Shown here: positions 1 to 64,000 of the stretch, one piece after another
Position numbering within the stretch: position 1 is the stretch's first letter
Layout: each line of letters opens with the position of its first letter
Virus record (IMG/VR): IMGVR_UViG_3300019124_000038
Location: 1 to 64,000 of that record
Source: a virus
Reading direction: 5' to 3' (one strand)
DNA: 64,000 nucleotides
Translations under genes and position numbers: made by a program
Notes under the pieces: generated by a model
The model's database searches: none
What the model saw: only the letters and a program-made list of their open reading frames with translations
What the model was told of the DNA's origin: nothing

Positions 1-55
1 ACCCACTGTAATTCGTTTAGAAGACGAATGCCTTAGTCCTCTTGGCTACCGCCGC
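1..55 (-). tRNA. tRNA-Arg(TCT), 3' end truncated by window edge
   Basis: RC GCGGCGGTAGCCAAGAGGACTAAGGC, anticodon arm TTCGT-CTTCTAA-ACGAA. Confidence 0.85.
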
Positions 56-68
56 ATGTTGTACTATA

Positions 69-98
69 AGTATAATATAAGATGACATGTTTAGTCAA
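69..98 (-). promoter_or_regulatory. sigma-A-type promoter for tRNA-Arg
   Basis: TTGACT-18 nt-TATACT. Confidence 0.55.
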
Positions 99-107
99 GG
101 TATAAAG

Positions 108-132
108 AAAAAAGGACTCCCGAAGGAGTCCT
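108..132 (-). terminator. intrinsic terminator after DUF2828 gene
   Basis: AGGACTCC-TTCG-GGAGTCCT followed by T-run on minus strand. Confidence 0.85.
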
Positions 133-135
133 GTA

Positions 136-1635
136 TTATGCTCGAACTGCCGCGTAGCGATCAGATTCCAGCACATCCAGCATCATCTCGTATGCTGTCT
201 TCATGCGACCTGCGAGGAGGTTTGTGAAGATAGTCGGAGATGCACCAGAGACCAGTTGTACACCAGCATCATTGAAAGTCAACGGAGTATTGCCCGCCGA
301 AGCGTTTACATTCCAGAAGACCAGATCAGGCATAGCGTATCCAGCCGATTCGTAGCGTTGACGCAGATTCTCGAAGAGAGCTTTATCATTCCCACCATCC
401 ACAGCGCGGTCGAATTGCATGTCCGAGATAATGTACACTCGGCTGACCATTTCATCAGCAGGGATGCGCTTATTGATAGCCGTGTTCAAGATGAGATCAA
501 ATGCCGCTTCGATGTTTGTATTCAAGTCCCAGTAAGCTCGGGAGATATTGCAAACCTTCTCAACGAATGTCTCACCTTGGAGCTTCACAAGGTCAGGACG
601 CTCAGAGAACGTCAGGATGTGGTTGTGGAACTCGCCACGGTTACGCTCTGCCGCGTAGATGCTCAGACCAAGCGCAATCTCAGCAGGGAGACCACGCATA
701 GAATACGAAACGTCCAGCATGACGAGCGCGTTATCAGTACGGCCACCGAAGTAGTCAGGCTGTGCATTCCATAGTGCGTTTACTGTATCCTTATCGGTCA
801 TTAGAGATGCATCGTAGACGATATTATACTTTCCACGATAAATGGATTCCATTCGAGAAGGGATTCGACGAACGAGTTCGTAGGGGAACAGTGTTCCAGC
901 GTTGATCTTCGCCTTTCCGTTCTCTACATCATTAATGAATGCAGTATATCCGTTTGGACGATGACGATCAAAAGCGTCACTGTAAATCAGGCTTGCCTTT
1001 GAAGGAACTTTTTCGAAGTCGATCTTATCCCACTCACCAGCAGACATGAGACGTTCAACCACGTTGATACGCTCACGAAGCGTAGAGAGAGCCTTACGGT
1101 ATGCCTTAGATGACAGCCCGAGATGCTTGCGTGTTTTACGGGCAAGGCGGCGTGTTTCGGTAGACGATGCGTTTTCCGATTTTAGCCATTTGCCGAGTAG
1201 AGATGGATGTCCTGATTCAAGATCAACTAAGAATTGCTTTTTGATGATCTCTGCCGCGACATCTTCCAGAGTGGTATCGAACAGAACGTACAGCATGTCC
1301 CAACGACCGTATTCGGGAATGAGATGCGCGTTAAGTGCTACCAGCTCAGGCTTGTTTACAACCAGCCACTTGACGAGACGAGCGAAAGTGTTTCGTTCAC
1401 CTTGACCGCCGCGAACATCGTAGCCGTAGAACAGAGCCTTCATAGCCAGCAGTCGATCTTCACCGATGGCTTTCGAGAATGCTGTGGTCAGCGCGTAGTC
1501 ATTAAGATTACGTGCAGAACCAACAATCCCAAAGAAGTCCAGAACGTCAGAGTTGGTAGTGCGGTAAGCCCGCGCTCCATTTGCCGTGTAGCCTACGTTA
1601 GTAGCATCACGGAGGGCTGTCAGCATGTTTGTCAT
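136..1635 (-). CDS. DUF2828-type Ro60/TROVE-like helical-repeat + vWA protein
   Basis: T.NGA.AY.TT, DVRGGQGER, IPEYGRWD, GKWLKSE, KINAGTLFPYE, MIDAS DVSYSM, ISDMQFD, VFWNV motifs. Confidence 0.85.
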   Translation of the reverse strand: MTNMLTALRDATNVGYTANGARAYRTTNSDVLDFFGIVGSARNLNDYALTTAFSKAIGEDRLLAMKALFYGYDVRGGQGERNTFARLVKWLVVNKPELVALNAHLIPEYGRWDMLYVLFDTTLEDVAAEIIKKQFLVDLESGHPSLLGKWLKSENASSTETRRLARKTRKHLGLSSKAYRKALSTLRERINVVERLMSAGEWDKIDFEKVPSKASLIYSDAFDRHRPNGYTAFINDVENGKAKINAGTLFPYELVRRIPSRMESIYRGKYNIVYDASLMTDKDTVNALWNAQPDYFGGRTDNALVMLDVSYSMRGLPAEIALGLSIYAAERNRGEFHNHILTFSERPDLVKLQGETFVEKVCNISRAYWDLNTNIEAAFDLILNTAINKRIPADEMVSRVYIISDMQFDRAVDGGNDKALFENLRQRYESAGYAMPDLVFWNVNASAGNTPLTFNDAGVQLVSGASPTIFTNLLAGRMKTAYEMMLDVLESDRYAAVRA

Positions 1636-1668
1636 CCCTTATCTTTCCTTTCCTGTGTGAGATTTATC

Positions 1669-1761
1669 TAGGCACATGACTTTGAGGAGTCGAACCTCGG
1701 GTAGTTTCCTTGAAAGGGAAATTTAGCATCCACGCTAAGTCAGAGTTGCTGTAAGTGCCTA
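1669..1761 (-). ncRNA. Y-like RNA unit 1 with nested tRNA-Glu-like cloverleaf
   Basis: TAGGCAC/GTGCCTA stem, CTTACAGCAA, TGACTT/AAGTCA stem, TTTCC-CTTTCAA-GGAAA, GAGG-TTCGACT-CCTC. Confidence 0.7.
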
Positions 1762-1773
1762 AAATCAATTGAC

Positions 1774-1841
1774 AAGACGCATCATTCACCTTTGTCAGAT
1801 TAGCAGTCTGATGTATATTATAGGTTTGCTGTAAGCGTCTT
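1774..1841 (-). ncRNA. Y-like RNA unit 2 with Ser(GCT) anticodon stem-loop
   Basis: AAGACGC/GCGTCTT stem, CTTACAGCAA, TCAGA-CTGCTAA-TCTGA. Confidence 0.7.
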
Positions 1842-1932
1842 TTACACGTTTGGGCGCTCGTTCAATATCGAACCGCCTAGCTGTGCGATTCCTCTTTCGG
1901 AGTGCCAAATGAGCTGTTAGCCGTGAGCCATC

Positions 1933-2038
1933 TAGGTGCGAATGTTGGAAGGGGAGGGGCTTAGTCAGAGATTCTTTTAGGTTCTTCAATGTTTTGAATT
2001 GAGTTATCCGTTACGATATCATCTGCTGTAAGCACCTA
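1933..2038 (-). ncRNA. Y-like RNA unit 3
   Basis: TAGGTGC/GCACCTA stem, CTTACAGCAG, inner TCAAT-7 nt-ATTGA. Confidence 0.65.
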
Positions 2039-2050
2039 AGCTCACACGTT

Positions 2051-2122
2051 TGGTCGAGACACATTACTTGGGCTCTTGTCCTGTTTAAGAGGGCATATAG
2101 TATGTGTTGCTGTTCGTGTCTC
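2051..2122 (-). ncRNA. Y-like RNA unit 4 (CCA-terminated)
   Basis: GAGACAC/GTGTCTC stem, CGAACAGCAA, 3' GACCA. Confidence 0.65.
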
Positions 2123-2132
2123 TCACGTTTAC

Positions 2133-2197
2133 AAGGCGCAATCCATGTTTTCATCCAGTTGAAAGAAAGAGATAGGGTTGATTGCTGTTCGCGCCTT
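2133..2197 (-). ncRNA. Y-like RNA unit 5
   Basis: AAGGCGC/GCGCCTT stem, CGAACAGCAA. Confidence 0.65.
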
Positions 2198-2227
2198 TAG
2201 GTTATCGCATAGTCTTTACAGGTTAAG

Positions 2228-2347
2228 TTACCATTCGTAGATGACTTTTCCGTCATTGCGGATGAAACACACCACAGCACCATTCGAGTTCTCAATCCAG
2301 CCTTTAAAACCAGTATTGGAGCCCTTGGAGTACTCTTTGTATACCAT
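2228..2347 (-). CDS. 39-aa hypothetical protein (not in ORF track)
   Basis: AGGAGG RBS; MVYKEYSKGSNTGFKGWIENSNGAVVCFIRNDGKVIYEW. Confidence 0.65.
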   Translation of the reverse strand: MVYKEYSKGSNTGFKGWIENSNGAVVCFIRNDGKVIYEW

Positions 2348-2372
2348 CTCACTAACCTCCTAATGGCTAATT

Positions 2373-2459
2373 TGGTACGACTGGAGAGACTTGAACTCTC
2401 ACGCCACAGAGGACACTCGGGTCTGAGCCGAGCGCGTATTCCGATTCCGCCACAGTCGC
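2373..2459 (-). tRNA. tRNA-Leu(CAG)
   Basis: cloverleaf, CTCGG-CTCAGAC-CCGAG, long variable arm, CCA. Confidence 0.93.
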
Positions 2460-2462
2460 ATA

Positions 2463-2548
2463 TGGTGGGAGAAGAGAGATTCGAACTCACTAAGCCATAG
2501 GCAATGGATTTACAGTCCACCGTAACTCTCCATCGTTACCGCTCTCCC
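2463..2548 (-). tRNA. tRNA-Tyr(GTA)
   Basis: TGGA-CTGTAAA-TCCA, long variable arm, CCA. Confidence 0.93.
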
Positions 2549-2736
2549 ATATTAGAGTCGCATTTTTGAGGATAATGCGGAACCCCCACGATCTAAACCT
2601 TATTAGGTAGGAGCTTGTGGTCAGCACCTTGGAGTATCCGACGCAAAACTATTTCCCTGCTTTGCCCCGCAGGATAGTTATGAGCAAGGGTATCCATGCA
2701 AACCCCTTGCGTCGATTGGGGAGGTTTAGCGTAATA

Positions 2737-2819
2737 TGGTGGAGTGGACAGGATTCGAACCTGTGATTCAACGGCTAATTAACCGTTCGCCTTCGTTCCA
2801 TTCTCGGCTATCCTACTCC
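2737..2819 (-). tRNA. atypical tRNA with 8-nt anticodon loop and bulged acceptor stem
   Basis: intact T-arm ACAGG-TTCGAAT-CCTGT and CCA; AACGG-TTAATTAG-CCGTT. Confidence 0.6.
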
Positions 2820-2824
2820 ACATA

Positions 2825-2902
2825 TGGTATGGATGCAGGGATTCGAACCCTGGACCTCTCACTCCCAAGGCGAGCGTTCTGACCAAGCTGAACTACATCC
2901 AT
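2825..2902 (-). tRNA. tRNA-Pro(TGG)
   Basis: CTCGC-CTTGGGA-GTGAG, CCA. Confidence 0.93.
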
Positions 2903-3014
2903 ATAAAATTGGCGAGCCAAACCCTCTATTACCAAACACTCGCCTGTCTGCATCCCCTGAAAGTGCAGAGTTTCCCAAGGTTAGAATGGAAGGAGAGACA
3001 AGCTCCCCGAACCG

Positions 3015-3335
3015 TTAGTTTTGAATCTTGTTAGTCAGGTTGTCAATCTCCTGCAAGATCGGTGCGAGTTGCTGGAGAGAAGCCTGAACTTGTTTCTGAG
3101 TTGCGTCGATGTTCGTTTGCAACATCTGGAATTGCATAGCCAGCATTGCCATCGACGGGTCTTGTGTCTGAGAAAGCATCTGTGCAATTTGTTGCATCTG
3201 CACTTCAATGCCGTCAAAGTTGTTTGCCGCCATCATTGCCTGATTGACCAGACCCCGTGCCGCTGTTACCTGTGCGTCGATCTGATCGCCAGTACGTGCC
3301 GCCTTCATTCCTGTGTTGAATCCAAAGTTCATCAT
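3015..3335 (-). CDS. 106-aa Gln/Met/Ala-rich coiled-coil hypothetical protein
   Basis: purine-rich RBS before ATG 3335; the longer ORF-track start overlaps tRNA-Trp. Confidence 0.7.
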   Translation of the reverse strand: MMNFGFNTGMKAARTGDQIDAQVTAARGLVNQAMMAANNFDGIEVQMQQIAQMLSQTQDPSMAMLAMQFQMLQTNIDATQKQVQASLQQLAPILQEIDNLTNKIQN

Positions 3336-3392
3336 CCTAAATCCCTTCCTTTTCCCTTGTAGTTTTTTTACGTTGTGCTCCCGAGGGAGCTT

Positions 3393-3471
3393 TGGCAAGG
3401 GCAGTAGGAATCGAACCTACCACACAATCCTTTGGAGGGATCGTCGCCTAATCCTTGGTACATGTGCCCCT
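3393..3471 (-). tRNA. tRNA-Trp(CCA), irregular D-arm
   Basis: GATCC-CTCCAAA-GGATT, T-arm GTAGG-TTCGATT-CCTAC, CCA. Confidence 0.85.
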
Positions 3472-3526
3472 ATGTTTGCAGTCCCTTTCGAGACCGTGAC
3501 GTGATGTTTTGTTATCTTATACTCAT

Positions 3527-3555
3527 ATTATATCAGCTTGTCCCATGATTGTCAA
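3527..3555 (-). promoter_or_regulatory. sigma-A consensus promoter
   Basis: TTGACA-17 nt-TATAAT. Confidence 0.85.
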
Positions 3556-3742
3556 GGAAGAACTTTTCAGCTTCCTTTCTGCCAGTTTGACGAGCTGACT
3601 TCTTCAATCGACGGTTAGCAGGATGATGCTTGTCTACCGCAGGATGCTTGCTTCCGTGGTCAAGACAGTTGGTTCGCCCATAGTGGATGCAGACTAAGCA
3701 AATTTGACGATCTCTGCGCTTCATTCCGTATGGTTTCATCAT
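3533..3742 (-). CDS. 69-aa basic hypothetical protein with CxxC/His
   Basis: MMKPYGMKRRDRQICLVC...KKSARQ; the ORF-track start overlaps tRNA-Leu. Confidence 0.6.
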   Translation of the reverse strand: MMKPYGMKRRDRQICLVCIHYGRTNCLDHGSKHPAVDKHHPANRRLKKSARQTGRKEAEKFFLDNHGTS

Positions 3743-3765
3743 GACGCCGCCTTTTGAAGTTTGTG

Positions 3766-3844
3766 TGGTGCTACTGGAGGGAGTCGAACCCATCACTTGT
3801 ACAGATTTTAAGTCTGGTGCGTCTGCCAATTGCGCCACAGTAGC
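3766..3844 (-). tRNA. tRNA-Leu(TAA), short variable region
   Basis: CAGA-CTTAAAA-TCTG, CCA. Confidence 0.9.
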
Positions 3845-3960
3845 ATGGAAGTTGCCCGTTTTCTATTAAGGGATTAAACGGAGCCGAAAACAACCGTGCT
3901 GTTCATCTACTGGAGTAGATGGGGGTGTATAAGACCCGTGCGTCAGAACATACGCACTAT

Positions 3961-4034
3961 TGGAGCGGTGTACGGGAATCTAACCCGTGTTGCCCGCTTG
4001 GAAGGCGGGAGCACAAACACTATACCAACACCGC
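3961..4034 (-). tRNA. tRNA-Gly(TCC)
   Basis: CCCGC-CTTCCAA-GCGGG; variant T-loop TTAGATT; CCA. Confidence 0.88.
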
Positions 4035-4152
4035 ATGTGGCGACGTGCTTGGACTTCGAAGTCCAGCTCCTATAAGCACACGTCATGGGCTGGAACGGCA
4101 GAGAATCTTTAACCCTGCTATTTACGCCACGTACTTTGTAGGGCGACCAGCA

Positions 4153-4254
4153 TGATACGTCCGTAGAGGGCTTGAACCTCTCAATGGCAGGAATGCCACG
4201 CAAGCGTTTGACCAACCTGTCATTTCCACTTCGCTCTCCTAACGAGCACGGACG
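4153..4254 (-). ncRNA. tRNA-like RNA without canonical anticodon loop
   Basis: CGTCCGT/ACGGACG acceptor, GCTC/GAGC D-arm, TGGCA/TGCCA variable arm, AGAGG-TTCAAGC-CCTCT T-arm. Confidence 0.55.
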
Positions 4255-4260
4255 ATGATT

Positions 4261-4352
4261 TGGCAGTAGGTAGGGGATTCGAACCCCTGAACCAGATTTC
4301 TCCAGTTGGCAGTTTAGCAAACTGCTGGTTTCAACCACTCACCCAACCTACT
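4261..4352 (-). tRNA. tRNA-Ser(GCT)
   Basis: GCAGT-TTGCTAA-ACTGC, long variable arm, CCA. Confidence 0.93.
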
Positions 4353-4408
4353 ATAGTCGAATATTAAACCACATGCTTCCAAACATATCTGGCTCTCCTT
4401 TCCACGTT

Positions 4409-4502
4409 TGGCGGGAGCGAGGAGATTCGAACTCCTGCACGACATCTCTGCCGCCTAGCTGTTTTCAAGACAGTTCCCTTTTATCCGCTTGGGTACGCTC
4501 CC
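4409..4502 (-). tRNA. tRNA-Ser(TGA)
   Basis: CTGT-CTTGAAA-ACAG, long variable arm, CCA. Confidence 0.93.
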
Positions 4503-4513
4503 GTATTGACTTA

Positions 4514-4906
4514 TGAGATACAAGCTATAAGCCACGTTCTGTCCGCTGTGCTTCAAGCGACTAGTCAGGTCTCGCACTATGCGTGACAATCATCTAACTA
4601 GGTCATACGACCTCTGGTTGTTGGTTCATTTCCCTTCCGACCAGTTCCCCGACCATTGTTTGGGTTTCACACAAGAGGGGTTTACCGCGTTTCACCCGCT
4701 CCGTTTCCAGAGCGATTCGTCACTGTGGCACTTTACGACCGCCACAACCATCTAATCTTCGATTAGTACAGGTCGTGATTCATGTCGCCGTCAGTAGTTT
4801 CCTACTGCCAGAGCTTATTAGGCTCTGCTCTCGAACTCCTACCATCTCAGGCAGGGTGTGCGTGGACTTTCCTCACCTTTCGGCGCGATTGTCCGCTTGT
4901 ATCTCA
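4514..4906 (-). ncRNA. rnpB: RNase P RNA, bacterial type B
   Basis: P1 GAGATACAAGC/GCTTGTATCTC; GAGGAAAGTCCACGC; CTGAGATG; AAAGTGCCACAGTGACG; GAAACGCGGTAAACCCCTC; GAAACCCAAA; TAGATGATTG; ACAGAACGTGGCTTATA. Confidence 0.93.
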
Positions 4907-4980
4907 CGTAACGACGATTCCATTTACATCATGTCAATGCAGACTAATAAATGAGTTGTCTATCGTCAAACCTATCTCGC

Positions 4981-5057
4981 TGGTGACGCATGAGGGGTTC
5001 GAACCCTCGATCTCCACCTTGAAAGGGTGGCGACTTATCCAACTTGTCCAATGCGCC
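4981..5057 (-). tRNA. tRNA-Glu(TTC)
   Basis: CCACC-CTTTCAA-GGTGG, CCA. Confidence 0.93.
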
Positions 5058-5060
5058 ATA

Positions 5061-5140
5061 TGGGGTGAGTGACGGGAATCGAACCCGCGACACCCTGAGT
5101 CACAGTCAGGTATGCGATACCAACACGCATCACACTCAAC
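5061..5140 (-). tRNA. tRNA-His(GTG)
   Basis: CCTGA-CTGTGAC-TCAGG, G-1/C73, CCA. Confidence 0.9.
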
Positions 5141-5183
5141 ATCTTTCAAATTCCTTACTCGACCACTCAAAGCCAGTGTTTTT

Positions 5184-5774
5184 TTAGTACAAACCGTAAA
5201 CGGTAGTTCGTGTTCCGGGGGAGATCATTGGCATTACTCCAGCGTTAAACTCAGGCAAGATGACATCAAGAGGAACGAAGTAATGGTAGTTCACTGTCTG
5301 CACAGTATAAATCCCATCAAGTGCAACCGTAGTCACCGTTTCCCCTCTTTCTACTAACATCGTATGTTTGTTGGGGAAACTAACCTGCGTTTCGTCATCG
5401 AATCTGGAAATCCATTTCTCTACAGTGCCATCTTCACGGAATCTTGTCTCTGTATAGAAACCAGACTCATTGTTGTGAATGTCAAAAGATTCTAGCATCA
5501 CATATGTTGCCAATTGACTAACCCCATCCGTAACCATGAACGGTCGAAATACAGGGTCATCCGCCATGAAATTCCAATCGTAGTCGAACATAACGATCTT
5601 TGGATGGTAGTGATACTTTCCTTCTTGGAGAGAGTAGAGACTAACACCGTCTGATTCGTAGTAATGACCGTCAATTTCGTCTGTTTCGCCAGCATGTGCA
5701 CTTGCGAGACTTGGCGTGAATGCTACCGCCATTGTCAATAGAATTGCTGTGAGTGTTTTCAAGATTTTGTTCAA
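5184..5774 (-). CDS. secreted YHYH-motif protein
   Basis: signal peptide ending ASA-H, HAGETDEIDGH...YHYH motif, AAGGAG RBS. Confidence 0.75.
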   Translation of the reverse strand: MNKILKTLTAILLTMAVAFTPSLASAHAGETDEIDGHYYESDGVSLYSLQEGKYHYHPKIVMFDYDWNFMADDPVFRPFMVTDGVSQLATYVMLESFDIHNNESGFYTETRFREDGTVEKWISRFDDETQVSFPNKHTMLVERGETVTTVALDGIYTVQTVNYHYFVPLDVILPEFNAGVMPMISPGTRTTVYGLY

Positions 5775-5852
5775 AGCCGCATTGCTCCTTTTGTTTTAAG
5801 AGTCTGGCTTTGAGTGTTTCTTTGTTGCTCTATCTTGTTGCTTGTCGAGTTT

Positions 5853-5928
5853 TGGTTGCTACGCGCTGGAATTGAACCAGCTTGACAAAGGTTATGAGCC
5901 TTCGTGAGATACCTACCTCCCGCCAGCT
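5853..5928 (-). tRNA. tRNA-Met(CAT), initiator-like
   Basis: AAGG-CTCATAA-CCTT; unpaired 1:72; irregular acceptor stem; CCA. Confidence 0.75.
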
Positions 5929-5933
5929 ATATA

Positions 5934-6009
5934 TGGGGCAACCAAGTGGAATTGAACCACCGACCTATCCCTTATCAGGGGATTGCTCTACCAACTGAGC
6001 TATGGTTGC
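5934..6009 (-). tRNA. tRNA-Ile(GAT)
   Basis: ATCCC-CTGATAA-GGGAT, CCA. Confidence 0.92.
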
Positions 6010-6196
6010 ACGTTATATGCAGATCATCTAACCGTCTGCCCACTGTGGGGTCTAACTATGATCTGCGTCGAGACTTCGGGGCGCATGTTTTAGGCAAGTG
6101 CCAGCCCATACATGTATTTCCCATTTTTCGCCTGTCTCGAAGTTTTTCCCCCATTTCTGCACTCCATAAGCACTTCGGAGCAGAGGAACGGTTTTT

Positions 6197-6275
6197 TGGA
6201 GCGATAGACGGGATTCGAACCCGCGGGCCTCCGCATTGGCAATGCGGCACTCTAAGCCGACTGAGCTACTATCGC
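6197..6275 (-). tRNA. tRNA-Gly(GCC)
   Basis: CCGCA-TTGCCAA-TGCGG, CCA. Confidence 0.92.
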
Positions 6276-6278
6276 ATA

Positions 6279-6355
6279 TGGCGTATCCTACAGGATTCGA
6301 ACCTGTGACCTCTGGCTCCGCAAGCCATTGCTCTTGTCCACTGAGCTAAGGATAC
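6279..6355 (-). tRNA. tRNA-Arg(GCG)
   Basis: TGGC-TTGCGGA-GCCA, CCA. Confidence 0.9.
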
Positions 6356-6356
6356 A

Positions 6357-6433
6357 TGGCACACCGTAAGGGATTCGAACCCCTGACACGCTGGTTCGAA
6401 GCCAGACGCTCTAGTCCTCTGAGCTAACGGTGC
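6357..6433 (-). tRNA. tRNA-Arg(TCG)
   Basis: CTGG-CTTCGAA-CCAG, CCA. Confidence 0.9.
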
Positions 6434-6437
6434 ATAT

Positions 6438-6512
6438 TGGTGGAGAAGACGGGACTTGAACCCGCGACCCTTCGCTTGCAAGGCGAATGCTCTACCTCTG
6501 AGCTACTTCCCC
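6438..6512 (-). tRNA. tRNA-Ala(TGC)
   Basis: TTCGC-CTTGCAA-GCGAA, G3-U70, CCA. Confidence 0.95.
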
Positions 6513-6625
6513 ATATTAGTGGACACTAGAAACCCCTAACCTCATGCCCGTTGGTTTTCTTTGACGCGCGTGGGCGGCTTTCGCCGTTCCCGTTTGCTCG
6601 GCAAGGACTCCGTTATTAAGTCATT

Positions 6626-6712
6626 TGGTGTGACTAGAGAGACTTGAACTCTCATGACCTTGCGGTCACTACACCCTCAATGTAGCGCGTATGCCAATTC
6701 CGCCATAGTCAC
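6626..6712 (-). tRNA. tRNA-Leu(GAG)
   Basis: CTACA-TTGAGGG-TGTAG, long variable arm, CCA. Confidence 0.93.
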
Positions 6713-6815
6713 ATGCGAAGCTAGGACAATTCTCAGAGTCACCGATTTCCATGTCCAAGGTTTCCGCATCGAGCAGGTTTACCTTCGGTGATTCGCCTAC
6801 AGTCTGAGTCTTATT

Positions 6816-6891
6816 TGGTAGGAGTGAAGGGATTCGAACCCCCGACTTCTTGCTTGTAAGGCAAGCACTCTTCTCGCTGAGTTACACTCCC
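6816..6891 (-). tRNA. tRNA-Val(TAC)
   Basis: CTTGC-CTTACAA-GCAAG, CCA. Confidence 0.93.
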
Positions 6892-6896
6892 ATATC

Positions 6897-6971
6897 TGGT
6901 GCTCCCTAGAGGACTCGAACCTCTGACCTTCACCACGTCAAGGTGACACTCTGCCACTGAGTTAAGGAAGC
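6897..6971 (-). tRNA. tRNA-Val(GAC)
   Basis: TCACC-TTGACGT-GGTGA, CCA. Confidence 0.93.
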
Positions 6972-7059
6972 AAGTTTTGATCGTCTCGGTGAGGAGCGTC
7001 ACCCGCAGGTGTCTCCTCTAAGCTGTCCAGCTCATTCACGAGAATTTGAGACGATCATT

Positions 7060-7135
7060 TGGTGGCTCGTACTGGACTTGAACCAGTGACTTCTTCCTTA
7101 TGAGGGAAGCACTCTACCAACTGAGTTAACGAGCC
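7060..7135 (-). tRNA. tRNA-Met/Ile2(CAT)
   Basis: CTTCC-CTCATAA-GGAAG, CCA; Met versus lysidine-Ile not resolved. Confidence 0.9.
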
Positions 7136-7233
7136 ATTAGGCGAGAGTTTCATGGAAGGGCTGACTAGTATTGCCTTCGACAAAGGATTCCCTTCGCTCT
7201 CATGGGCGAAAGTATCTCTCGAACCTTTTTTGT

Positions 7234-7309
7234 TGGTGACGGGTACTGGAATCGAACCAGTGACGCAAGGATTTTCAGCCCTTCGCTCTACCTACTGAGC
7301 TAACCCGCC
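7234..7309 (-). tRNA. tRNA-Phe(GAA)
   Basis: AAGGG-CTGAAAA-TCCTT, CCA. Confidence 0.93.
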
Positions 7310-7312
7310 ATA

Positions 7313-7388
7313 TGGCTACAGGGATGGGACTCGAACCCACGACCACGAGATTAACAGTCCCGCGCTCTACCAACTGAGCTACCCTGCA
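7313..7388 (-). tRNA. tRNA-Asn(GTT)
   Basis: CGGGA-CTGTTAA-TCTCG, CCA. Confidence 0.93.
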
Positions 7389-7482
7389 ATAATTAATGAT
7401 GAGGTAAACTCCAGATCAAACCCTCATCCCCGCACCCTCATCGGCTTCTGCACATGTGTACGCATGTGGCGGGTTTCCCTTT

Positions 7483-7560
7483 TGGTGCGCCCTGCTGGAC
7501 TCGAACCAGCGACCCTCCGATTAAAAGTCGGATGCTTACTACCATCTGAGCTAAGGACGC
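7483..7560 (-). tRNA. tRNA-Lys(TTT)
   Basis: TCCGA-CTTTTAA-TCGGA, CCA. Confidence 0.93.
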
Positions 7561-7569
7561 ATATTAGAT

Positions 7570-7665
7570 TCTAAGAGTGCGCCTACCATCTAGGCGGTTG
7601 GGACGGCTATGCGTGACCCCACCGAGGAATCGAACCCCTATTTTGCATTTTTCGCTACCCTTAGA
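7570..7665 (-). ncRNA. circularly permuted tRNA mimic (YrlA-type Y RNA topology)
   Basis: closing stem TCTAAGGGT/ACTCTTAGA, then T-arm GGGG-TTCGATT-CCTC, capped acceptor-like stem, D-arm GCCTA-GATGG-TAGGC. Confidence 0.6.
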
Positions 7666-7668
7666 TTT

Positions 7669-7742
7669 TGGCGGTTCTGACGGGAATCGAACCCGCGACC
7701 TTCGATGGACAGTCGAGAATTTTGCCATTAAACTACAGAACC
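7669..7742 (-). tRNA. tRNA-Asp(GTC)
   Basis: TCGA-CTGTCCA-TCGA, CCA. Confidence 0.92.
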
Positions 7743-7744
7743 AT

Positions 7745-7819
7745 TGGCGGGGGATGTGGGGGTCGAACCCACGACACTCGGAGTCAAAGTCCGATGCTCT
7801 ACCACTGAGCTAATCCCCA
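7745..7819 (-). tRNA. tRNA-Gln(TTG)
   Basis: TCGGA-CTTTGAC-TCCGA, CCA. Confidence 0.93.
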
Positions 7820-7898
7820 ATATTTGGAACTCACTTCGTCACATTGACTAGCTATGACAGAGTGGAGTCAGACTCTCGAACTGGGTCACAGTTCTACA

Positions 7899-7975
7899 TG
7901 GTGCTGGTGACAGGAATCGAACCTGCGACCTTCTGCTTACAAGGCAGTTGCACAACCAACGAGTGCTTCACCAGC
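7899..7975 (-). tRNA. tRNA-Thr(TGT)
   Basis: CTGC-CTTGTAA-GCAG, CCA. Confidence 0.92.
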
Positions 7976-7998
7976 ATGTCTTGTTATCTTATATCTGT

Positions 7999-8027
7999 AT
8001 TATACCATCTAGCCAGTAGGCTGTCAA
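7999..8027 (-). promoter_or_regulatory. sigma-A consensus promoter of the main tRNA operon
   Basis: TTGACA-17 nt-TATAAT with extended TG. Confidence 0.85.
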
Positions 8028-8069
8028 GGAAGTTTGTGGAAATCTTTCACTGACTAGATGATATAAGCA

Positions 8070-8261
8070 CTACTCTGTCAGGTTAGTGTAGCATTCTCCT
8101 CCAGCCGCAACCCAATCAGTCGCGTACTTTTGCAGAGAATCCCAAACTACCTGCGGGTCAGTTGTGCGATGACCACGAACGATGACGGTTCCGTCGCACC
8201 AAAGCTCCAGAACTGTTTCTCCGCTCTTGTCGGCCATACTGAACAGTTGAGTAATACCCAT
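8070..8261 (-). CDS. 63-aa hypothetical protein
   Basis: AAAGGAGGTG RBS. Confidence 0.7.
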   Translation of the reverse strand: MGITQLFSMADKSGETVLELWCDGTVIVRGHRTTDPQVVWDSLQKYATDWVAAGGECYTNLTE

Positions 8262-8349
8262 CTAGCTCCACCTCCTTTTCTGTGGCAAGAACAGATACTT
8301 CTTGGGGTCGAACATTTGATGCTATGGGTGACACCATTTACTTCGGTAG

Positions 8350-8535
8350 GTGTCGTACCGCCGCGAGTCGAATCTTACACTCCCTGCGGTCGAGAGCTTG
8401 AGAGGTGACTTGCTTCGGGGAAACCCGCCAACTTTGGAAACCAAGCTGACGTAAAACCCGAAGCCGCCCGTCTTGACTCGTTTACCCCCGAGGAGACGAA
8501 TGAATGGCGTTTGGGGAGATTCGACGTACTCTTGC
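8350..8535 (-). ncRNA. 6S-like long irregular hairpin RNA
   Basis: about 185 nt; GTCGAATCT/AGATTCGAC, GCTTCGGG/CCCGAAGC, CGTCAGCTT/AAGTTGGCG; TCACCT and 3' GCGGCGG words. Confidence 0.45.
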
Positions 8536-8540
8536 ACGTT

Positions 8541-8616
8541 TGGAGCACCGAGTCGGAATCGAACCGACGAATGGCAGGATTTGCAGTCCTGTTGCTCAAC
8601 CATTGAGCATCGGCGC
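8541..8616 (-). tRNA. tRNA-Cys(GCA)
   Basis: CAGGA-CTGCAAA-TCCTG, U73, CCA. Confidence 0.92.
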
Positions 8617-8755
8617 ATAGAGAACATCGGGGCATCACCTACATCCCCGATGCACGTTGTTGGAGGGAGGGGGAGTTCCCTCCAAGGTTATTTCAGCACA
8701 CATAAGATTTACACCCGTTGTTAGGCACTCACGGTTTGGCTTATCTTATGAATAT

Positions 8756-8784
8756 ATTATAACCTATCTCCAACCGATTGTCAA
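8756..8784 (-). promoter_or_regulatory. sigma-A consensus promoter
   Basis: TTGACA-17 nt-TATAAT. Confidence 0.85.
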
Positions 8785-8794
8785 GGACGGTCGA

Positions 8795-8998
8795 TTAGTC
8801 GCAACCTCCGCCGCCAGAAGAACCACTGTCCGAAGATGATGAACTGCTATCTGAAGACCATGAGCTACCTGAACCCCAATCAGTTCCGTATGTGTAGTTG
8901 CTGGAGCTGGAGCTGGAGCTGGAGCTGGAGCTGGAGCTGGAGTTTCGACGACGACGCTCCTCTTCTTCTCGGCGACGACGACGTTCTGCTTCTGTCAT
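8795..8998 (-). CDS. 67-aa low-complexity Arg/Glu/Ser-rich protein
   Basis: AAGGAGG RBS and own upstream promoter. Confidence 0.65.
   Translation of the reverse strand: MTEAERRRRREEEERRRRNSSSSSSSSSSSSSSNYTYGTDWGSGSSWSSDSSSSSSDSGSSGGGGCD
8901..8942. repeat. (CTGGAG)x7 tandem repeat encoding poly-Ser
   Basis: read directly from sequence. Confidence 0.95.
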
Positions 8999-9042
8999 GG
9001 GTAATTCCTCCTTGGATTTATGTGTTGTTATCTTACGACTAT

Positions 9043-9072
9043 ACTATAACATCAACTGGTACAAGTTGTCAA
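9043..9072 (-). promoter_or_regulatory. sigma-A-type promoter
   Basis: TTGACA-18 nt-TATAGT. Confidence 0.7.
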
Positions 9073-9092
9073 GGAAGTTATCATTGGATAAT

Positions 9093-9118
9093 AAAAAGAA
9101 AGGGCACTAAGCCCTTTC
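9093..9118 (-). terminator. intrinsic terminator
   Basis: GAAAGGGC-TTAGT-GCCCTTTC plus T-run. Confidence 0.75.
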
Positions 9119-9932
9119 AAGTATTACTTGTCATTTCCACCAAGGAACCAACTTCAAAAATATACTCCTCGCCAATCTCTGCAATTTTAATTCCCGCTCC
9201 ATGAATCTCTTCCCACTTATCATGAACATTATCGGGATAATGCATGATATAAGTACGCTTTCGCTGATCGGCGGGAAGAGCCAACAGATCATTCAAGGAA
9301 GCGTGAACTTTTCCTTCCCCATCGTAGAAGCCACAATCATGGAACATAGCCACCATTCCATCTTTCATTGCCATATCAACAAGTGTTGGGTTAAGCAGAG
9401 CATCGCCAGAGTACATGATATACTTCTCGCCTTCGCCGATGAATAGTCCAAAAGACTGCTTGTTTTTGACATGGTAAGTTGGGAATACCGAGAACATCAC
9501 TCCATTAAAGTCGAAAAATCGACCAGTACGGTCAACGATCTCAAATGTGAAATAGTCCTTGAAGCTCAGGTTCCCCTCTTCCGCTTTTGCCATCGTACCC
9601 TTCAGCGTCTCGTTCCACAGTTCTGTCTTGATACGCTCAGACGGTAAGATTAGGTGTGGCTTGCGCTGGAGTGTGTAGCGACCATAAAATCCTGCTTCTT
9701 CAAGACCGTGGGTATGATCTCCGTGGTTGTGCGTGACGAAGATCGCGTCGATATCTTCCCATTTAACCCCTGCCATGTCAAGGTAGAGCGGTACAAGACC
9801 GCCGCAGTCAATCAGGATACGCTTGGTAATCCCATTGTTTTTAACTGTGACAAGGCATGAAGTGTGACCATACTTCTTGCTCCATGCTCCGCCAGTTCCA
9901 ATGAACTTCATCGTCACTACTGCCATTTTCAC
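9117..9932 (-). CDS. apyc1: MBL-fold hydrolase, anti-Pycsar Apyc1-like cyclic nucleotide phosphodiesterase
   Basis: GTGGAWSKK, LIDCG, THNHGDH.GLEE, LWNETLKG, FHDC, VHASLNDL, MHYPDN motifs as recalled for the Apyc1 family. Confidence 0.75.
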   Translation of the reverse strand: MKMAVVTMKFIGTGGAWSKKYGHTSCLVTVKNNGITKRILIDCGGLVPLYLDMAGVKWEDIDAIFVTHNHGDHTHGLEEAGFYGRYTLQRKPHLILPSERIKTELWNETLKGTMAKAEEGNLSFKDYFTFEIVDRTGRFFDFNGVMFSVFPTYHVKNKQSFGLFIGEGEKYIMYSGDALLNPTLVDMAMKDGMVAMFHDCGFYDGEGKVHASLNDLLALPADQRKRTYIMHYPDNVHDKWEEIHGAGIKIAEIGEEYIFEVGSLVEMTSNT

Positions 9933-10453
9933 CCATCCTTTTTGTCGTACTTTTCGTAGCTGTTATCCCGCCCGTGGTTCCAGTCGGTCAGCACCAGCAC
10001 AATAGCTTCGAGGTCTCGAAGATCGTCAGGCATGATTTCGATAACCCATGAATTGCGATACTTCTTCTCTTTACTGTCGTAGTAATATCGCTGATTGACC
10101 AAAATCTCTAGACCGCTATGAAAGTGAGTCATCTTCAACAGTCTTTTTGCAATTTGTGACCACTCAGAAGGTGAATCGGGTCGAAACTCGAAAGTGATTT
10201 TCAATGCACCACTAGAATCGTCAGAGAAGAAGGAGACTACATTTCCCATGAGTTCAAGTTGTTCGGTGATGGCATCTCGGAAGTGACCGATCTGAACCAT
10301 GAACTGCAAACTGAGCGCATCTTCTTCTAGGTCTTTCTCACGGAACCCGAAGCCTTCACAGAGAGGGCAGTCGTAGTACGAGTTCTCATAGTACCAACCA
10401 CCCTTACCTCCACATACTTCACAGGGTACGGCTACTGATTTCCTCTTCTCCAT
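9929..10453 (-). CDS. hypothetical protein with N-terminal CxxCxGxG zinc finger
   Basis: CEVCGGKG and CPLCEGFG. Confidence 0.75.
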   Translation of the reverse strand: MEKRKSVAVPCEVCGGKGGWYYENSYYDCPLCEGFGFREKDLEEDALSLQFMVQIGHFRDAITEQLELMGNVVSFFSDDSSGALKITFEFRPDSPSEWSQIAKRLLKMTHFHSGLEILVNQRYYYDSKEKKYRNSWVIEIMPDDLRDLEAIVLVLTDWNHGRDNSYEKYDKKDG

Positions 10454-10467
10454 GTCCCTGCACCCTC

Positions 10468-11202
10468 TTATCTTCCGACAAGGAGACGTTGCCAGAGTGG
10501 AGCAGGGAGACTAGCTTGTTGCATACGCGATACTGCCCGTTCGATTGGATAAGAAACACGATGAAATACAAGCTCCTTAGTTTCAGTATCATACAGGACA
10601 TAAGATGCACGACTATCATTGTCGCGCGGCTGTCCTACAGACCCAACATTCACAATGTATCGTTCATCGTCATTCAGGGCGGTTGTATAGGTATCCCCTC
10701 CATGCATCAGTGGCTTATAGGAGTCGCCTTTATTCCCCCACACCATCGGGATGTGGGTGTGACCTACAAACGCAATATTGAACTCTTCGGCGGCAAATGC
10801 AGAATCCGCGTCACTGTCATTAAAAATATAAGCAAACGGATACTTTGGACTACCATGAATAAACATGATTCCATCTTCGGTTAAGTATCCGTATTCAAGA
10901 TTTCGCAGAAAGTCTTTGTTGGATGCCGTAGTATGCTTCGCTGTCCATTCGATTGCTTCCCGCGCAAGAGGGTTGAATCCAAGTGCCTGTTTGAGATCGA
11001 CACAAGCATCGTCGTGGTTTCCTCGGACGATGAATTTACAATTGCTCACAACGGTCTCCACGCACTCATTCGGGAAAGCTCCGTAACCAACAATATCGCC
11101 AAGACATACTTTCGTTTCTACGCCTTGTGTATTCATGTGATCGAGGACTGCCTGAAGCGCGGGGAGATTACCGTGGATATCAGAAAAAATTCCAATACGC
11201 AT
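10468..11202 (-). CDS. calcineurin-like metallophosphoesterase
   Basis: SDIHGN, GDIVGYG, GNHD, HGSP, GHTH, NVGSVGQPRD. Confidence 0.92.
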   Translation of the reverse strand: MRIGIFSDIHGNLPALQAVLDHMNTQGVETKVCLGDIVGYGAFPNECVETVVSNCKFIVRGNHDDACVDLKQALGFNPLAREAIEWTAKHTTASNKDFLRNLEYGYLTEDGIMFIHGSPKYPFAYIFNDSDADSAFAAEEFNIAFVGHTHIPMVWGNKGDSYKPLMHGGDTYTTALNDDERYIVNVGSVGQPRDNDSRASYVLYDTETKELVFHRVSYPIERAVSRMQQASLPAPLWQRLLVGR

Positions 11203-11771
11203 TATTTTTCTCCTCCTAGTTCCTTTTGGATGATATCGAAGACGGCGTTGACAGTCTCCTCCAGATCACGGTTGGCTACCCAATAGATATCTTCTTCTGG
11301 ATTAGGTAGAGCACGGCTCCACGCTTCCTTACTGAATTTCTCTTGGTCAACAGTGATGCGCTTTCGAATGTCTTCTTCGCTGTCTCCTCGTTGCACCATT
11401 CTGACAATTCTACCGATTGTGTCAACTGCGATATAGACAACGACAATGTTCAGCTCGTCGCCCATATTCTCGCGGAGTTCTGCAACCCCGTCAGGGTCTA
11501 CTACATAAATGTCTGCTGTCAATGCCTGTTCCCGAGTGCAATAGTAGTGGTAGTTGTTGTAGAAGGTGTATGCCACAATCTCGCTCCGTAAGTAATGCTG
11601 AACATAGTCAGCTTCGGTGACAAAGATGTGGTTGTCTTCTCCTTCATATCTCGGTGGGCGCGTGGTGTACGAATTGATCGCTTTAACCCCACGCTTCTCC
11701 AGCTCTTTTTGTACACTTGTCTTGCCAGAGCCAGATTCACCTACGAGACAGATCAGTGTGTGCTTTTTCAG
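11202..11771 (-). CDS. gmk: guanylate kinase with non-canonical start codon
   Basis: in-frame extension of ORF 11202-11576 gives LICLVGESGSGKT and SYTTRPPR.GE..H.FV; AAGGAGG RBS before CTG 11771. Confidence 0.85.
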   Translation of the reverse strand: MKKHTLICLVGESGSGKTSVQKELEKRGVKAINSYTTRPPRYEGEDNHIFVTEADYVQHYLRSEIVAYTFYNNYHYYCTREQALTADIYVVDPDGVAELRENMGDELNIVVVYIAVDTIGRIVRMVQRGDSEEDIRKRITVDQEKFSKEAWSRALPNPEEDIYWVANRDLEETVNAVFDIIQKELGGEK

Positions 11772-11800
11772 ATTGATCTACCTCCTTATGCTATACTTGT

Positions 11801-11829
11801 ATTATAACACTTACTTTCGTAAAAGTCAA
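11801..11829 (-). promoter_or_regulatory. sigma-A-type promoter of the gmk operon
   Basis: TTGACT-17 nt-TATAAT with extended TG. Confidence 0.75.
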
Positions 11830-11861
11830 AGAATCGACTATAGCACAAAAAGGACTGACGG

Positions 11862-12233
11862 CTACTCCAGTCCTCGTTCACGATCTCCTCGTCCGACTGT
11901 TTTTCGTTGCACTTGAATCGGTACGAGGTAGTTGAGGAGAAATTCGACGGCAACTTCGGGATTGCAATGCTCTCCGCATGTGTAGCAGTCAATGCCAGCG
12001 AATCCTCGCTCTGGATATGTGTGAATTGTAAAGTGACTCTCTGACAGAGTTATTTGCACCGTAACTCCATTAGGATCGAATTTGTGAGCGTATGTGTGTA
12101 AGACTTCCGCTCCAGATTTTGTTGCACCGCGCTCCATGACTTCGATCAGTCTTTCAGCGTCATTCAGCTTATCGAATGTTACTCCCCATGCGTCGCAAAG
12201 TACATGGCTACCCTTTTCAAGAAACCCGCCCAA
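11862..12233 (-). CDS. speD: S-adenosylmethionine decarboxylase proenzyme
   Basis: GSHVLCD, F.PNGVT, LSESHFTIHTYPE (pyruvoyl ES cleavage site), DCYTCG; probable TTG start 12233. Confidence 0.92.
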   Translation of the reverse strand: MGGFLEKGSHVLCDAWGVTFDKLNDAERLIEVMERGATKSGAEVLHTYAHKFDPNGVTVQITLSESHFTIHTYPERGFAGIDCYTCGEHCNPEVAVEFLLNYLVPIQVQRKTVGRGDRERGLE

Positions 12234-12786
12234 TTTGCCGTCTCTCCTCCCTCGTTTGTGGATTAATGTGCCAGATCGGTCTTCCAACTTTCAGTGCGTA
12301 ATTGACCGTGTGACCAGTTCCACTTCGTCCACCGTCACCATTCCAAACAGCGATCAGCAGTTGAGAGTCATCAACCATCGCTTTGTCACGAACGATCATC
12401 TTGTACGCTTCGTACCCTCCTTCGCAGATTGTCTTTACGCTGTCGCATCGACTTACCAATCGACGGTATGCCTGAATATCCTGCGAAGTCCATCTGGATT
12501 CTTGACCCTCAAAAGGCTTATACAGGGTCAGGGTTATATTTGGGAAAAATTCTCGCAAGTCCGCAACAATCTCTCCTGCCCACATGTCAACGCCAATCGC
12601 TCCGCCATAGATGAAATGTCTGTATCCTTGGTCAATGGCATCAAAAATAGCCACATATAGCTCAGACTTTACCCATGCGATCAATTCGTGATCTAGGTTC
12701 CTGAAAGTTCCGTCATGCGAAAATTTATTCGGTCTGTGTCCTGTGAAACTTACCGTTTTCTCCACACCTATTTCTCCCATCCGCAC
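12217..12786 (-). CDS. SLOG-family YspA/DUF1273 protein
   Basis: VSFTGHRP, FIYGGAIGVD, PFEGQ..RW, RDKAMVD, GTGHTV.YA. Confidence 0.88.
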   Translation of the reverse strand: MRMGEIGVEKTVSFTGHRPNKFSHDGTFRNLDHELIAWVKSELYVAIFDAIDQGYRHFIYGGAIGVDMWAGEIVADLREFFPNITLTLYKPFEGQESRWTSQDIQAYRRLVSRCDSVKTICEGGYEAYKMIVRDKAMVDDSQLLIAVWNGDGGRSGTGHTVNYALKVGRPIWHINPQTREERRQIGRVS

Positions 12787-12795
12787 AAGTGTTGT

Positions 12796-12824
12796 ATTAT
12801 AACCATATTATACATCCTTGTCAA
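12796..12824 (-). promoter_or_regulatory. sigma-A consensus promoter
   Basis: TTGACA-17 nt-TATAAT. Confidence 0.8.
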
Positions 12825-13107
12825 TGGAAAGTCAAGTGCAGAACTTTCGACTCGTTTTCCCAAATATCGTAGTAGAACTTTTCTTTGTTTTGAGAAACAA
12901 AGAGATATCTTTTATATATATTATATATATCTTATAAGATAGCATTTCTGTTGACCAAGCATAACTGCCACAAAGCCTTGCGCCACAAGGGATTGCGGCT
13001 TGCTGTCTCAAAAGTTGAAGGACCAAAGATTGGTCCCATAACTTTTGACCCAACAACGAGTAGGTGTCTCAAAAAGTGAGACAACAAAGAAAGGAAGGAG
13101 AAACGAT

Positions 13108-13755
13108 ATGACACACGAAGAAAAAGAAATCAAGACCCTTGTGATCGCGGCGCAAAAGGCAGAAGATCGAGAAGATAGAAGAGTTCTCGTGAGCATCATC
13201 CTGACTAAGCTGAAACCATTCCGTCATGCACTTGCAAAACGATTCTCAGGTAAAGGAGTGGAGTTCGATGATATTGTGCAAGAACTCGATATGAAGCTAA
13301 TCGAAGCGATCTACGACTACGATGAAACACTAGACCCTAGTGCGTTAAGACACGTCACCGCTAAGACGCGAAACGGAGTTTGGAACTACTACCGAAAAAT
13401 GATGAACTATTTTGACGACAACAAGCGGGAACTCAGTCTGAGTGCAGAATTTGGAGAATACCAGTATGGGTCACGGTGGTTTTACCCGCTGGATCAATTG
13501 GAGGATACTGCGTGGGATGAGGAAACGATTGTCCAAAGATTGGCAGTAGAAGAGGAGTTAGCAAAGCTAACCCCCCATCAACAGCGAGTATTACAGATGT
13601 ACTTCATCGAAGATCGAACTCAGTACGATGTAGCCGAGGAACTGAGTATCACACAAGCGAATGTGTCTCGCGCAAAGAATCGCGCTATTTCGCAACTTCG
13701 GACAGCCCTCTTGCCCGAGGATGAGACGACTGAAACGCCTGAGCAAGCCGATTAG
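13108..13755 (+). CDS. sigma-70-family RNA polymerase sigma factor (SigF/G/B-like size)
   Basis: region 2 A.RFSGKGVEFDDIVQE...LIEAIYDYD; region 4 LTPHQQRVLQMYF...TQYDVAEELSITQANVSR; AAGGAG RBS. Confidence 0.88.
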   Translation: MTHEEKEIKTLVIAAQKAEDREDRRVLVSIILTKLKPFRHALAKRFSGKGVEFDDIVQELDMKLIEAIYDYDETLDPSALRHVTAKTRNGVWNYYRKMMNYFDDNKRELSLSAEFGEYQYGSRWFYPLDQLEDTAWDEETIVQRLAVEEELAKLTPHQQRVLQMYFIEDRTQYDVAEELSITQANVSRAKNRAISQLRTALLPEDETTETPEQAD

Positions 13756-14575
13756 TCGCTACATGCGTGTAAATCTGAGTCGTTGCGATATCACTGTGAC
13801 CAAGTTGGCTTTGAATGAAACGAATATCCGCTCCTCCTTCCAACATATGAGTGGCGCAAGAGTGGCGGAAGATGTGAGGATAAAGACCTTCATCATGACG
13901 CTTTACTGCGTTTTGTACAGTCTTAGTGGTCATTGGTTGATCGTGTCGATCTTTGTACTTGCTTGCGAAGACATAGGCGGATTCGAAACCGCGCTCTGCA
14001 AGGTGCTCCTTAACAGCACGAACAGCCGAATCGGTCAATGGAACGATACGCTCTTTGTTACCCTTGCCAATCAAACGGACAACACTCATGGAGCCACCCT
14101 CAATTTCAATGTCGAAAATGTCTGTTGACTTAATCCCAACGAGTTCTTCTGCTCGGCAACCAGTCCCGTAGAGAACTTCAAGGATAGCACAGTCGAGTTT
14201 CGCTTGCTTGGTATCACCCTTTGCGCTGTCGAGAACCTTAATTGCTTTCTCTTGCGTCATGACTTTTGGTAGCCGCTTCTCTACCTTGGCGTTTTCGATC
14301 ATCCGCGCAGGGTTACGGTCGATAACCCCTTCCTTGACCAAGTAATCCCCAAACTTACGAATCGCCGATAGTTTTCGGTTGCGTGTTTTAGCCACGTCGC
14401 CCTTTTCGATTCGCTGGCGCAAGAATGCAATAATCGACTCTTTCGTAAATGACTCCAGAGTAGAAACAACTTCGGTGAATTGTCTCAGGTCAGTGCGGTA
14501 GTTGCGGATTGTATGCCCTGCCGCATTGCACTCGATCAGCATGTAATCGAGAAATTGATCGACTTTGTGTTCCAT
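13685..14575 (-). CDS. XerC/XerD-like tyrosine recombinase
   Basis: LYGTGCRAEEL, GKGNKERIVP, PHIFRHSCATHML, LGHSDIATTQIY. Confidence 0.95.
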   Translation of the reverse strand: MEHKVDQFLDYMLIECNAAGHTIRNYRTDLRQFTEVVSTLESFTKESIIAFLRQRIEKGDVAKTRNRKLSAIRKFGDYLVKEGVIDRNPARMIENAKVEKRLPKVMTQEKAIKVLDSAKGDTKQAKLDCAILEVLYGTGCRAEELVGIKSTDIFDIEIEGGSMSVVRLIGKGNKERIVPLTDSAVRAVKEHLAERGFESAYVFASKYKDRHDQPMTTKTVQNAVKRHDEGLYPHIFRHSCATHMLEGGADIRFIQSQLGHSDIATTQIYTHVATNRLAQAFQSSHPRARGLSEVAK

Positions 14576-14806
14576 TCGAATCACTCCCGCATCAAAGTTT
14601 CTGATAACATATTACCACCGTTTTCCACGAACGTCAATGTCAAATGGAATAAAAATCGTGTCGTTCAGAAGTTTGGGAAACAGGTAGGCAATGCCTGTTC
14701 TATGCCAATCGCATAGCATCTCCCCCTATTGGAAGGTCGGGAGGTCGCGGTTCATCCCCCTGACCCGACTTCTTGACCAATTTTTTACCCAAAGGAGGTA
14801 GACCAC

Positions 14807-15478
14807 ATGGCTCGGAGAGAGTTCACACCAGACGAATTAAACGATATCGCAAGCAAGGAGTGGAAGCAGACTCCGATTTTCACCAGTGATGAGAAGCTGG
14901 CACATAGAGCGAAAAATCTGACAGGCCCCAAGACAATCGAGGGAAAGAAGAAAGCACTTCAAAATCTGAGAGTGGGGAGAAACAGCATGGAGACACCAGT
15001 AACCAAACATGGGGGATATGTTCGTAGAATCATGGAGGAAGATGAGCAAGAGTTCTACTTTGCACGTCGCGAAGCGTACCTGAAAGACTACGATATTAAC
15101 AGCTCGGCAGACGAAATCATGTTGCACACAGCGTTGATCGAAGAAGTCATTCAGTACCGTCTCTTGAAGAAGCAGTTCCAGAATCCTTCTATCGACATTG
15201 ACCGTCCACTTACAGAATGTACAAATCGTCTCGAAAAGGCGTTGAAGAACTTGGGCGCACTACGCGTACAGCGACTCAGCCAAGACGAACGCATGAATGC
15301 CGTGTCTATTGCTTCTATCGCACAACAATTTGCGCGGGAACTGAACGCTGGCAACATGGATAAACTTCTGGCGGCACAAACCGAAGAGGAAGAGGAGTAC
15401 CTTCGTAAGAAACGAGAACGCGAAGCCAGCAAGGAAGTAGACGCTCACTACGAACTTATCGACAACGAGGAAGAGTGA
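14807..15478 (+). CDS. terminase small subunit (probable)
   Basis: TGPKTIEGK...KHG motif; directly upstream of TerL. Confidence 0.7.
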   Translation: MARREFTPDELNDIASKEWKQTPIFTSDEKLAHRAKNLTGPKTIEGKKKALQNLRVGRNSMETPVTKHGGYVRRIMEEDEQEFYFARREAYLKDYDINSSADEIMLHTALIEEVIQYRLLKKQFQNPSIDIDRPLTECTNRLEKALKNLGALRVQRLSQDERMNAVSIASIAQQFARELNAGNMDKLLAAQTEEEEEYLRKKREREASKEVDAHYELIDNEEE

Positions 15479-15484
15479 CCGTAA

Positions 15485-17170
15485 ATGAATACCGATTTCC
15501 AATTCATGTCGCAGGAGGAGCAAGGCTCGATTACATCAGAGCAACGCGCTATGCTGGACTTCTTTCATAAGAATCCAGATGTAGCGGCGGCAACGCTCCT
15601 TGTCAGAAACGATAAGCCGTTGCGGTTAGCTGTACACCAACGGCTTATTATTCGTGGTCTTTGGCGATATCAATTTAACCTCCTGATCTTGACCCGTGGT
15701 GGAGGTAAGACATTCCTTCTTGCACTCTACTGTGTGCTGAAAGCCATGCTATTTCCACGGGAAAAATGCGTAGTGGCTTCAAGCTCTTACCGTCAGGCGC
15801 AGTTTACGTTTGACGAGATTATTAAGATTTACGAGGAATCACCGCTTCTACGACAAGCATGTACCAAACCACCAGCCAAAGGCCCTAATTCATGTGAGAT
15901 GCACTTGGAGAATGGCTCAAAGGTTATCGCATATCCACTCGGTGACGGTCAGAAAATTCGTGGTGCTCGTGCGAACACCCTCGTAATGGACGAAGTGGCT
16001 CAAATTCCTTCTGAGATTATTAACCTCGTAATCCTTCCGATGATGAACACACGACAAGACCCATTCGACACATCAGGTCGCAAGAACCATTTGGTTATGG
16101 CAAGTTCTGCTTACTTCCAGTTCAATCACTTGTATGACCGATACCGTCAGTATCAAGAAAAGACAAACCCAAGTAGTCCAGAGTTTGATGATGCCTATGG
16201 GTTGCATGTCTACACGGTAGACGATATGCCCGATGGGTGGATGGATGAAAAGATTATTGCGGAAGCTCGTGCGACCCTGACTGAATTGCAATTCATGATG
16301 GAGTACATGTGTATTTTCCCTCCTGATTCTGATGGATTCTTCCCTGCGGCATTAGTAAATGGTGCTCGTAAACAATCGGTTATTATCGAGCCAACTGGAG
16401 AAAAGGGTGCTGAGTATGTATTCGGAATTGACCCGGCTCGTAGTGGTGACAACTTTGCTTTGGTTGTAATTAAACTTGATACGACTGGCTCGGGAAGCCC
16501 ACGCAACAAAGTTGTGGCATGTTACTCACTACATCGCCACACATTCCCACAGATGCACGAATTCATTCGTTATCAACTTCGCAACTATGAGAGCAATGGC
16601 GGTAAGGTCGTTCGTATTCAGATGGACAACGGCGGCGGCGGTCAAACGCTCCGAGATTTACTCGCCGAAGAGTTTGCTTGGTTCAATGAAGAGACCGAAA
16701 GATGGGAGACCATGCCAGCAATCGTTGATATGGACAATGAGGAGTTTGAATTCCTTTCAGGTCGCAGAATTCTTCGTATGCAAGTTTTTGGCTCTCAGTC
16801 CATTAATACCATGAACTATGACCTGCGGGCTGATCTTGAAAAAGGAAAGCTCTTAATCCCGATACAGCCGCCAAGCCACGAGGATGTATATGAGCGTCTG
16901 ATGAGGGAAATTGAAGACATGGTGCAAGAAACCATGACTATCGTTGCTACACCGAACAGTAAATCTGGATTCCTTCACTTTGACACACCAAAGCAACGCA
17001 TGAAGAAAGACCGCTATTCAGCACTTCTCATTGCGGCTCAAGGGGCAAGAGAATTGCAACGAGATTATGGCTCTCCTCCAGTTAAAAAACTGGCTAGAGG
17101 ATTCTCTAAAACATCATTGCTGAACCGTGGCTCTGGTGGCGGATTGAGAAGCGGGCACTTTCGAGGTTAG
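15485..17170 (+). CDS. terL: terminase large subunit
   Basis: RGGGKT Walker A, VMDE Walker B, FGIDPA nuclease motif, KDRYSA. Confidence 0.93.
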   Translation: MNTDFQFMSQEEQGSITSEQRAMLDFFHKNPDVAAATLLVRNDKPLRLAVHQRLIIRGLWRYQFNLLILTRGGGKTFLLALYCVLKAMLFPREKCVVASSSYRQAQFTFDEIIKIYEESPLLRQACTKPPAKGPNSCEMHLENGSKVIAYPLGDGQKIRGARANTLVMDEVAQIPSEIINLVILPMMNTRQDPFDTSGRKNHLVMASSAYFQFNHLYDRYRQYQEKTNPSSPEFDDAYGLHVYTVDDMPDGWMDEKIIAEARATLTELQFMMEYMCIFPPDSDGFFPAALVNGARKQSVIIEPTGEKGAEYVFGIDPARSGDNFALVVIKLDTTGSGSPRNKVVACYSLHRHTFPQMHEFIRYQLRNYESNGGKVVRIQMDNGGGGQTLRDLLAEEFAWFNEETERWETMPAIVDMDNEEFEFLSGRRILRMQVFGSQSINTMNYDLRADLEKGKLLIPIQPPSHEDVYERLMREIEDMVQETMTIVATPNSKSGFLHFDTPKQRMKKDRYSALLIAAQGARELQRDYGSPPVKKLARGFSKTSLLNRGSGGGLRSGHFRG

Positions 17171-17207
17171 ATTCCCAAATATAGATAGGTAGAAAGGAGG
17201 TAGTCAC

Positions 17208-19424
17208 ATGCCCGAAAAACGCAACACAAAGATTGTGTCTAAGGCAGACTTAGGTGGCGGCAAGAAACAGCTAACACTACAGATCAATGCCGAACATGAA
17301 AGTGAATACATGCAGATGTTCCGAGATGCTGGTGCTGAGATTACTACATCGGAAGGCATCAAGATCGGCAAGGGTTCTGTTAAGAACCGATATGCCCCTA
17401 GCGGCGGAGACCTCTATAGTGGCTTCACTTCCAATGACACGCCGTACACTTATGCCTTTAATGCAATTCCATCTGACCCACATGACAAGATGAAATTCGC
17501 AATGGAGTTGTACAAGCTGGAGCCAGTTGTGGGCACAGTTATTGACCTAATGGTTGATTTTAGCGCAAGTGGTTTCACCAATGAATGCGAAGATCAAGAG
17601 GTTAAAAAGTTGTATGATTCATGGGCTAAGGAAGTACGACTCTCTGAGTTGATCGAAGGTATTTTCCTAGAGTTCTATCGCTCGGGAAATGTGACTATTT
17701 ACCGTAGCGACAAGAACGCTACAGTCAAAAAAACGACTACAACGAAGAACAAGAAGACTTCGAAAGAATACAAGTTCCCTGCTGGCTACACTGTTCTGAG
17801 TCCACTCAATGTTTTCATTGAAGGTCTCATGATGTTCAATTTGGAGATGGTTACTCTTCAACTCCCAAAAGAGGTAATTCGTCTCATCAAGGATAACAAG
17901 ACACCTGAGTACATCATCAATCAGTTGCCAGAGGAGTTCGTGCGAATCGTTCGTGCTGGCGGTGAGAAAGTTCCACTCAACCCTGAGCTTGTAAGCCGCA
18001 TCACGCGCCGAAAGCAGGACTATGAACGCTACGCAAGTCCTTTTTTAGAGCGAGTCTTCGAGCCAGTTCTGTACAAGCGTAAGCTCCGTCAGATGGATAT
18101 GGCTACCATCGAGGGACTTATTAATCAGCTTGTCACTGTTACAGTTGGTAATGACGAGTATCCTGCTACTGACGATGATCTGGAAGCAATCGCAGAGCTT
18201 TTCAACACACCAAACAAGGCGTACACCGTCTTCTGGAACCACACACTTCAAGTTACATTCCACACTCCAGAAGGACTTGATTCACTCCACCAAGACAAGT
18301 ACAAGCAAGTCAATGAAGATATCATGACGGGCATTGGCGTAAGCCGCGTACTGTTGGATGGACAAGGTGCTAACTTTTCTACAGCATGGGTATCCATTCT
18401 CTCTCTGATTGAACGTCTGGAGAATGCGCGTGAGAAAGTCAAGGATTGGATTGAGAAGGAATACAGGCGTATCGCCGAAGAGAACAACTTCAAGATCGCT
18501 CCTACCATCCGCTTCAACAATATGAATCTTCGCGAAGACACCTATGTACGAGATGTTCTGCTTGCTATGTATGATCGTGGCTTACTCGACGCAGAAGACC
18601 TTCTGGTTGAGACTGGTCGTGACTATCGTGCAATCGTTGAAACGAAGAAGCGAAATAAGAAAAATTCTAGCCTGTTTGAGCCACCAATGCCAGCTAATCA
18701 AAATGGCGGTAATGGTCGCCCTACTGGAACAGGCGGGAACTACCCTTCAAATCGCAAAACTTCGCCAACACAGAATGATGGTAAAGCTCCAAAGCCTAAG
18801 TCAAGCAAGGCGACAGCATCTTCTACTAGGCTAGAGGAAGAGTATGAAAGTGAACTTTCAGAAATTTATCGTTCAATTCAAGCAGATATCAGTGGATTGG
18901 TGGAAGCCAACAAGAACATTGACGATCAAATCCTAGAAGGAATGATTATGGCTACTGTGCTGGCAATGTTCAAGTCCCTACAGTCGGTTGGTGCATCGTA
19001 TATTGGTCGTGCTATCGAAACTGAGTTTGATGACTACGAGGTATCTGGTGACATGGTAGATCGCCTTCGTCGCGAACTTATCCAATGGAACAACAGTTAT
19101 CTCAACAAATTGGCTCACGATATCAAGGACAAAATCGTTTCGAGCATCCGAAGGGGTCTCGAACCAGATGAAGCAGTCCTACATGCGTTCTCTACGAACC
19201 ATTACCGAATTAGCTTAATTGCAAGTTCGGGAATCGTTGAGTCGGTTCGTCAGGCAAAGATCGAGGGCAACAAGGCGACAGGTAGCCGATTCGCTCAATG
19301 GGTTGCTCACCTTGACGACAGAACTTGTGCTACTTGCTCAGGTCTTGACGGTCAAGAGTTCCCAATCGACGCTGTGCCACCACGACCACATGCTCATTGC
19401 AGATGTGATCTGACTTTTAATTAA
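17208..19424 (+). CDS. portal protein with C-terminal MuF/minor-head-like domain
   Basis: position after TerL; C-terminal WVAHLDDRTCATC.GLDG...PPRPHAHCRC. Confidence 0.8.
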   Translation: MPEKRNTKIVSKADLGGGKKQLTLQINAEHESEYMQMFRDAGAEITTSEGIKIGKGSVKNRYAPSGGDLYSGFTSNDTPYTYAFNAIPSDPHDKMKFAMELYKLEPVVGTVIDLMVDFSASGFTNECEDQEVKKLYDSWAKEVRLSELIEGIFLEFYRSGNVTIYRSDKNATVKKTTTTKNKKTSKEYKFPAGYTVLSPLNVFIEGLMMFNLEMVTLQLPKEVIRLIKDNKTPEYIINQLPEEFVRIVRAGGEKVPLNPELVSRITRRKQDYERYASPFLERVFEPVLYKRKLRQMDMATIEGLINQLVTVTVGNDEYPATDDDLEAIAELFNTPNKAYTVFWNHTLQVTFHTPEGLDSLHQDKYKQVNEDIMTGIGVSRVLLDGQGANFSTAWVSILSLIERLENAREKVKDWIEKEYRRIAEENNFKIAPTIRFNNMNLREDTYVRDVLLAMYDRGLLDAEDLLVETGRDYRAIVETKKRNKKNSSLFEPPMPANQNGGNGRPTGTGGNYPSNRKTSPTQNDGKAPKPKSSKATASSTRLEEEYESELSEIYRSIQADISGLVEANKNIDDQILEGMIMATVLAMFKSLQSVGASYIGRAIETEFDDYEVSGDMVDRLRRELIQWNNSYLNKLAHDIKDKIVSSIRRGLEPDEAVLHAFSTNHYRISLIASSGIVESVRQAKIEGNKATGSRFAQWVAHLDDRTCATCSGLDGQEFPIDAVPPRPHAHCRCDLTFN

Positions 19425-19438
19425 AGGTGGTGAAGTAA

Positions 19439-21049
19439 GTGAAAGACCTCTTGGAAATGGGCTACACAAGGGTCGATGTACCACTCGCCGTAGGCTCCTA
19501 CGAGGTAAATGACGAAGCGGCGAAGGCTATTGCGTTCAATGACAATACTATTGAACTCGACCCTGACCTTCAATATATCCGCTTCATCATGTGCCACGAA
19601 GGGGTGAACGCAAATGGTGACTACTTCACCAAGGAAGTTCTGAAACGCGCTCAGTTTACCCCTCGCTTGAAGCCTGTCAATTGGGAGCACGGTCAGCCAA
19701 TGATCGGAACCATGATTGATAGCCGCTACGCAGAAGATGCGAACGGACGCGGGTACATTGAAGCAATCGGCGTAGTTTGGAAGTTTATTTACCCAGAGCT
19801 TGCCGACGCGATCAAACAAAAATCCGCTTCTGGCGAATTGAAGCTGTCAATGGAGTGCTACTACAAAGATGCCAACTATAAGGTCGGCGATCAAATTTAT
19901 GACCAAGAAACCGCTGAGAAAATGGGAATTGTTCCATATGTCGGACGCGAGTATCTTGGCAAGAAAGTAGAGCGAATCTTCACTGATGTTCTTTTCGGCG
20001 GCGTGGGTATTGTTGCCAACCCTGCGGATAAGGAAGCTGTATTCTTGGCTGTTGCAAAAGACCTAGATAACCAAGAATCCACATCTGCTTCCGACTTCAT
20101 CCGTCCCGTAACCGATTTTCGACAGCGAACTCTTGATCGAGAAACGACCCATGCAGTTGTTGTTGCGAAGTATATTAAAGCTCTTGATACGGCCAAGAGT
20201 CAAATCGTCGCAAGATTCAACGACGAGTCCTTGAAGACAAAAGACCAACACATCTCTGAGGTTCGTTCGATTATTGAAGGTATGCTAAGTGAAATCAATA
20301 AGATCAGCACCGCTTACCATAAAGGGGTAGCTGGCGAAGAATCTCATGAAATGGAGGAAGATGACAATATGGCACGAAAGAAAATTGCTACTGAAATCGA
20401 ACAAGTGGAAACCGAAGTTCTTGAAACGGAAACTACTGAAACAGTTGAGGAAGTCGTAGAATCATCCGAGGAAGTTACTACGGAGGAAGTTACTACAGAA
20501 GTCGAGACTATTAAGGCAGAAGAAGTTGTTGAAACCGAGGAATCTGTTGAAGAAATCGAAACTGAGGAAGTTTCGGAAGCAAACGAAGCTCAAGCGGCAC
20601 TTGAAGCGCGTGTAGCCGAACTTGAGTCAGAGCTAGAGAATGAAATGAGAGAGCATGATGCACTAAAGGGAGCATATGCCGCACTCAAGCGCGAGTTCGA
20701 TCAGGCTAAGGCTCAACAAGTGATTGCTTCTCGAATCTCTGAACTCAGCGAAGTTGGCATCAAGTTCGTAGGTCAGCGCCTTGCAAAAGAAGAAGCGAAG
20801 ATCGCCAATATGGACGACTCAACATTCGCTGACTACAAGGAACTGCTCATGGAAGTTGCTGGCGTAACTGTCACAGCATCAAGTGAGGTAGTTGAAGAAG
20901 TTGAGACAGTGAATGCTTCCGAAGATGAAGAAATCGAGGAAGAAGTTACAGTTGAGGGTGTTGAATCTGCTACAGCGGGTCTCAACATTGAGGTAGATGT
21001 AACACCGAATGTGCGTAAGCCATTCGCGCATCTGCGTCGCTCCAACTAG
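19439..21049 (+). CDS. prohead protease fused to acidic scaffold
   Basis: N.NGDYF, VNWEH, LSMEC, GVGIVANPAD; Glu-rich coiled-coil C-terminal half. Confidence 0.8.
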   Translation: MKDLLEMGYTRVDVPLAVGSYEVNDEAAKAIAFNDNTIELDPDLQYIRFIMCHEGVNANGDYFTKEVLKRAQFTPRLKPVNWEHGQPMIGTMIDSRYAEDANGRGYIEAIGVVWKFIYPELADAIKQKSASGELKLSMECYYKDANYKVGDQIYDQETAEKMGIVPYVGREYLGKKVERIFTDVLFGGVGIVANPADKEAVFLAVAKDLDNQESTSASDFIRPVTDFRQRTLDRETTHAVVVAKYIKALDTAKSQIVARFNDESLKTKDQHISEVRSIIEGMLSEINKISTAYHKGVAGEESHEMEEDDNMARKKIATEIEQVETEVLETETTETVEEVVESSEEVTTEEVTTEVETIKAEEVVETEESVEEIETEEVSEANEAQAALEARVAELESELENEMREHDALKGAYAALKREFDQAKAQQVIASRISELSEVGIKFVGQRLAKEEAKIANMDDSTFADYKELLMEVAGVTVTASSEVVEEVETVNASEDEEIEEEVTVEGVESATAGLNIEVDVTPNVRKPFAHLRRSN

Positions 21050-21089
21050 GTAGCTTGACAACCATCATATACGAGGAGGAAATAACCCG

Positions 21090-21521
21090 ATGTTGAAGGC
21101 ACACTTCTACAATGGCATTAACCCGTACTTCAAAACAGACGAGCTTCTGGTACAGGGTCAACTTGTCACCTACGACACGGCTAAAGAAGGCTTCATTAAA
21201 GCGGCGGAAGCTGGCGATCTTGTCGCTGGTGTAGTTGCACAAGATGTTGTCGAATTCCGTGATGACAGCTTCAAACTTACCTCTGTAACCCACAAGGCTT
21301 ACAAGAGCATCGACCATGTAGGTTTCTACTACGATGGCGGTATCTTTTCTACTGACCAGTATACGGGTACTGTCACAGTCGGCGCACTTCTGTACGCTGG
21401 TGCAAATGGTCAGATGACAACTACTGTTCCCGCAACTGGCGACACAACTCCTGTTGCTCGTGCAGAGAAAGCGGCTAACAAAGCAAACAACGATGTATTG
21501 AAGTACACACTTCTCATCTAA
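21090..21521 (+). CDS. capsid decoration/cement protein
   Basis: 143 aa, beta-rich, between scaffold and major capsid gene. Confidence 0.65.
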   Translation: MLKAHFYNGINPYFKTDELLVQGQLVTYDTAKEGFIKAAEAGDLVAGVVAQDVVEFRDDSFKLTSVTHKAYKSIDHVGFYYDGGIFSTDQYTGTVTVGALLYAGANGQMTTTVPATGDTTPVARAEKAANKANNDVLKYTLLI

Positions 21522-21557
21522 TCACCACACCACACAAAACTGGAGGTAATTTGACCG

Positions 21558-22451
21558 ATGGATAAATTCAAAGTCGCATTGGCTTCGAATCTTCAAGGCG
21601 AAGACATCAAAACCTTCGTAGAAGATTTCAAGGCTACGGCAGACAACGAGGAGTACCGCAAGCAGTTTGCGGCATCTCTGAGCGTTCCTCTGTACGAAGC
21701 AATCAAGCCACAAACATCTGTCCGTGACATTTTCTATGTAGATCATCTTCCTGCGGGCTCGGTTCCTGAGTACCCAATTGCTCTGAACGGCATTGAGCAA
21801 GCTATCGTAATGCCACGTATCGGTGCGATTCCTACGAACATGTTCGTCGGCGACAGCATCACCATTCCTACATTCGAAGTTGCAAACTCTGTCGAGTGGA
21901 AACTTTCGTTCGTTCGTGATGGTCGCTACGCAGTTGTCGAACATGCTCTCGATAGCCTTGCAGAGTCCTTCGTAGAAATGGAAGAAAAAGCTGGTTGGGA
22001 TACCATTCGTGGTGCGATCTACGCTGGCAACACCCTGATTTCTACCGAAACTACACTCAGCAAAAAGCTGTTCAACGATCTCATCACTGAGATGAAGGCT
22101 CGTAAGAAAACTCCAGAAGTCATCTATGTCTCACCACGCCGCGCTAAAGACATTCGCGAGTGGGCGGGCAACGAGATCGACCCTGTAACTCAGCGCGAAA
22201 TCTTCGTGAAGGGCGGCATGGGAAGCATCTGGGGCGTTCGAATTGTCGAACTGGAACACCTGTCTGACAACGAGCTTTTCTGCTTCGATACTAAAAACTT
22301 TGGTATCATGCCAATCCGCACAACCCTCACCACTTACGACAAGCCAGATAGCATTAACTATCTGCGTAACGGCGTACTGGCATGGGAAGAAATCGGCTTC
22401 GCGGTCATCGAGAAAGATCGCATGATGTACTTCGGCGGTATGACTGCCTAA
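21558..22451 (+). CDS. major capsid protein
   Basis: synteny, size, HK97-like pattern (G.IWGVRIV; WEEIGFAV). Confidence 0.85.
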   Translation: MDKFKVALASNLQGEDIKTFVEDFKATADNEEYRKQFAASLSVPLYEAIKPQTSVRDIFYVDHLPAGSVPEYPIALNGIEQAIVMPRIGAIPTNMFVGDSITIPTFEVANSVEWKLSFVRDGRYAVVEHALDSLAESFVEMEEKAGWDTIRGAIYAGNTLISTETTLSKKLFNDLITEMKARKKTPEVIYVSPRRAKDIREWAGNEIDPVTQREIFVKGGMGSIWGVRIVELEHLSDNELFCFDTKNFGIMPIRTTLTTYDKPDSINYLRNGVLAWEEIGFAVIEKDRMMYFGGMTA

Positions 22452-22473
22452 GTCAAAATGATCTGAAAGGTAC

Positions 22474-22508
22474 GCCCTACTCTCTACAGTACCGTAGGGA
22501 GTGGGGCT
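22474..22508 (+). terminator. hairpin after capsid gene (terminator or stabiliser)
   Basis: GCCCTACTCTCTAC/GTAGGGAGTGGGGC, weak T-tract. Confidence 0.55.
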
Positions 22509-22561
22509 TATCTCTTGTTACGGTCTAATATAATACCCAAATGGGGAAGGAGAAAGAGCAC

Positions 22562-23152
22562 ATGGCTACTAACTATAATGAGCTTTTCAAGGTACGGAAT
22601 GTTGCTGGAGGTATCGTAGTAATTGGTGCTTTCAAGCTGGATGACGGGAATGAACGTCTTGTCAACCCTGCGAAATTCTCAACGGGAGCAATCGACACCA
22701 TTAAGGCGTATGTAGATCGCGGCTACCTCGAAGCATCCAATGACGTTGCCGATCTCATTAAACTGGAGGAATACGCTGATATCGTTGCGGCTGTCGATGT
22801 GAAATCTGCAAACGGCAAAGACTTTACCGTGTTTGGCGGTCATGCTGAAAAAGAGCAGTACAAGCCGAAGCGCACAGGCGTTATCCAAGTTAGCGCACTG
22901 GAAACAGGCAAGGCTCTCGAAGTCAAGTCAATTGACACGGTGCAAAAGGCGACTGGTGTAACCGAGGAAGTCTTCGATATTGAAGAAGCAAAAGAACTTC
23001 TCGGTCTTCACTGGAAGACACTCGAAAAGCGCGTAGCAGAACTTACGAATGTAACTAACATCGAATACATTCTGACCGTTGCGAAAAATGCAGAACTCGG
23101 CGAAAAGAAGGTTGAGATTCTTGAAGCTCGACTGGCTGAACTGAAAGCATAA
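22562..23152 (+). CDS. hypothetical head-module protein
   Basis: AAGGAG RBS, synteny. Confidence 0.75.
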   Translation: MATNYNELFKVRNVAGGIVVIGAFKLDDGNERLVNPAKFSTGAIDTIKAYVDRGYLEASNDVADLIKLEEYADIVAAVDVKSANGKDFTVFGGHAEKEQYKPKRTGVIQVSALETGKALEVKSIDTVQKATGVTEEVFDIEEAKELLGLHWKTLEKRVAELTNVTNIEYILTVAKNAELGEKKVEILEARLAELKA

Positions 23153-23174
23153 CAGTCGAAGAAATGACTCTAAC

Positions 23175-23209
23175 AGTGGGTGTCCTGCTTTGTGGGATAC
23201 CCACTTTTT
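23175..23209 (+). terminator. intrinsic terminator
   Basis: AGTGGGTGTCC/GGATACCCACT plus T-run. Confidence 0.8.
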
Positions 23210-23227
23210 AAAAGGAGGAAGCGGCAC

Positions 23228-23641
23228 ATGGCGGCAATCGAAAACTGCATTCAGGTTCTTCGTAGGCGCATTGGCGATACAGAGGAACCATATACCTTCT
23301 CCGATGAGCTTCTGACTGGCTATATTGATGATGCCGTAGCTCAGGTTGAGCTTGAATGGAATCGTGGCATTACATGTTCGTTCGGTGTGTTTAATGTCGA
23401 GATCACGCCACAGGATGTTGTTCTTTTCACTACAATGGCGCACTACCTTGTGAAGCTCCGCACCAAAGATAAGGCTGACAGAGACAACTTCCTGATGAAG
23501 AAAGGTCGCCTGACTCTTGACAACACAAACCAAGCTGGAGATCATATGCAGACTCTTGAAATTCTCATGAAGGAGTATAAGCGCGTACTGTTCCAAGCGC
23601 GTAATGGTAGCGGGTCAATTAAAGGCGTAAGGGTGGAGTAA
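23228..23641 (+). CDS. head-tail adaptor (probable)
   Basis: LRRRIGD...FSDE.L..YI motif; AGGAGG RBS. Confidence 0.7.
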   Translation: MAAIENCIQVLRRRIGDTEEPYTFSDELLTGYIDDAVAQVELEWNRGITCSFGVFNVEITPQDVVLFTTMAHYLVKLRTKDKADRDNFLMKKGRLTLDNTNQAGDHMQTLEILMKEYKRVLFQARNGSGSIKGVRVE

Positions 23642-23647
23642 TAGATT

Positions 23648-24142
23648 ATGAACATTCCAAACGCGAACCTTCGCAACATGCTGAACGCCATTAGTCAGGG
23701 CAACCACGTTCTGAATGAAACAGTGCGCCTTTTCAGAAATAGTGAGGAGAAGTGTCCTGACTGTAAATTTGACCCGATTCGTAAGGAATCAACAAACCCT
23801 TACTGCGATACTTGTGGCGGCACTGGTCTCATTGTGACTGAAAACTTTTATGAGATCACGGCATCTGTCGAGTCTTTGTCGGACTACACAAATGAATTCG
23901 AGAATGTAGGGAAGCTCACCCAAGGTGAAATATTTGTCACATTGGACAACAAAGAAATCACAGAAATACTCAATGTGACTCCGGTATATGATCTAGACGA
24001 CTTCAAGGAGTTGAAGGCATTCGTTAACTCGTTTAACTATCTGACATGGCGCGGAGCTAGATATGATCTTGCCAGCTTTGAAGATGGAAGACTCCAAGGA
24101 ATCCTCTATGAGATCACCATGAGAATGAAATTAAATGAGTAG
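23648..24142 (+). CDS. head-closure protein with zinc finger (probable)
   Basis: CPDC...CDTCGGTG; synteny. Confidence 0.6.
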   Translation: MNIPNANLRNMLNAISQGNHVLNETVRLFRNSEEKCPDCKFDPIRKESTNPYCDTCGGTGLIVTENFYEITASVESLSDYTNEFENVGKLTQGEIFVTLDNKEITEILNVTPVYDLDDFKELKAFVNSFNYLTWRGARYDLASFEDGRLQGILYEITMRMKLNE

Positions 24143-24150
24143 GTGGAGAT

Positions 24151-24897
24151 ATGACTGCATCATCAAACATGAACGATCTCGAAAAGCATCTGCAACGGTT
24201 GGCTGATGAGGTATTCGCGAACCGTGCTGTCATGGAGAAGTTCGCGATTGAAGTCACAGATGTCATGCAGGAAAATGTTTTGAAGTCTATGGGTAATGGT
24301 CGAAATGATTGGACTCAATCTGGCGATCTGAAATGGGCTATCGAGCGAGACGCTGGCGGCTTTAAGTTTAATAAGCGAACTATTCAAATTGGGTTCGGTC
24401 AGCTAGATCATATGAACCAGACAAAGCGGGCGGCGCAACGCGCCAGTTTTCTTCTTCAACTGAAGACGAAGAAAGAGGGTGCAAAACGCGCTACCCGTAA
24501 GGGCGTATGGGTCAATCTGAGATTCAAGCCCGAAAAAGAACTTCCAACTTGGTTAATTGCTGAGTTTGGTCGGAGTGGTAGTGCTACGAAGGCTGGAGGG
24601 AAAATTCCCAAAGACTTTATGGTGAACTACACTCCGCGCCCTGAGAAGAATATTCTTATTGGCCCTTCTGGTAAAACAGTGGGGCTTCGAAAGCAAATCT
24701 TCTTCATGGCTACGCGTAAACGAGCATTGGAGATGGTTCCGCGAACAAGACTCCGCACTCATCGTGGGATTGAGGAGGGTCGCATTTTCCGTAGAGGTCT
24801 TTCCACTTCTAAGAATAGAATTTTTGAGGTTATGGGGAATGCAATTCATGCTTCACTACGAGACTTTGCAATGAGAAATGGAGGTAAAGTGCAATGA
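24151..24897 (+). CDS. basic neck/tail-completion protein (probable)
   Basis: synteny; SG.L...I and H.G motifs. Confidence 0.55.
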   Translation: MTASSNMNDLEKHLQRLADEVFANRAVMEKFAIEVTDVMQENVLKSMGNGRNDWTQSGDLKWAIERDAGGFKFNKRTIQIGFGQLDHMNQTKRAAQRASFLLQLKTKKEGAKRATRKGVWVNLRFKPEKELPTWLIAEFGRSGSATKAGGKIPKDFMVNYTPRPEKNILIGPSGKTVGLRKQIFFMATRKRALEMVPRTRLRTHRGIEEGRIFRRGLSTSKNRIFEVMGNAIHASLRDFAMRNGGKVQ

Positions 24898-25574
24898 GAC
24901 TAACACGGCTTGTCGAGCTATCCTTGTTTCATAGGGTACAGGATGTTCTTGCCGTCAAGAAGACGGGAGAGGTGGCGAAGAGTGCAGACTTTTTAACATA
25001 CAAGCTCAAATATAGAAATGTACAGCCACAATATCCCGTAGTGGTCTATGTGAACGGAGTTCCGATTGCCGACTATAAGTTGGACTATAACAATGGCATT
25101 CTTTCTTTTACGACAGCGAGATTGCCAGAGGATGTAGTTAAGGTTGACTACTACTACTGCCCAGTTATGGTTTATGACGAAGGTAAGAATCCTCTCGATG
25201 AAGACTTTTCTTATCCAGCGGTCGCGGTATACGAGGATGACAGAGAAGATCGTCCGTATGAACTTGGCAATTCACGCAAAGAGATTCGATCGACATGGGT
25301 ATTAGAAGTTTGGACAAGCCGTGGTGGAGAGCGTAATGACATTGTGGATGTACTTATGGAAATGTTCGATAGTCCTCTTGGTGTTATCGACTACAATGTC
25401 GCGTTCCCAATCCTAGAAGACGGAACACCTGACCCTACATTCGACAGAGATGCACAGTTAGTTGGCTATGCCATCTGCGATAGCATCAATTGTCACAAAG
25501 CTGGAAGTTTAGATATAGGAGATAAGCCAGCATATCTGGCTCAAATTTTTGTTGAACTTCTGGTGAACAGGTAA
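24894..25574 (+). CDS. tail terminator protein (probable)
   Basis: YPAVAV...PYELG...ERNDI; precedes tail tube gene. Confidence 0.6.
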   Translation: MRLTRLVELSLFHRVQDVLAVKKTGEVAKSADFLTYKLKYRNVQPQYPVVVYVNGVPIADYKLDYNNGILSFTTARLPEDVVKVDYYYCPVMVYDEGKNPLDEDFSYPAVAVYEDDREDRPYELGNSRKEIRSTWVLEVWTSRGGERNDIVDVLMEMFDSPLGVIDYNVAFPILEDGTPDPTFDRDAQLVGYAICDSINCHKAGSLDIGDKPAYLAQIFVELLVNR

Positions 25575-25611
25575 TGTTCCTATACACTAATTACGAAGGA
25601 GAGATTCTTTG

Positions 25612-27138
25612 ATGGCTAAGGCTACTCGCGTTCGCTACAACGGTATCGCACCGTTTATCGACGATACCCAAGCTAACCGTATCCAAGCTCTCGGTTCGTC
25701 TTCTCGTCTTACGACAGAAGATATTCGCGAACTTGGTACACTCAACATCGTTGAGATCGTAGATGATGTGCCACAAGTCGATATTTCTATCGACCAAAAC
25801 GAAAACGGCACAAACGATCTGCTCGGTCTCTTCGCGAACAAGGGCTATGGTTGTAACGTAGTCGCTGTTCCAACAGCTACAGAAATCGGCTCTGGCTCTA
25901 TCCGAGTTCGCGCTGGTTCTTACTACGCTGGCGGCGGCGAAGGCGTTCGTGTCCTGTTCGAAGGTGCAGTCCTTACCGTTTCTGGAACAGGCGACCAAGA
26001 GGTATTCCTGAATCCAGAAGTAACGGGCGGAGCTGTTGCAAAAGTGGGTGTTGCTTCTACTACCCCTGCTGGAGCAATTAAGATCGCTACTATCGCTGGC
26101 TCGGCTGTTGAAGCAGGTGTCATCACCCAAGCAGATATCACCGACACTCGACCATTCAAGACGGTTACTCCTCTTGATTTCGAGCTTGCGAAGGCTGATA
26201 TCTTTGTGCCAGTTAAACAATCTGGTAGCGGCGACAACATCAAGCGCACGATGTACATGGAACGCGCTTATGTCAATAACATTGATTTTAACTTTCAGAC
26301 AAACGGTAGTGCTACCGCAAACTTCCGTATGGAAACTGATAACAAGCGCTGGTTCCTCAACACAAAGGCACAGATCATCGTTGATAACTACAAGGCATCT
26401 GGTGCTACTGTCGTCTTAACACAAACTCCCGCTCAACTTGACAACGGCAACTACCTTCTCAAGCTGGTAGCTGGCGGCAAAGAGCTGAAAGAGGGAACAG
26501 ACTTCACGGTCAATGCTGGTACTAAGACTGTCACTTTCACGCCAGCACTTTCGGCAAATACTCTGGTTAAGGTTCGCTATTGCTCTGCTACTGGCGGCGC
26601 GTTCTTCGCTCCAGTACCAGCGATTGAGAATCCGCACCCAGAGCTTGCAGGTGGTCTGCGCGAAGGTCAAATCGAGCTGTATCTGAGTGATAATCTCAAT
26701 GAGCGCGTCGCCCGTGTACAATCCGCTCGAATCTCTCTGCCGCTGACCCGTGAACAACTGAAAGAACTCGGCTCCCTGCTTCCATACGACCGTCCAATGC
26801 AATTGCCTGTAACGCTGTCGGTATCGCTGGAACTCCGCGACTCTGACCTCGAACTCATGGCTCGACTGGCTGGTATGGATGTAGACACAGCAGATGAAAT
26901 TGCGATCACTGACCTTGTGAAGAACATGGGTCTGACAATCAAGCTGTATCGTGAAAACGATATCCAACGCGCAAAACTTCCTGCTGGACACCCTGATAAG
27001 TATGCGATTAAGACCTTCACAGTCACCAATCTCATTCCGCAAGGTGAGAACTGGGATGTCCGTGTCGATTCTGACGCTACTCAGACTTTCGAGTTCAATG
27101 CACACAACATCACCATCTCTGACGAGGTTACGCTGTAA
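25612..27138 (+). CDS. major tail (tube) protein
   Basis: RIQAL...IRELG and RVQS.....REQLKELG duplicated tube motifs; synteny. Confidence 0.7.
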   Translation: MAKATRVRYNGIAPFIDDTQANRIQALGSSSRLTTEDIRELGTLNIVEIVDDVPQVDISIDQNENGTNDLLGLFANKGYGCNVVAVPTATEIGSGSIRVRAGSYYAGGGEGVRVLFEGAVLTVSGTGDQEVFLNPEVTGGAVAKVGVASTTPAGAIKIATIAGSAVEAGVITQADITDTRPFKTVTPLDFELAKADIFVPVKQSGSGDNIKRTMYMERAYVNNIDFNFQTNGSATANFRMETDNKRWFLNTKAQIIVDNYKASGATVVLTQTPAQLDNGNYLLKLVAGGKELKEGTDFTVNAGTKTVTFTPALSANTLVKVRYCSATGGAFFAPVPAIENPHPELAGGLREGQIELYLSDNLNERVARVQSARISLPLTREQLKELGSLLPYDRPMQLPVTLSVSLELRDSDLELMARLAGMDVDTADEIAITDLVKNMGLTIKLYRENDIQRAKLPAGHPDKYAIKTFTVTNLIPQGENWDVRVDSDATQTFEFNAHNITISDEVTL

Positions 27139-27192
27139 AGCGTAACCCGTCTCTCTAACTTAATAGTGCGAAGGGAATAGGAGGGAAGGAAC

Positions 27193-27432
27193 ATGGCAAG
27201 TGGTGCTGATAAAGCGAAGCTGGAGCTTCTGGCTACTGATAGCATCAAAAAGGTATACAAGGACTCACTTTCAATTTTGGAGATGCTCGGTTTACCATCC
27301 GAACAATTCCAACGAGCGCGAAAGATGATTCTCAGGTCGGGTAACGATGAAATTCGCAAAGTCTTGGAAGAACTCGAAAAGTACGAGGTGACATATCACC
27401 CTCGATACAATGAAACCATCGAGTTTGAATAA
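27193..27432 (+). CDS. 79-aa hypothetical protein
   Basis: strong RBS; RKMILRSGNDEIR. Confidence 0.75.
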   Translation: MASGADKAKLELLATDSIKKVYKDSLSILEMLGLPSEQFQRARKMILRSGNDEIRKVLEELEKYEVTYHPRYNETIEFE

Positions 27433-27447
27433 GACTTACCCGATATT

Positions 27448-27473
27448 GGGAGTCGTCAGTGACGGCTCCTTTT
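27448..27473 (+). terminator. intrinsic terminator
   Basis: GGGAGTCGTCA/TGACGGCTCCT plus T-run. Confidence 0.8.
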
Positions 27474-27505
27474 GTATTATTAAAACATTCACACAAAGGT
27501 AGGGA

Positions 27506-28186
27506 TTGAAGATGGCTCGTAAAACAACTAATGCAAAGGCTACGGAAATGCCAGAAAAAGAACAGCGCGATCTGATGACCGAGATCAAAACTGGTCGGCG
27601 CGTATTTGACACGTCGCGGGGTCTGGTGCAAATCCGATTCCCGAAGGTCGAGGAAAACCGTCTTGCCGATTGGGAGTATACTCGGGTACTGACTCAGGCG
27701 ATTAAAGACGGCATTATGACCAATAAACAAATGCGACAGTTCATTGAGGAAAACGAACTCTGGACTGATGCTGATGAAAAAGAGATCGAAGCACTCAACG
27801 CAGAGATTGACAAGCAAATTGTAGTCCTTTCAAAAATGGGAGAGAACACGAAAAACGCCGACAAGGTTGAAGCGAAGATCAACGAGCTTCGTCAGCAAGT
27901 CTTCCAAAAGCAACAAGAGCGCCAAAAATTTTTCAACAACACAGCGGAAGCAAAGGCAGATGAATCAAAAATGTCCTTCTTGCTCTACAAGTGTTCGGAA
28001 GATGCTGAGACAAACAAGCCATTGTGGGAATCTTACGATGCTTTCAAGAACGAGGAAGACCAAGAGCTTGTGAATACCATCGTGTTCCAGTTCCTCACAT
28101 TCATCAACGGCTTGCCAGCGGACTTCCTTTCGTACCCTTCCGCTAGTAAGGGAGAAACAGAAGAGGACGAAGCTATCGAGGAGTAA
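27506..28186 (+). CDS. tail assembly chaperone, G-like part
   Basis: position between tail tube and tape measure genes. Confidence 0.65.
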   Translation: MKMARKTTNAKATEMPEKEQRDLMTEIKTGRRVFDTSRGLVQIRFPKVEENRLADWEYTRVLTQAIKDGIMTNKQMRQFIEENELWTDADEKEIEALNAEIDKQIVVLSKMGENTKNADKVEAKINELRQQVFQKQQERQKFFNNTAEAKADESKMSFLLYKCSEDAETNKPLWESYDAFKNEEDQELVNTIVFQFLTFINGLPADFLSYPSASKGETEEDEAIEE

Positions 28187-28351
28187 TCCAGTTCCAAGTT
28201 CGAGCTAGGTGAAACCGCTAGTGGGAATCCTTACAGTCAAATTTTCGACTGTAGCTCCCGTGCTTCCACCGTGCCCACAGCATTCATTGATGCTCGAACG
28301 GACGGCTAGATGAAAGACGATAGCTGATGACTCAACTGCCCGAACTGCGGA
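28187..28351 (+). other. structured RNA element between the two chaperone ORFs
   Basis: nested stems CAGTTC/GAACTG, GTTCGAGC/GCTCGAAC, GTGGG/CCCAC, TACAGTC/GACTGTA, GCTA/TAGC. Confidence 0.6.
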
Positions 28352-28364
28352 TGGGGTTCTTAGA

Positions 28365-28742
28365 ATGATTGCGCGGGGGCATGGAGAGGTAGGGGCTGAA
28401 TGGAGAGCAAGATGGAGAGCGTCTACCAAAACAAGTAGCCCGCTATTCGAAGGGGTTACGACAGACTGGAACATCAATCAGGTCGCGCTAGTCTTCTGGA
28501 GCAATTTCTATGACAACATCTACGAACATCCAGAAAGACCAGAACAGAAAATTATAGACAATGACGATCTGTTGGACAAATGGGTGGAAGATCAAGCGAA
28601 GAAGATGGAAGAGAACAGCCGCAAGAACAGTAAGAGGTACAAGAACGCTACGAACACTCTCGACTATGACGAAGTTATCGTGTTCGATGAAACGATCATC
28701 GAAGAGGAATACGACGACGAGGAAGAGGAGGAGTGGGATTAA
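28365..28742 (+). CDS. tail assembly chaperone, T-like part
   Basis: EWRARW...YDNIYEHPERP...DDLLDKW; immediately before tape measure gene. Confidence 0.65.
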   Translation: MIARGHGEVGAEWRARWRASTKTSSPLFEGVTTDWNINQVALVFWSNFYDNIYEHPERPEQKIIDNDDLLDKWVEDQAKKMEENSRKNSKRYKNATNTLDYDEVIVFDETIIEEEYDDEEEEEWD

Positions 28743-28802
28743 GGGGGGATTGGAGTAGTGTGCTCTGCTCCCCCATTTTCATTTAGCTAGGAGGTAGTCA
28801 GT

Positions 28803-31800
28803 TTGGCTAACGACTTTAAGTATATTATTAATACCGAGTTAAAACTGAATACTGCTTCGGTTAAGGCATTGATCGAGGAGGTTAAGGCTGTTGACGGTGA
28901 GCTGAAACGAGCACTGTCTGGCAATAAAGCTCCGAAAGTAAATGTCACAGCGAAGCTAAAACTCGAAGAGAACGCGGCTCAATCGTTAGCTCAACAGATC
29001 GGAACCGTCACAGCTAAGGTGCATCTGCGGCTAGAAGAAGCATCATTGCGTCAGATTGTAAACGATGTTCGCAACTCACTCCAGAATATCGGCGTGAATC
29101 TGAATGTTGGAACAAATGCTGGACAGGCAACAGCTCCTGTGGCTTCAACTGGGCGACGCTCTCTTCGTGATGTTCGTGCGGCACAAGCAAATGGTCAGCC
29201 CCTGAGTGTGCAAGATGAGGAACGACTGCTTCGCATTCAAGAGCGTCGTCTTCGTATCAAGCAACGCGAAATCGCAATTGATCGCGAACTGAATGGTACT
29301 CCTACTCAGTCTCAACGCTTCAAGATTGAACAACGGCAACTTCGCGATGCAGAATTGGCACAACGCAGACAAGAACGCGAAGCAGAGCGTGTAGAGAGCC
29401 GCAGACTTCGTGAGGTAATGCAAGCTCGTCTCCGCACTGAGAATCAAGACAATTGGAAGCTCACAAGACAGTGGGGAGAAGCCAAAACTTTCCGCATTAA
29501 GCAACTGAACACCCCAACAGGTACAGTTAGCCAACTTCCAATTAATCACCCTGTTCGCACTCTAGACCGTGAAGTCAAGGCGGCGTATAATGCGCGTGTT
29601 AAACAATACGAAGAAATGTTCAAAGAACTTGATAGGGTGCTTGCAGAAAGCCCAACTTCCAAGACTGCTCTGAATCGCCAAGTCAAATACATTAGCCCTC
29701 AATATCTGAGACAAATTCGTGAACGCCAGATGCAAGAGGAGCAATATGCAAATGACTGGAGAAATGCGGAGCAACTGAGAAGTCAGCAAGATCGTACTCC
29801 TTTGGGTGCGACTCGCCGACTCCCTGCAAGTCATCCTGTCATGTTGGCGATCAAGGAGCGTCGTGCGGCGCAAGATATGCAAACAAAACTCCTTGATCTC
29901 AATATCCCTCTGGCGCAAAAAACTGCGCTCATGCGTGATTACGACAAGACATTCTCTGATATTGCGAAGCAAGCAGGTATGTCATTTACTAAGTCGTTCA
30001 AGATTCAGCACCTGAATTCGGATGGAACGATTTCCGAACTTCGCACAGTAACGAAAGAATACCGCGCTAATGGTGAAGTAATTGACCGTAGCCAACGGTC
30101 AATGAATCATATGTTCCGCACGATGGGTCAAAACATCGTTATGTACAACATGATCGCTGGCGGTATTCGCAACATGACGCAAGCTCTGATGCAAGGCATC
30201 GTATACATGGCTGAATACGAGCAACAGTATGTTCGTTTGTCAACTCTCGTTCAAACTCGTAACATGGACATTGAGCGTCAAGATCAGGCTGGAACGAATC
30301 AGGCTGGTGCTGTAGCTATTGAGCAAAGCACACTGAAAGGTGATGTAAACTCTCTCGCTCGTAGATATGGCCTGAATCCTACAATGGATGTAATGCCACT
30401 CTATGGCGAACTGGTGAAGCGTAAGGATATCGCTCCTGATCGTGCTACAGCGACAAAAGTAGCAGAGATGATTATTCAGGCTGGATTCGTAGCTAAGAAT
30501 GGCAATCCTGATGGTGGCGATCTCCTGAAAATTTCTGCTGATGCAATGACTATCTATGCTAAGATGGCTCCTCAGTGGAAGAAGCAGGGATTAGACCCCT
30601 CTACAGAGTTCTCAAAATTCAACGACTTCCTCGCTTCTCTCAACGACCGTGGCGCGAAAATTGACGTTACCTATGACGCAATTCAAGGTCTTGGTGAGTA
30701 TGCAGGCCCCGGAAAGTTGAGCTTGAACAGACTCGGTGCTATTGTTGCTCGATCTTCTGCTTTGATGAATGATGCAACAGGCTCTGAGCTGGAGAATCGA
30801 CTGAAAATGTACTTCGCTAACATCCTCGACCCTGATAGCCCAACAGCTAAAATGGCTCGGGATTCTATCGGTATCAGCTTAGTCACTAATGGTCGCAAGA
30901 CTAACTTAGGACAAGCACTTGACCAAGTGGCAGACCGAATCAATGGAACCAACGGACAAGAGAAGGCTACTGATAAGGAAATCGAGATGTGGGCGCGTAA
31001 CCTTGCTTCTGCTTCAGGTAGCGGCGGGGGTCGTATGCTGGCTCAAATGATTTCTATGCTTAAAGCAACTGCTGATGCACCTAGAGCTGAAGCAGAAGCA
31101 AGCGTAGACTCAGAGGGCGCGGCGGCAAGAATCACTACCCGCTATATGGAGACTCTGAAAGGCTCGTTCCGCGAACTCATTTCAGAACTCAATATCTTGA
31201 TGCAAGAGCTTGGTGAGTCTGGACTTCTTGGATTCTTCAAGGCTCTGACGGACGCGGCTACAATGCTGGTTGGTGCTCTGAATACTGTACTCGGTACGTG
31301 GAACTCTATCGGTTCCGCTACACGGCAATTCATGGGCATTAACATCACACAATTGATTGGCACACTCGCTGGTGTGGCTGGAGCGATTAAGCTAATTAGT
31401 TTTGCATTAAACAAGACTAGCATTGGGGCAAGCATTACGGCATTCGGCGCGAACCTTATCAATGGAGTTCGTAACCGTGGACAACTTCCAGCTACGAACC
31501 GTGGCGGCTACATCGGAAATACGGCGGGTAACTTCGTAGGAAATCTTCTTGGCGAACGAATTGCTAACCGAATGGCGGTGCGTGAAGCATCTACTGCGGC
31601 TGGTGCGGGTATTGCTGGATGGCTTGGTAGGGCTAGAGCTGGTACTGCAAACGCTTGGAGAACAGGTGTAGCGGGGGCAAGTTCTGCTGGCGTGATGGAT
31701 ATAATCGTAGGTGGTCTTGGAGGTCTCGGTAAGGCGGCATGGAACCTAATGGGCATCTTCGGTCGCCTGACACTGGTAACTGGTGCGGTCATTACTGCAT

Positions 31801-34800
31801 GGCAATTAGGCTCTTACCTGATGAAGCGGCAGAATGAAATTCAAAAAAATAACATTCAGGAGTTTGCTTCTCAATTCACTTCCGCTGAATCGGAAGCAGA
31901 ATTCAGAAAGAAACTGGATGAGTTCTTAGTACTGGATAAGAAAGTGTTCAGTGTAGACCCGAACAATCAACCTACTGAAGAAGAGCGTAGAAGATTCGGA
32001 GAGCTTACAGATGAGATGCGTAAATCTGGTATCTCTTTTGAAGGCCCTCATATGTATTCCTACACTACACAGGATGGAAATAAAGTAAACTTCCGTAGTG
32101 GAGATCAATCTGCCTATGATAGACTGGTAGAAGACGGGCGCAAAGCTGGTAGAATTAGAAGCGAAGAAGATAGACCATTCGAACGATCTGTACAGGCTTA
32201 CATGAATATGGGAGCCGTTATGGACGGTCTGCGTAGACTCGGAGAGGTTGTTCAAGACGCAGATCGCTACGCGAAAATCGCTTCTTCGGGCAATGACTTC
32301 CGCTTTATGGGTGCTACCAACTCATCGGCATACTACTCTGCCCAAATGGGTGTACACACGAATGCTTTGCAACAACTAAGTGGCGGATACTCAGCTCTGC
32401 AAAATGATAAGCGAATGATCGACTCTACCCTGATGAACCTTGACTCTGACCTCGCGGCAATTCAAGGGAAAACAAATCCGAAGTTCGTAGAAGAAATCAA
32501 CGCAAAGTTTACAGAAATGAAGAACGCTGGTCAAGAAGCTCAATTCCTTGATAGCTACCAAGACTACGAGACCGAAGAAGGCAGAGCTAAAGCGGCTTAT
32601 GCCCTTGCGAAGTACAACAAGGAAATGGCGGCTAAGGCGACCCAAGGCATCCAAGAAGAGATCGACAAGACTAATCAGTCGATCATTGACCATGTAACAA
32701 AACTCAAAGACATGCACTCACAATATGTGCAAGCATCTGCTGGCGTTCAGCTCTTTGAGCAAGCTCTAAAAGGTGTTCGAACAAACATCACAGCGGCACA
32801 AAACCTCATGAACGCAATCCAAAACCCTGAGCGTAGAGTCAAGCAAGGCGCGACAGTGTTTGGCATGATGATCCAAGAGGTCGGACTGCTCGATCAAGAA
32901 CTTGGTTCAATCCAAGCGAAAATGGCAGAATTGCAAAGTACTGGTCAAGATTTCTCAATCAATGCACTCTACAACCCGAACTCAGAAGGTCTATCTGCTG
33001 AACAAGCGGCATACAAGGGTCTTCTGGAGAAGCGTCAGGAGGTTGAGTCAACCCTTCAATCATCTGTAGCCGCTCAACGCGAAATGCAGGAGCAAATGGT
33101 ACAGCTTGTAATGTCAACCGACAGATACAAGGACATGTGGGACAGTGTACAAAGCCGTCTTGAAATGATTCGGGGTATGGCGAAAGAGATTCGAGACTTG
33201 CAAAATCAAGAGATCGTCAATGCTTCAATGAATGGCATCCGTTCACGTCTGTTGGGTCAAACATTTGACGCTAATGGCGAAGCTAAATCACAGTATGAGC
33301 AACTGCGAGACGCGCATCTCTCGAATGTCGAAAAGCTCCAAAAGGCTCGACTTGAATCTGGTCAAGATGCTGAGAAGTTGAAGCAAGCAATTGATGAGAT
33401 CAACTCGAATACTCGCGACCAAATGAAGAGTGCCATCATTGACCCAATGAAGAACCTCATTAGGAATGACCTTAGCGACGCTATTAAGCGTCAACAGGAC
33501 GCAAGCGAGGAACTTAAAAAAGGAGCAGAGTTCTTTGACCAATCGGCACAAGAACTGCTGACAAAACTCCAAAGTGTCAAGATTACCGTTAGCTCAGATG
33601 GTAAGACAGTTTCCTTCAGAGACGGCACTTCTACTGCTTCCAGTATGACAACAGATTCCAATAATTCATATTGGGATAATGCTAACTGGGATGACCCTGA
33701 AGTGCAGAAGCGTTACAAGCGTCAATTGAACAAGGAAGAGAGCGACAAAAAGGCTCTTGACCTGTCATTTGGTGGCGGTCAAAAAGACTTTGTTGAGAAG
33801 ATGGCTCCATATGCTTCTATGGCTTCACAGAAGACAGGGCTTCCAATGGACTATATTCTAACTCAATGGGGTCTGGAATCTGGTTGGGGAACCTCGGCGG
33901 CAGTACAGCAGAACAACAACTTTGCTGGTATTAAGCCTTGGGGTAACTACCGTGGAAGTGCGGCAAATCCAACTTATGCGGCATACTCAACAGTCGGTGA
34001 TTTTGCGAATGGTTATGCAGACTTCTATTTGCAAAACTCACGATACAACGGTCTTATCTCAGCGGCTAAGAGCGGTGCTGGTACTTCACAACTGTTCAAT
34101 ATCCTTGGAGGTACTGGATATGCAGAAGACCCTAACTACGCAAGTAAGCTGAGTTCTACTGCAAGCTATGTGCGTCAGTATATTCCAAGCTCATACGGCG
34201 TAGCAAATCCAAGTGCTACCGCTATCACACAAGATAACGGTGGGCTGGTGGTAAACGCTACTGGCTTAACAAACGAAGCTAACTCTGCGGAGGAAGCGGC
34301 GCGTCGTGATCAGGAGTACAAGCGCAAGGCGCAAATGTACGAAATGCAAGAACTCTTTGCTTCGTTCAGAGCGCAAGCAATGGCATTGGCGAACAATAGC
34401 GTGGAGTATGGCGTAAACAACCAGATTCGTGACGCAAAAGTACGCTACTCCATCACTGGAGCAAAATCAGAGTTGACTCTTGGAACATTCGATGCCTACA
34501 ACAGCGGGCGCGAGGAGATCGCCCGCAGAAAGGCAGAGAATGCTGAATACCTGAAAGTTCTGGAGAACGAGAAGAAATACCGTGAGTCTGTCAGCGCAGG
34601 GTATTATGCTGATGCCATGTCTACTGGTGACTACTCGCTCTACCACGCGAACTCAGAAGGTATCAAAATGTTCGGCGAGATGATCGAGACTCTGAAAAAG
34701 AACAACGAACAACTCGACGCTCTGAACAAGACCTACTCTGAACGGGCTTACTTTGACCCACGCTATAACAGCGGGGAAGCAAATAAAGAGATCAAATCTC

Positions 34801-37037
34801 TGCTTGAATCCCTTCAAGACAAGATCGAAAAGGGGGAAAGTGGCGACGGTCAGTACTACCGAATGCTCGACGATCTCCAACGCATGAACAGCGAGTATTT
34901 CAACAGAGAAAAAGCTGTGGATGCTCGGAAGTTCGCTTTCGATAAGTTTGGCTTTGATTACGAGGGCTACGCACGAGTCAAGCTAATCAAGCAGAAGGAA
35001 GACCTTGAACTCCTCTTCAACCAATGGGTGCAAATCAGTGATGTTCTTGCAACCATGAAGAGAGGGTCTAATGACTGGTTCGCTGTTCTTGAAGACGCAG
35101 TCGCTATCCAAGAGAAGTATGTCGAACTAGAGAACAAGAAAACTGAACTGTCGAAACGCTGGTTCGAACTGACGGGACAAGATATGCCAGCTTATGTCAA
35201 CTCTCGCGCTTATCAGCAATCCCGTGACTATGTACAGGACAGAAAGAACCTCGGAACCGCTATCAGTGAATACCGCGATAAGGGTCAAACAATGGATGCT
35301 AATGAGCAACTGGTTACGCTCCAGATCATCTCGGAAACTGCTGATAAGCTGGCGCAACAAATGAACGATTACCGCACGGCTGTCGTCGGTGCGTTCAAAG
35401 CTGGTGCGATCAGCATGGACGAGTATATCCAACGCCTGTACGATCTCAGAGATGTTCAGCGGGAAAACAGAGAGCAAGCTGTTCAGATGATGGATAGCAT
35501 CTCTGGAACCTTTGAGCAATCTCTGGCTAGTGCTCTGCAAAGCGGAATGCAAGGCAACTTCGATGCCCCGTTAGAGTTCATGCAGAATGTAAAGAATGGT
35601 CTGGCATCTGCTGTTTCAAGCCAAATGTCAAATCTGATTCTGAACAACTCTGGTCTGAAAACCGTAATGGATGGACTGATGAAGTCCATGACCGAAGCAA
35701 TGACTACAGGTGATGTGAACAAGAGTCTGAATGCTTTCAATCTGAATGACTTCAAGGGTCAGATTGACAGCGCACTTGCTCCATTCCTGCCGCTCATTCA
35801 GCAAATCTCCGCTAGTACCGATGGTATTTTCGGCATCATGAAAGACCAAGTGTTCAACGCACCAACGGGCTTCAAGATCGACGATTACCTCTATAGGTAC
35901 ACTAAGGACAAGACCTATACCGATCTTGCTCCTTGGTTGGATGGCACTATCCGAAACGAAGCTGGCTCTCCAATTGGGCAAACACCATCTGGAACAATTA
36001 ATGTTCCCACTCTTCCTGCCCCAAAAGGCGTTCCAAATGTTATCACGAACCCCATTGATCCACTTCGCGGCGGAGCGTTGGTCGAAACAAAAGTTAGAAA
36101 CCCTGTAAAGGAAATCATTCAAAACATCCTGAAAGATCAATCTGTTTGGGATGCTAAGACTGGTCTGTCTGATGCGGGGAATGTGCAAGCCCACACTAAC
36201 GCAAACGCAAACCGCAAACTTTTAGAACAAATCGCACCAGATATCGCAAGGGCAGTTGGGGATGGAAGCACTGGTTTAGGCGGTTCGGCTCTGCAAGACT
36301 ACTTGAAGAATACTGACCTGTCAATGTTTGATATGGTAGAAAAAACGGATGGTGTCAACAGCTCTATCGTTGGGATGAACTCTGATCTGAAAACGAAGCT
36401 GGATACTCTGAACGCAACTACGGCGCAAGTCGTATCTGCTATTGCAAGTATGCGGTCATCTGGCGGCTCAAGTTCATCTGGCGGCTCATCTTACTCATCG
36501 AATTACGGCTCTGTATCGTCTAACGATGCTAAACTCGCGCAAATGAAAGCAAACTCAGCGGCTTGGGCTAACGCTACAAGCGACGCAGAGCGGCAGAAAC
36601 TTGCTGATGCTAACCTTTCGCTCGGCGCGTCATTGGGCTATACCCGTGGTGATGATGGTGTGTGGCGCGACAAGAGCGGTAAGCGGGTTTACCATACAGG
36701 CGGTATCGCTGGTGTCGGAAACTTCGCTAAGGCTAGTGGTCTGATGCCGAGTGAGCTTAATGCGCTCTTGCAAAAGCATGAATATATCTTCCAGCCAGCT
36801 CAGGTAAGCGATCTGATCGGTGGTGCGGTGGCTCGATACGCGGACAGTGGATACAGCACTGGTATCGGCGGAGGGTTCGCAACACAAAGTGAAGGGGTTA
36901 ACATCTATGTCACCGTCGAGGGTGGCGGCGATACCTCAATCGAAGCGGCTGTAAAAAATGCTGTACGCCTTGCATTTGTGGAGTACGACAAGTCTAAGCG
37001 ACAAATGGCTCTCCAAACTAGGGGTGTCACCTACTAA
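28803..37037 (+). CDS. tape measure protein with glucosaminidase (GH73/FlgJ-like) domain
   Basis: 2744 aa, helical; QWGLESGWG..NNFAGIK..GYAEDPNYASKL; C-terminal YHTGG motif. Confidence 0.9.
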   Translation: MANDFKYIINTELKLNTASVKALIEEVKAVDGELKRALSGNKAPKVNVTAKLKLEENAAQSLAQQIGTVTAKVHLRLEEASLRQIVNDVRNSLQNIGVNLNVGTNAGQATAPVASTGRRSLRDVRAAQANGQPLSVQDEERLLRIQERRLRIKQREIAIDRELNGTPTQSQRFKIEQRQLRDAELAQRRQEREAERVESRRLREVMQARLRTENQDNWKLTRQWGEAKTFRIKQLNTPTGTVSQLPINHPVRTLDREVKAAYNARVKQYEEMFKELDRVLAESPTSKTALNRQVKYISPQYLRQIRERQMQEEQYANDWRNAEQLRSQQDRTPLGATRRLPASHPVMLAIKERRAAQDMQTKLLDLNIPLAQKTALMRDYDKTFSDIAKQAGMSFTKSFKIQHLNSDGTISELRTVTKEYRANGEVIDRSQRSMNHMFRTMGQNIVMYNMIAGGIRNMTQALMQGIVYMAEYEQQYVRLSTLVQTRNMDIERQDQAGTNQAGAVAIEQSTLKGDVNSLARRYGLNPTMDVMPLYGELVKRKDIAPDRATATKVAEMIIQAGFVAKNGNPDGGDLLKISADAMTIYAKMAPQWKKQGLDPSTEFSKFNDFLASLNDRGAKIDVTYDAIQGLGEYAGPGKLSLNRLGAIVARSSALMNDATGSELENRLKMYFANILDPDSPTAKMARDSIGISLVTNGRKTNLGQALDQVADRINGTNGQEKATDKEIEMWARNLASASGSGGGRMLAQMISMLKATADAPRAEAEASVDSEGAAARITTRYMETLKGSFRELISELNILMQELGESGLLGFFKALTDAATMLVGALNTVLGTWNSIGSATRQFMGINITQLIGTLAGVAGAIKLISFALNKTSIGASITAFGANLINGVRNRGQLPATNRGGYIGNTAGNFVGNLLGERIANRMAVREASTAAGAGIAGWLGRARAGTANAWRTGVAGASSAGVMDIIVGGLGGLGKAAWNLMGIFGRLTLVTGAVITAWQLGSYLMKRQNEIQKNNIQEFASQFTSAESEAEFRKKLDEFLVLDKKVFSVDPNNQPTEEERRRFGELTDEMRKSGISFEGPHMYSYTTQDGNKVNFRSGDQSAYDRLVEDGRKAGRIRSEEDRPFERSVQAYMNMGAVMDGLRRLGEVVQDADRYAKIASSGNDFRFMGATNSSAYYSAQMGVHTNALQQLSGGYSALQNDKRMIDSTLMNLDSDLAAIQGKTNPKFVEEINAKFTEMKNAGQEAQFLDSYQDYETEEGRAKAAYALAKYNKEMAAKATQGIQEEIDKTNQSIIDHVTKLKDMHSQYVQASAGVQLFEQALKGVRTNITAAQNLMNAIQNPERRVKQGATVFGMMIQEVGLLDQELGSIQAKMAELQSTGQDFSINALYNPNSEGLSAEQAAYKGLLEKRQEVESTLQSSVAAQREMQEQMVQLVMSTDRYKDMWDSVQSRLEMIRGMAKEIRDLQNQEIVNASMNGIRSRLLGQTFDANGEAKSQYEQLRDAHLSNVEKLQKARLESGQDAEKLKQAIDEINSNTRDQMKSAIIDPMKNLIRNDLSDAIKRQQDASEELKKGAEFFDQSAQELLTKLQSVKITVSSDGKTVSFRDGTSTASSMTTDSNNSYWDNANWDDPEVQKRYKRQLNKEESDKKALDLSFGGGQKDFVEKMAPYASMASQKTGLPMDYILTQWGLESGWGTSAAVQQNNNFAGIKPWGNYRGSAANPTYAAYSTVGDFANGYADFYLQNSRYNGLISAAKSGAGTSQLFNILGGTGYAEDPNYASKLSSTASYVRQYIPSSYGVANPSATAITQDNGGLVVNATGLTNEANSAEEAARRDQEYKRKAQMYEMQELFASFRAQAMALANNSVEYGVNNQIRDAKVRYSITGAKSELTLGTFDAYNSGREEIARRKAENAEYLKVLENEKKYRESVSAGYYADAMSTGDYSLYHANSEGIKMFGEMIETLKKNNEQLDALNKTYSERAYFDPRYNSGEANKEIKSLLESLQDKIEKGESGDGQYYRMLDDLQRMNSEYFNREKAVDARKFAFDKFGFDYEGYARVKLIKQKEDLELLFNQWVQISDVLATMKRGSNDWFAVLEDAVAIQEKYVELENKKTELSKRWFELTGQDMPAYVNSRAYQQSRDYVQDRKNLGTAISEYRDKGQTMDANEQLVTLQIISETADKLAQQMNDYRTAVVGAFKAGAISMDEYIQRLYDLRDVQRENREQAVQMMDSISGTFEQSLASALQSGMQGNFDAPLEFMQNVKNGLASAVSSQMSNLILNNSGLKTVMDGLMKSMTEAMTTGDVNKSLNAFNLNDFKGQIDSALAPFLPLIQQISASTDGIFGIMKDQVFNAPTGFKIDDYLYRYTKDKTYTDLAPWLDGTIRNEAGSPIGQTPSGTINVPTLPAPKGVPNVITNPIDPLRGGALVETKVRNPVKEIIQNILKDQSVWDAKTGLSDAGNVQAHTNANANRKLLEQIAPDIARAVGDGSTGLGGSALQDYLKNTDLSMFDMVEKTDGVNSSIVGMNSDLKTKLDTLNATTAQVVSAIASMRSSGGSSSSGGSSYSSNYGSVSSNDAKLAQMKANSAAWANATSDAERQKLADANLSLGASLGYTRGDDGVWRDKSGKRVYHTGGIAGVGNFAKASGLMPSELNALLQKHEYIFQPAQVSDLIGGAVARYADSGYSTGIGGGFATQSEGVNIYVTVEGGGDTSIEAAVKNAVRLAFVEYDKSKRQMALQTRGVTY

Positions 37038-37053
37038 GGAAGGAGTGTAGTGC

Positions 37054-38046
37054 ATGAACCAGAGATGGCAATATGGCAACTACACTTTCAGACTTAACCC
37101 AAGTGGCAACAACTCGAAATTTGATGTTGTGGGAGATGATGTTCGCACTCTAACGGGTGCGGTCATCTCCCAACCCACGGGGGTTACTGAAAGCATGTCG
37201 GTAGAAGCTGTTTTCTACCAGCCACGAACAAGAATCTATAATGAAAGAAGTCTGCCTTTTACAAATTTCATTGCATGTGACGGTATTGAGTGTAGGAGCA
37301 TGAATGTAGATACAATGACAATTACCGTATACTCAGATGATTTTACAACGACTGCATCTACGATTCAGATTGCGGGTGTTCTCGGTGTCCCAACAGGCTT
37401 TGCAGTCTCAGACGGATACTACTTTGTATCTTCTCGAACATCCACAGATGAGAAAGTTTACCGATTTTACGGCAACTCACTGTCTGAAACATATACGATC
37501 AGTCGCCCAACTGGAACGTCTACGAGCAGGGGCGTTGCTATTATTGGAAACTACATCTACCTTCTGTGGGATAACAACACGATTAGCGCATATGACAGCA
37601 CTCGTCTTGGAGCCTATGTAAAGACTATCAACTTACCGCACGTCGCAGGGTTCACAAGCATTGATTCGGACGGGGAGTTCTTGCTGGTGGGCAACTACGA
37701 CTATGACAACAATGTGATTTCTCATATCGACCCATCTTCTGGTATGATCGTAAATTCGATCACAACAGACGGCATTAATGAAGTTGACGATGTGAGCCAC
37801 AATGGGAATCTTTACTTTGTGCTCAATCGAGAGAAAGGCACAATCCAATCTATAAGGGGTAACACAGTGAACCTTGATCTGTTCAAGTTCCATCGTGAAA
37901 CAGCGAAAGGATATGTAAGGCTTACAGATGATCGTGGTGTTTCATCAATGGTAGGCGTGACTTCTGTGAGTGCAACCAGACGATCTAACTACGAAGTAGC
38001 ATATGATGTGTCGATTTCATTTCAGCGAGTGAATAGAGGTGTATAA
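37054..38046 (+). CDS. distal tail/baseplate protein with beta-propeller-like insert
   Basis: follows tape measure gene; F.LNP N-terminus. Confidence 0.6.
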   Translation: MNQRWQYGNYTFRLNPSGNNSKFDVVGDDVRTLTGAVISQPTGVTESMSVEAVFYQPRTRIYNERSLPFTNFIACDGIECRSMNVDTMTITVYSDDFTTTASTIQIAGVLGVPTGFAVSDGYYFVSSRTSTDEKVYRFYGNSLSETYTISRPTGTSTSRGVAIIGNYIYLLWDNNTISAYDSTRLGAYVKTINLPHVAGFTSIDSDGEFLLVGNYDYDNNVISHIDPSSGMIVNSITTDGINEVDDVSHNGNLYFVLNREKGTIQSIRGNTVNLDLFKFHRETAKGYVRLTDDRGVSSMVGVTSVSATRRSNYEVAYDVSISFQRVNRGV

Positions 38047-38048
38047 GG

Positions 38049-39437
38049 ATGAGACGAAGATGGTGGCTAGGCGGGCATGAAGTTGAAATTAACCCATCTC
38101 AATTAGGCTACGATAAAAAGGCAACTGCACAGCCAATTGTTACAGCTAATGGAGTAGTGTCTAACCCAAATAGATTCTATGACAGGCAATTAAATTTTCA
38201 ACTGAATATCCTTGACCAACCTACAAGGATTGAGCGACCAACTATGGCAAAATTCCCTTCTGGCAAATACACGGCGATCACAGAAGACGCTTTCTTCTCG
38301 CAATACTATCTGCTGAACACAATCGGAAATTCGATTGACGTTTACAGCAGGAGCGGGGCTGTCATTAAGGCATTCGGCATCAAACAAGCGAATGTGGCTT
38401 TTGGCAAGGCGGTCTTCACAACGACAGGCAACAATGGTGGCTCGATCACTGACGGAAACACTGACACCTACTGGGATATGTTGGGAAACAATGGAGGAGA
38501 TGCTGTTGTTGACTTAGGTTCTCTGGTCACGATCAATTCAATCTCTTTTACGACAAAGATGTATACAGCCGATATTCAGGTAGACATATCTTCTGATGGA
38601 ACAAACTATTCAACAGCATTCTCTCTAACTTCTTTTTCGGGAGGAGAAAAGGAGCAAACAATTTCCCCAAGTGCCACACGATATATCCGTCTTAGGGTTT
38701 CGAATCTTACAGGGAATGGCGGAGACTCGATGTTCGTATCCGAGTTGTCAGCAAAGTTCATTCCTGTCGGAAATGCAAGCGGTGTTGCGTATATGAATGG
38801 TGAAGTTGCATGGTTCTATCCAAACCAAGGCGGAGGGGCGGCAGTAGTAATCACTGACGAAAATGGATTCGAAAATCGTAAATATTACTATGCAAACGAT
38901 GCAAACCTCAAAGATGTGAACCATATTACTTACTCGTCAAATGACAACTCACTATACTGTATGAACAAGTACGGGAAGATCATAGCAATTAGCTTGACAG
39001 ACGGATCGGCGATAGTAAAGAAGCAATTTACTGACTACGACACTAACGCTAATGGCTCGATGGCAATTTACAGAAGTGTCCATCTATACGGAGACTTTAT
39101 TGGAGTTGTTAAGAACAGTACAGTTGAATATTACACGCTATCAGGATATTCGATCTTTCACCGCATCGAATTGCCAACAAATATTGTAGCTCTGACAACC
39201 GATGGAATGACAAGAACATTCCACATGATTAGCAATACAAAACTCCAATCCTTAAACATGAATCTGTCCATCATTGAGTTAGAACAGGTCAAATCTGTAC
39301 TTGGAACAGGGTTCTTCACGCTTACTGACGATAGCAATATCCCAAAGCGTGTCGCGCTAACTGATATGAGTGTCAGACGGGTTCGTGAGATGTCGGAGCT
39401 TCGGTACGAGGTTAGTGTGAACGGAATTGAGCAGTAA
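38049..39437 (+). CDS. tail protein with discoidin (F5/8)-like domain
   Basis: TDGNTDTYW, VVDLG, SSDGTNY, RYIRL; architecture parallels the preceding gene. Confidence 0.65.
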   Translation: MRRRWWLGGHEVEINPSQLGYDKKATAQPIVTANGVVSNPNRFYDRQLNFQLNILDQPTRIERPTMAKFPSGKYTAITEDAFFSQYYLLNTIGNSIDVYSRSGAVIKAFGIKQANVAFGKAVFTTTGNNGGSITDGNTDTYWDMLGNNGGDAVVDLGSLVTINSISFTTKMYTADIQVDISSDGTNYSTAFSLTSFSGGEKEQTISPSATRYIRLRVSNLTGNGGDSMFVSELSAKFIPVGNASGVAYMNGEVAWFYPNQGGGAAVVITDENGFENRKYYYANDANLKDVNHITYSSNDNSLYCMNKYGKIIAISLTDGSAIVKKQFTDYDTNANGSMAIYRSVHLYGDFIGVVKNSTVEYYTLSGYSIFHRIELPTNIVALTTDGMTRTFHMISNTKLQSLNMNLSIIELEQVKSVLGTGFFTLTDDSNIPKRVALTDMSVRRVREMSELRYEVSVNGIEQ

Positions 39438-39443
39438 GGAGGG

Positions 39444-41504
39444 GTGGGAATGATCGCAGTAACTCAAACTTATCAACAAGCGTTTGACTCAGACACCCGA
39501 ATGTGGCGGCTGAAAGTCGAGATTCAACGGAATGACAATCCGAATGACATATGGGTAGATATCTCAGATCGTGTTCTCCAGTGCTCGATCAGCCACGACT
39601 ATGAGCGTCGCAATAGCACGGCAAACATCGAGCTGGATAATTTCGACGCTTCTCTTTCTCCTTTCAATAGAAACAGCTCTACCAATTTCGTTGGTGGTGT
39701 CTACAATCCATTATTAGACGCTATGCACAAAATCCGCGTCTCCTATGGACTACTGACGACGGCTGGCTATGAGTACATTGTCAAATTCACGGGCTTGCTC
39801 GGCGACGACATTGATACAGAGTCATATCCTAGTCAAATCTCACTCGCTTGTCGTGACTTGTCAAAATACCTACAGGACACCTACATCTTCCAAAGCAAGA
39901 CATACAAAACAACGGTTGTTGAGAATGTTATGCAGGACATGATTAGCCAGTTCGTTCCCGAGCTAGGTCTTACAGTTCAAATTCAGAATGACACCAAATT
40001 CATGATCGGCAGACCAGATCAACCGTACACAGCGAAAGATATCAACCTTTGGGATGCCCTGCAACAACTTGCAGATGCGGCAAGCCATGAGCTTCGATTC
40101 CTTGAAGACGGGAGACTTATTCTGCGGAAAATTGTCAGAGACTTTACTGGAATTACTCCAGTTGCAATATTTGATGAAAGCCAACTTGTAAAAGACACGC
40201 TAAACATCAGTGACGCAGATATTCGGAACCACATCGTTCTAAAGGTACAAGGTCTCAATCCGATTGAAAAGGTTGACGCTCATTCTGTAGCTCAATATGG
40301 AAGACGATACATGGAAGTCCATCGTTCTATGGCAAACATCATCACAACTGCTGAACAAGGTCATCAACTTGTGCAAGATATGCTGTATGATCTGAGCCAT
40401 GTCGCACCAAACGACAATCTTGAACTTGCCCTTTACCCTCAAATCCAAGTTGGCGACTTCGTTGCTGTTCGGAATACACAAACTGGCACTGATCCTACTT
40501 ATGACATCTTCCGAGTGATTCGTGTTCAGGATAGGTACACAGCAAATAGCAAGCGAACAACTCTTCAACTAAAAGGCAAAACGAGCTTCATCCCAGAAGA
40601 ATCCATTGCCCCAAGACCCCCAACAAACCTGAGAGCATCCTTAATTTCCAGACAGGTATTCAATTACCCAAACTCTGGATGGGCAGGAGACTCCAAGACA
40701 ACATACTATCCGCAGATTCAGTGGGATGCACCCACGGCAAACATTAGCGGAACGGGTATCGGAGTTGACTTTGGCGGCTACACGATCTATCGTAAAGACG
40801 ATCTTCACGCAGGGATGGTGAATGTAGGCTCAGTAAGATGGGCACAGGTTAGCGGGAACCAAAACAAGTGGTGGCAATATCCAGCATCGGTCACCACAGA
40901 GTCTAGCTTGCAAGGTGACTATATAATCACGACATCTGGTCAAAGCATGACCATCAAGATGCTCAACCCATTAAAGCCTAACGATAACTGGTCTGTAGTT
41001 GTTAACACTCAATTCTCTGGCGGCGCGTATCGTCCAAAAGTTGATGTTTTCCGCTCGGGAAACTCGGTCAAAACAACTGGCGCAATGCCATTGACTTTAG
41101 GTACAGCAGTCCCAGTCCGTGTGGATATCATCAGCGGCAATGTCAATGTGTATACGGGAAATGTCTACACTACGCCATTTTGCACGATGGCAATTCCAAG
41201 CGGAGTCAGCCTAAGATTCGATTCTATCCGTGGGTTTGTTTCTCAGGACTACGCCTATGTTCAGAATTTGAAGTACAAGGGCAATGACTGGTATCCAGTG
41301 GCTACGATTGCTTCCTACATTCCGTCAATGAATTTGAAGGTGCAACATTTCTACGACTATACAGTTTCAGGCGGAGCGCAGTACGAGTACAAGATGACGG
41401 CTGTAGATAAGCTAGGTGCGGTTTCTACAAGCTCTCAGATTTTATCAATTGCAGTACAGCCAACAACTTATGCTACTTTGCCAAGCCAAGGTAGTGGTGG
41501 TTAA
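39444..41504 (+). CDS. baseplate hub/tail tip protein with FN3-like region
   Basis: FTG...L.CRD.SK.L, SVAQYGRR, PPTNL, YEYKMTAVD. Confidence 0.7.
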   Translation: MGMIAVTQTYQQAFDSDTRMWRLKVEIQRNDNPNDIWVDISDRVLQCSISHDYERRNSTANIELDNFDASLSPFNRNSSTNFVGGVYNPLLDAMHKIRVSYGLLTTAGYEYIVKFTGLLGDDIDTESYPSQISLACRDLSKYLQDTYIFQSKTYKTTVVENVMQDMISQFVPELGLTVQIQNDTKFMIGRPDQPYTAKDINLWDALQQLADAASHELRFLEDGRLILRKIVRDFTGITPVAIFDESQLVKDTLNISDADIRNHIVLKVQGLNPIEKVDAHSVAQYGRRYMEVHRSMANIITTAEQGHQLVQDMLYDLSHVAPNDNLELALYPQIQVGDFVAVRNTQTGTDPTYDIFRVIRVQDRYTANSKRTTLQLKGKTSFIPEESIAPRPPTNLRASLISRQVFNYPNSGWAGDSKTTYYPQIQWDAPTANISGTGIGVDFGGYTIYRKDDLHAGMVNVGSVRWAQVSGNQNKWWQYPASVTTESSLQGDYIITTSGQSMTIKMLNPLKPNDNWSVVVNTQFSGGAYRPKVDVFRSGNSVKTTGAMPLTLGTAVPVRVDIISGNVNVYTGNVYTTPFCTMAIPSGVSLRFDSIRGFVSQDYAYVQNLKYKGNDWYPVATIASYIPSMNLKVQHFYDYTVSGGAQYEYKMTAVDKLGAVSTSSQILSIAVQPTTYATLPSQGSGG

Positions 41505-41554
41505 GTTACTACGCCAGTCAAAGGCGGGGGCGTTTAAAAGGAAGGAGAATCACT

Positions 41555-44500
41555 ATGACTAATTCAAGGTTTCTGATGTACGAGAGTACCAATGATCGGT
41601 TCACAAAGACGATGACTGACTACGGGCAAATCGTGCAGATCATTTCTGAGCAATACATTAATGTTAATATTCAAGGTGCTCGGGATGCGAACGGAGAAAT
41701 GGTCATTCTCGAACAAGTTGCCGTTGCTGGTGACTATGTTCCTAAGCTCGGAGACTGGGTAGGAATCGAGTGGAGAAATGGTCAGCCTGTAGCTATTGGA
41801 ACTAACAACACGGCGGCGGGAATCAACGATATCAACAACAATGTCAAAATCATTTCTCCGCAGGACATGACCAACAATGTCGTGAAGTCAAACCACATCC
41901 AAGCTGAATCAATTCTTGCACGTCATATTAAAGCGGGCGAGATTCAGGCAGATCACATCTCAGCCAACTCGATTGACGCTACAAAGATCAAGGCAGGGGA
42001 AATCACTTCCGTCCATATTTCAGCGAACTCAATTGATACAATGCACATCAAGGCGGACGCGGTAACTGCAACACAAATTTCTGCCAATTCTGTTGTTGCA
42101 GAAAAGATTGCGTCTGGAGCCATCACCACCGAAAAGATCGCGGCGGGAGCGATTACAGCAGTTCAAATCTCCGCAAACGCAATTGATGCAACTAGAATGA
42201 AGGTTGGAACGATTACTGCCGCTTCTGGTATCCTTGCCAGTGCTTCTGTTGGAACAGCCAACATCATCGACGGTTCAATCACGAACGCGAAGATTGGGAA
42301 CGCAGAAATCACAGGAGCTAAGATTGCAAATGCAACAATTGACACAGCACAAATCAAGGACGCGGCAATTACAAATGCCAAAATCCAAGATGTGAGTGCT
42401 GGAAAGATCACTACGGGATACCTTGACACGGCTCGTATCCAAGCTGGTTCGATTACTGGCGACTTGATCTCTGCCAACACAATTACTGGTGACAAAATTG
42501 CGGCTCGTACAATTGAGAGTGGACAGATCAAAGCTGGAGCGATTACTACTACCGAACTTGCGGCTGGTAGCGTCACCGCTGAGAAAATCAAAGCTGGCAC
42601 TATCACTGGTGAGCAGATTCATGCTGGCTCTATTTCTACCGAGCATATCTCTACGGTCGGCCTTGATGCTCGAAGCATTAAGATTTATAACGGAGATAGC
42701 GGTGAGACCCTGCTTGGTTCTGGCTACATTCGTGTGGACGGGTTCGATGTTGGGGTAGTTCAGTCAGATAACCTTGTTTCGAACGGTCTGTTTCTCATTA
42801 ATTCGAAAGATTGGGGTCTTCGACGCAAGAACATTGAGGGAGAACCTATCCTTGGACTTGGAAACTCCGCATCTGGCGGTAATACCATTTGGGCTTATGA
42901 CCTTCTTACAACCCCGCCAACACTCGTTACCGATTCTCTTCTAGCAGGGAAAAAACCAGCTTGCATTCTGATCTCGCAAGACGGGACAACTGCATATGTG
43001 TCGAATCAAGGCGACGGAACAGTATCGAAATTGAACCTCATGTCTGGCGCAGAGGTTGCTACGCTGTCAACGGGTAAAGAGCCTACAGTTATGAAGTTTA
43101 CCTCTGATGGAAGGTACATCCTTGTCTTAAACTCAGACTTGAATTCACAATCTTCACCAGACACAGTGGCGGTCATTGATACGATCACATTCACTGTCGT
43201 AAAAGAATTGATTGTAGGTTCAACTCCATTCGATATCGTTGTGAGCGGCAATACTGCATACATCTCAACAGGTATCGACGGCGATATCTACATCCTCGAA
43301 ACTGATGAGATGAAGGTTGTTGGAGCAATCCCGACTGGCAAACTTGCCTACCCAACAGGGATGGAGCTTTCAACTGACGGAGTATTCGTCTATGTGTCAC
43401 ACTCCCTTCTCGACGAAGTTGGGAAGTATGATATTAACTCTGGGGAACTCGTGACTACCGTGCCAGTAGGAGATACACCTAGCTTTATTGAGCGGCACAA
43501 TGGCAAGCTGTATGTAGCCGCATCTGGTAGCAATAAGGTCGCAGTCATTGATGAAGTGACATTCACGGTTGAAGCGTCAATTGATGCTGGCGTTAAACCA
43601 GTTGGTCTTGCTGTTAATCCGTATGCTGGTACTGCGGGTTATCTGTTTGTGGCATCTAGTGGTATCAACAAGGTACTTATCGTTGACATGGCTATCAACG
43701 CAGTTATTGGGTATCTTGATGCTGGAGCGAATGTACTGAATTTAGCGTTCAGTCCAGACTATCGCTACCTGTATATGACGAACAACGGCGACTCTAGCTT
43801 TATTTCCTTCACTTATCCCGAGGGAGATTTCATCGGTGATGCATATGTTAGTGCAGACGGTACGACAAAATACTATGGTGCGGACTACTGGATGCCAAAC
43901 CGTAGTGATCGAGTAATCGACGGTAGTGGTAATATCATTGGCGCGGCTTCTGTAGAGTTCCATATCGGTGAGCCGAAGAACAATGAGGGCGGATATGCCA
44001 AACTGCTCGTAGCTGGCGGCGTTAACCAGTATGCATACATTGAGCAGGACATCTTTGGTGTAACGAACTTTTCTGACGGCGTTTCGCCTACAGGAACTTG
44101 GTTCAAATATCATAACATTTCTGCTCAGATGATGGCGCAACAGCCAGTAGCCCCCAACATTGTCACTAAGCTGGAAGTAGATGAGCTTGTTCCGAAATTC
44201 ATCGTTGTAGAAGACACACAGACCGTTCCATTTACTCCGCTTGCGGATGGCGTGAATCAGGAGTACGAGGGTCTTGTGCTCAGTGCTATGACGAATCGTG
44301 CCCTCAATCTGCCAACAACTAGTATCACTTCATCTGACCCTGCGGCGACTGGTTTTGAAAAGCTAGTTGATGGAAGCCACTTCGACTATGAAAGTAATGT
44401 GTCTCTTGCAAGCGGAAATCAGTGGGTACAGCTTGATCTTGGTGATTTATACATGGTAAACACTGTCAAGATGTGGAGATACTACGGAGATGGTAGAACA

Positions 44501-47140
44501 TACAATGGTACAAAGGTAGAAGTGTCTACCGATGGGGTTAGTTGGACTACCGTGTATGACCAGACAATCTCTGGTGGGTATGCGGAGACACCAGAAGGTA
44601 AGACGATCATATTCCCTTCTTGCCCTGCCCGTTTCGTGAGATTTTGGTCTAATGGTAGCTCGGCGAATGAGTTCAATCATTGGGTAGAGTTGCAGGTATT
44701 CGGAGACTGGAAACTAGAGATGGCTCCAACTACGACCATTCTTGTGAATGGTGTCCCTACTCAGGCTCCGATGACCAACAATGGGACACACATCACTACG
44801 GATGTGGCACAGGCTTATGTCGAGTACAACATAGACATTGAGTTTCTGTCTGACTGGTACTATACCTATATCTCAGGCGCAGAGTATGGTACTTGCCGTC
44901 TCTATATTGACGATGCCTCTCAAAAGAGAATCGACGGCACTACAAACCTGTATATCTTCCAAAATGGCAACTCTACAATGCCACAGGCATTCCAAGGCTC
45001 CAAGCTCAAAACGGGTCGTCATAAGATTCGTATTGAGCAAAGCTCTGGTAAGATCAGTTTTGACCGTCTCAGATTCGACGACTTCCAATACTACATGAAG
45101 TCTTCAACACTATTTAATTCAGCAGACACTAACTGGAGCAGAGTGAAGCTGGTTCCAGTAAATGCGCGTGGATATGTGGGTCAAGGTCGTCAAACAACTA
45201 GTGGTGCATTTGATACTCCACGGGTTAACCCAAGAACTGGTCAGCCAGATGGTAGCGTTGAAATCAAGTACCGAGTTCGGGTTCGCACCGATCTTATCGG
45301 AGGTGGCACGGCAGTTGCAGGAGTCACCTATGTAACAGGAGTTATCTGTGAAACAGGCAAGCTCCATACGCACTGGAGAAAGTCGCAGTCCTTTGAACGA
45401 TTCCCAAGCGAAATGCTCGAAGAATGGAGCGACAATAAGCCATTTAGTTCGGGTATTCAGACGAAGCATATCGCAGATGGCGCGGTGTTGGGCACAAAGA
45501 TCAAGTCTCAATCTCTGATGGATTGGCACATTAACCCATATGCTAAAATTGCAGAGTTCAAACTTGACCTTAGCTACCCAACACACCCGCACGAAAACAA
45601 GGAAGCTCTTGACTTAATCCTTGGGTTCAGCGGCAATGGGGTCTCGAACTACATGGCACGGGCAGACCATGATCATAACAACCTGTACTACACGAAGATT
45701 GAAATTGACCAGCGTTTAGGGAATGGAGCTGGCGGGTCAGGAGATATCTTAGCTTCTGGTAATAACATCTTCTATGGCACAAACACCTTCATGCAGACTG
45801 TTACGATGATGGGTGATCTCAATGTCAGCGGTAACATCAACTATCACGGAAGTAGCGCGATTATTGGAGACCAATCTATAACTGGTAGCTTAACGGTTGG
45901 TGGGGCTCTAATCCTAAATCAACAAGCTACAATGGAAAACCATGCGGTTCGCGCAGATCGTCGAGTTAATGCTGGAGCTGGCTTAACTGGCGGCGGTAAC
46001 TTGACCACAGATGTGACTCTCTCTGTGGCATTCTCTGGCAACGGTTCATCGTATATGGCTTCACACAGCGACCATAATCACGATAACTGGTATGTTCGAA
46101 CAGATAGAGAGAACCAGACTGTTAAAAATGGACTTACCATGACAAATGGAACAATGTACCTCGGCACAAACAGCTCTGGCAATAGCGGATCACTTGTTCT
46201 GAGAAACAACTTGGGGCTTACATCCATTCAGATTGATGGTGCTGGAAGTGGAATGATCTCTGGTGTGAAATCCTATATTGGAGCTGATGGATCGGCTAAA
46301 TTCGCTTCGATTGTGCAAGTCGGAAGCCTAAAAGTCGATGATTCGACTCTTGTGCAAAAACTGAACGCTCAATTCTTGAACGGTAAAAGGGATACCGATT
46401 TTGTTGATACTCTGTCAATTGTAGAGAACTTGGGGTCAGGTGTGCTTAATGGTCTTGTTATGACACAGACTGCTCCAACACCGACTAACGCTGTGACGAT
46501 CAGTGCAGGTGTTGTGTATACAAAATCGGGTCGTCGCGTATCCATCCCACAGCAGAATGTCACAATTCCTGCGGCAAGTGCGGTTGGAGACCGATATGAT
46601 TATGTATACATTTCTGGTTCATCTGACCCGCTCGGAGATGGTGTGATTAGAGTTCTGTCTGGTGCGGTAGGTGGCTCCTTCCCGACACTTCCTTCAGATG
46701 CTATTCTGCTTGGCTATGTGCATGTAAGAAAGAACAACAACACATTTACTGATGGTAAGGACGGGACACCAAAAGACATCAACAGCCAGAGATACATGAA
46801 GAGTATCTATGCCGACTCGACTGGTTCGTTCGTATCTGGAAGGCTGAAAACAGGTGAGATTACTCCTGTTACGGATGGACAGCCAATTGGCATTGGTGGT
46901 GTTCTCATGCAAAATGGAGCGTCATTTGCAGGAGAGGTTCTAATTCCAGCAGGTCAGACAGTAGTGGAAGTTGTTCATGGCTACGATTCATTGCCTGACT
47001 ACTATATCTTCTTATCCTGCAATTCTCCACATCGGCATGTGTACTGGAACAAGACCGATGTTGACAGGTTTGAAATCTGTCTTGATGATGCATATGACTA
47101 TCCTGTTACTGTCAACTGGTTCATTGTAGGAACGGCATAA
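41555..47140 (+). CDS. large tail fibre/spike: beta-helix repeats, YVTN-like propeller, discoidin domain
   Basis: 10-aa I.A..IT..K repeats, V.VG..P repeats, WVQLDLG/STDGVSW/RFVR. Confidence 0.8.
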   Translation: MTNSRFLMYESTNDRFTKTMTDYGQIVQIISEQYINVNIQGARDANGEMVILEQVAVAGDYVPKLGDWVGIEWRNGQPVAIGTNNTAAGINDINNNVKIISPQDMTNNVVKSNHIQAESILARHIKAGEIQADHISANSIDATKIKAGEITSVHISANSIDTMHIKADAVTATQISANSVVAEKIASGAITTEKIAAGAITAVQISANAIDATRMKVGTITAASGILASASVGTANIIDGSITNAKIGNAEITGAKIANATIDTAQIKDAAITNAKIQDVSAGKITTGYLDTARIQAGSITGDLISANTITGDKIAARTIESGQIKAGAITTTELAAGSVTAEKIKAGTITGEQIHAGSISTEHISTVGLDARSIKIYNGDSGETLLGSGYIRVDGFDVGVVQSDNLVSNGLFLINSKDWGLRRKNIEGEPILGLGNSASGGNTIWAYDLLTTPPTLVTDSLLAGKKPACILISQDGTTAYVSNQGDGTVSKLNLMSGAEVATLSTGKEPTVMKFTSDGRYILVLNSDLNSQSSPDTVAVIDTITFTVVKELIVGSTPFDIVVSGNTAYISTGIDGDIYILETDEMKVVGAIPTGKLAYPTGMELSTDGVFVYVSHSLLDEVGKYDINSGELVTTVPVGDTPSFIERHNGKLYVAASGSNKVAVIDEVTFTVEASIDAGVKPVGLAVNPYAGTAGYLFVASSGINKVLIVDMAINAVIGYLDAGANVLNLAFSPDYRYLYMTNNGDSSFISFTYPEGDFIGDAYVSADGTTKYYGADYWMPNRSDRVIDGSGNIIGAASVEFHIGEPKNNEGGYAKLLVAGGVNQYAYIEQDIFGVTNFSDGVSPTGTWFKYHNISAQMMAQQPVAPNIVTKLEVDELVPKFIVVEDTQTVPFTPLADGVNQEYEGLVLSAMTNRALNLPTTSITSSDPAATGFEKLVDGSHFDYESNVSLASGNQWVQLDLGDLYMVNTVKMWRYYGDGRTYNGTKVEVSTDGVSWTTVYDQTISGGYAETPEGKTIIFPSCPARFVRFWSNGSSANEFNHWVELQVFGDWKLEMAPTTTILVNGVPTQAPMTNNGTHITTDVAQAYVEYNIDIEFLSDWYYTYISGAEYGTCRLYIDDASQKRIDGTTNLYIFQNGNSTMPQAFQGSKLKTGRHKIRIEQSSGKISFDRLRFDDFQYYMKSSTLFNSADTNWSRVKLVPVNARGYVGQGRQTTSGAFDTPRVNPRTGQPDGSVEIKYRVRVRTDLIGGGTAVAGVTYVTGVICETGKLHTHWRKSQSFERFPSEMLEEWSDNKPFSSGIQTKHIADGAVLGTKIKSQSLMDWHINPYAKIAEFKLDLSYPTHPHENKEALDLILGFSGNGVSNYMARADHDHNNLYYTKIEIDQRLGNGAGGSGDILASGNNIFYGTNTFMQTVTMMGDLNVSGNINYHGSSAIIGDQSITGSLTVGGALILNQQATMENHAVRADRRVNAGAGLTGGGNLTTDVTLSVAFSGNGSSYMASHSDHNHDNWYVRTDRENQTVKNGLTMTNGTMYLGTNSSGNSGSLVLRNNLGLTSIQIDGAGSGMISGVKSYIGADGSAKFASIVQVGSLKVDDSTLVQKLNAQFLNGKRDTDFVDTLSIVENLGSGVLNGLVMTQTAPTPTNAVTISAGVVYTKSGRRVSIPQQNVTIPAASAVGDRYDYVYISGSSDPLGDGVIRVLSGAVGGSFPTLPSDAILLGYVHVRKNNNTFTDGKDGTPKDINSQRYMKSIYADSTGSFVSGRLKTGEITPVTDGQPIGIGGVLMQNGASFAGEVLIPAGQTVVEVVHGYDSLPDYYIFLSCNSPHRHVYWNKTDVDRFEICLDDAYDYPVTVNWFIVGTA

Positions 47141-47159
47141 GCGCATCAACACACAATGA

Positions 47160-47197
47160 CCTCGCAGTATATGTAAGTACTGCGGGGTTTTCTTTTT
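47160..47197 (+). terminator. intrinsic terminator
   Basis: CCTCGCAGTA/TACTGCGGGG plus T-run. Confidence 0.75.
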
Positions 47198-47211
47198 AAG
47201 GAGGGGACACA

Positions 47212-47955
47212 ATGTCCAATGCACATAAGGTAAGTTTGTTGCCTTTGAAGAATCAACTGGTAGGAGTGCCTTTTGATTCGTTTCATCTTTGTGTGGATGA
47301 AAACTCATTCGGAATTCAGTATGGAGACATGGTACTACCGTCTGTTCAAAGTGGAGTCACAATTACAAACGGTAGGTTCTGGATGGCAACACGTATACCG
47401 CAGAACAGTCAATTATTCTACCCCACCTCGATTCTCAATCCAAATGGCTCAACTATTTCTGGTTGGTTCATGTGTCCACAAATTCACCAATCATCTAGTG
47501 GAAACATGGGGATTCAAGGCAACTGGTATCTTCCAATTATTGAGATTGCGCCTACGGAAAACAAAGGGACAGTCGGATACTTGTCGATTATGGTAGAGCC
47601 TGATGCCGCTGGTTATTCACGAAGAGTAGTGCTTGCTTTGCCAAACAATACCTCATATACAACAGGAAAGCAAATTGAAAACAACACATGGTATCACTTC
47701 GCTATTGTATTTAATAAAGATCAATACATCTTGTACATCAATGGGAAAGTAGAACACGCTATCGCCAATTGTTCTGCTGTTAGCCTATCGACCTCTATGC
47801 TTATGATCGGTGGTGGATATAGGGGTCAACCTAATATCGTAATGGATGAAATTCTAGTGGATAGATTCATGAGAACAAGTGACGAGATTGAAATGTTCTA
47901 CAATGCTAATCAGCCGTTCTACAACCCATATGACTATAGGATTTACGCATACTAA
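47212..47955 (+). CDS. LamG/concanavalin-like tail-associated protein
   Basis: TISGWF, WYHFAIV, LYING, MDEI. Confidence 0.75.
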   Translation: MSNAHKVSLLPLKNQLVGVPFDSFHLCVDENSFGIQYGDMVLPSVQSGVTITNGRFWMATRIPQNSQLFYPTSILNPNGSTISGWFMCPQIHQSSSGNMGIQGNWYLPIIEIAPTENKGTVGYLSIMVEPDAAGYSRRVVLALPNNTSYTTGKQIENNTWYHFAIVFNKDQYILYINGKVEHAIANCSAVSLSTSMLMIGGGYRGQPNIVMDEILVDRFMRTSDEIEMFYNANQPFYNPYDYRIYAY

Positions 47956-47974
47956 CGGAAAGGATGGATGATAC

Positions 47975-50900
47975 ATGTCACAGGCACATAAAGGCAGTCA
48001 TCTTTTACTCAAAAATGTTGTGGTGGGTGTTGACAACTACACATCATTTTTGGCTCACTACGACATTACGGAGTATGATGTATTGCGCGGTATTACGCCT
48101 TTGTCTGGAAACTATGTTCTGTTCCCGTATGAGGGAAAATTCGGTGGTGGTATTTCTCTGGAAGCGGCTACAACGAATCTGCTTGCTGGCGGGATCACAT
48201 CTGTAGGCGTTACTTCTGGAAACAACTACACATTCAGTGTATACAGTACACCATCCTCAAACTCGTCTACAATCGAAGGGTTCATGTTCAACTCATCTAC
48301 GAACTCTTTCTCTGGTACAAAAACTGGCGTAACTGTAGCCAATGCGAAGCTGATTCAGCAACGATCTGGCGTAGACTTTTCTCAGATTTTATCAGCTAAC
48401 GCGGCAGGAACAACAGTTGAAAATACTGCCGTAAGCGGCTCCACAATTGTACTCGATAGGGGTACAAATCTGTCGCAGTCATATGGAGCAGGAACATGGG
48501 ACGGGACAATGAATGATCTAACTGGCTCTGGTCCACTTGCGCTTCAAAAAGAGGGATTAGACCTAACAATTGTTCAGACAGATTTAAATAGTGGATTCGG
48601 TAGCGGAACCTTGACCGACGCTGTTGTCTCTACTGATAGAGTTACATTGGCAAAACAGGGTACTAATGTAAGCAAAATTGCTGATCTTCAAGCCGATTGG
48701 CAAGCTGGTTCTCTCGTTGGCATGGATGCCACGTCAACACCAAATAGCATTAAGCTGTCTAGCGCAACTCGTAGCGGATGGCAGTCAACTCTTGGAGCGT
48801 GGGGATATCGTAAGCCGATTTCTCTCCAGAATATCACAGCCTACAGCAAAAACGGAGAACCAGTTCGTCTCACGATCAGTTCTTCGAGCATCAAGGCTGG
48901 CGGGGCAGATATCCGTGTCGTAGACAACTCAGGTAACATCATTTCTCATCGTATTGTTTCCGCTAACGACGCAACAAAAAACTATACGATTCAGTTTGAG
49001 ACACGAACTATTCCTGCCAATAGTGTGGTAACATACTATGTCTATTATGGAAATGCCAATGCAACTTCCACAAGCGTAACTAATATGGAAACCAACTACG
49101 AGCCCATTACTACATTTAGCAGTTCTGGAGGCGCAGTTCATTCGCACTACTCTATCTGGAGGAACAACAACTACTACGAAACCTACAATGCAAATGGAGT
49201 CACTTTAATTGGTAGTTCTGATGACTCGGCGTACAACACTGTGGCGAACTTCCTATTCCCATATTGGAACGGAACTTCATTAGTGACAATTAACACTCTG
49301 ATTGGCTCTACAAATGGTCGTATGCACATGACTTCGAACGGTGCGTCGGCAACCGCTCTACCGTATAATGACACAGTAAACAACTATTACTTCGTAGGTC
49401 TCATCAATCTCGACCAAGTAGGTGCTGTTTATGCTGGTGCTGTGCCAGCTCAGGGGAATCAAACTGCTGGATGGAAAGTCTCTCATAACGCACATGACTA
49501 CAATGATACAACATATCGTCCAGCTTCCACGGTTGTTTTCCCATCTGGTCGTATTCAAATCAGCATTACGCTTGGCAGATCATACACAAATGGTTCTTCT
49601 GGCGGCGGGGTAGGATTGAAACTTGGGAATGCGAACTGGCTAACATGGAACTATAATCACGGAGATTGCTATGTGGCTATTCTTGAACCAGTGATCCAGT
49701 CCCAAGGGGCAGAAGAATCGTCTATCGCTTATACGACTAGTGGTGCTTGGATTTCTCCTGTGTGGGATGTTAGTGCAACCGTATTGCCAATTAGCTCATT
49801 GTATAGCGTAACCACAACCTCTCTTCCTGCTGGTACATCAATTACATTGGATGTAAAAACATCTCCAAACAACATCACTTGGACGGATTGGATTAGAGCA
49901 TCTGCCAATAATGTTCCATATGATAAGTACATCCAAGTACGATTGAATGTTACTGGAGACGGAACTTCTACGCCAGTGATTGATAAACTGATGGTTAGTT
50001 ACACAGCAGGATACTATGCATCGGGCACTTTCCTATCTGCTCCAATTGATCTATCGACAGTAGTAAAATCAAATGGAGTTGCAACAACATTATGGGGAGG
50101 AAGTTTGCCAACTGGCACATCTATTGTGGTCGAATATTCTATCGCACTAGATGGGGCTAACTATGGAGCGTGGAAGCCAATTGTCGGCACGACTTCCATC
50201 ACAGAGATTGCAAAGGGTACAAATCTAACTATTGCGAAGATCAAGTATCGCGTAACATTGAATGCAAATTCAGATCGGACTTCAACTCCTACCTTCTCTG
50301 ATATCACATTCAATGTTGGTACTGCTTACAAGACAACTGGGACATGGGTCAGCGCACCATTGAGTCTTAACGCAGTTAAGTGGATTGCCGAATCGTCTGT
50401 ATCGTTCAGTGGGTCTACACCAGCCAGCACAGCAGTCATTGTAGAAACAAGCGTAGATGGCGGAGCAACATGGCAAACAGCAACAAGCGGGAATGCAATC
50501 AGTAATATTCCTGCAAATGGGTCAGGGAATACCGTGTCGGTGCGCGTGTCATTATCCACAACTGACATTGCCATCACTCCAATTATGGCAAATCTTACGC
50601 TGACCGTAGCGGCTCGTTATGCTCCTATTGGCTCGGTTGTATTTGCTCCTATGGATATTAGCTCTGTTCAATGGGCGTACAATTCAACAATCACATGGGT
50701 TAATAATGTTCCATCTGGAACAGCAGTAACGGTTTCTGGTCAGCTTTCAACGGATGGTGGATCAACTTATGGTGAATGGCAGGTACTTACTTCTGGATTG
50801 CCGTTCCTTGGTATCGTCAATAGGTTTGACGCTACCAACGCGAGAGTTAAGTTTAAAGTAGACCTTACTCCAAGCACAGATGGATCAGTAACACCTTCGC

Positions 50901-51850
50901 TTTCAACAGTTTCAACAAGTATTTACTCTGGGTATATTCCTACTGGCTCATACCAGACTGACCCGATCACTGTTACTGTTAAGGGCGATACTGTAAGTCT
51001 TGTTGCTTTGGCAAATCCAGTTGTTTCAAATTCCACAGCTACTCAACCATCTGCAATGTTCTACTACTCAAAGAACAATGAGGAATGGGTGCAAGTTGCG
51101 TCTGGTAGTGAAATTCCGCTTGCTGTAGGAGATACCATCAAGTTAAAGGTTGATGTTGACGCTGGTTCTCATATTAACAACTACATGAGTGTAGATTATA
51201 TTCGTATTGATACTAAGCTCGTCGGAGCATACCCAAACAGAAAAACAATGACATTCAAACCTTACCCACAAACTAGCCCGCTGAAATTCGTCAAGAATGG
51301 AACATTCAACTGGCAGTTGGAGAGTGGCACTTTGTCTACTGGGTATTCCGATAGTACAAGACCAGAGGGGAAAATCTCTTACCCAACAGATGGGGTTCTT
51401 AGTACGCAAGCTGGTACAATTTCACTTTGGTTTAAGCCAAGCGGAAGCTCTTCAGACGGAACGCTCTTCTATGTAAACTCAAATGTGTATCAGATGACAT
51501 ATGAGAGCGGAGGAGTAAAAATGAACGATACTACAGTATCGACAGAGATCACGCCTAATGGGTGGTACAATGTCGTCTATAGGTGGGATGTTTCAGCTAG
51601 TGACAAACAATATCTCTTCCTATTCGACGAGAACGGAGATATCATAGGAGCAGATAGTTCATCACTGACTCCTCCAGCGTTAACAAATTACACACAGTTT
51701 TTTGTTGGTAGCAACGGCATCCTTGCTGGCAATGTCATGATTGATGAACTCCGTATTGATCTGATCGCTCGGACAGACGAAGAGATCGAGTCATGGGCAT
51801 ATTGCGGGAATCCATTTTACCCAAGAGGAGTCTTCGGGGCGGCATACTAA
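47975..51850 (+). CDS. large receptor-binding/fibre protein (DUF2341-like + LamG)
   Basis: WGYRKPI..DIRVVD..YVYYGN; repeated SG.W.S modules; C-terminal GTISLWFKP..IDELRI. Confidence 0.75.
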   Translation: MSQAHKGSHLLLKNVVVGVDNYTSFLAHYDITEYDVLRGITPLSGNYVLFPYEGKFGGGISLEAATTNLLAGGITSVGVTSGNNYTFSVYSTPSSNSSTIEGFMFNSSTNSFSGTKTGVTVANAKLIQQRSGVDFSQILSANAAGTTVENTAVSGSTIVLDRGTNLSQSYGAGTWDGTMNDLTGSGPLALQKEGLDLTIVQTDLNSGFGSGTLTDAVVSTDRVTLAKQGTNVSKIADLQADWQAGSLVGMDATSTPNSIKLSSATRSGWQSTLGAWGYRKPISLQNITAYSKNGEPVRLTISSSSIKAGGADIRVVDNSGNIISHRIVSANDATKNYTIQFETRTIPANSVVTYYVYYGNANATSTSVTNMETNYEPITTFSSSGGAVHSHYSIWRNNNYYETYNANGVTLIGSSDDSAYNTVANFLFPYWNGTSLVTINTLIGSTNGRMHMTSNGASATALPYNDTVNNYYFVGLINLDQVGAVYAGAVPAQGNQTAGWKVSHNAHDYNDTTYRPASTVVFPSGRIQISITLGRSYTNGSSGGGVGLKLGNANWLTWNYNHGDCYVAILEPVIQSQGAEESSIAYTTSGAWISPVWDVSATVLPISSLYSVTTTSLPAGTSITLDVKTSPNNITWTDWIRASANNVPYDKYIQVRLNVTGDGTSTPVIDKLMVSYTAGYYASGTFLSAPIDLSTVVKSNGVATTLWGGSLPTGTSIVVEYSIALDGANYGAWKPIVGTTSITEIAKGTNLTIAKIKYRVTLNANSDRTSTPTFSDITFNVGTAYKTTGTWVSAPLSLNAVKWIAESSVSFSGSTPASTAVIVETSVDGGATWQTATSGNAISNIPANGSGNTVSVRVSLSTTDIAITPIMANLTLTVAARYAPIGSVVFAPMDISSVQWAYNSTITWVNNVPSGTAVTVSGQLSTDGGSTYGEWQVLTSGLPFLGIVNRFDATNARVKFKVDLTPSTDGSVTPSLSTVSTSIYSGYIPTGSYQTDPITVTVKGDTVSLVALANPVVSNSTATQPSAMFYYSKNNEEWVQVASGSEIPLAVGDTIKLKVDVDAGSHINNYMSVDYIRIDTKLVGAYPNRKTMTFKPYPQTSPLKFVKNGTFNWQLESGTLSTGYSDSTRPEGKISYPTDGVLSTQAGTISLWFKPSGSSSDGTLFYVNSNVYQMTYESGGVKMNDTTVSTEITPNGWYNVVYRWDVSASDKQYLFLFDENGDIIGADSSSLTPPALTNYTQFFVGSNGILAGNVMIDELRIDLIARTDEEIESWAYCGNPFYPRGVFGAAY

Positions 51851-51896
51851 TTGCCGCCCTTTGAAGTATAAGTAGGGTACAAAGGAGGTCGAGATA

Positions 51897-52997
51897 ATGC
51901 TTCAACCACGACAACTATTGTCGCAAGCCAATCTAAATACGGCGTTCATCTCTAGGTCGGATACAGCAGATCAGTCCGTTGCAAGTAACTTGCAAGTTGG
52001 TGGCGGTCGCATTACGCTCAAAAATTCGATTCTAAGCGATAGCTCTAGTGCTAGTTACATGCAGATCAACCCGCAGGGAAGTCTTTTGATCGTGTACGAT
52101 GGCGTTACAGATATGGACTTACGGGTTTACTCACGAAGCGGTACACAGTATCTTAGCATGAAGACTTACGGCGGTACTGATCCTTTTGGTCAGATTGAAG
52201 CCAACGGCGTAAATCGGCTAGAGATCAACACGGCAAACAACTTGCCAGTAAAGTTCGGCTCAGGAATGATTACAACATCTGGTGCTGTAAAGATCAATAG
52301 ATCAAGCGATCATATCCAGCTTGCAGATGGACTAGGAAACGCAAAGTACCGTATGCAGTTTAATGAATCATCTGGTAGGTTTGACATTTCCGAAGTCGGA
52401 ATTGGGTTTCCATTCAAACTTGAAGCAGGACTTGTGGCCAAGACTGCAAACAACACACTTGACGCTGGTAATGGCGATATGGTGGTTTCTGGTCACATGA
52501 CCATTGGGAAGAACCTATATCTCTCGCCAAGCCACAATGTCAAAATGAACGGCACAGCCGATAACCAAGAGTGGAGTTTTGACCTGATGAACCAAAATAC
52601 TTACGCGGGCAATTACTGGCAAGTTTGGTCTGACAAAAATAGTCGAACGGTTCTGGCAGTTACAGGCGACACGGAGAGAGTGGGTGTGGGCACATTCCAG
52701 CCAGCCGCAAAATTTCACGTCAATGACCCAGTTGCGCTTGGTGGAAATGTTGGCAATAAGCGAGATATTGCTGTGTTTGCTATGCCAGTGCAGAACTACC
52801 TCCAGATGAAAGTACAGGCTGTCCGAACGGCGGCAGGAACAGATTGGACAACAGCCGATCTTGTCATCCAGCGAACAACAGATACTACCGATCAAGCAAG
52901 CATTACTCTGGCGGCTGATAATTCAGTTAAAACAAACGCTAAGTTCGTACCGTATCGAATGGTGCTTCCAGTTGGCGCAAATATGTACGCAACTTAA
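51897..52997 (+). CDS. tail fibre protein
   Basis: beta-rich, VGVGT..PAAKFHV fibre motif. Confidence 0.65.
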   Translation: MLQPRQLLSQANLNTAFISRSDTADQSVASNLQVGGGRITLKNSILSDSSSASYMQINPQGSLLIVYDGVTDMDLRVYSRSGTQYLSMKTYGGTDPFGQIEANGVNRLEINTANNLPVKFGSGMITTSGAVKINRSSDHIQLADGLGNAKYRMQFNESSGRFDISEVGIGFPFKLEAGLVAKTANNTLDAGNGDMVVSGHMTIGKNLYLSPSHNVKMNGTADNQEWSFDLMNQNTYAGNYWQVWSDKNSRTVLAVTGDTERVGVGTFQPAAKFHVNDPVALGGNVGNKRDIAVFAMPVQNYLQMKVQAVRTAAGTDWTTADLVIQRTTDTTDQASITLAADNSVKTNAKFVPYRMVLPVGANMYAT

Positions 52998-53054
52998 TGG
53001 AGGGGCAACCCTCCTGAACGTGGGGGAAATTCTAAGACGAAAGGGTGAGTTACG

Positions 53055-53333
53055 GTGTTGGATGCTGTTCTACAGGCGATTCAGCCTATCACAGAATTGA
53101 TTCAAACTTTGGGTTTTCCAACTGCGGTGGCTATTTGGGCACTCTGGCGAATCGACAAGTTCTTCGCTCGGGGCGATAGCTTTCAGACTTCTCTTGACAA
53201 CCTTCAAGAGTCAGTAGATGAATTGCACGTTCTCGTCGAAAAGAACACTGAAATTCAATTTGAGCTGGCGACAACACTTCGATTGCTTATGATGACTCGT
53301 AACTTACATGGTGGTGAAAAAGATGATCGTTGA
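53055..53333 (+). CDS. holin-like membrane protein
   Basis: LGFPTAVAIWAL single TM plus coiled coil; in lysis cluster. Confidence 0.6.
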   Translation: MLDAVLQAIQPITELIQTLGFPTAVAIWALWRIDKFFARGDSFQTSLDNLQESVDELHVLVEKNTEIQFELATTLRLLMMTRNLHGGEKDDR

Positions 53334-53553
53334 GCTGATGTATTTCGGGCTAGGATTCTTGTTCGCTCTGGCATTTAAGTACGAAGTCGATCAACGCAAG
53401 AGTGCGCGTAAGATCGCCAAGAGAGCAGGGTATATCCGTACTGTCGCTTCCAGCAATAAAGTGCAGGAAAGTGACGATGTGCTTGCTACCATTCGGCACA
53501 TCAATGAGGGCTTGTCGGCTCTTAACAACAACCAAGGCAAAGGGGCGCGATAA
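53323..53553 (+). CDS. small membrane protein
   Basis: N-terminal TM; overlaps the previous gene's end. Confidence 0.6.
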   Translation: MIVELMYFGLGFLFALAFKYEVDQRKSARKIAKRAGYIRTVASSNKVQESDDVLATIRHINEGLSALNNNQGKGAR

Positions 53554-53556
53554 GAG

Positions 53557-53865
53557 ATGTTCCTGCTTCTCATTTATGCTGTTTCTGCAATTGCTTGGGG
53601 CTTAGTTTTCTGGCAATTGAGTAAAACGGTATTTCACAACAACAAGCATGGCTTAGAGAATCCACCTCTTTTGATTCCTCTCGCCATTGCAACCTTCGCC
53701 ATTTTAGTAGAGAGTATCTACTTCGGCGGTAGTGCGTACTTTATTTTTTTCGGTCATCAAGACTTATTAGAGCTAACAATTCAACAAGAAAATTGGATGA
53801 TTCCAAAGCTACTCATTGCATTCAGCGGAATCCTCCTTTTCTTCAAGTTGAAAAAATCTAGCTAA
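53557..53865 (+). CDS. three-TM membrane protein (holin candidate)
   Basis: three hydrophobic segments; precedes endolysin. Confidence 0.6.
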   Translation: MFLLLIYAVSAIAWGLVFWQLSKTVFHNNKHGLENPPLLIPLAIATFAILVESIYFGGSAYFIFFGHQDLLELTIQQENWMIPKLLIAFSGILLFFKLKKSS

Positions 53866-53885
53866 TCTGAGGAGGGCACAGCAAC

Positions 53886-54605
53886 ATGTCAAAATATCGT
53901 ATTTGCGTAGATGCGGGGCATGGTGGCAAGGACTCGGGTGCGGTCGGGAATGGTCTTTTAGAAAAGAACCTTAATCTGATCGTTTCACTAAAACTTTCGG
54001 AAATTCTCAACAAAGACGACCGCTTCGAGGCAATCCTTACTCGTTCAACAGATGTGTTTGTAGAGTTGAGTGAACGCGCTCGTATTGCGAATAACTTTAG
54101 GGCGCACCTTTTTGTATCTGTGCACTTCAACGCCTACAACCAGAAGGCATTCGGGGTAGAGGTTCTGGACTACAATGGAACTGGCTTAGGTCGCGTAGTT
54201 GGACAGGCTTTTGTTGACATTCTTGAAAAGGAACATGGAGCATTTGATCGTGGTATACGAGCTACCCATAGTGCCTTTGCTGTCATCCGTGAAACTAAGT
54301 GCCCTTCCATTATTACAGAGAGTGCGTTCATCGACAATCCTTTGGATATTCAGAAGTTCGATGAGCCACATGAACTTGCGATTCTGGCATATGACCACTA
54401 CCGAGCTATTTGCGCGGGCTTCGGTGTTCAAGCAAAATCAGAACTGCACCCGAACTACAAGGCTCCCGAGCCAGCGTACGATCATGCAAAAGCCCTCTCA
54501 CAAGCGGCGGCACAGAAACTTGGACTCTCTGACCCTGCATATTGGGAGGAGCGCATCCGTAAAGATCAGTACATCCAATGGTTGTTTGAGAAGATCGTCA
54601 AGTAG
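53886..54605 (+). CDS. endolysin, N-acetylmuramoyl-L-alanine amidase (Amidase_3)
   Basis: DAGHGGKDSGA, EK..NL, SVHFNA, ITESAFIDN. Confidence 0.93.
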   Translation: MSKYRICVDAGHGGKDSGAVGNGLLEKNLNLIVSLKLSEILNKDDRFEAILTRSTDVFVELSERARIANNFRAHLFVSVHFNAYNQKAFGVEVLDYNGTGLGRVVGQAFVDILEKEHGAFDRGIRATHSAFAVIRETKCPSIITESAFIDNPLDIQKFDEPHELAILAYDHYRAICAGFGVQAKSELHPNYKAPEPAYDHAKALSQAAAQKLGLSDPAYWEERIRKDQYIQWLFEKIVK

Positions 54606-54617
54606 TCTGACTATTCC

Positions 54618-54646
54618 TTGACTATGGTAGAATGTTCTATTATAAT
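54618..54646 (+). promoter_or_regulatory. sigma-A-type promoter
   Basis: TTGACT-17 nt-TATAAT. Confidence 0.75.
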
Positions 54647-54703
54647 ATAGGTGTAGTATAAAATTCGACGGCAACATTGGTCGCTAGGAGTTGAACAACT
54701 AAA

Positions 54704-55654
54704 ATGCTCAGACATTGGGAGCACATCGAAGAAGCGAACGCTGTAGACTATGATCTGTTCCAAAAGCACGGGAGAGCGATCATCCCAAACTGGTCGAAGC
54801 TAACCGATTCTCTGGAGCCAAATACTGCTGTGTTCGTTGTTCCAGAAGGCGGTGGAAAGCGACTGGAGGGCATCTATGATAAGTCGGCTGGAGGAATCCG
54901 CCCACTGTTCCGATCAGATGCACCTAACCGTGATCTTCGGCTTTATATTGACGCTCTCAACAATCCGAATATCACGCAGATTGCGGTTGACGGACTCATG
55001 GGAACAGGTAAGACCAGCACAGCCATCGAGTACCTTGTGGAGAACCATATCCCAAAAGATGTAAGGGTTCCACATAACTTCCAAACAATGGACTGGAAGA
55101 CTTCTGCCGAACGCAAAATGGTAGTAAGAGAAGACCACTATAAGATAATGATCGCGAAGCCAGCAGTTAATGCGGGCGGCGAAGAATACGGGTTCCTGCC
55201 GGGGGATATTGATGAAAAGATCAGCCCAACGCTCAGGAACTACACTCAATACTTTGATCGCTTCCACAATGCAGGGTTCGAGTCGCTTAACCTTATGGGA
55301 TATGTTGAAATTCTTCCACTCGGCTTTATCCGTGGTCTCGATGCCGAAAACATGACAATTGTGGTTGACGAAGCTCAGAACACCAAGGAGCTAATTACGG
55401 TTGGTACTCGGGAAGCTAAGAATGGTCGAATCATTTTCATCGGCGACACTAGCCCGTTCCAGATTGACCTCGAAAGCAATACACCTACACAAAACGGTCT
55501 TGCAGACTACATCGACCTGATGGCTGGAGCAGAATTCTTCCAGTACATCGAAATGAAGTCGCTCGAACACATTGTCCGTTCTCCGCGAGTACGAGAGATT
55601 GTGCGTCGTCTCTTCAACAAGCACGGCTCAAACCCGCGAGAATGGCTTACCTGA
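54704..55654 (+). CDS. phoH: PhoH-family ATPase
   Basis: GLMGTGKT, GFLPGDIDEK, IRG, VDEAQN, GD..Q.D, IVRS. Confidence 0.9.
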   Translation: MLRHWEHIEEANAVDYDLFQKHGRAIIPNWSKLTDSLEPNTAVFVVPEGGGKRLEGIYDKSAGGIRPLFRSDAPNRDLRLYIDALNNPNITQIAVDGLMGTGKTSTAIEYLVENHIPKDVRVPHNFQTMDWKTSAERKMVVREDHYKIMIAKPAVNAGGEEYGFLPGDIDEKISPTLRNYTQYFDRFHNAGFESLNLMGYVEILPLGFIRGLDAENMTIVVDEAQNTKELITVGTREAKNGRIIFIGDTSPFQIDLESNTPTQNGLADYIDLMAGAEFFQYIEMKSLEHIVRSPRVREIVRRLFNKHGSNPREWLT

Positions 55655-55762
55655 ATGGAATCGGGCAGGGGCGGAATCCCCTGTCTTTTTCCATTTGCTT
55701 GACAGCTCTATCAAACTTTCTTATAATACAATTAGAATATAGCACCATGAAAGGAGAATGGC

Positions 55763-56398
55763 ATGAAGTTAGGGAAGAAGGTAGCTACTACATTTGTACT
55801 AGCCAGTACGGTCTTGTCCTACATGAGCATCGCCGATGGGCAAGCACCAGCACCTACCACGGCAGAAGTGGCACGGTTTAAGCCACTCGCGTCTCGAAGC
55901 GGGGAAGTGCTGATGCACCAACAGGAGCAACAGCAGGAGACAAAGCCAGAGGTAAAGGGTCAACCTACGGAGGGCAATTTGGTTACGGCAGAACTTCCAA
56001 GGGAGCAAAAGGTGGGAACACCAGCTCCAACACCAGTTGCACAGCCGCAACCACAACCTGATCCGCCAAAGGAGCCTGAAAAGCCAAAGGAGACATACGG
56101 CGAATGGCAACCATTCGTAGCAACTTTCTACACCCTTAACGAAGGTAGCGGAACAGGTCGCACGGCAACAGGCACAATTCCAACAGCACACCGAACACTT
56201 GCTGTTGACCCGAATAGAATCCCGCTTGGTTCAGTGGTAGAAATCAAATACCCTGACGGTAGTGTGGAACGACGGGTTGCAGAGGATACAGGTGGAGCGA
56301 TTCATGGCAACATTCTCGACGTATATGTTGTTACCGTACAAGAAGCTCTCAGCAGAGGGCGACAGAACGTACAACTTAGAATCGTTCAAACTCCGTAG
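55763..56398 (+). CDS. secreted 3D-domain (MltA-like) cell-wall protein
   Basis: signal peptide; TATG..P..TLAVDP..IPLGS, AEDTGGAI.GN.LDVY. Confidence 0.88.
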   Translation: MKLGKKVATTFVLASTVLSYMSIADGQAPAPTTAEVARFKPLASRSGEVLMHQQEQQQETKPEVKGQPTEGNLVTAELPREQKVGTPAPTPVAQPQPQPDPPKEPEKPKETYGEWQPFVATFYTLNEGSGTGRTATGTIPTAHRTLAVDPNRIPLGSVVEIKYPDGSVERRVAEDTGGAIHGNILDVYVVTVQEALSRGRQNVQLRIVQTP

Positions 56399-56413
56399 AA
56401 AGGAGAATGCAAC

Positions 56414-57337
56414 TTGATGGTTCCTCTCGATTGGCTCGAACAGATTGAGACGATCAGCACACTACGGGTACTCACGACTTTTTGCAAGAAGGCGAAATCA
56501 GAGGGTTCGATGGTGTTCGACTACCGCCTGACAGATATCTACTCCGATTCTGGACTTGCGAAAAACTCAGCCGTTGATGGGCTAAAAGAACTCTGCGAAA
56601 AGGGGATAATTACCATCGTGGAGCGCGGTAGTGGAAGACGACCGAACCGATTCTCGATTAACTTAGCTGTCTCAGAAGTTGAGCCACAAGATGTAGCTGT
56701 CTCAAAAGATGAGGTATCAAAAGTTGAGACTACTACAGTGCTCGGAGAGTGGAAAAAGTCAGTGGCGGTGCGGGGTCAAGGTAGATCAGAGAAGGAAAGT
56801 GAGATCGCTAATAGTATTAAGGACCTTGATCTTTTTTCTATAAATCTCTATACAATAGACATTAATTCAATGTCAGTGGATAACCCCAACGCTACTCTAT
56901 CAAAGAAAGATATCGGATATTTAGCACAACGAATAGTGCTAGAAATTTTTAAGCCACGCTTATCCATGACGGTGAACGCAAAATGGTTTGGGTATCAAAT
57001 CGGAATAACGAAGCGGCTATTGGCACAATACAGGACTGAACAAATAATTGCGGCTATTGTCTATTGGACAGAGATCAGCGATCAGAAGATCACAAGTCTG
57101 CGCTACCTGACCTACGCAAACAAGAAAGGGACAAGCAAGCTCATGGTTGCTCTTGACTATTTCAAAGCCGAGTACCTGAAACAAGGCGGAGATAATAACG
57201 TAGAAGAGGTTATTGAGCGTATCGTCACTGAAGAAAGCGAAAAACAGAAGCGACTTGAAGAAGAGAAAGCAAGGGTTTCGTCCATGAGTGATGATGACTT
57301 TCTAGATAGTCTTCTTGGAAACATTGGAGGGAAGTAG
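56414..57337 (+). CDS. replication initiator protein
   Basis: N-terminal wHTH-like region; internal iterons and AT-rich tract; near recA and dnaB. Confidence 0.65.
   Translation: MMVPLDWLEQIETISTLRVLTTFCKKAKSEGSMVFDYRLTDIYSDSGLAKNSAVDGLKELCEKGIITIVERGSGRRPNRFSINLAVSEVEPQDVAVSKDEVSKVETTTVLGEWKKSVAVRGQGRSEKESEIANSIKDLDLFSINLYTIDINSMSVDNPNATLSKKDIGYLAQRIVLEIFKPRLSMTVNAKWFGYQIGITKRLLAQYRTEQIIAAIVYWTEISDQKITSLRYLTYANKKGTSKLMVALDYFKAEYLKQGGDNNVEEVIERIVTEESEKQKRLEEEKARVSSMSDDDFLDSLLGNIGGK
56664..56885. other. probable replication origin inside rep (iterons, AT-rich tract, DnaA-box-like)
   Basis: TAGCTGTCTCAGAAGTTGAG, TAGCTGTCTCAAAAGATGAG, GTATCAAAAGTTGAG; TTATCCACT on minus strand near 56875-56883. 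Confidence 0.55.
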
Positions 57338-58171
57338 ATGTGGACACAGAATAAGCTACGCAAGCTGAAACGGCATTACCCGAACATGGATGATGCTGAG
57401 ATTGCATCAATGCTCAACATGAGCGTTAGGATGATTCAGCGTAAGGCAGAGGAATTAGGGCTGGAGAAAGATGACCAGCCCTCCTTTCATTGGACGAGCT
57501 ATGAGGAAATATGGCTCAAGGACAATCATGGGTCTTGGTCTGACGAAGAAATAGCCTTGATGCTAAATAAGACCGTCGATGGTGTGCGTGAAAAGATCAG
57601 CGAACTTGGTCTCCAGCGTGAAAGTGGATGGACAAACTCACAACTCGATATTCTGGAGCGATTCTATGCATTCACGCCGAATGAGGAGATTGCCAAGTCA
57701 GTTAATAAGAGCAAGATGAGGGTTGAGCATATGGCATTCCGAATGGGTCTTCGTAAAAATCGAACATTCTACGCTAGCCTTACAGATACCGATGAGGAAC
57801 TACTGTTGATTAAGGAGGCCGCCGCTCGATACCACAAATCCATGAACTGCTCCAGAGGACACTATCTGGTTGGCGTAATCCTGAGCTACCTCTACCCGAC
57901 TTTCATCAAGGTGGAGGAGGAGCCAATTGGAGGGTTGCGACTCGATTGGTACATTCCTGAACTGAGACTCGCTTTTGAGTTCGACGGAGTACAGCATTTC
58001 GAGTACAGCGAGTTCTTTCACAGGAACAAGTTTGAGTTTCAGCGGGCACAAGATCGTGACTATCAGAAGTCATTCCTCTGTGAACAAGAAGGAATCGCCA
58101 TTGTGCGTTTCGCATATGACGAAGACCTTACGCCAGCTTTGGTCAGAGCTAAGGTTGAGGAGGTACTGTAG
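57338..58171 (+). CDS. tandem Myb-like HTH repeats + PD-(D/E)XK (DUF559/Vsr-like) nuclease
   Basis: three WT....L...EIA..LN repeats; LDWYIPELRLAFEFDG.QH. Confidence 0.75.
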   Translation: MWTQNKLRKLKRHYPNMDDAEIASMLNMSVRMIQRKAEELGLEKDDQPSFHWTSYEEIWLKDNHGSWSDEEIALMLNKTVDGVREKISELGLQRESGWTNSQLDILERFYAFTPNEEIAKSVNKSKMRVEHMAFRMGLRKNRTFYASLTDTDEELLLIKEAAARYHKSMNCSRGHYLVGVILSYLYPTFIKVEEEPIGGLRLDWYIPELRLAFEFDGVQHFEYSEFFHRNKFEFQRAQDRDYQKSFLCEQEGIAIVRFAYDEDLTPALVRAKVEEVL

Positions 58172-58193
58172 CCGTCCCTAGTGGGCGGCTTTT
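58170..58193 (+). terminator. intrinsic terminator
   Basis: AGCCGTCC/GGGCGGCT plus T-run. Confidence 0.7.
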
Positions 58194-58201
58194 GTCACTC
58201 C

Positions 58202-58230
58202 TTGACAGGCACTTATAATACAGTTATAAT
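58202..58230 (+). promoter_or_regulatory. sigma-A consensus promoter of recA operon
   Basis: TTGACA-17 nt-TATAAT. Confidence 0.8.
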
Positions 58231-58272
58231 ATAATAGTAGACTGTAACGTAAGGTCAAGGAGGAATTACTGG

Positions 58273-59412
58273 ATGGCAAAAGCACCATTAGAGAAGAATC
58301 TAGCTCTCTCTCCAGAAGAGATCAAGCGACGATTCGAAATGACAATGAAGGGAATTGATAAGGATTTCGGCATGGGAACATGTCAGATTCTCGGTGACGC
58401 GAAACCGATTCCACTTGCGCGTTTCCATTCTGGTTCCTATCGCTTGAACGATGTACTTGGTGGCGGATACCCGAAAGGACGTATCATCGAAATTTCTGGC
58501 CCTGAGTCGTCTGGTAAGACAACCGTTGCACTTCACGCTATCGCCGAAGCACAGAAGTTCGGGTATTGCGTATTTATTGACGCAGAACATGCTCTTAGTC
58601 TGGAATATGCGGCGAAACTTGGGGTAGATGTCAAAAATCTAATCGTAGCACAACCAGACACAGCAGAACATTGTCTTCAGATTGCAGAACGGTGGATTCG
58701 ATCTGGAATTGTCAGTTTAGTCGTTGTTGACTCTGTGGCGGCAATGGTTCCAGAGAAGGAACTTGAAGGGGATATCGGCGACAGCCATGTCGGTCTACTG
58801 GCTCGTCTCATGTCACAAGCACTCCGAAAACTGGCTGGTATTACATTGAAAACTGGCTCGACGCTTATCTTTATTAACCAGCTTCGTGAGAAGGTTGGGG
58901 TTATGTTTGGCAATCCTGAGACTACTTCTGGTGGACGAGCATTGAAGTTCTACGCGTCTATTCGTCTAGATGTTCGCGCCAGAGAAGTCAACAAAAAAGG
59001 CGACGAAGCTGTCTCTCGTACTACGAAGATTGAAGCGAAGAAGAACAAGACTGCACCGCCACTTCGAAGCGTAGAAGTTGACATTGAGTTCGGCGAAGGC
59101 ATCTCTAAAGCGGCTGAGATTCTTGATATCGGTGAAGAGATCGGTGTGGTCAAGAAATCTGGAGCATGGTACTCCTACTACGATGAGAACGGCGAAGAAA
59201 TCCGTGTAGCCCAAGGGCGAGAGAACGCAAAGAAATTCCTTAAAGAAAACGAAGGCGTACTCAACTACATCGAGAGCCGAATCATCGAGGTATACTACGG
59301 TGGTACAGTCGTAGAAGAAGTTCCATTCGAACCTACTGAACTGACGGCTATTGAATCCACTCTTGGAGATGAGGAAGTGCCTACTCCAGCCGAAGAGACT
59401 TTTGAGGAATAG
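58273..59412 (+). CDS. recA: RecA recombinase
   Basis: [49 protein letters not shown]. Confidence 0.97.
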
Positions 59413-59423
59413 GGGGTATTGAG

Positions 59424-59915
59424 ATGAGTTTCGTGCTTAACCAAGTAGAGGAACTGCGTCGAACGGGTATCTACGGAGCGGAGCGTGTTGAATCAAATAC
59501 CATTGCAAAAATCCTTAACATGGCTGAGTGGGAATACTACGATCTCGACCTCTCAACCTTAGAGTCATATCTTGGACTTTTAGCACAGCAAATCTACTTC
59601 TTGCAACAAGAGTGCAACATCTCTGTAGCCAAGGAGATTGAATTAGGGAACGACTTCAAACGGTCGGCTTTACCGCATGTGGTAGGGGCAAAGATTCGTT
59701 CTGTTGAGGAGCGGTGGCTATTTGCCGCTTCCCTCGACGAAGAACTCGCCGCAAAATTCAACGCGTGGCAAAATTCCATTATCGACGCGACACTAAAAAA
59801 GAACTTAGCTGACCCCGTTATCGAGAAGTTAAATGTCTTGAAAAAAATGTATGATGAGCGACGAATGGATGGACGCAACAAATATGTTCATAAACATGCG
59901 GAGGGGAACCAGTAA
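59424..59915 (+). CDS. helical protein, possible UvsY-like recombination mediator
   Basis: size, helical pattern, position after recA. Confidence 0.5.
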   Translation: MSFVLNQVEELRRTGIYGAERVESNTIAKILNMAEWEYYDLDLSTLESYLGLLAQQIYFLQQECNISVAKEIELGNDFKRSALPHVVGAKIRSVEERWLFAASLDEELAAKFNAWQNSIIDATLKKNLADPVIEKLNVLKKMYDERRMDGRNKYVHKHAEGNQ

Positions 59916-60079
59916 TGAAAGATTCAGAAAATACCTGTTTAACATGTCATACAAAAACAGTATATCTTTACGACAAGTGTGAATCGTGTTTTAAAAGCGA
60001 CTGGCGAGAATGCAAAAGTTGCGGCGAGCTGTCTCCATCCTTACTAGGTGGCAGTTGTTCGTCGTGTTGGGGCTATTAA
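59915..60079 (+). CDS. 54-aa double zinc-ribbon protein (not in ORF track)
   Basis: TAATG coupling; four CxxC. Confidence 0.65.
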   Translation: MKDSENTCLTCHTKTVYLYDKCESCFKSDWRECKSCGELSPSLLGGSCSSCWGY

Positions 60080-60082
60080 GTA

Positions 60083-60193
60083 ATGGGCATGGGCGAATGG
60101 ATCGACGGCTGTTTCACCCTTATCGTAGTGTGTATCTTGCTGTTTGCATCGGTCTGCTTTGGTTTGGGATATCTGATCGCATCATTCTTCTGA
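60083..60193 (+). CDS. 36-aa single-TM protein (not in ORF track)
   Basis: hydrophobic ORF filling the gap in the operon. Confidence 0.45.
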   Translation: MGMGEWIDGCFTLIVVCILLFASVCFGLGYLIASFF

Positions 60194-60210
60194 GAGAGGG
60201 AGTGAGGAAA

Positions 60211-60378
60211 TTGAATTTTGAGACAAATGATCTCCGCGCATTAAAAGTAGCACTCGAACTAATGGAAGAAGAGAATGGAACCGTGTGGTACACATATGCA
60301 AACAACGAATACGGTGAACCAGTTTATCTCATGGAACTGCGTCATAGAATCGAAAAGGAAATTGAACAGAGGGCATAG
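60211..60378 (+). CDS. 55-aa hypothetical protein
   Basis: GGGAGTGAGG RBS, TTG start. Confidence 0.6.
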   Translation: MNFETNDLRALKVALELMEEENGTVWYTYANNEYGEPVYLMELRHRIEKEIEQRA

Positions 60379-60461
60379 CCCTCTTTCTATTTTATACCTT
60401 GACTTTTCCTATAATTCAGTTGTAATATAAGAGTATCGAACGACGAAATGAAAGAGGGAAT

Positions 60462-61925
60462 ATGATGACTGTACCTTACAACATCCTCAACTTGCCAGAA
60501 GACTTGAGGCGACAGTACGATAGCATTGCTCATGTAGGCGCAGAGCGAGCGGTACTGGGTATCGCGCTTCAAGACCCTGACACGCTGTTCGACATTTCTA
60601 CGGAGATCGAACCCGAAGACTTCACGAACCAATCGAACCGTCATATCTACGAAATCATGCTTACGGTTCTGGATGGTACTATCGCCAACATCGAAAAGGT
60701 CAATGTCTCCGTCATCAACGCGCTTGCGATTCGCTCGGGTCTCCAAGATTCGGTGAACATGCAGTACCTTGAAGCGGTGGCGCGTACCAATGCGGGCGTA
60801 GAGAATATCAAGTTCTTTACTGACCAAGTGAAGCAAGCATCTGTTCGACGCAAGACATTCCTTCAAGCGTATGCTACCATGCAAGACGCAATCACAAAAG
60901 AGGACGAGCCTATCGACAGCTTCGTGGCGCGTCAAGAAGAACGATTCCTTGATATCGTCATCGAATCAAAAGGCGGGAACGATGTAGTCAAGATTGGCGA
61001 TTGCATCGAAATGGTAATCGAGAAACGCGCTTCAACGGTTCGGGAAATTCTCGGTGTACCGACTGGCTTCACGGAGTACGACAAGCAGACTGGCGGTTTG
61101 GTTCCATCTCGGCTGAAAGTAATTGCGGCTCCTGCTAAGACTGGTAAGTCGGCTTGTGCTCTTAATATCGCCAAGAACATTGCGGTAGATCAAGGACACC
61201 CTGTTCTGTATGTGGATACAGAGATGACAACAGAGGAACAGATTGATCGACTGATTTCTATTGTTGCAACGGAATACCTGAACGCACAGGGCGATCCTCG
61301 ACATGTGGCTGAAAGTGAAGTCTCTCGCGGTCTCTTCAAGAATGATCCTGTGAAAGAGAATGCTGTCATGATGGCGAAGGAGATTGTGAAGAACGCTCCT
61401 TTCTACCACATCTACATGCCTGACTTCACACCTGAGAAAGTTCACAATCTTGCTCGTAAGATGCAACGCCAGATTGGTGTCGAATGGAACGGCTATGAGA
61501 ATCAGTTTGTTCTCATCTTCGACTACATCAAGATGCCAGATGCCACGATGGGCAACGGCAATGTATCTGAGTATTTGCTTCTTGGTCAGATCACCAGCAT
61601 GTTGAAGAACAAGACTGCTGGCATGTTGAAGATTCCTGTTCTGGCATTTGCACAGCTCAACCCGCGAACTACTCAAAACGCGGAAGATGTTGACTCTTCG
61701 CACATGTCTGGTTCTAACCGAATCGTCATGTTTGTCAACGAGTTGGCATTCCTGCGGAAGAAGACCCCCGCTGAGATTGAAGCAGACGGGCGGGAAAACG
61801 GGAACATCGTCTTCAAGCTCGGCGAGACCCGAAATGGTGGTTCCTATGTCGGGTGGATTGACTACACCACTTACAGAGGTGTCCCAAAAATGCGAGAAAT
61901 TCGAAATGTCGCAATGGCAGGATAG
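60462..61925 (+). CDS. dnaB: DnaB-like replicative helicase
   Basis: AERAVLG, GVPTGF, AAPAKTGKS, DTEM, IFDY, AQLN. Confidence 0.93.
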   Translation: MMTVPYNILNLPEDLRRQYDSIAHVGAERAVLGIALQDPDTLFDISTEIEPEDFTNQSNRHIYEIMLTVLDGTIANIEKVNVSVINALAIRSGLQDSVNMQYLEAVARTNAGVENIKFFTDQVKQASVRRKTFLQAYATMQDAITKEDEPIDSFVARQEERFLDIVIESKGGNDVVKIGDCIEMVIEKRASTVREILGVPTGFTEYDKQTGGLVPSRLKVIAAPAKTGKSACALNIAKNIAVDQGHPVLYVDTEMTTEEQIDRLISIVATEYLNAQGDPRHVAESEVSRGLFKNDPVKENAVMMAKEIVKNAPFYHIYMPDFTPEKVHNLARKMQRQIGVEWNGYENQFVLIFDYIKMPDATMGNGNVSEYLLLGQITSMLKNKTAGMLKIPVLAFAQLNPRTTQNAEDVDSSHMSGSNRIVMFVNELAFLRKKTPAEIEADGRENGNIVFKLGETRNGGSYVGWIDYTTYRGVPKMREIRNVAMAG

Positions 61926-61936
61926 GGGGAAACTTA

Positions 61937-62254
61937 ATGCGGATGAACGGGAAGCCGTGGAATGAATCTTCACGAGAGTCTAAATCCCGAATCAACGGTT
62001 GGCGCATCCAAGATATGCGGAAGCACTTGGAGAATTATGACGCTGACCCCAGACAGAAGGAGCGCATTACACAACAAAGATGCAAATTCTGCTACTACGC
62101 TGGTAGCCAGTTGGGTCTTGCGGTAATCACGGTAGCCCCATGTGGTTGCTGTGGACAAGATCAGACCTATGGCTCATCAGCCATTGACACTCTCTGTGAG
62201 TCTTGTGCAGTCAATCATGATTGTTGCAAAGAGTGTGGCGGAGCAATGGATTAG
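61937..62254 (+). CDS. Cys-rich zinc-finger protein
   Basis: four CxxC. Confidence 0.7.
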   Translation: MRMNGKPWNESSRESKSRINGWRIQDMRKHLENYDADPRQKERITQQRCKFCYYAGSQLGLAVITVAPCGCCGQDQTYGSSAIDTLCESCAVNHDCCKECGGAMD

Positions 62255-62264
62255 GCGGTGAACT

Positions 62265-62447
62265 ATGGGATACGGGCAAAATACAGGAACATTCATGCAC
62301 AAGGTTCGCAAACGCCGTCGAACACCGCCCAAATGGGTAATCTGCAAAGGGTGTAACTCAGCTATGAACAAGAGTGAAGCCAAGAAAAACGACTATCTAT
62401 GCGGCAGTTGCCAACGACTAGGTAAACTCGAAAAAGTGAAGGAGTGA
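62265..62447 (+). CDS. small zinc-ribbon protein
   Basis: CKGC...CGSC. Confidence 0.6.
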   Translation: MGYGQNTGTFMHKVRKRRRTPPKWVICKGCNSAMNKSEAKKNDYLCGSCQRLGKLEKVKE

Positions 62448-62452
62448 GTGCA

Positions 62453-62599
62453 ATGGCTTGGGCAGAATGCGTTGACTGCGGCAAACCCTTGAAGGGAGAA
62501 CGGCTCCGCTGTGATCGTTGTCACGATAAGTATGACGACAACGACTTCCGCTACGGAGACCCGTATCTTCCGCCTTGGGGCGATTTAGATGACGAGTAG
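62453..62599 (+). CDS. 48-aa zinc-ribbon protein (not in ORF track)
   Basis: AAGGAG RBS; CVDC...CDRC. Confidence 0.6.
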   Translation: MAWAECVDCGKPLKGERLRCDRCHDKYDDNDFRYGDPYLPPWGDLDDE

Positions 62600-62894
62600 C
62601 GTCAAAGAAACGACCGTAGTGAATATCCACCACAAGCTCCCCTACGATGTGTATATCGGTCGGGGGAGCAAGTGGGGGAACCCGTTCACGCACTTGAAAG
62701 GAACAAAAGCTCAACATGTTGTGGCGACAAGGGAGGAAGCAATTGCGCTCTACTGGGACTACCTATTCAGCAGACCCGACCTACTGAACTCCATCCATGA
62801 GCTAAAGGGCAAAGTCCTCGGGTGCTACTGTCATCCTCATGCTTGCCACGGTCATATCTTGGCTGAAATTGCAAATCTACTGGAGGTTGAATGA
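62589..62894 (+). CDS. DUF4326-family protein
   Basis: YDVYIGRGSKWGNPF, LKGKVLGCYCHP.ACHG. Confidence 0.9.
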   Translation: MTSSVKETTVVNIHHKLPYDVYIGRGSKWGNPFTHLKGTKAQHVVATREEAIALYWDYLFSRPDLLNSIHELKGKVLGCYCHPHACHGHILAEIANLLEVE

Positions 62895-62895
62895 G

Positions 62896-63072
62896 ATGCC
62901 GATGATCGACTCCGATAAAGTTAAATCTGAATTGCAAGCTATTCTTGACAGCAATCGTGGTGGTTGCCTCTGCACCATGCGTGAAAGCTGTAGTGAATGT
63001 GACCCATACTCTAGTGGGCGACGGGTGAAGGATGCCCTGTACAAATACATCCAAAAATTGGGGGAAGCGTAA
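62896..63072 (+). CDS. 58-aa hypothetical protein
   Basis: GGAGG RBS; CLC...CSEC. Confidence 0.6.
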   Translation: MPMIDSDKVKSELQAILDSNRGGCLCTMRESCSECDPYSSGRRVKDALYKYIQKLGEA

Positions 63073-63416
63073 TGGCTATCACGACCTACAAATACACCCT
63101 AACGCCAAGCAACGGTATTACTGTCCTTGATCTGCCGCTTGGTGCGCGTGTTATCTCTGCAAAAAACCAATTCGACGAGGTTCAGGTGTGGGCAATCGTG
63201 AACTCTGACTTTCCAACTGAGCCACATGAGTTCTTGTGTGTAGGTACAGGATGGGAACTGTCTGGCGATATTTTTGATTTCGAACCTGTAGACACTGTTC
63301 TGACCCACGGCGGAAAACTCGTATGGCACGTTTTTCATCGCAGTCCTAATAAAAATCAAGACATCTTCGATATGGCAAGGCGTTTTCGTCAACCAATCGA
63401 CATTGAAATCGAATAA
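63072..63416 (+). CDS. conserved phage hypothetical protein
   Basis: YKY.L...LP.GA.V...WA.V...GTG...VWHVF. Confidence 0.75.
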   Translation: MAITTYKYTLTPSNGITVLDLPLGARVISAKNQFDEVQVWAIVNSDFPTEPHEFLCVGTGWELSGDIFDFEPVDTVLTHGGKLVWHVFHRSPNKNQDIFDMARRFRQPIDIEIE

Positions 63417-63484
63417 AAAGAACCTTGCCAAAAGTTAGATGCTATAATATACTTGTCTTACAACAAACGAGAGGGTGAGATGAA

Positions 63485-63673
63485 ATGGTCTTCTGTATTT
63501 TAATGGCAATCCCCCTTGCTGGTGTGTCTGGTTTTCTCTGGTGGCGTGTTGTTGAGGGCATCCGCTACGGAGACTATGATGCGGCAGATATGATAGGACT
63601 GTGCACTTCAGGTCTTGTTATAACAGGATTTTTTGCCGCATGTGTGCAACAAATCGTTGACTTGGCTGGATAG
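63485..63673 (+). CDS. two-TM small protein
   Basis: hydrophobic segments, RBS. Confidence 0.6.
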   Translation: MVFCILMAIPLAGVSGFLWWRVVEGIRYGDYDAADMIGLCTSGLVITGFFAACVQQIVDLAG

Positions 63674-63685
63674 GAGTGGAATGAA

Positions 63686-64000
63686 ATGGCAGACTTCACG
63701 GTGGTCAAGGAGCTGATTCGGGAATCCATCGACCCCGTGCTCCTGCTGGAATACTACGGAGTGGACGTTCCAAACCGTAATTTCCGATACGGCGCGATTC
63801 GTTGCCCATGCCCGATTCACGGCGGGGATAACGAAACAGGATTCGGTTTCGATCTTAACAACAAACAGTTCACTTGCTTCACCAAGGGTTGCGGCGGTAG
63901 TCCCGAGGACTGGTGGTTCGTTCCGAAACAAGGCGGCGTGTCACGCGACATCTACCTCTTCATCAAGCTGATGGAGGAACGCAAAGCGCGGGAAGAAGGG
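63686..64000 (+). CDS. DNA primase N-terminus (CHC2 zinc finger), truncated by window edge
   Basis: CPCPIHGGDN...FTCFTKGC. Confidence 0.8.
   Translation, partial: MADFTVVKELIRESIDPVLLLEYYGVDVPNRNFRYGAIRCPCPIHGGDNETGFGFDLNNKQFTCFTKGCGGSPEDWWFVPKQGGVSRDIYLFIKLMEERKAREEG

Follow-up and report, generated by a model that had tools for sequence, protein, structure and literature searches.

A type-B RNase P RNA gene within the tRNA array of an uncultured soil phage and its conservation in a second phage

We identified a full-length gene for a bacterial type-B RNase P RNA inside the tRNA array of an uncultured soil phage of roughly 160 kb. RNase P is the RNA enzyme that trims new tRNAs, and its RNA is among the few ribozymes common to all cellular life and is regarded as a core, vertically inherited gene. 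The phage gene is located in the window (the whole stretch of DNA that was analysed, 64,000 nucleotides long), which represents the start of a linear IMG/VR record from a biocrust metagenome (CheckV 76%). The RNA is an intact member of a known family, it resides in phage DNA, and a second phage carries it at the same position. From the sequence data we infer its transcription, catalysis, protein partner and benefit to the phage: this is probably a genuine phage type-B RNase P RNA that would be co-transcribed with the phage tRNAs, be active together with host RnpA, and raise or secure RNase P capacity.

An Rfam cmscan matched the model RF00011 (RNaseP_bact_b) to positions 4523-4900 on the minus strand with 238.2 bits (E 1e-68), the gathering cut-off of this model being 97 bits. 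The match covers model positions 1-365 of 365 and is untruncated, RF00011 is the top model of clan CL00002 at this position, and no other RF00011 match is present in the 146,499-base record. A two-part motif composed of CR-I and CR-II has a single occurrence in the window, compared with none in 100 shuffled sequences. The sequences flanking the Rfam match pair with each other and lengthen P1 by 13 continuous base pairs (duplex -21.1 kcal/mol), and the ends of the gene are therefore placed at approximately 4907 and 4513. A sequence-only reading of this DNA had proposed a bacterial type-B RNase P RNA with all hallmark regions at 4514-4906, between tRNA-Glu and tRNA-Ser. The proposal was borne out by the full-model match, its limits lie within one base of those derived from P1, and the two tRNA genes are found at 4981-5057 (upstream) and 4409-4502 (downstream), all on the minus strand. 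Since every sequence and structure test for the family gave a positive result, the RNA is assigned to the known family RF00011; the novelty lies in its location in a virus, amid its presumed substrates. The features of the gene are as follows.

4513-4907, minus strand: likely full RNase P RNA gene of approximately 395 nt with extended P1, delimited by the flank duplex
4523-4900, minus strand: core RF00011 match (238.2 bits; 80 of 87 pairs canonical; folding z -4.56)
4861-4874, minus strand: CR-I (GAGGAAAGUCC) and 5' strand of P4, with the bulged U35 at 4866; from the alignment, pairing with 4529-4536
4838-4855, minus strand: P5.1 hairpin, type-B specific, with six canonical pairs
4736-4787, minus strand: P10.1 extended hairpin, type-B specific, which folds on its own with -17.4 kcal/mol (z -3.1)
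4716-4735, minus strand: CR-II of the specificity domain (AAAGUGCCACAGUGACGAA), identical to the family consensus; from the motif search
4652-4654, minus strand: GGU of apical L15, RNA positions 247-249; from the alignment
4614-4644, minus strand: P15.1 hairpin, type-B specific, with 6 of 7 pairs canonical
4544-4583, minus strand: P19, type-B specific and longer than in the model; from alignment and folding
4529-4536, minus strand: 3' strand of the P4 pseudoknot, CR-V (ACGUGGCUUA), with eight hand-checked pairs to 4861-4869

The Rfam consensus structure was mapped onto the sequence to assess the integrity of the RNA. Canonical pairs are present at 80 of the 87 paired positions of the model, and the non-canonical ones are confined to the ends of helices and to the poorly aligned P10.1, a segment that refolds as a clean hairpin. 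The RNA is full length (approximately 395 nt) with complete P7-P12 and CR-II/CR-III, and the conserved regions CR-I, CR-II, CR-III and CR-V agree with the family consensus. P4 consists of eight pairs between RNA positions 32-40 and 365-372 with U35 bulged, and its C39-G366 pair stands in for the usual U-A, a compensated change. L9 and L12 are GAAA tetraloops, and P3 is unusually short, with 4 bp and a GAAA loop. The type-B helices P5.1, P10.1, P15.1 and P19 and the apical L15 are all aligned and paired. Unaligned stretches are limited to the tips of P10.1 (24 nt) and P19 (32 nt), both of which fold as hairpins, and there is no large unaligned insert that could hold the type-A helices P6, P13/P14 and P16/P17. 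In type-B enzymes two G residues of L15 pair with the 3'-CCA of the tRNA, a role that has been described for B. subtilis (PMC1874595).

Comparison with 85 distinct cellular type-B RNAs showed that, of the 126 columns conserved to 95% or more among them, the phage RNA has kept 118. Four of the eight changed columns form two compensated pairs, namely A-U to C-G in the pair closing P5.1 (C46-G63, where hosts invariantly have A-U) and U-A to G-U in P7. Two single-stranded positions that are invariant in hosts are altered as well: U67, and U304 in J18/2, which is presumably a region that contacts the protein. A single non-canonical pair was found among the 59 that are reliably paired in hosts and, measured against the commonest host pair, 19 double changes stand beside one broken pair. 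Judged by its sequence and predicted folding, the RNA looks functional.

The ribozyme gene is embedded in the tRNA array with the following surroundings.

1674-8616, minus strand: 27 tRNA genes for all 20 amino acids, the presumed substrates (ARAGORN)
7999-8027, minus strand: consensus sigma-A-type promoter, TTGACA-17 nt-TATAAT with TG (12/12), part of the family D7 repeat
4981-5057, minus strand: tRNA-Glu(UUC), upstream neighbour, CCA encoded (ARAGORN, Rfam)
4908-4980, minus strand: 5' spacer from tRNA-Glu to the ribozyme, diverged with indels in the second phage
4503-4512, minus strand: 10-nt linker from the extended P1 to the 5' end of tRNA-Ser, from the sequence
4409-4502, minus strand: tRNA-Ser(UGA), downstream neighbour, CCA encoded (ARAGORN, Rfam)

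CCA is encoded in 26 of the 27 tRNAs, the exception being a tRNA-Glu at 1674-1744 (minus strand). This tRNA-Glu and a tRNA-Trp at 3393-3469 (minus strand) were called by ARAGORN only and fall below the Rfam tRNA cut-off. A further tRNA-like element at 2737-2820 (minus strand; -31.1 kcal/mol, z -4.5) combines an acceptor stem and a T arm with an encoded CCA and a leader of UAU, and it received no tRNA call from ARAGORN or Rfam. The spacers between the tRNA genes are as short as 1-5 nt, in many cases, and the leaders mostly end in AU, often AUAU, with U usual at -1. U at -1 and A at -4 are favourable for the B. subtilis holoenzyme. Because the transcript would hold many tRNAs, many of them 1-5 nt apart, many RNase P cuts would be needed for its maturation.

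Perfect (12/12) sigma-A-type promoters are present on the minus strand at 8784-8756, 8027-7999 and 3555-3527. In the 5' spacer (4908-4980) no promoter of the ribozyme's own was found, with no candidate reaching 9/12, and the segment 4901-4980 shows no significant fold (z 0.05). Between 8027 and 2674 the minus strand has no terminator-like site. Based on the promoter consensus and this terminator-free stretch, the promoter at 7999-8027 most likely drives the ribozyme operon, with a transcript that would start near 7992 and carry 17 tRNAs ahead of the ribozyme. Among the sequencing runs listed as containing this stretch, no RNA run was found. Each of the three promoters lies in a copy of a 57-nt repeat (3504-3560, 7976-8032 and 8733-8789) with a perfect TTGACA-17-TATAAT on the minus strand, and the three repeats divide the tRNA array into separate transcription units.

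We propose that the ribozyme would be co-transcribed with the phage tRNAs from this consensus promoter, fold into an active ribozyme and borrow RnpA from the host. The phage RNA would thereby raise or secure RNase P capacity during infection, and the closely packed, CCA-encoding pre-tRNAs of the phage would then be cut at their 5' ends. The 3' end of the ribozyme itself may be set by RNase P cleavage at tRNA-Ser, which would leave a 10-nt 3' tail; the second phage retains 19 of the 20 bases in the 3' flank. Other genes near the array may also relate to RNA processing. Directly upstream of the array, a gene at 9117-9932 (minus strand) encodes a metallo-beta-lactamase-fold protein that matches the anti-Pycsar Apyc1 family with 103 bits, and an Apyc1-like gene occupies the same place in all three phages compared in this study. 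The metallo-beta-lactamase fold of Apyc1 is common to tRNase Z, and by this analogy a role of the protein in RNA processing is conceivable. Beyond window base 1, a gene for an RNase_T-family 3'-5' exonuclease (L159 16264-16905) is followed by one for a small acid-soluble spore protein (SASP; L159 18058-18243). This exonuclease could remove the tRNA trailers of 1-5 nt that remain after RNase P cleavage.

Two related phages were available for comparison. The second phage (L228) is represented by a 178-kb Logan contig from a different sequencing run and was reached via the SASP gene. Its gene order agrees with that of the window phage, its tRNA array is collinear, and an RF00011 match of 240 bits lies in the same place between tRNA-Glu and tRNA-Ser(UGA). 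The third relative (L161), a contig of 161 kb, comes from the draft genome assembly of Paenibacillus xylanexedens EDO6 (PMC6430313) and, among relatives whose carrier is known, it is the closest. Its terminase is 76% identical to that of the window phage and its tRNA array comprises about 24 genes. The array is similar to that of the window phage, yet no RNase P RNA was found in L161, in the parts seen, and the ribozyme gene is therefore apparently dispensable for this phage group.

A recent cellular donor of the gene was not found among 120 named Bacilli loci, 35 metagenome loci and two samples of 401 genomes, the best identity being 64-66%. The nearest cellular sequence (L182) is located on metagenome contig Ga0068898_10156578 and belongs to a Tumebacillaceae-like bacterium; its EcsA is 71% identical to Tumebacillaceae proteins, and the sequence is considered cellular because the housekeeping genes ecsA and ecsB adjoin its rnpB. 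The phage RNA and L182 are sisters in the tree (SH-aLRT 98-99) and have derived features that occur in these two only, among the sampled sequences: the motif GAGUUCG in J5.1/7, C-G as the closing pair of P5.1, G-U in P7 and the sequence of P19. This P19 sequence is also common to the second phage. Identity between the phage RNA and L182 amounts to 64% over shared model positions, with 52% at paired and 78% at unpaired positions. Pairing is kept by 31 compensatory double changes and is broken in six pairs of the phage RNA, most of which lie in the misaligned P10.1 or at helix ends. The branch leading to the phage is 4-6 times longer than that of L182, and the change along it may have taken place in phages, in an unsampled donor or in both. 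In L182 (4-496) rnpB lies 13 nt downstream of tRNA-Ser(GCU), and of 155 cellular loci this is the only one at which a tRNA adjoins rnpB. The phage gene thus resembles that of L182 in having an adjoining tRNA-Ser and differs from it in that L182 is cellular and 64% identical. A search for closer kin of L182 through its ecsA neighbour was unproductive, as Tumebacillus and Brevibacillus do not have rnpB beside ecsA.

The occurrence of the third relative in P. xylanexedens EDO6 suggests, by analogy, Paenibacillaceae as the likely host family of the window phage. All of the 81 sampled Paenibacillaceae genomes contain a type-A match above the cut-off (RF00010, 246-293 bits), and a type-B match above the cut-off was found in 0 of these 81. 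The RNase P RNA of Cohnella ginsengisoli, for example, is type A, with 265 bits for RF00010 and 34 bits for RF00011. The rnpB of Brevibacillus ruminantium is type B (258 bits), which places the boundary between the two classes within the spore-forming Bacilli. If the host is a member of the Paenibacillaceae, the phage ribozyme would be of another class than that of its host and would come from another lineage. A phylogenetic comparison with the host rnpB had been envisaged from the sequence alone. A tree with cellular type-B RNAs was obtained and places L182 as sister; the likely host family has type A, so that the comparison with the host would perhaps be one across classes.

A tentative extension of the proposal, which we regard as possible and somewhat short of an even chance, is that the host is indeed a type-A member of the Paenibacillaceae and that the type-B ribozyme, taken long ago from another lineage of Bacilli, would form a hybrid enzyme with host RnpA that works alongside the host enzyme or replaces it. 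Release of the ribozyme from the transcript might then occur partly through its own cleavage at the adjacent tRNA. If true, a universal ribozyme would here be replaced by a virus-encoded one that belongs to the other structural class.

The RNA could also be functional in another role: it might soak up host RnpA as a sponge and so starve tRNA maturation in the host, or it might be an enzyme specialised for the non-tRNA and tRNA-like (Y-like) RNAs of the array. In favour of such a role, the phage encodes a Ro-like protein, the array contains tRNA-like elements that are not called as tRNAs, no phage rnpA was found, and the third relative combines a YrlA-like match with a skipping-rope RNA. A sponge would need none of the conserved catalytic and substrate-binding elements, neither the specificity domain nor the CCA-binding GGU, all of which are retained. 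Specialisation on Y-like RNA is disfavoured by the third relative, which has a Ro-like gene and a Y-like RNA and, in the parts seen, no ribozyme, so that Ro and Y-like RNA on the one hand and the ribozyme on the other are not coupled. We therefore consider a role of this kind unlikely. The Ro-like RNA-binding protein (DUF2828 and DUF7788, phrog_850) is encoded at 136-1635 (minus strand) beside the array and is conserved in both related phages. In the third relative, the skipping-rope RNA (RF02924, 62 bits) lies inside the tRNA array at 13185-13281, and the weak YrlA-like (Y RNA) match lies at 16100-16203.

Regarding the protein partner, it had been noted from the window that no rnpA is visible, and this extends to the whole 146.5-kb record, in which no rnpA (PF00825) was found at E<=1; as the record is incomplete (CheckV 76%), an rnpA may lie elsewhere in the genome. 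Two ORFs in the array were considered as candidate partners. The ORF at 5184-5774 (minus strand) lies between tRNA-Ile and tRNA-His and encodes a protein of 196 aa that bears a clear signal peptide and matches no family; the second phage has an ORF of 186 aa at the same position of the array. It was rejected as it is a secreted acidic protein unlike RnpA. The ORF at 3015-3335 was rejected as well, as its product is Gln/Met-rich and coiled-coil-like rather than small and basic like RnpA. As no rnpA was found and the array ORFs are not RnpA-like, host RnpA is the likely partner of the phage RNA. A heterologous type-B RNA is known to function in B. subtilis (PMC1874595). That the ribozyme would instead use an unrecognised phage-encoded protein, or no protein, appears improbable to us: there are many small ORFs of no assigned function around and within the array and the record is incomplete, and against this reading both array ORFs examined are unlike the small basic RnpA.

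The comparison of the two phage copies indicates how the ribozyme evolves. Overall the RNAs of the window phage and the second phage are 91% identical and, outside P10.1, they differ at 10 of approximately 322 positions (97% identical), compared to 67-70% identity for the flanking protein genes and 70-78% for segments of the tRNA array. P10.1 is the sole fast-evolving part of the ribozyme between the two copies; it has diverged and still forms a hairpin in both. Three substitutions in helices all keep the pairing, and the second phage retains the extended P1, in which a single pair has changed from G-U to G-C. We regard the 97% identity of the core against approximately 70% for the flanks as the strongest evidence that the ribozyme is maintained by selection in these phages, and recent exchange between the two phages, as opposed to long purifying selection, could contribute to the near-identity.

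These observations bear on the idea that a captured rnpB is carried without function as a passenger or decaying relic. Such an origin would fit the absence of the gene from one related phage, in the parts seen, and the long branch of the phage RNA in the tree (1.2-2.2 versus a median of 0.08-0.14). It would also fit the score of 238 bits, which is below the 311-334 bits of many cellular, Bacillus-like copies. The score nevertheless falls within the cellular range, because the cellular rnpB of Brevibacillus reaches only 258 bits, and a relic would be expected neither to keep its helices through many compensatory changes nor to retain a core that is 97% identical between phages whose neighbouring genes are approximately 70% identical. 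We consider a passenger or relic very unlikely.

As the ribozyme lies only 4.5 kb from the end of the record, the possibility of a chimera, which had been named beforehand as a finding that would overturn the interpretation, was tested directly. Three assemblies agree on the locus, and two of them extend beyond window base 1 into phage genes. A Logan contig of 14.5 kb contains the ribozyme and extends 5.5 kb beyond window base 1, joining the ribozyme unbroken to the Ro-like gene and 5.5 kb of phage-type genes. An ENA contig of 150 kb contains the ribozyme as well, and the stretch fetched from it extends 10 kb beyond window base 1. The genes found there encode Mom, a cupin, ClpP, the RNase_T-family exonuclease and the SASP, together with many small ORFs. 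Within the window, a large terminase, a portal and a major head protein are encoded, as are a 2,744-aa ORF and an integrase (13685-14584). Read depth is equal on the two sides, at 12.6 for the tRNA part and 11.8 for the structural genes. Two further large phage contigs show synteny with the flanks of the array, which hold Metallophos and Apyc1-like genes at one end and those for the Ro-like DUF2828/DUF7788 protein, Mom and ClpP at the other. A tRNA within 300 nt of a type-B rnpB was found at 0 of 120 cellular genome loci and at 1 of 35 metagenome loci. The ribozyme gene is phage DNA, and the suspected host-phage chimera is contradicted by the continuation of the assemblies into phage genes, the even depth and the conserved synteny. 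A bacterial chromosomal segment joined to the phage by misassembly or at a prophage border is extremely unlikely, for the position near the end of the IMG/VR record, the break in the Logan assembly at 8888-8985 and the integrase, which could hint at it, are outweighed by contigs running from the ribozyme into phage-type genes, syntenic flanks, equal depth on both sides, the rarity of tRNAs beside cellular type-B genes and the lack of any cellular rnpB above approximately 66% identity.

The supposition that such genes are uncommon in phages agrees with our searches. Among 50,697 phage records no phage rnpB was found save in mislabelled host contigs, and exact-match motif scans of IMG/VR, which would miss diverged copies, found no type-B copy besides this record. 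Matches to one 16-mer in IMG/VR led to 10 contigs, none of which has an Rfam match. BLAST against the phage records of GenBank hit only unannotated 'UNVERIFIED_ORG' entries. Two of these, OR846587.1 and OR848730.1, filed as phages, contain rnpB and were rejected as host contigs because they are collinear with chromosomal loci of Enterococcus (one at 96%). Four further OR84-OR85 'UNVERIFIED_ORG' records from the same batch contain rnpB. A terminase-pattern scan of species genomes found no prophage relatives, and full-text literature searches found no paper on a phage-encoded RNase P RNA.

The phage RNA shares the architecture of the RNase P RNAs of B. subtilis and Geobacillus stearothermophilus, including P1-P5, P5.1, P7-P12, P10.1, P15, P15.1, P18 and P19, the apical L15 GGU, the bulged U in P4, CR-I to CR-V, a length of approximately 395 nt and a long P1. 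It differs from them in being phage-encoded and located inside a tRNA operon, in the lack of an rnpA in the genome record, in a P3 that is cut to 4 bp with a GAAA loop, in longer P10.1 and P19 helices, and in a few changes at host-invariant positions, mostly in compensated pairs. The rnpB genes of organelles (plastid and mitochondrial) are vertical remnants that are often reduced. As in organelles, a small genome keeps the RNA subunit and the protein partner would be encoded elsewhere; unlike the organellar genes, the phage copy appears to have been acquired horizontally by a virus. Phage T4 is not known to use any RNase P but that of its host, whereas the phage described here brings the catalytic subunit itself. 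In both cases polycistronic phage pre-tRNAs need RNase P, and processing of the T4 tRNA cluster by host RNase P is the classical system (PMC11143913).

A full-length rnpB that appears to be under strong selection in phages widens the known viral repertoire of genes related to translation. Should the host be a Paenibacillus, infection would amount to a natural experiment in which a type-A and a type-B RNA share one RnpA. The presence of the gene suggests that the maturation of tRNA 5' ends can be limiting for phages that express dozens of tRNAs at once.

Follow-up and report, generated by a model that had tools for sequence, protein, structure and literature searches.

The locus examined here raises the question of how two reading frames that lie directly 5′ of a tape measure gene, and that no single frameshift can join, are expressed by a phage. 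They are found in a window of 64,000 nucleotides, positions 1 to 64,000 of IMG/VR record IMGVR_UViG_3300019124_000038. The source record is a 146.5-kb virus contig with genes for 27 tRNAs and for the RNA of RNase P, and the phage is a large one of the Paenibacillus type. The order of ORF1, ORF2 and the tape measure gene (Table 1) is identical in all relatives, whose tape-measure genes carry Glucosaminidase, SLT or NLPC_P60 domains. Gene order alone suggests that ORF1 and ORF2 encode a tail assembly chaperone; neither has a Pfam or PHROG match, and the UniRef name of one homologue is 'Tail assembly chaperone'. The 79-residue protein encoded directly 5′ of the pair also has no match in Pfam or PHROG, and its gene keeps its position in close and distant relatives. 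There is no endonuclease-sized ORF between 27.1 and 28.8 kb.

Table 1. Positions of the genes, codons and RNA elements at the locus, numbered from the first letter of the window.
Feature	Position	Strand	Description
Small upstream gene	27193..27432	+	Helical protein, 79 aa, conserved; directly 5′ of the chaperone pair
ORF1 (N protein, G-like short product)	27512..28186	+	224 aa from ATG 27512
Proposed take-off codon CTT	28127..28129	+	Leu of GLPADFL; last residue common with fused homologues
ORF1-specific tail and TAA	28130..28186	+	18 codons, with x-x-P-S followed by an acidic stretch; 5′ side of the rod
Helix 5′ strand	28134..28143	+	ACCCTTCCGC; gap-closing, conserved; P-S codons of the ORF1 tail
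Insert	28187..28346	+	Lineage-specific lengthening of the hairpin loop; itself folded
Helix 3′ strand	28347..28357	+	GCGGATGGGGT; G-rich, Shine-Dalgarno-like
Proposed landing codon CTT 28359-28361 and resume codon AGA 28362-28364	28359..28364	+	
ORF2 (C part, T-like)	28365..28742	+	125 aa from ATG 28365
Tape measure protein gene	28803..37037	+	2744 aa; fixes the genomic context

An original prediction, made from the window's letters, placed the end of ORF1 at 28186, the ATG of ORF2 at 28365 and a TGA that closes the ORF2 frame at 28311-28313, in each case correctly. The stop of ORF1 is the TAA at 28184-28186, and its frame is open from TTG 27506 as well as from the ATG. ORF2 lies in the +1 frame relative to ORF1 and is closed upstream by a TAG at 28206-28208 in addition to the TGA, which bears out the claim that no single frameshift joins the two. 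The family DNA set used for comparison consists of 21 distinct loci, that of the window included, which differ by up to ~40%. In these, the frame of ORF2 relative to ORF1 is 0 in four loci, +1 in six and −1 in eleven, and a single −1 or +1 frameshift is ruled out by this variation together with the stops. As the frame varies among relatives, readthrough cannot be general. There is no suppressor among the genome's 27 tRNAs and, read with table 11, open frames reach 2744 codons, so that the genetic code looks standard; an alternative code or suppressor readthrough, considered in view of the in-frame TAA of L004, L012, L003 and L016, was rejected on these grounds. A split intein is also excluded, because ORF2 opens directly with residues homologous to those of fused proteins and leaves no room for an intein half.

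Fused homologues and the position of the junction

It had been proposed that homologues in which both parts form one ORF be sought and their junction aligned. Such homologues exist, although they are found only by a full HMMER search: there are no fused forms among the close proteins that share 5-residue words, and none among 70 homologues of ORF1 (147-238 aa). The search with ORF2 returned 1152 relatives, and among the best 150 of these, 113 are 266-410 aa long, and in nearly all of the 113 the ORF2-like part lies near the C-terminal end. The closest fused proteins (P0073-P0077, 46-51% identical) read ..F-x-x-F-x-x-G-x5-(L/V)-R-x-x-A-R-G.., and no indel is needed to align them with a chain in which ORF1 (..FINGLPADFL) runs on into the R-M-IARG of ORF2 and the junction has one Leu. 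The fused proteins of L010, L011 and L024 align in this way too, and Arg comes straight after the junction residue in them. Given this alignment, the Leu is the one residue that occurs both before and after the gap between the two frames. A profile of the fused family matches this genome in two stretches (profile positions 4-191 at 27554-28120 and 191-301 at 28350-28703) and nowhere else, and thus there is only one N and one C part in it. A fusion at the shared Leu would be 332 aa long, compared with 321-341 aa in the fused homologues. Its predicted junction is ..GLPADFL|RMIARG.., in place of the GLPADGVLR or AIEEGVLR that had been expected, and the 18-residue acidic tail of ORF1 would consequently be dropped from it.

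The AlphaFold model of the fused protein P0076 (pLDDT 91.9, pTM 0.82) is one compact all-alpha fold in which the junction lies within helix 193-200. With Foldseek, the fused model has no match in PDB or BFVD at E <= 0.001.

In most related phages, the tail-assembly protein appears to be encoded by a fused N-C gene together with a separate N-only gene. In effect, a separate N-only paralogue adjoins the fused gene in 70 of 70 loci with such a gene. A single N gene followed by a C frame is found in the family studied here and in L009, L056 and L057. In L057, the N and C frames overlap and a canonical −1 slippery sequence, CCCTTTA, is located six codons before the junction; the −1 product reads ..GIPL|RVIRSLARG.., and the arrangement is that of the classic G/G-T. 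In L009, and possibly in L056, the C gene has its own ATG, so a non-covalent complex of N and C may be enough. Taken as a comparison of gene arrangements, these loci support the view that a short and a long form are both made and that single-N loci would achieve this by recoding.

There are no cultured relatives of the locus in INPHARED phages or PLSDB plasmids by DNA and protein search, and ORF1 is present in one of 401 sampled genomes of the order.

Codons, helix and insert in the gap

The Leu up to which ORF1 and the fused homologues coincide is encoded by CTT in all 21 loci. By comparison, each of the four other invariant Leu columns draws on five to six codons, and CTT accounts for 22% of all Leu codons. 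The Leu on the 3′ side of the gap is CTT in 12 loci and CTA in nine, and nothing else, and therefore the third base differs between the two sides in nine of the 21 (CTT vs CTA). Thus, the codons that match across the gap are these Leu codons and not GCG-GAY, as had been proposed. The GCGGA(C/T) match on both sides is not conserved in relatives, and its 3′ copy is part of the G-rich strand of a helix described below. The direct repeats TCCAGTTCC and CCGCTAGT, which had been pointed out in addition, are present, but their number is no higher than chance allows, being equalled in 10 of 100 shuffles. Pairing of TCT with AGA was considered as a cause of the invariance of CTT and rejected, as it shows no covariation and is broken when Arg is CGG or CGA. 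The codon after the invariant CTT is TCG, TCA, CAA, GTT, GTA, ATT, TAT, ACA, TTC or GAG, and in none of the 21 loci is it a stop or a consistently rare codon. The peptide before it, QFxTFxNGLPADFL, is the most conserved block of ORF1 and is also conserved in the fused homologues, for structural reasons.

The conserved sequence of ORF2 opens with Leu-Arg-x-(Ile)-Ala-Arg-Gly in every locus, and its first ~35 residues are nearly invariant, with many synonymous differences. The Arg codon varies (AGA, CGG or CGA), and thus the Arg is selected at the amino-acid level. By contrast, residues 5′ of the Leu in the ORF2 frame are not conserved. Stops occur 0-7 codons 5′ of Leu-Arg in several loci, and in L012 a stop stands directly before the Leu. 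Between the preceding stop and the IARG motif, ATG, GTG and TTG are all absent from the ORF2 frame in 10 of 21 loci; close relatives that lack any start codon are found on ~160-kb contigs in assemblies of Paenibacillus illinoisensis and P. xylanexedens. In the window itself, ATG 28365 falls on a variable residue, the x that follows Leu-Arg in the motif. This has a bearing on annotation, since in most members of the family ORF2 is cut short by gene callers or given an arbitrary start.

The gap had been predicted to be structured, which is borne out for the gap as a whole and not for the insert taken alone. The insert alone (28180-28370) has a z of −1.8, and 12 of 200 shuffles fold as well, that is, chance level. 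In contrast, the whole gap including the ORF1 tail (28121-28367) folds into one long rod of −85.4 kcal/mol (z = −3.7), matched by none of 200 shuffles. The consensus fold of the window and L003 has 60 pairs, of which five are compensatory and none is broken. The stem that was expected to close the structure (28187-28194 with 28342-28351) is unsupported. Instead, the conserved outer helix pairs 28134-28143 with 28347-28357 and, in the window, encloses the ORF1 tail, the stop and the insert. This gap-closing helix is found in all 21 loci, with 12-23 bp and −17.6 to −30.8 kcal/mol; it is present in every unconstrained MFE and is recovered de novo by RNAalifold. Its base lies close to both Leu codons, with 5-7 nt between the first codon and the C-rich 5′ strand and 0-6 nt between the G-rich 3′ strand and the second. 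A G-run (GGAGG, GGGGG or GGGG) is located 0-6 nt 5′ of the second Leu in 19 of 21 loci; a motif scan finds none in L003 and L039, which have a weaker TGGG or AGGG.

Covariation analysis, which had been suggested as a check, supports this helix in both gap classes and gives no support to the stem first proposed. Short- and long-gap loci were tested separately because a joint alignment misaligned the 3′ flanks. In the short-gap set, 92.7% of cells are paired (55-65% in slid controls), six of ten pairs have changed on both sides and none of 500 shuffles reaches the score. In the long-gap set, 81% are paired and nine of 19 pairs show double changes, again with 0 of 500 shuffles.

The distance from the ORF1 stop to the Leu-Arg of ORF2 is 172 nt in the window and 171 nt in L003, 13-29 nt in eleven relatives and 212-254 nt in eight loci. 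Hence, the extra ~160 nt that had been noticed in the window are real. Measured from Leu to Leu, the gap is 229 nt in the window, 67-102 nt in the eleven relatives and 67-298 nt across the family. The insert, which is missing from the eleven short-gap relatives and common to the window and L003, contains an apical hairpin (28232-28253) and a stem (28198-28205/28292-28299), and its 3′ part pairs with the ORF1 tail (28171-28178/28318-28325). The window's insert also has sequence blocks in common with the ~220-240-nt inserts of the L016 class. In a protein tree, the long-insert loci form one clade and the window falls into a weak group with a long and a short locus, which suggests that the insert is old and has since been trimmed or lost. 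A coding role was rejected: an apparent peptide common to the window and L003 covers part of the insert, but its frame is interrupted by indels and loci of the long-insert class do not have it. Rfam has no relevant match to the insert or the gap, either at gathering thresholds or at permissive E-values (E <= 10 for the window, E <= 1 for nine relatives' loci).

The feature seen in the window is a family-wide coding gap closed by a hairpin, with the insert as a passenger in the loop. Probably, the insert only lengthens and stabilises the looped-out hairpin, and the geometry at the base is unchanged. Relatives without it have the same start-less, frame-variable arrangement, and for this reason it is not the recoding element, contrary to what was first proposed. 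The broader idea of a non-standard joining of the two parts is supported by the comparative evidence, with ribosomal hopping as the best candidate.

Proposed bypass and alternative readings

The reading favoured here, for which we estimate a probability of about 0.5, is that ribosomes carry out a programmed bypass from CTT 28127-28129 to CTT 28359-28361 and so produce a 332-aa G-T-like fusion alongside ORF1. Matched codons, a structure that juxtaposes them at its base, a Shine-Dalgarno (SD)-like run and resumption in any frame point to bypassing rather than to frameshifting, readthrough or ordinary initiation. From the anatomy, conservation, covariation and colinearity with fused homologues that are observed in the family, we infer that hopping takes place and that a minority of ribosomes take part in it. 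The majority would unwind the hairpin as they translate the acidic tail of 18 residues, and their termination at TAA 28184 would give the G-like product of ORF1. The minority would come to a halt where the hairpin begins, with peptidyl-tRNA-Leu on CTT 28127-28129; the helix that begins 5-7 nt 3′ of this codon in all 21 loci may have a part in take-off. The stalled ribosomes would then lose their pairing with the codon, cross the 229-nt gap in its folded state and pair again at CTT 28359-28361, possibly aided by the G-rich SD-like strand. Translation would resume at AGA and yield the fusion. Extra sequence in the loop, such as the ~160 nt of the window, would be tolerated if ribosomes skip the hairpin in its folded form, and such insertions may tune the efficiency. 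By extension, and at similarly even odds, this family of large Bacillota phages would make a G-like and a G-T-like tail-assembly protein from one gene by a Leu-to-Leu hop at the base of a conserved hairpin, over 67-298 nt. On the bypass reading, part of the skipped gap would also double as the C-terminal tail of the short product.

Several points weaken this reading. The gap of 67-298 nt exceeds that of any proven bypass (50 nt), CTT is paired with CTA in nine loci, and neither a stop nor a rare codon follows take-off. In addition, a CCTCC/GGAGG helix, anti-SD on its 5′ side and SD-like on its 3′ side, is the classic anatomy of coupling by SD masking. There is a normal start codon at a workable distance in the window, L003, L002 and L039, and the C genes of L009 and possibly L056 start at their own ATG. 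These points hold the estimate at no more than the value given.

The main rival, judged less probable, is that the structure tunes re-initiation at 28365, as the original prediction also considered. In such translational coupling, the helix may mask the SD-like sequence of ORF2, and the locus might encode two separate proteins. Ribosomes on the ORF1 tail could open the helix and allow a low level of ORF2 starts at ATG 28365, while in relatives ORF2 might start at near-cognate or unknown codons, with N and C possibly associating non-covalently. On this account, a tentative role for the insert would be to tune the tightness of masking. In all 21 loci the partner of the G-rich strand (GGAGG, GGGGG) resembles CCTCC, as coupling would have it, and the window has a helix-sequestered GGGG, then 8 nt, then ATG. 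An SD followed by a start 5-10 nt downstream is found in the window, L003 and L039, and ATG or TTG occurs at the variable or the Ile position in L003, L002 and L039. Moreover, 18 of 21 loci (the exceptions are L037, L039 and L042) have an ATN codon at the Ile position, and a C gene can have its own ATG, as seen in L009 and possibly L056. It also helps this rival that 70S sliding and re-initiation after termination are documented (PMC11194080).

Nevertheless, a canonical start is absent in 10 of 21 loci, and where in-frame starts are present their frequency is about what chance would give in 8-19 open codons. The G-run and the ATN codon are 9-15 nt apart, and at the position of the latter L037 has TTA, L039 CTA and L042 GTT instead. 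Coupling leaves unexplained the amino-acid-level conservation of the Leu-Arg that lies 5′ of the ATN codons, as well as the choice of CTT only on one side and CTT or CTA (CTW) only on the other, with one Leu duplicated relative to the fused homologues. A junction inside a helix of a single compact fold, as in the AlphaFold model, also speaks against two separate proteins. If coupling were nonetheless the answer, SD masking would act across up to 280 nt on downstream genes without a start, which would itself need explanation.

It is improbable that the gap is removed from the RNA, whether as an intron or as a hairpin that is excised with ligation of the ends, so that the mature mRNA encodes the fusion. 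The helix does juxtapose both junction sites, and splicing was among the original suggestions. However, group I and II introns and small ribozymes of Rfam have no match in the window's gap or in nine relatives' loci, and in relatives the gap can be as short as 67-102 nt, most of it translated ORF1 tail, which is below the size of self-splicing introns. Excision would also have no need of a Leu codon at each junction. Furthermore, the ORF1 tail is kept (x-x-P-S, usually acidic), which means that the unspliced mRNA must be translated; beyond x-x-P-S, it is variable, acidic in most relatives and basic in L012. As for decay, stops and frame changes between ORF1 and ORF2 might be expected if ORF2 were the dying remnant of a once-fused gene and the insert junk in a dead spacer, but an intact ORF2 with strong protein-level conservation and many synonymous changes in 21 loci, together with a covarying gap helix, makes this very improbable indeed.

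Comparison with known systems

In the literature, bypassing is described for T4 gene 60 and its homologues, for yeast mitochondria and probably for the Hau3 terminase; in the literature searched, none is described in tail chaperone genes. T4 gene 60 is a programmed translational bypass with a 50-nt coding gap (PMC5009743). As in gene 60, the family has matched codons (CTT at take-off and CTT or CTA at landing in 21 of 21 loci), an mRNA structure after the take-off site in 21 of 21 loci, to which a similar role may be ascribed, an SD-like sequence shortly before the proposed landing codon and a highly conserved peptide just before take-off; resumption in any frame is possible in both. Unlike in gene 60, no stop adjoins the take-off codon, which lies 5-7 nt before the helix and not within a stem-loop, and the gap is 67-298 nt rather than 50 nt. 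There is also no adjacent homing-endonuclease gene and no sequence similarity. Finally, the 5′ part of the gap is translated as the ORF1 tail, so that two useful products would be obtained instead of one. There are very few proven systems of programmed bypassing, and in these it serves to save a gene from an insert. If the bypass proposed here is real, it would be the first to set a two-product ratio; according to a 2016 review of recoding, a bypass with a regulatory or two-product purpose would broaden interest in the phenomenon (PMC5009743).

The terminase of Streptomyces phage Hau3 is a candidate for UUA-triggered bypass of 10-nt inserts (PMC10732093). Both cases concern a phage structural or packaging gene, with a proposed SD-like helper and stem-loop and an inference based on colinearity, but the gap here is a long hairpin rather than 10 nt, and no conserved rare codon corresponds to the rare A-site codon of Hau3 (PMC10732093).

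The two ORFs directly 5′ of the tape measure gene recall the G and G-T of lambda. The −1 frameshift that yields the lambda G/G-T tail assembly chaperone was reportedly described by Xu, Hendrix and Duda in 2004. It also appears in a figure legend of a review (PMC5009743). The short product and the C-terminally extended one proposed here would likewise have a common N-terminal part, and the sister L057 carries a canonical slippery heptamer at the homologous position. Unlike in lambda, there is no ORF overlap or slippery site, ORF2 may be in any of three frames, and every frame has stops between the two ORFs. The N part, ~205 aa, is larger than gpG and, in the searches of Pfam, PHROG, PDB and BFVD, does not resemble known chaperones in sequence or fold. 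The same two products would be made by relatives of the fused, the duplicated and the −1-frameshifting kind, and the family offers unusually rich comparative signals, with an invariant take-off codon, a covarying hairpin and frame-independent resumption.

For coupling, the model is the coat-replicase pair of the RNA phage MS2, in which translation of the downstream gene is coupled to that of the upstream one by long-range SD masking. As in MS2, an upstream coding segment pairs with a downstream ribosome-binding region and its translation would open the pairing; unlike in MS2, most family members have no start codon after the masked site. For bypass over a long gap, the closest analogy is the leader hairpin of the CaMV 35S RNA, where scanning 40S subunits are shunted before initiation in eukaryotes. 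In both, a large and stable hairpin would be passed over whole, without unfolding, between take-off and landing sites at its base, which would explain the tolerance of loop insertions of 160-240 nt. By contrast with the CaMV shunt, the ribosomes proposed to pass over the hairpin here are elongating bacterial ones that carry a peptidyl-tRNA. If this is true, no other natural bypass would be as long as the one proposed for this family, and elongating bacterial ribosomes would use a mechanism akin to shunting.

Translation-related genes and probable hosts

The window holds every tRNA gene of the 146.5-kb record, and an RNase P RNA gene is embedded within this array (see the table). There is no suppressor tRNA among the 27 tRNA genes of the record. 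Two near-identical contigs of the same phage family (L004 and L015), each of about 160 kb, were found in assemblies from isolates of two species, Paenibacillus illinoisensis and P. xylanexedens. Since these are isolate genome assemblies, cultured hosts of the family probably exist and, if so, would serve for experiments on these phages.

Features in the window and in related loci
Feature	Location	Strand	Remarks
tRNA gene array	window 1674-8616	(-)	27 genes; all 20 amino acids covered
Bacterial class B RNase P RNA	window 4523-4900	(-)	238 bits, full-length match
In-frame TAA, then C gene	L009:2107-2200		relative, 35% identical
Single N gene, overlapping C frame	L056:3060-3180
Canonical -1 slippery heptamer CCCTTTA	L057:3043-3049		6 codons upstream of homologous junction

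Relatives with separate N and C frames

In L056, one more locus with a single gene for the N part of the presumed tail-assembly chaperone, the C frame is +1 relative to ORF1, overlaps it and has its own ATG-ATG. A CTT is followed, after 6 nt, by a perfect 11-bp hairpin (CCTCCCCCAGG/CCTGGGGGAGG), and CTG-AGA (Leu-Arg) lies 18 nt 3′ of this hairpin. Frameshifting, bypass and separate initiation are all candidates for its decoding. In L009, the C gene has its own ATG and an N-terminal extension of 20-30 residues that is found in no other relative; this locus is a candidate for a genuinely split form or else for readthrough.

Fused genes, frameshifting and the lambda precedent

In all 70 fused N-C loci counted (L058-L124, L010, L011 and L024), a separate N-only paralogue adjoins the fused gene, downstream in 65 and upstream in 5. 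The predicted structure of one fused protein (P0076) is a compact all-alpha fold of high confidence (pLDDT 92), with no match in PDB or BFVD; consequently, it may represent an undescribed kind of tail-assembly protein. In L057, from a sister-lineage phage, the sequence indicates that the N and C frames are joined via the CCCTTTA site, a G/G-T-type frameshift in this protein family that is absent from the annotation. This arrangement is of the same type as lambda G/G-T. Judging from gene content, the fused gene and its N-only paralogue are a two-gene way of supplying the short and long forms, a need that lambda meets by frameshifting.
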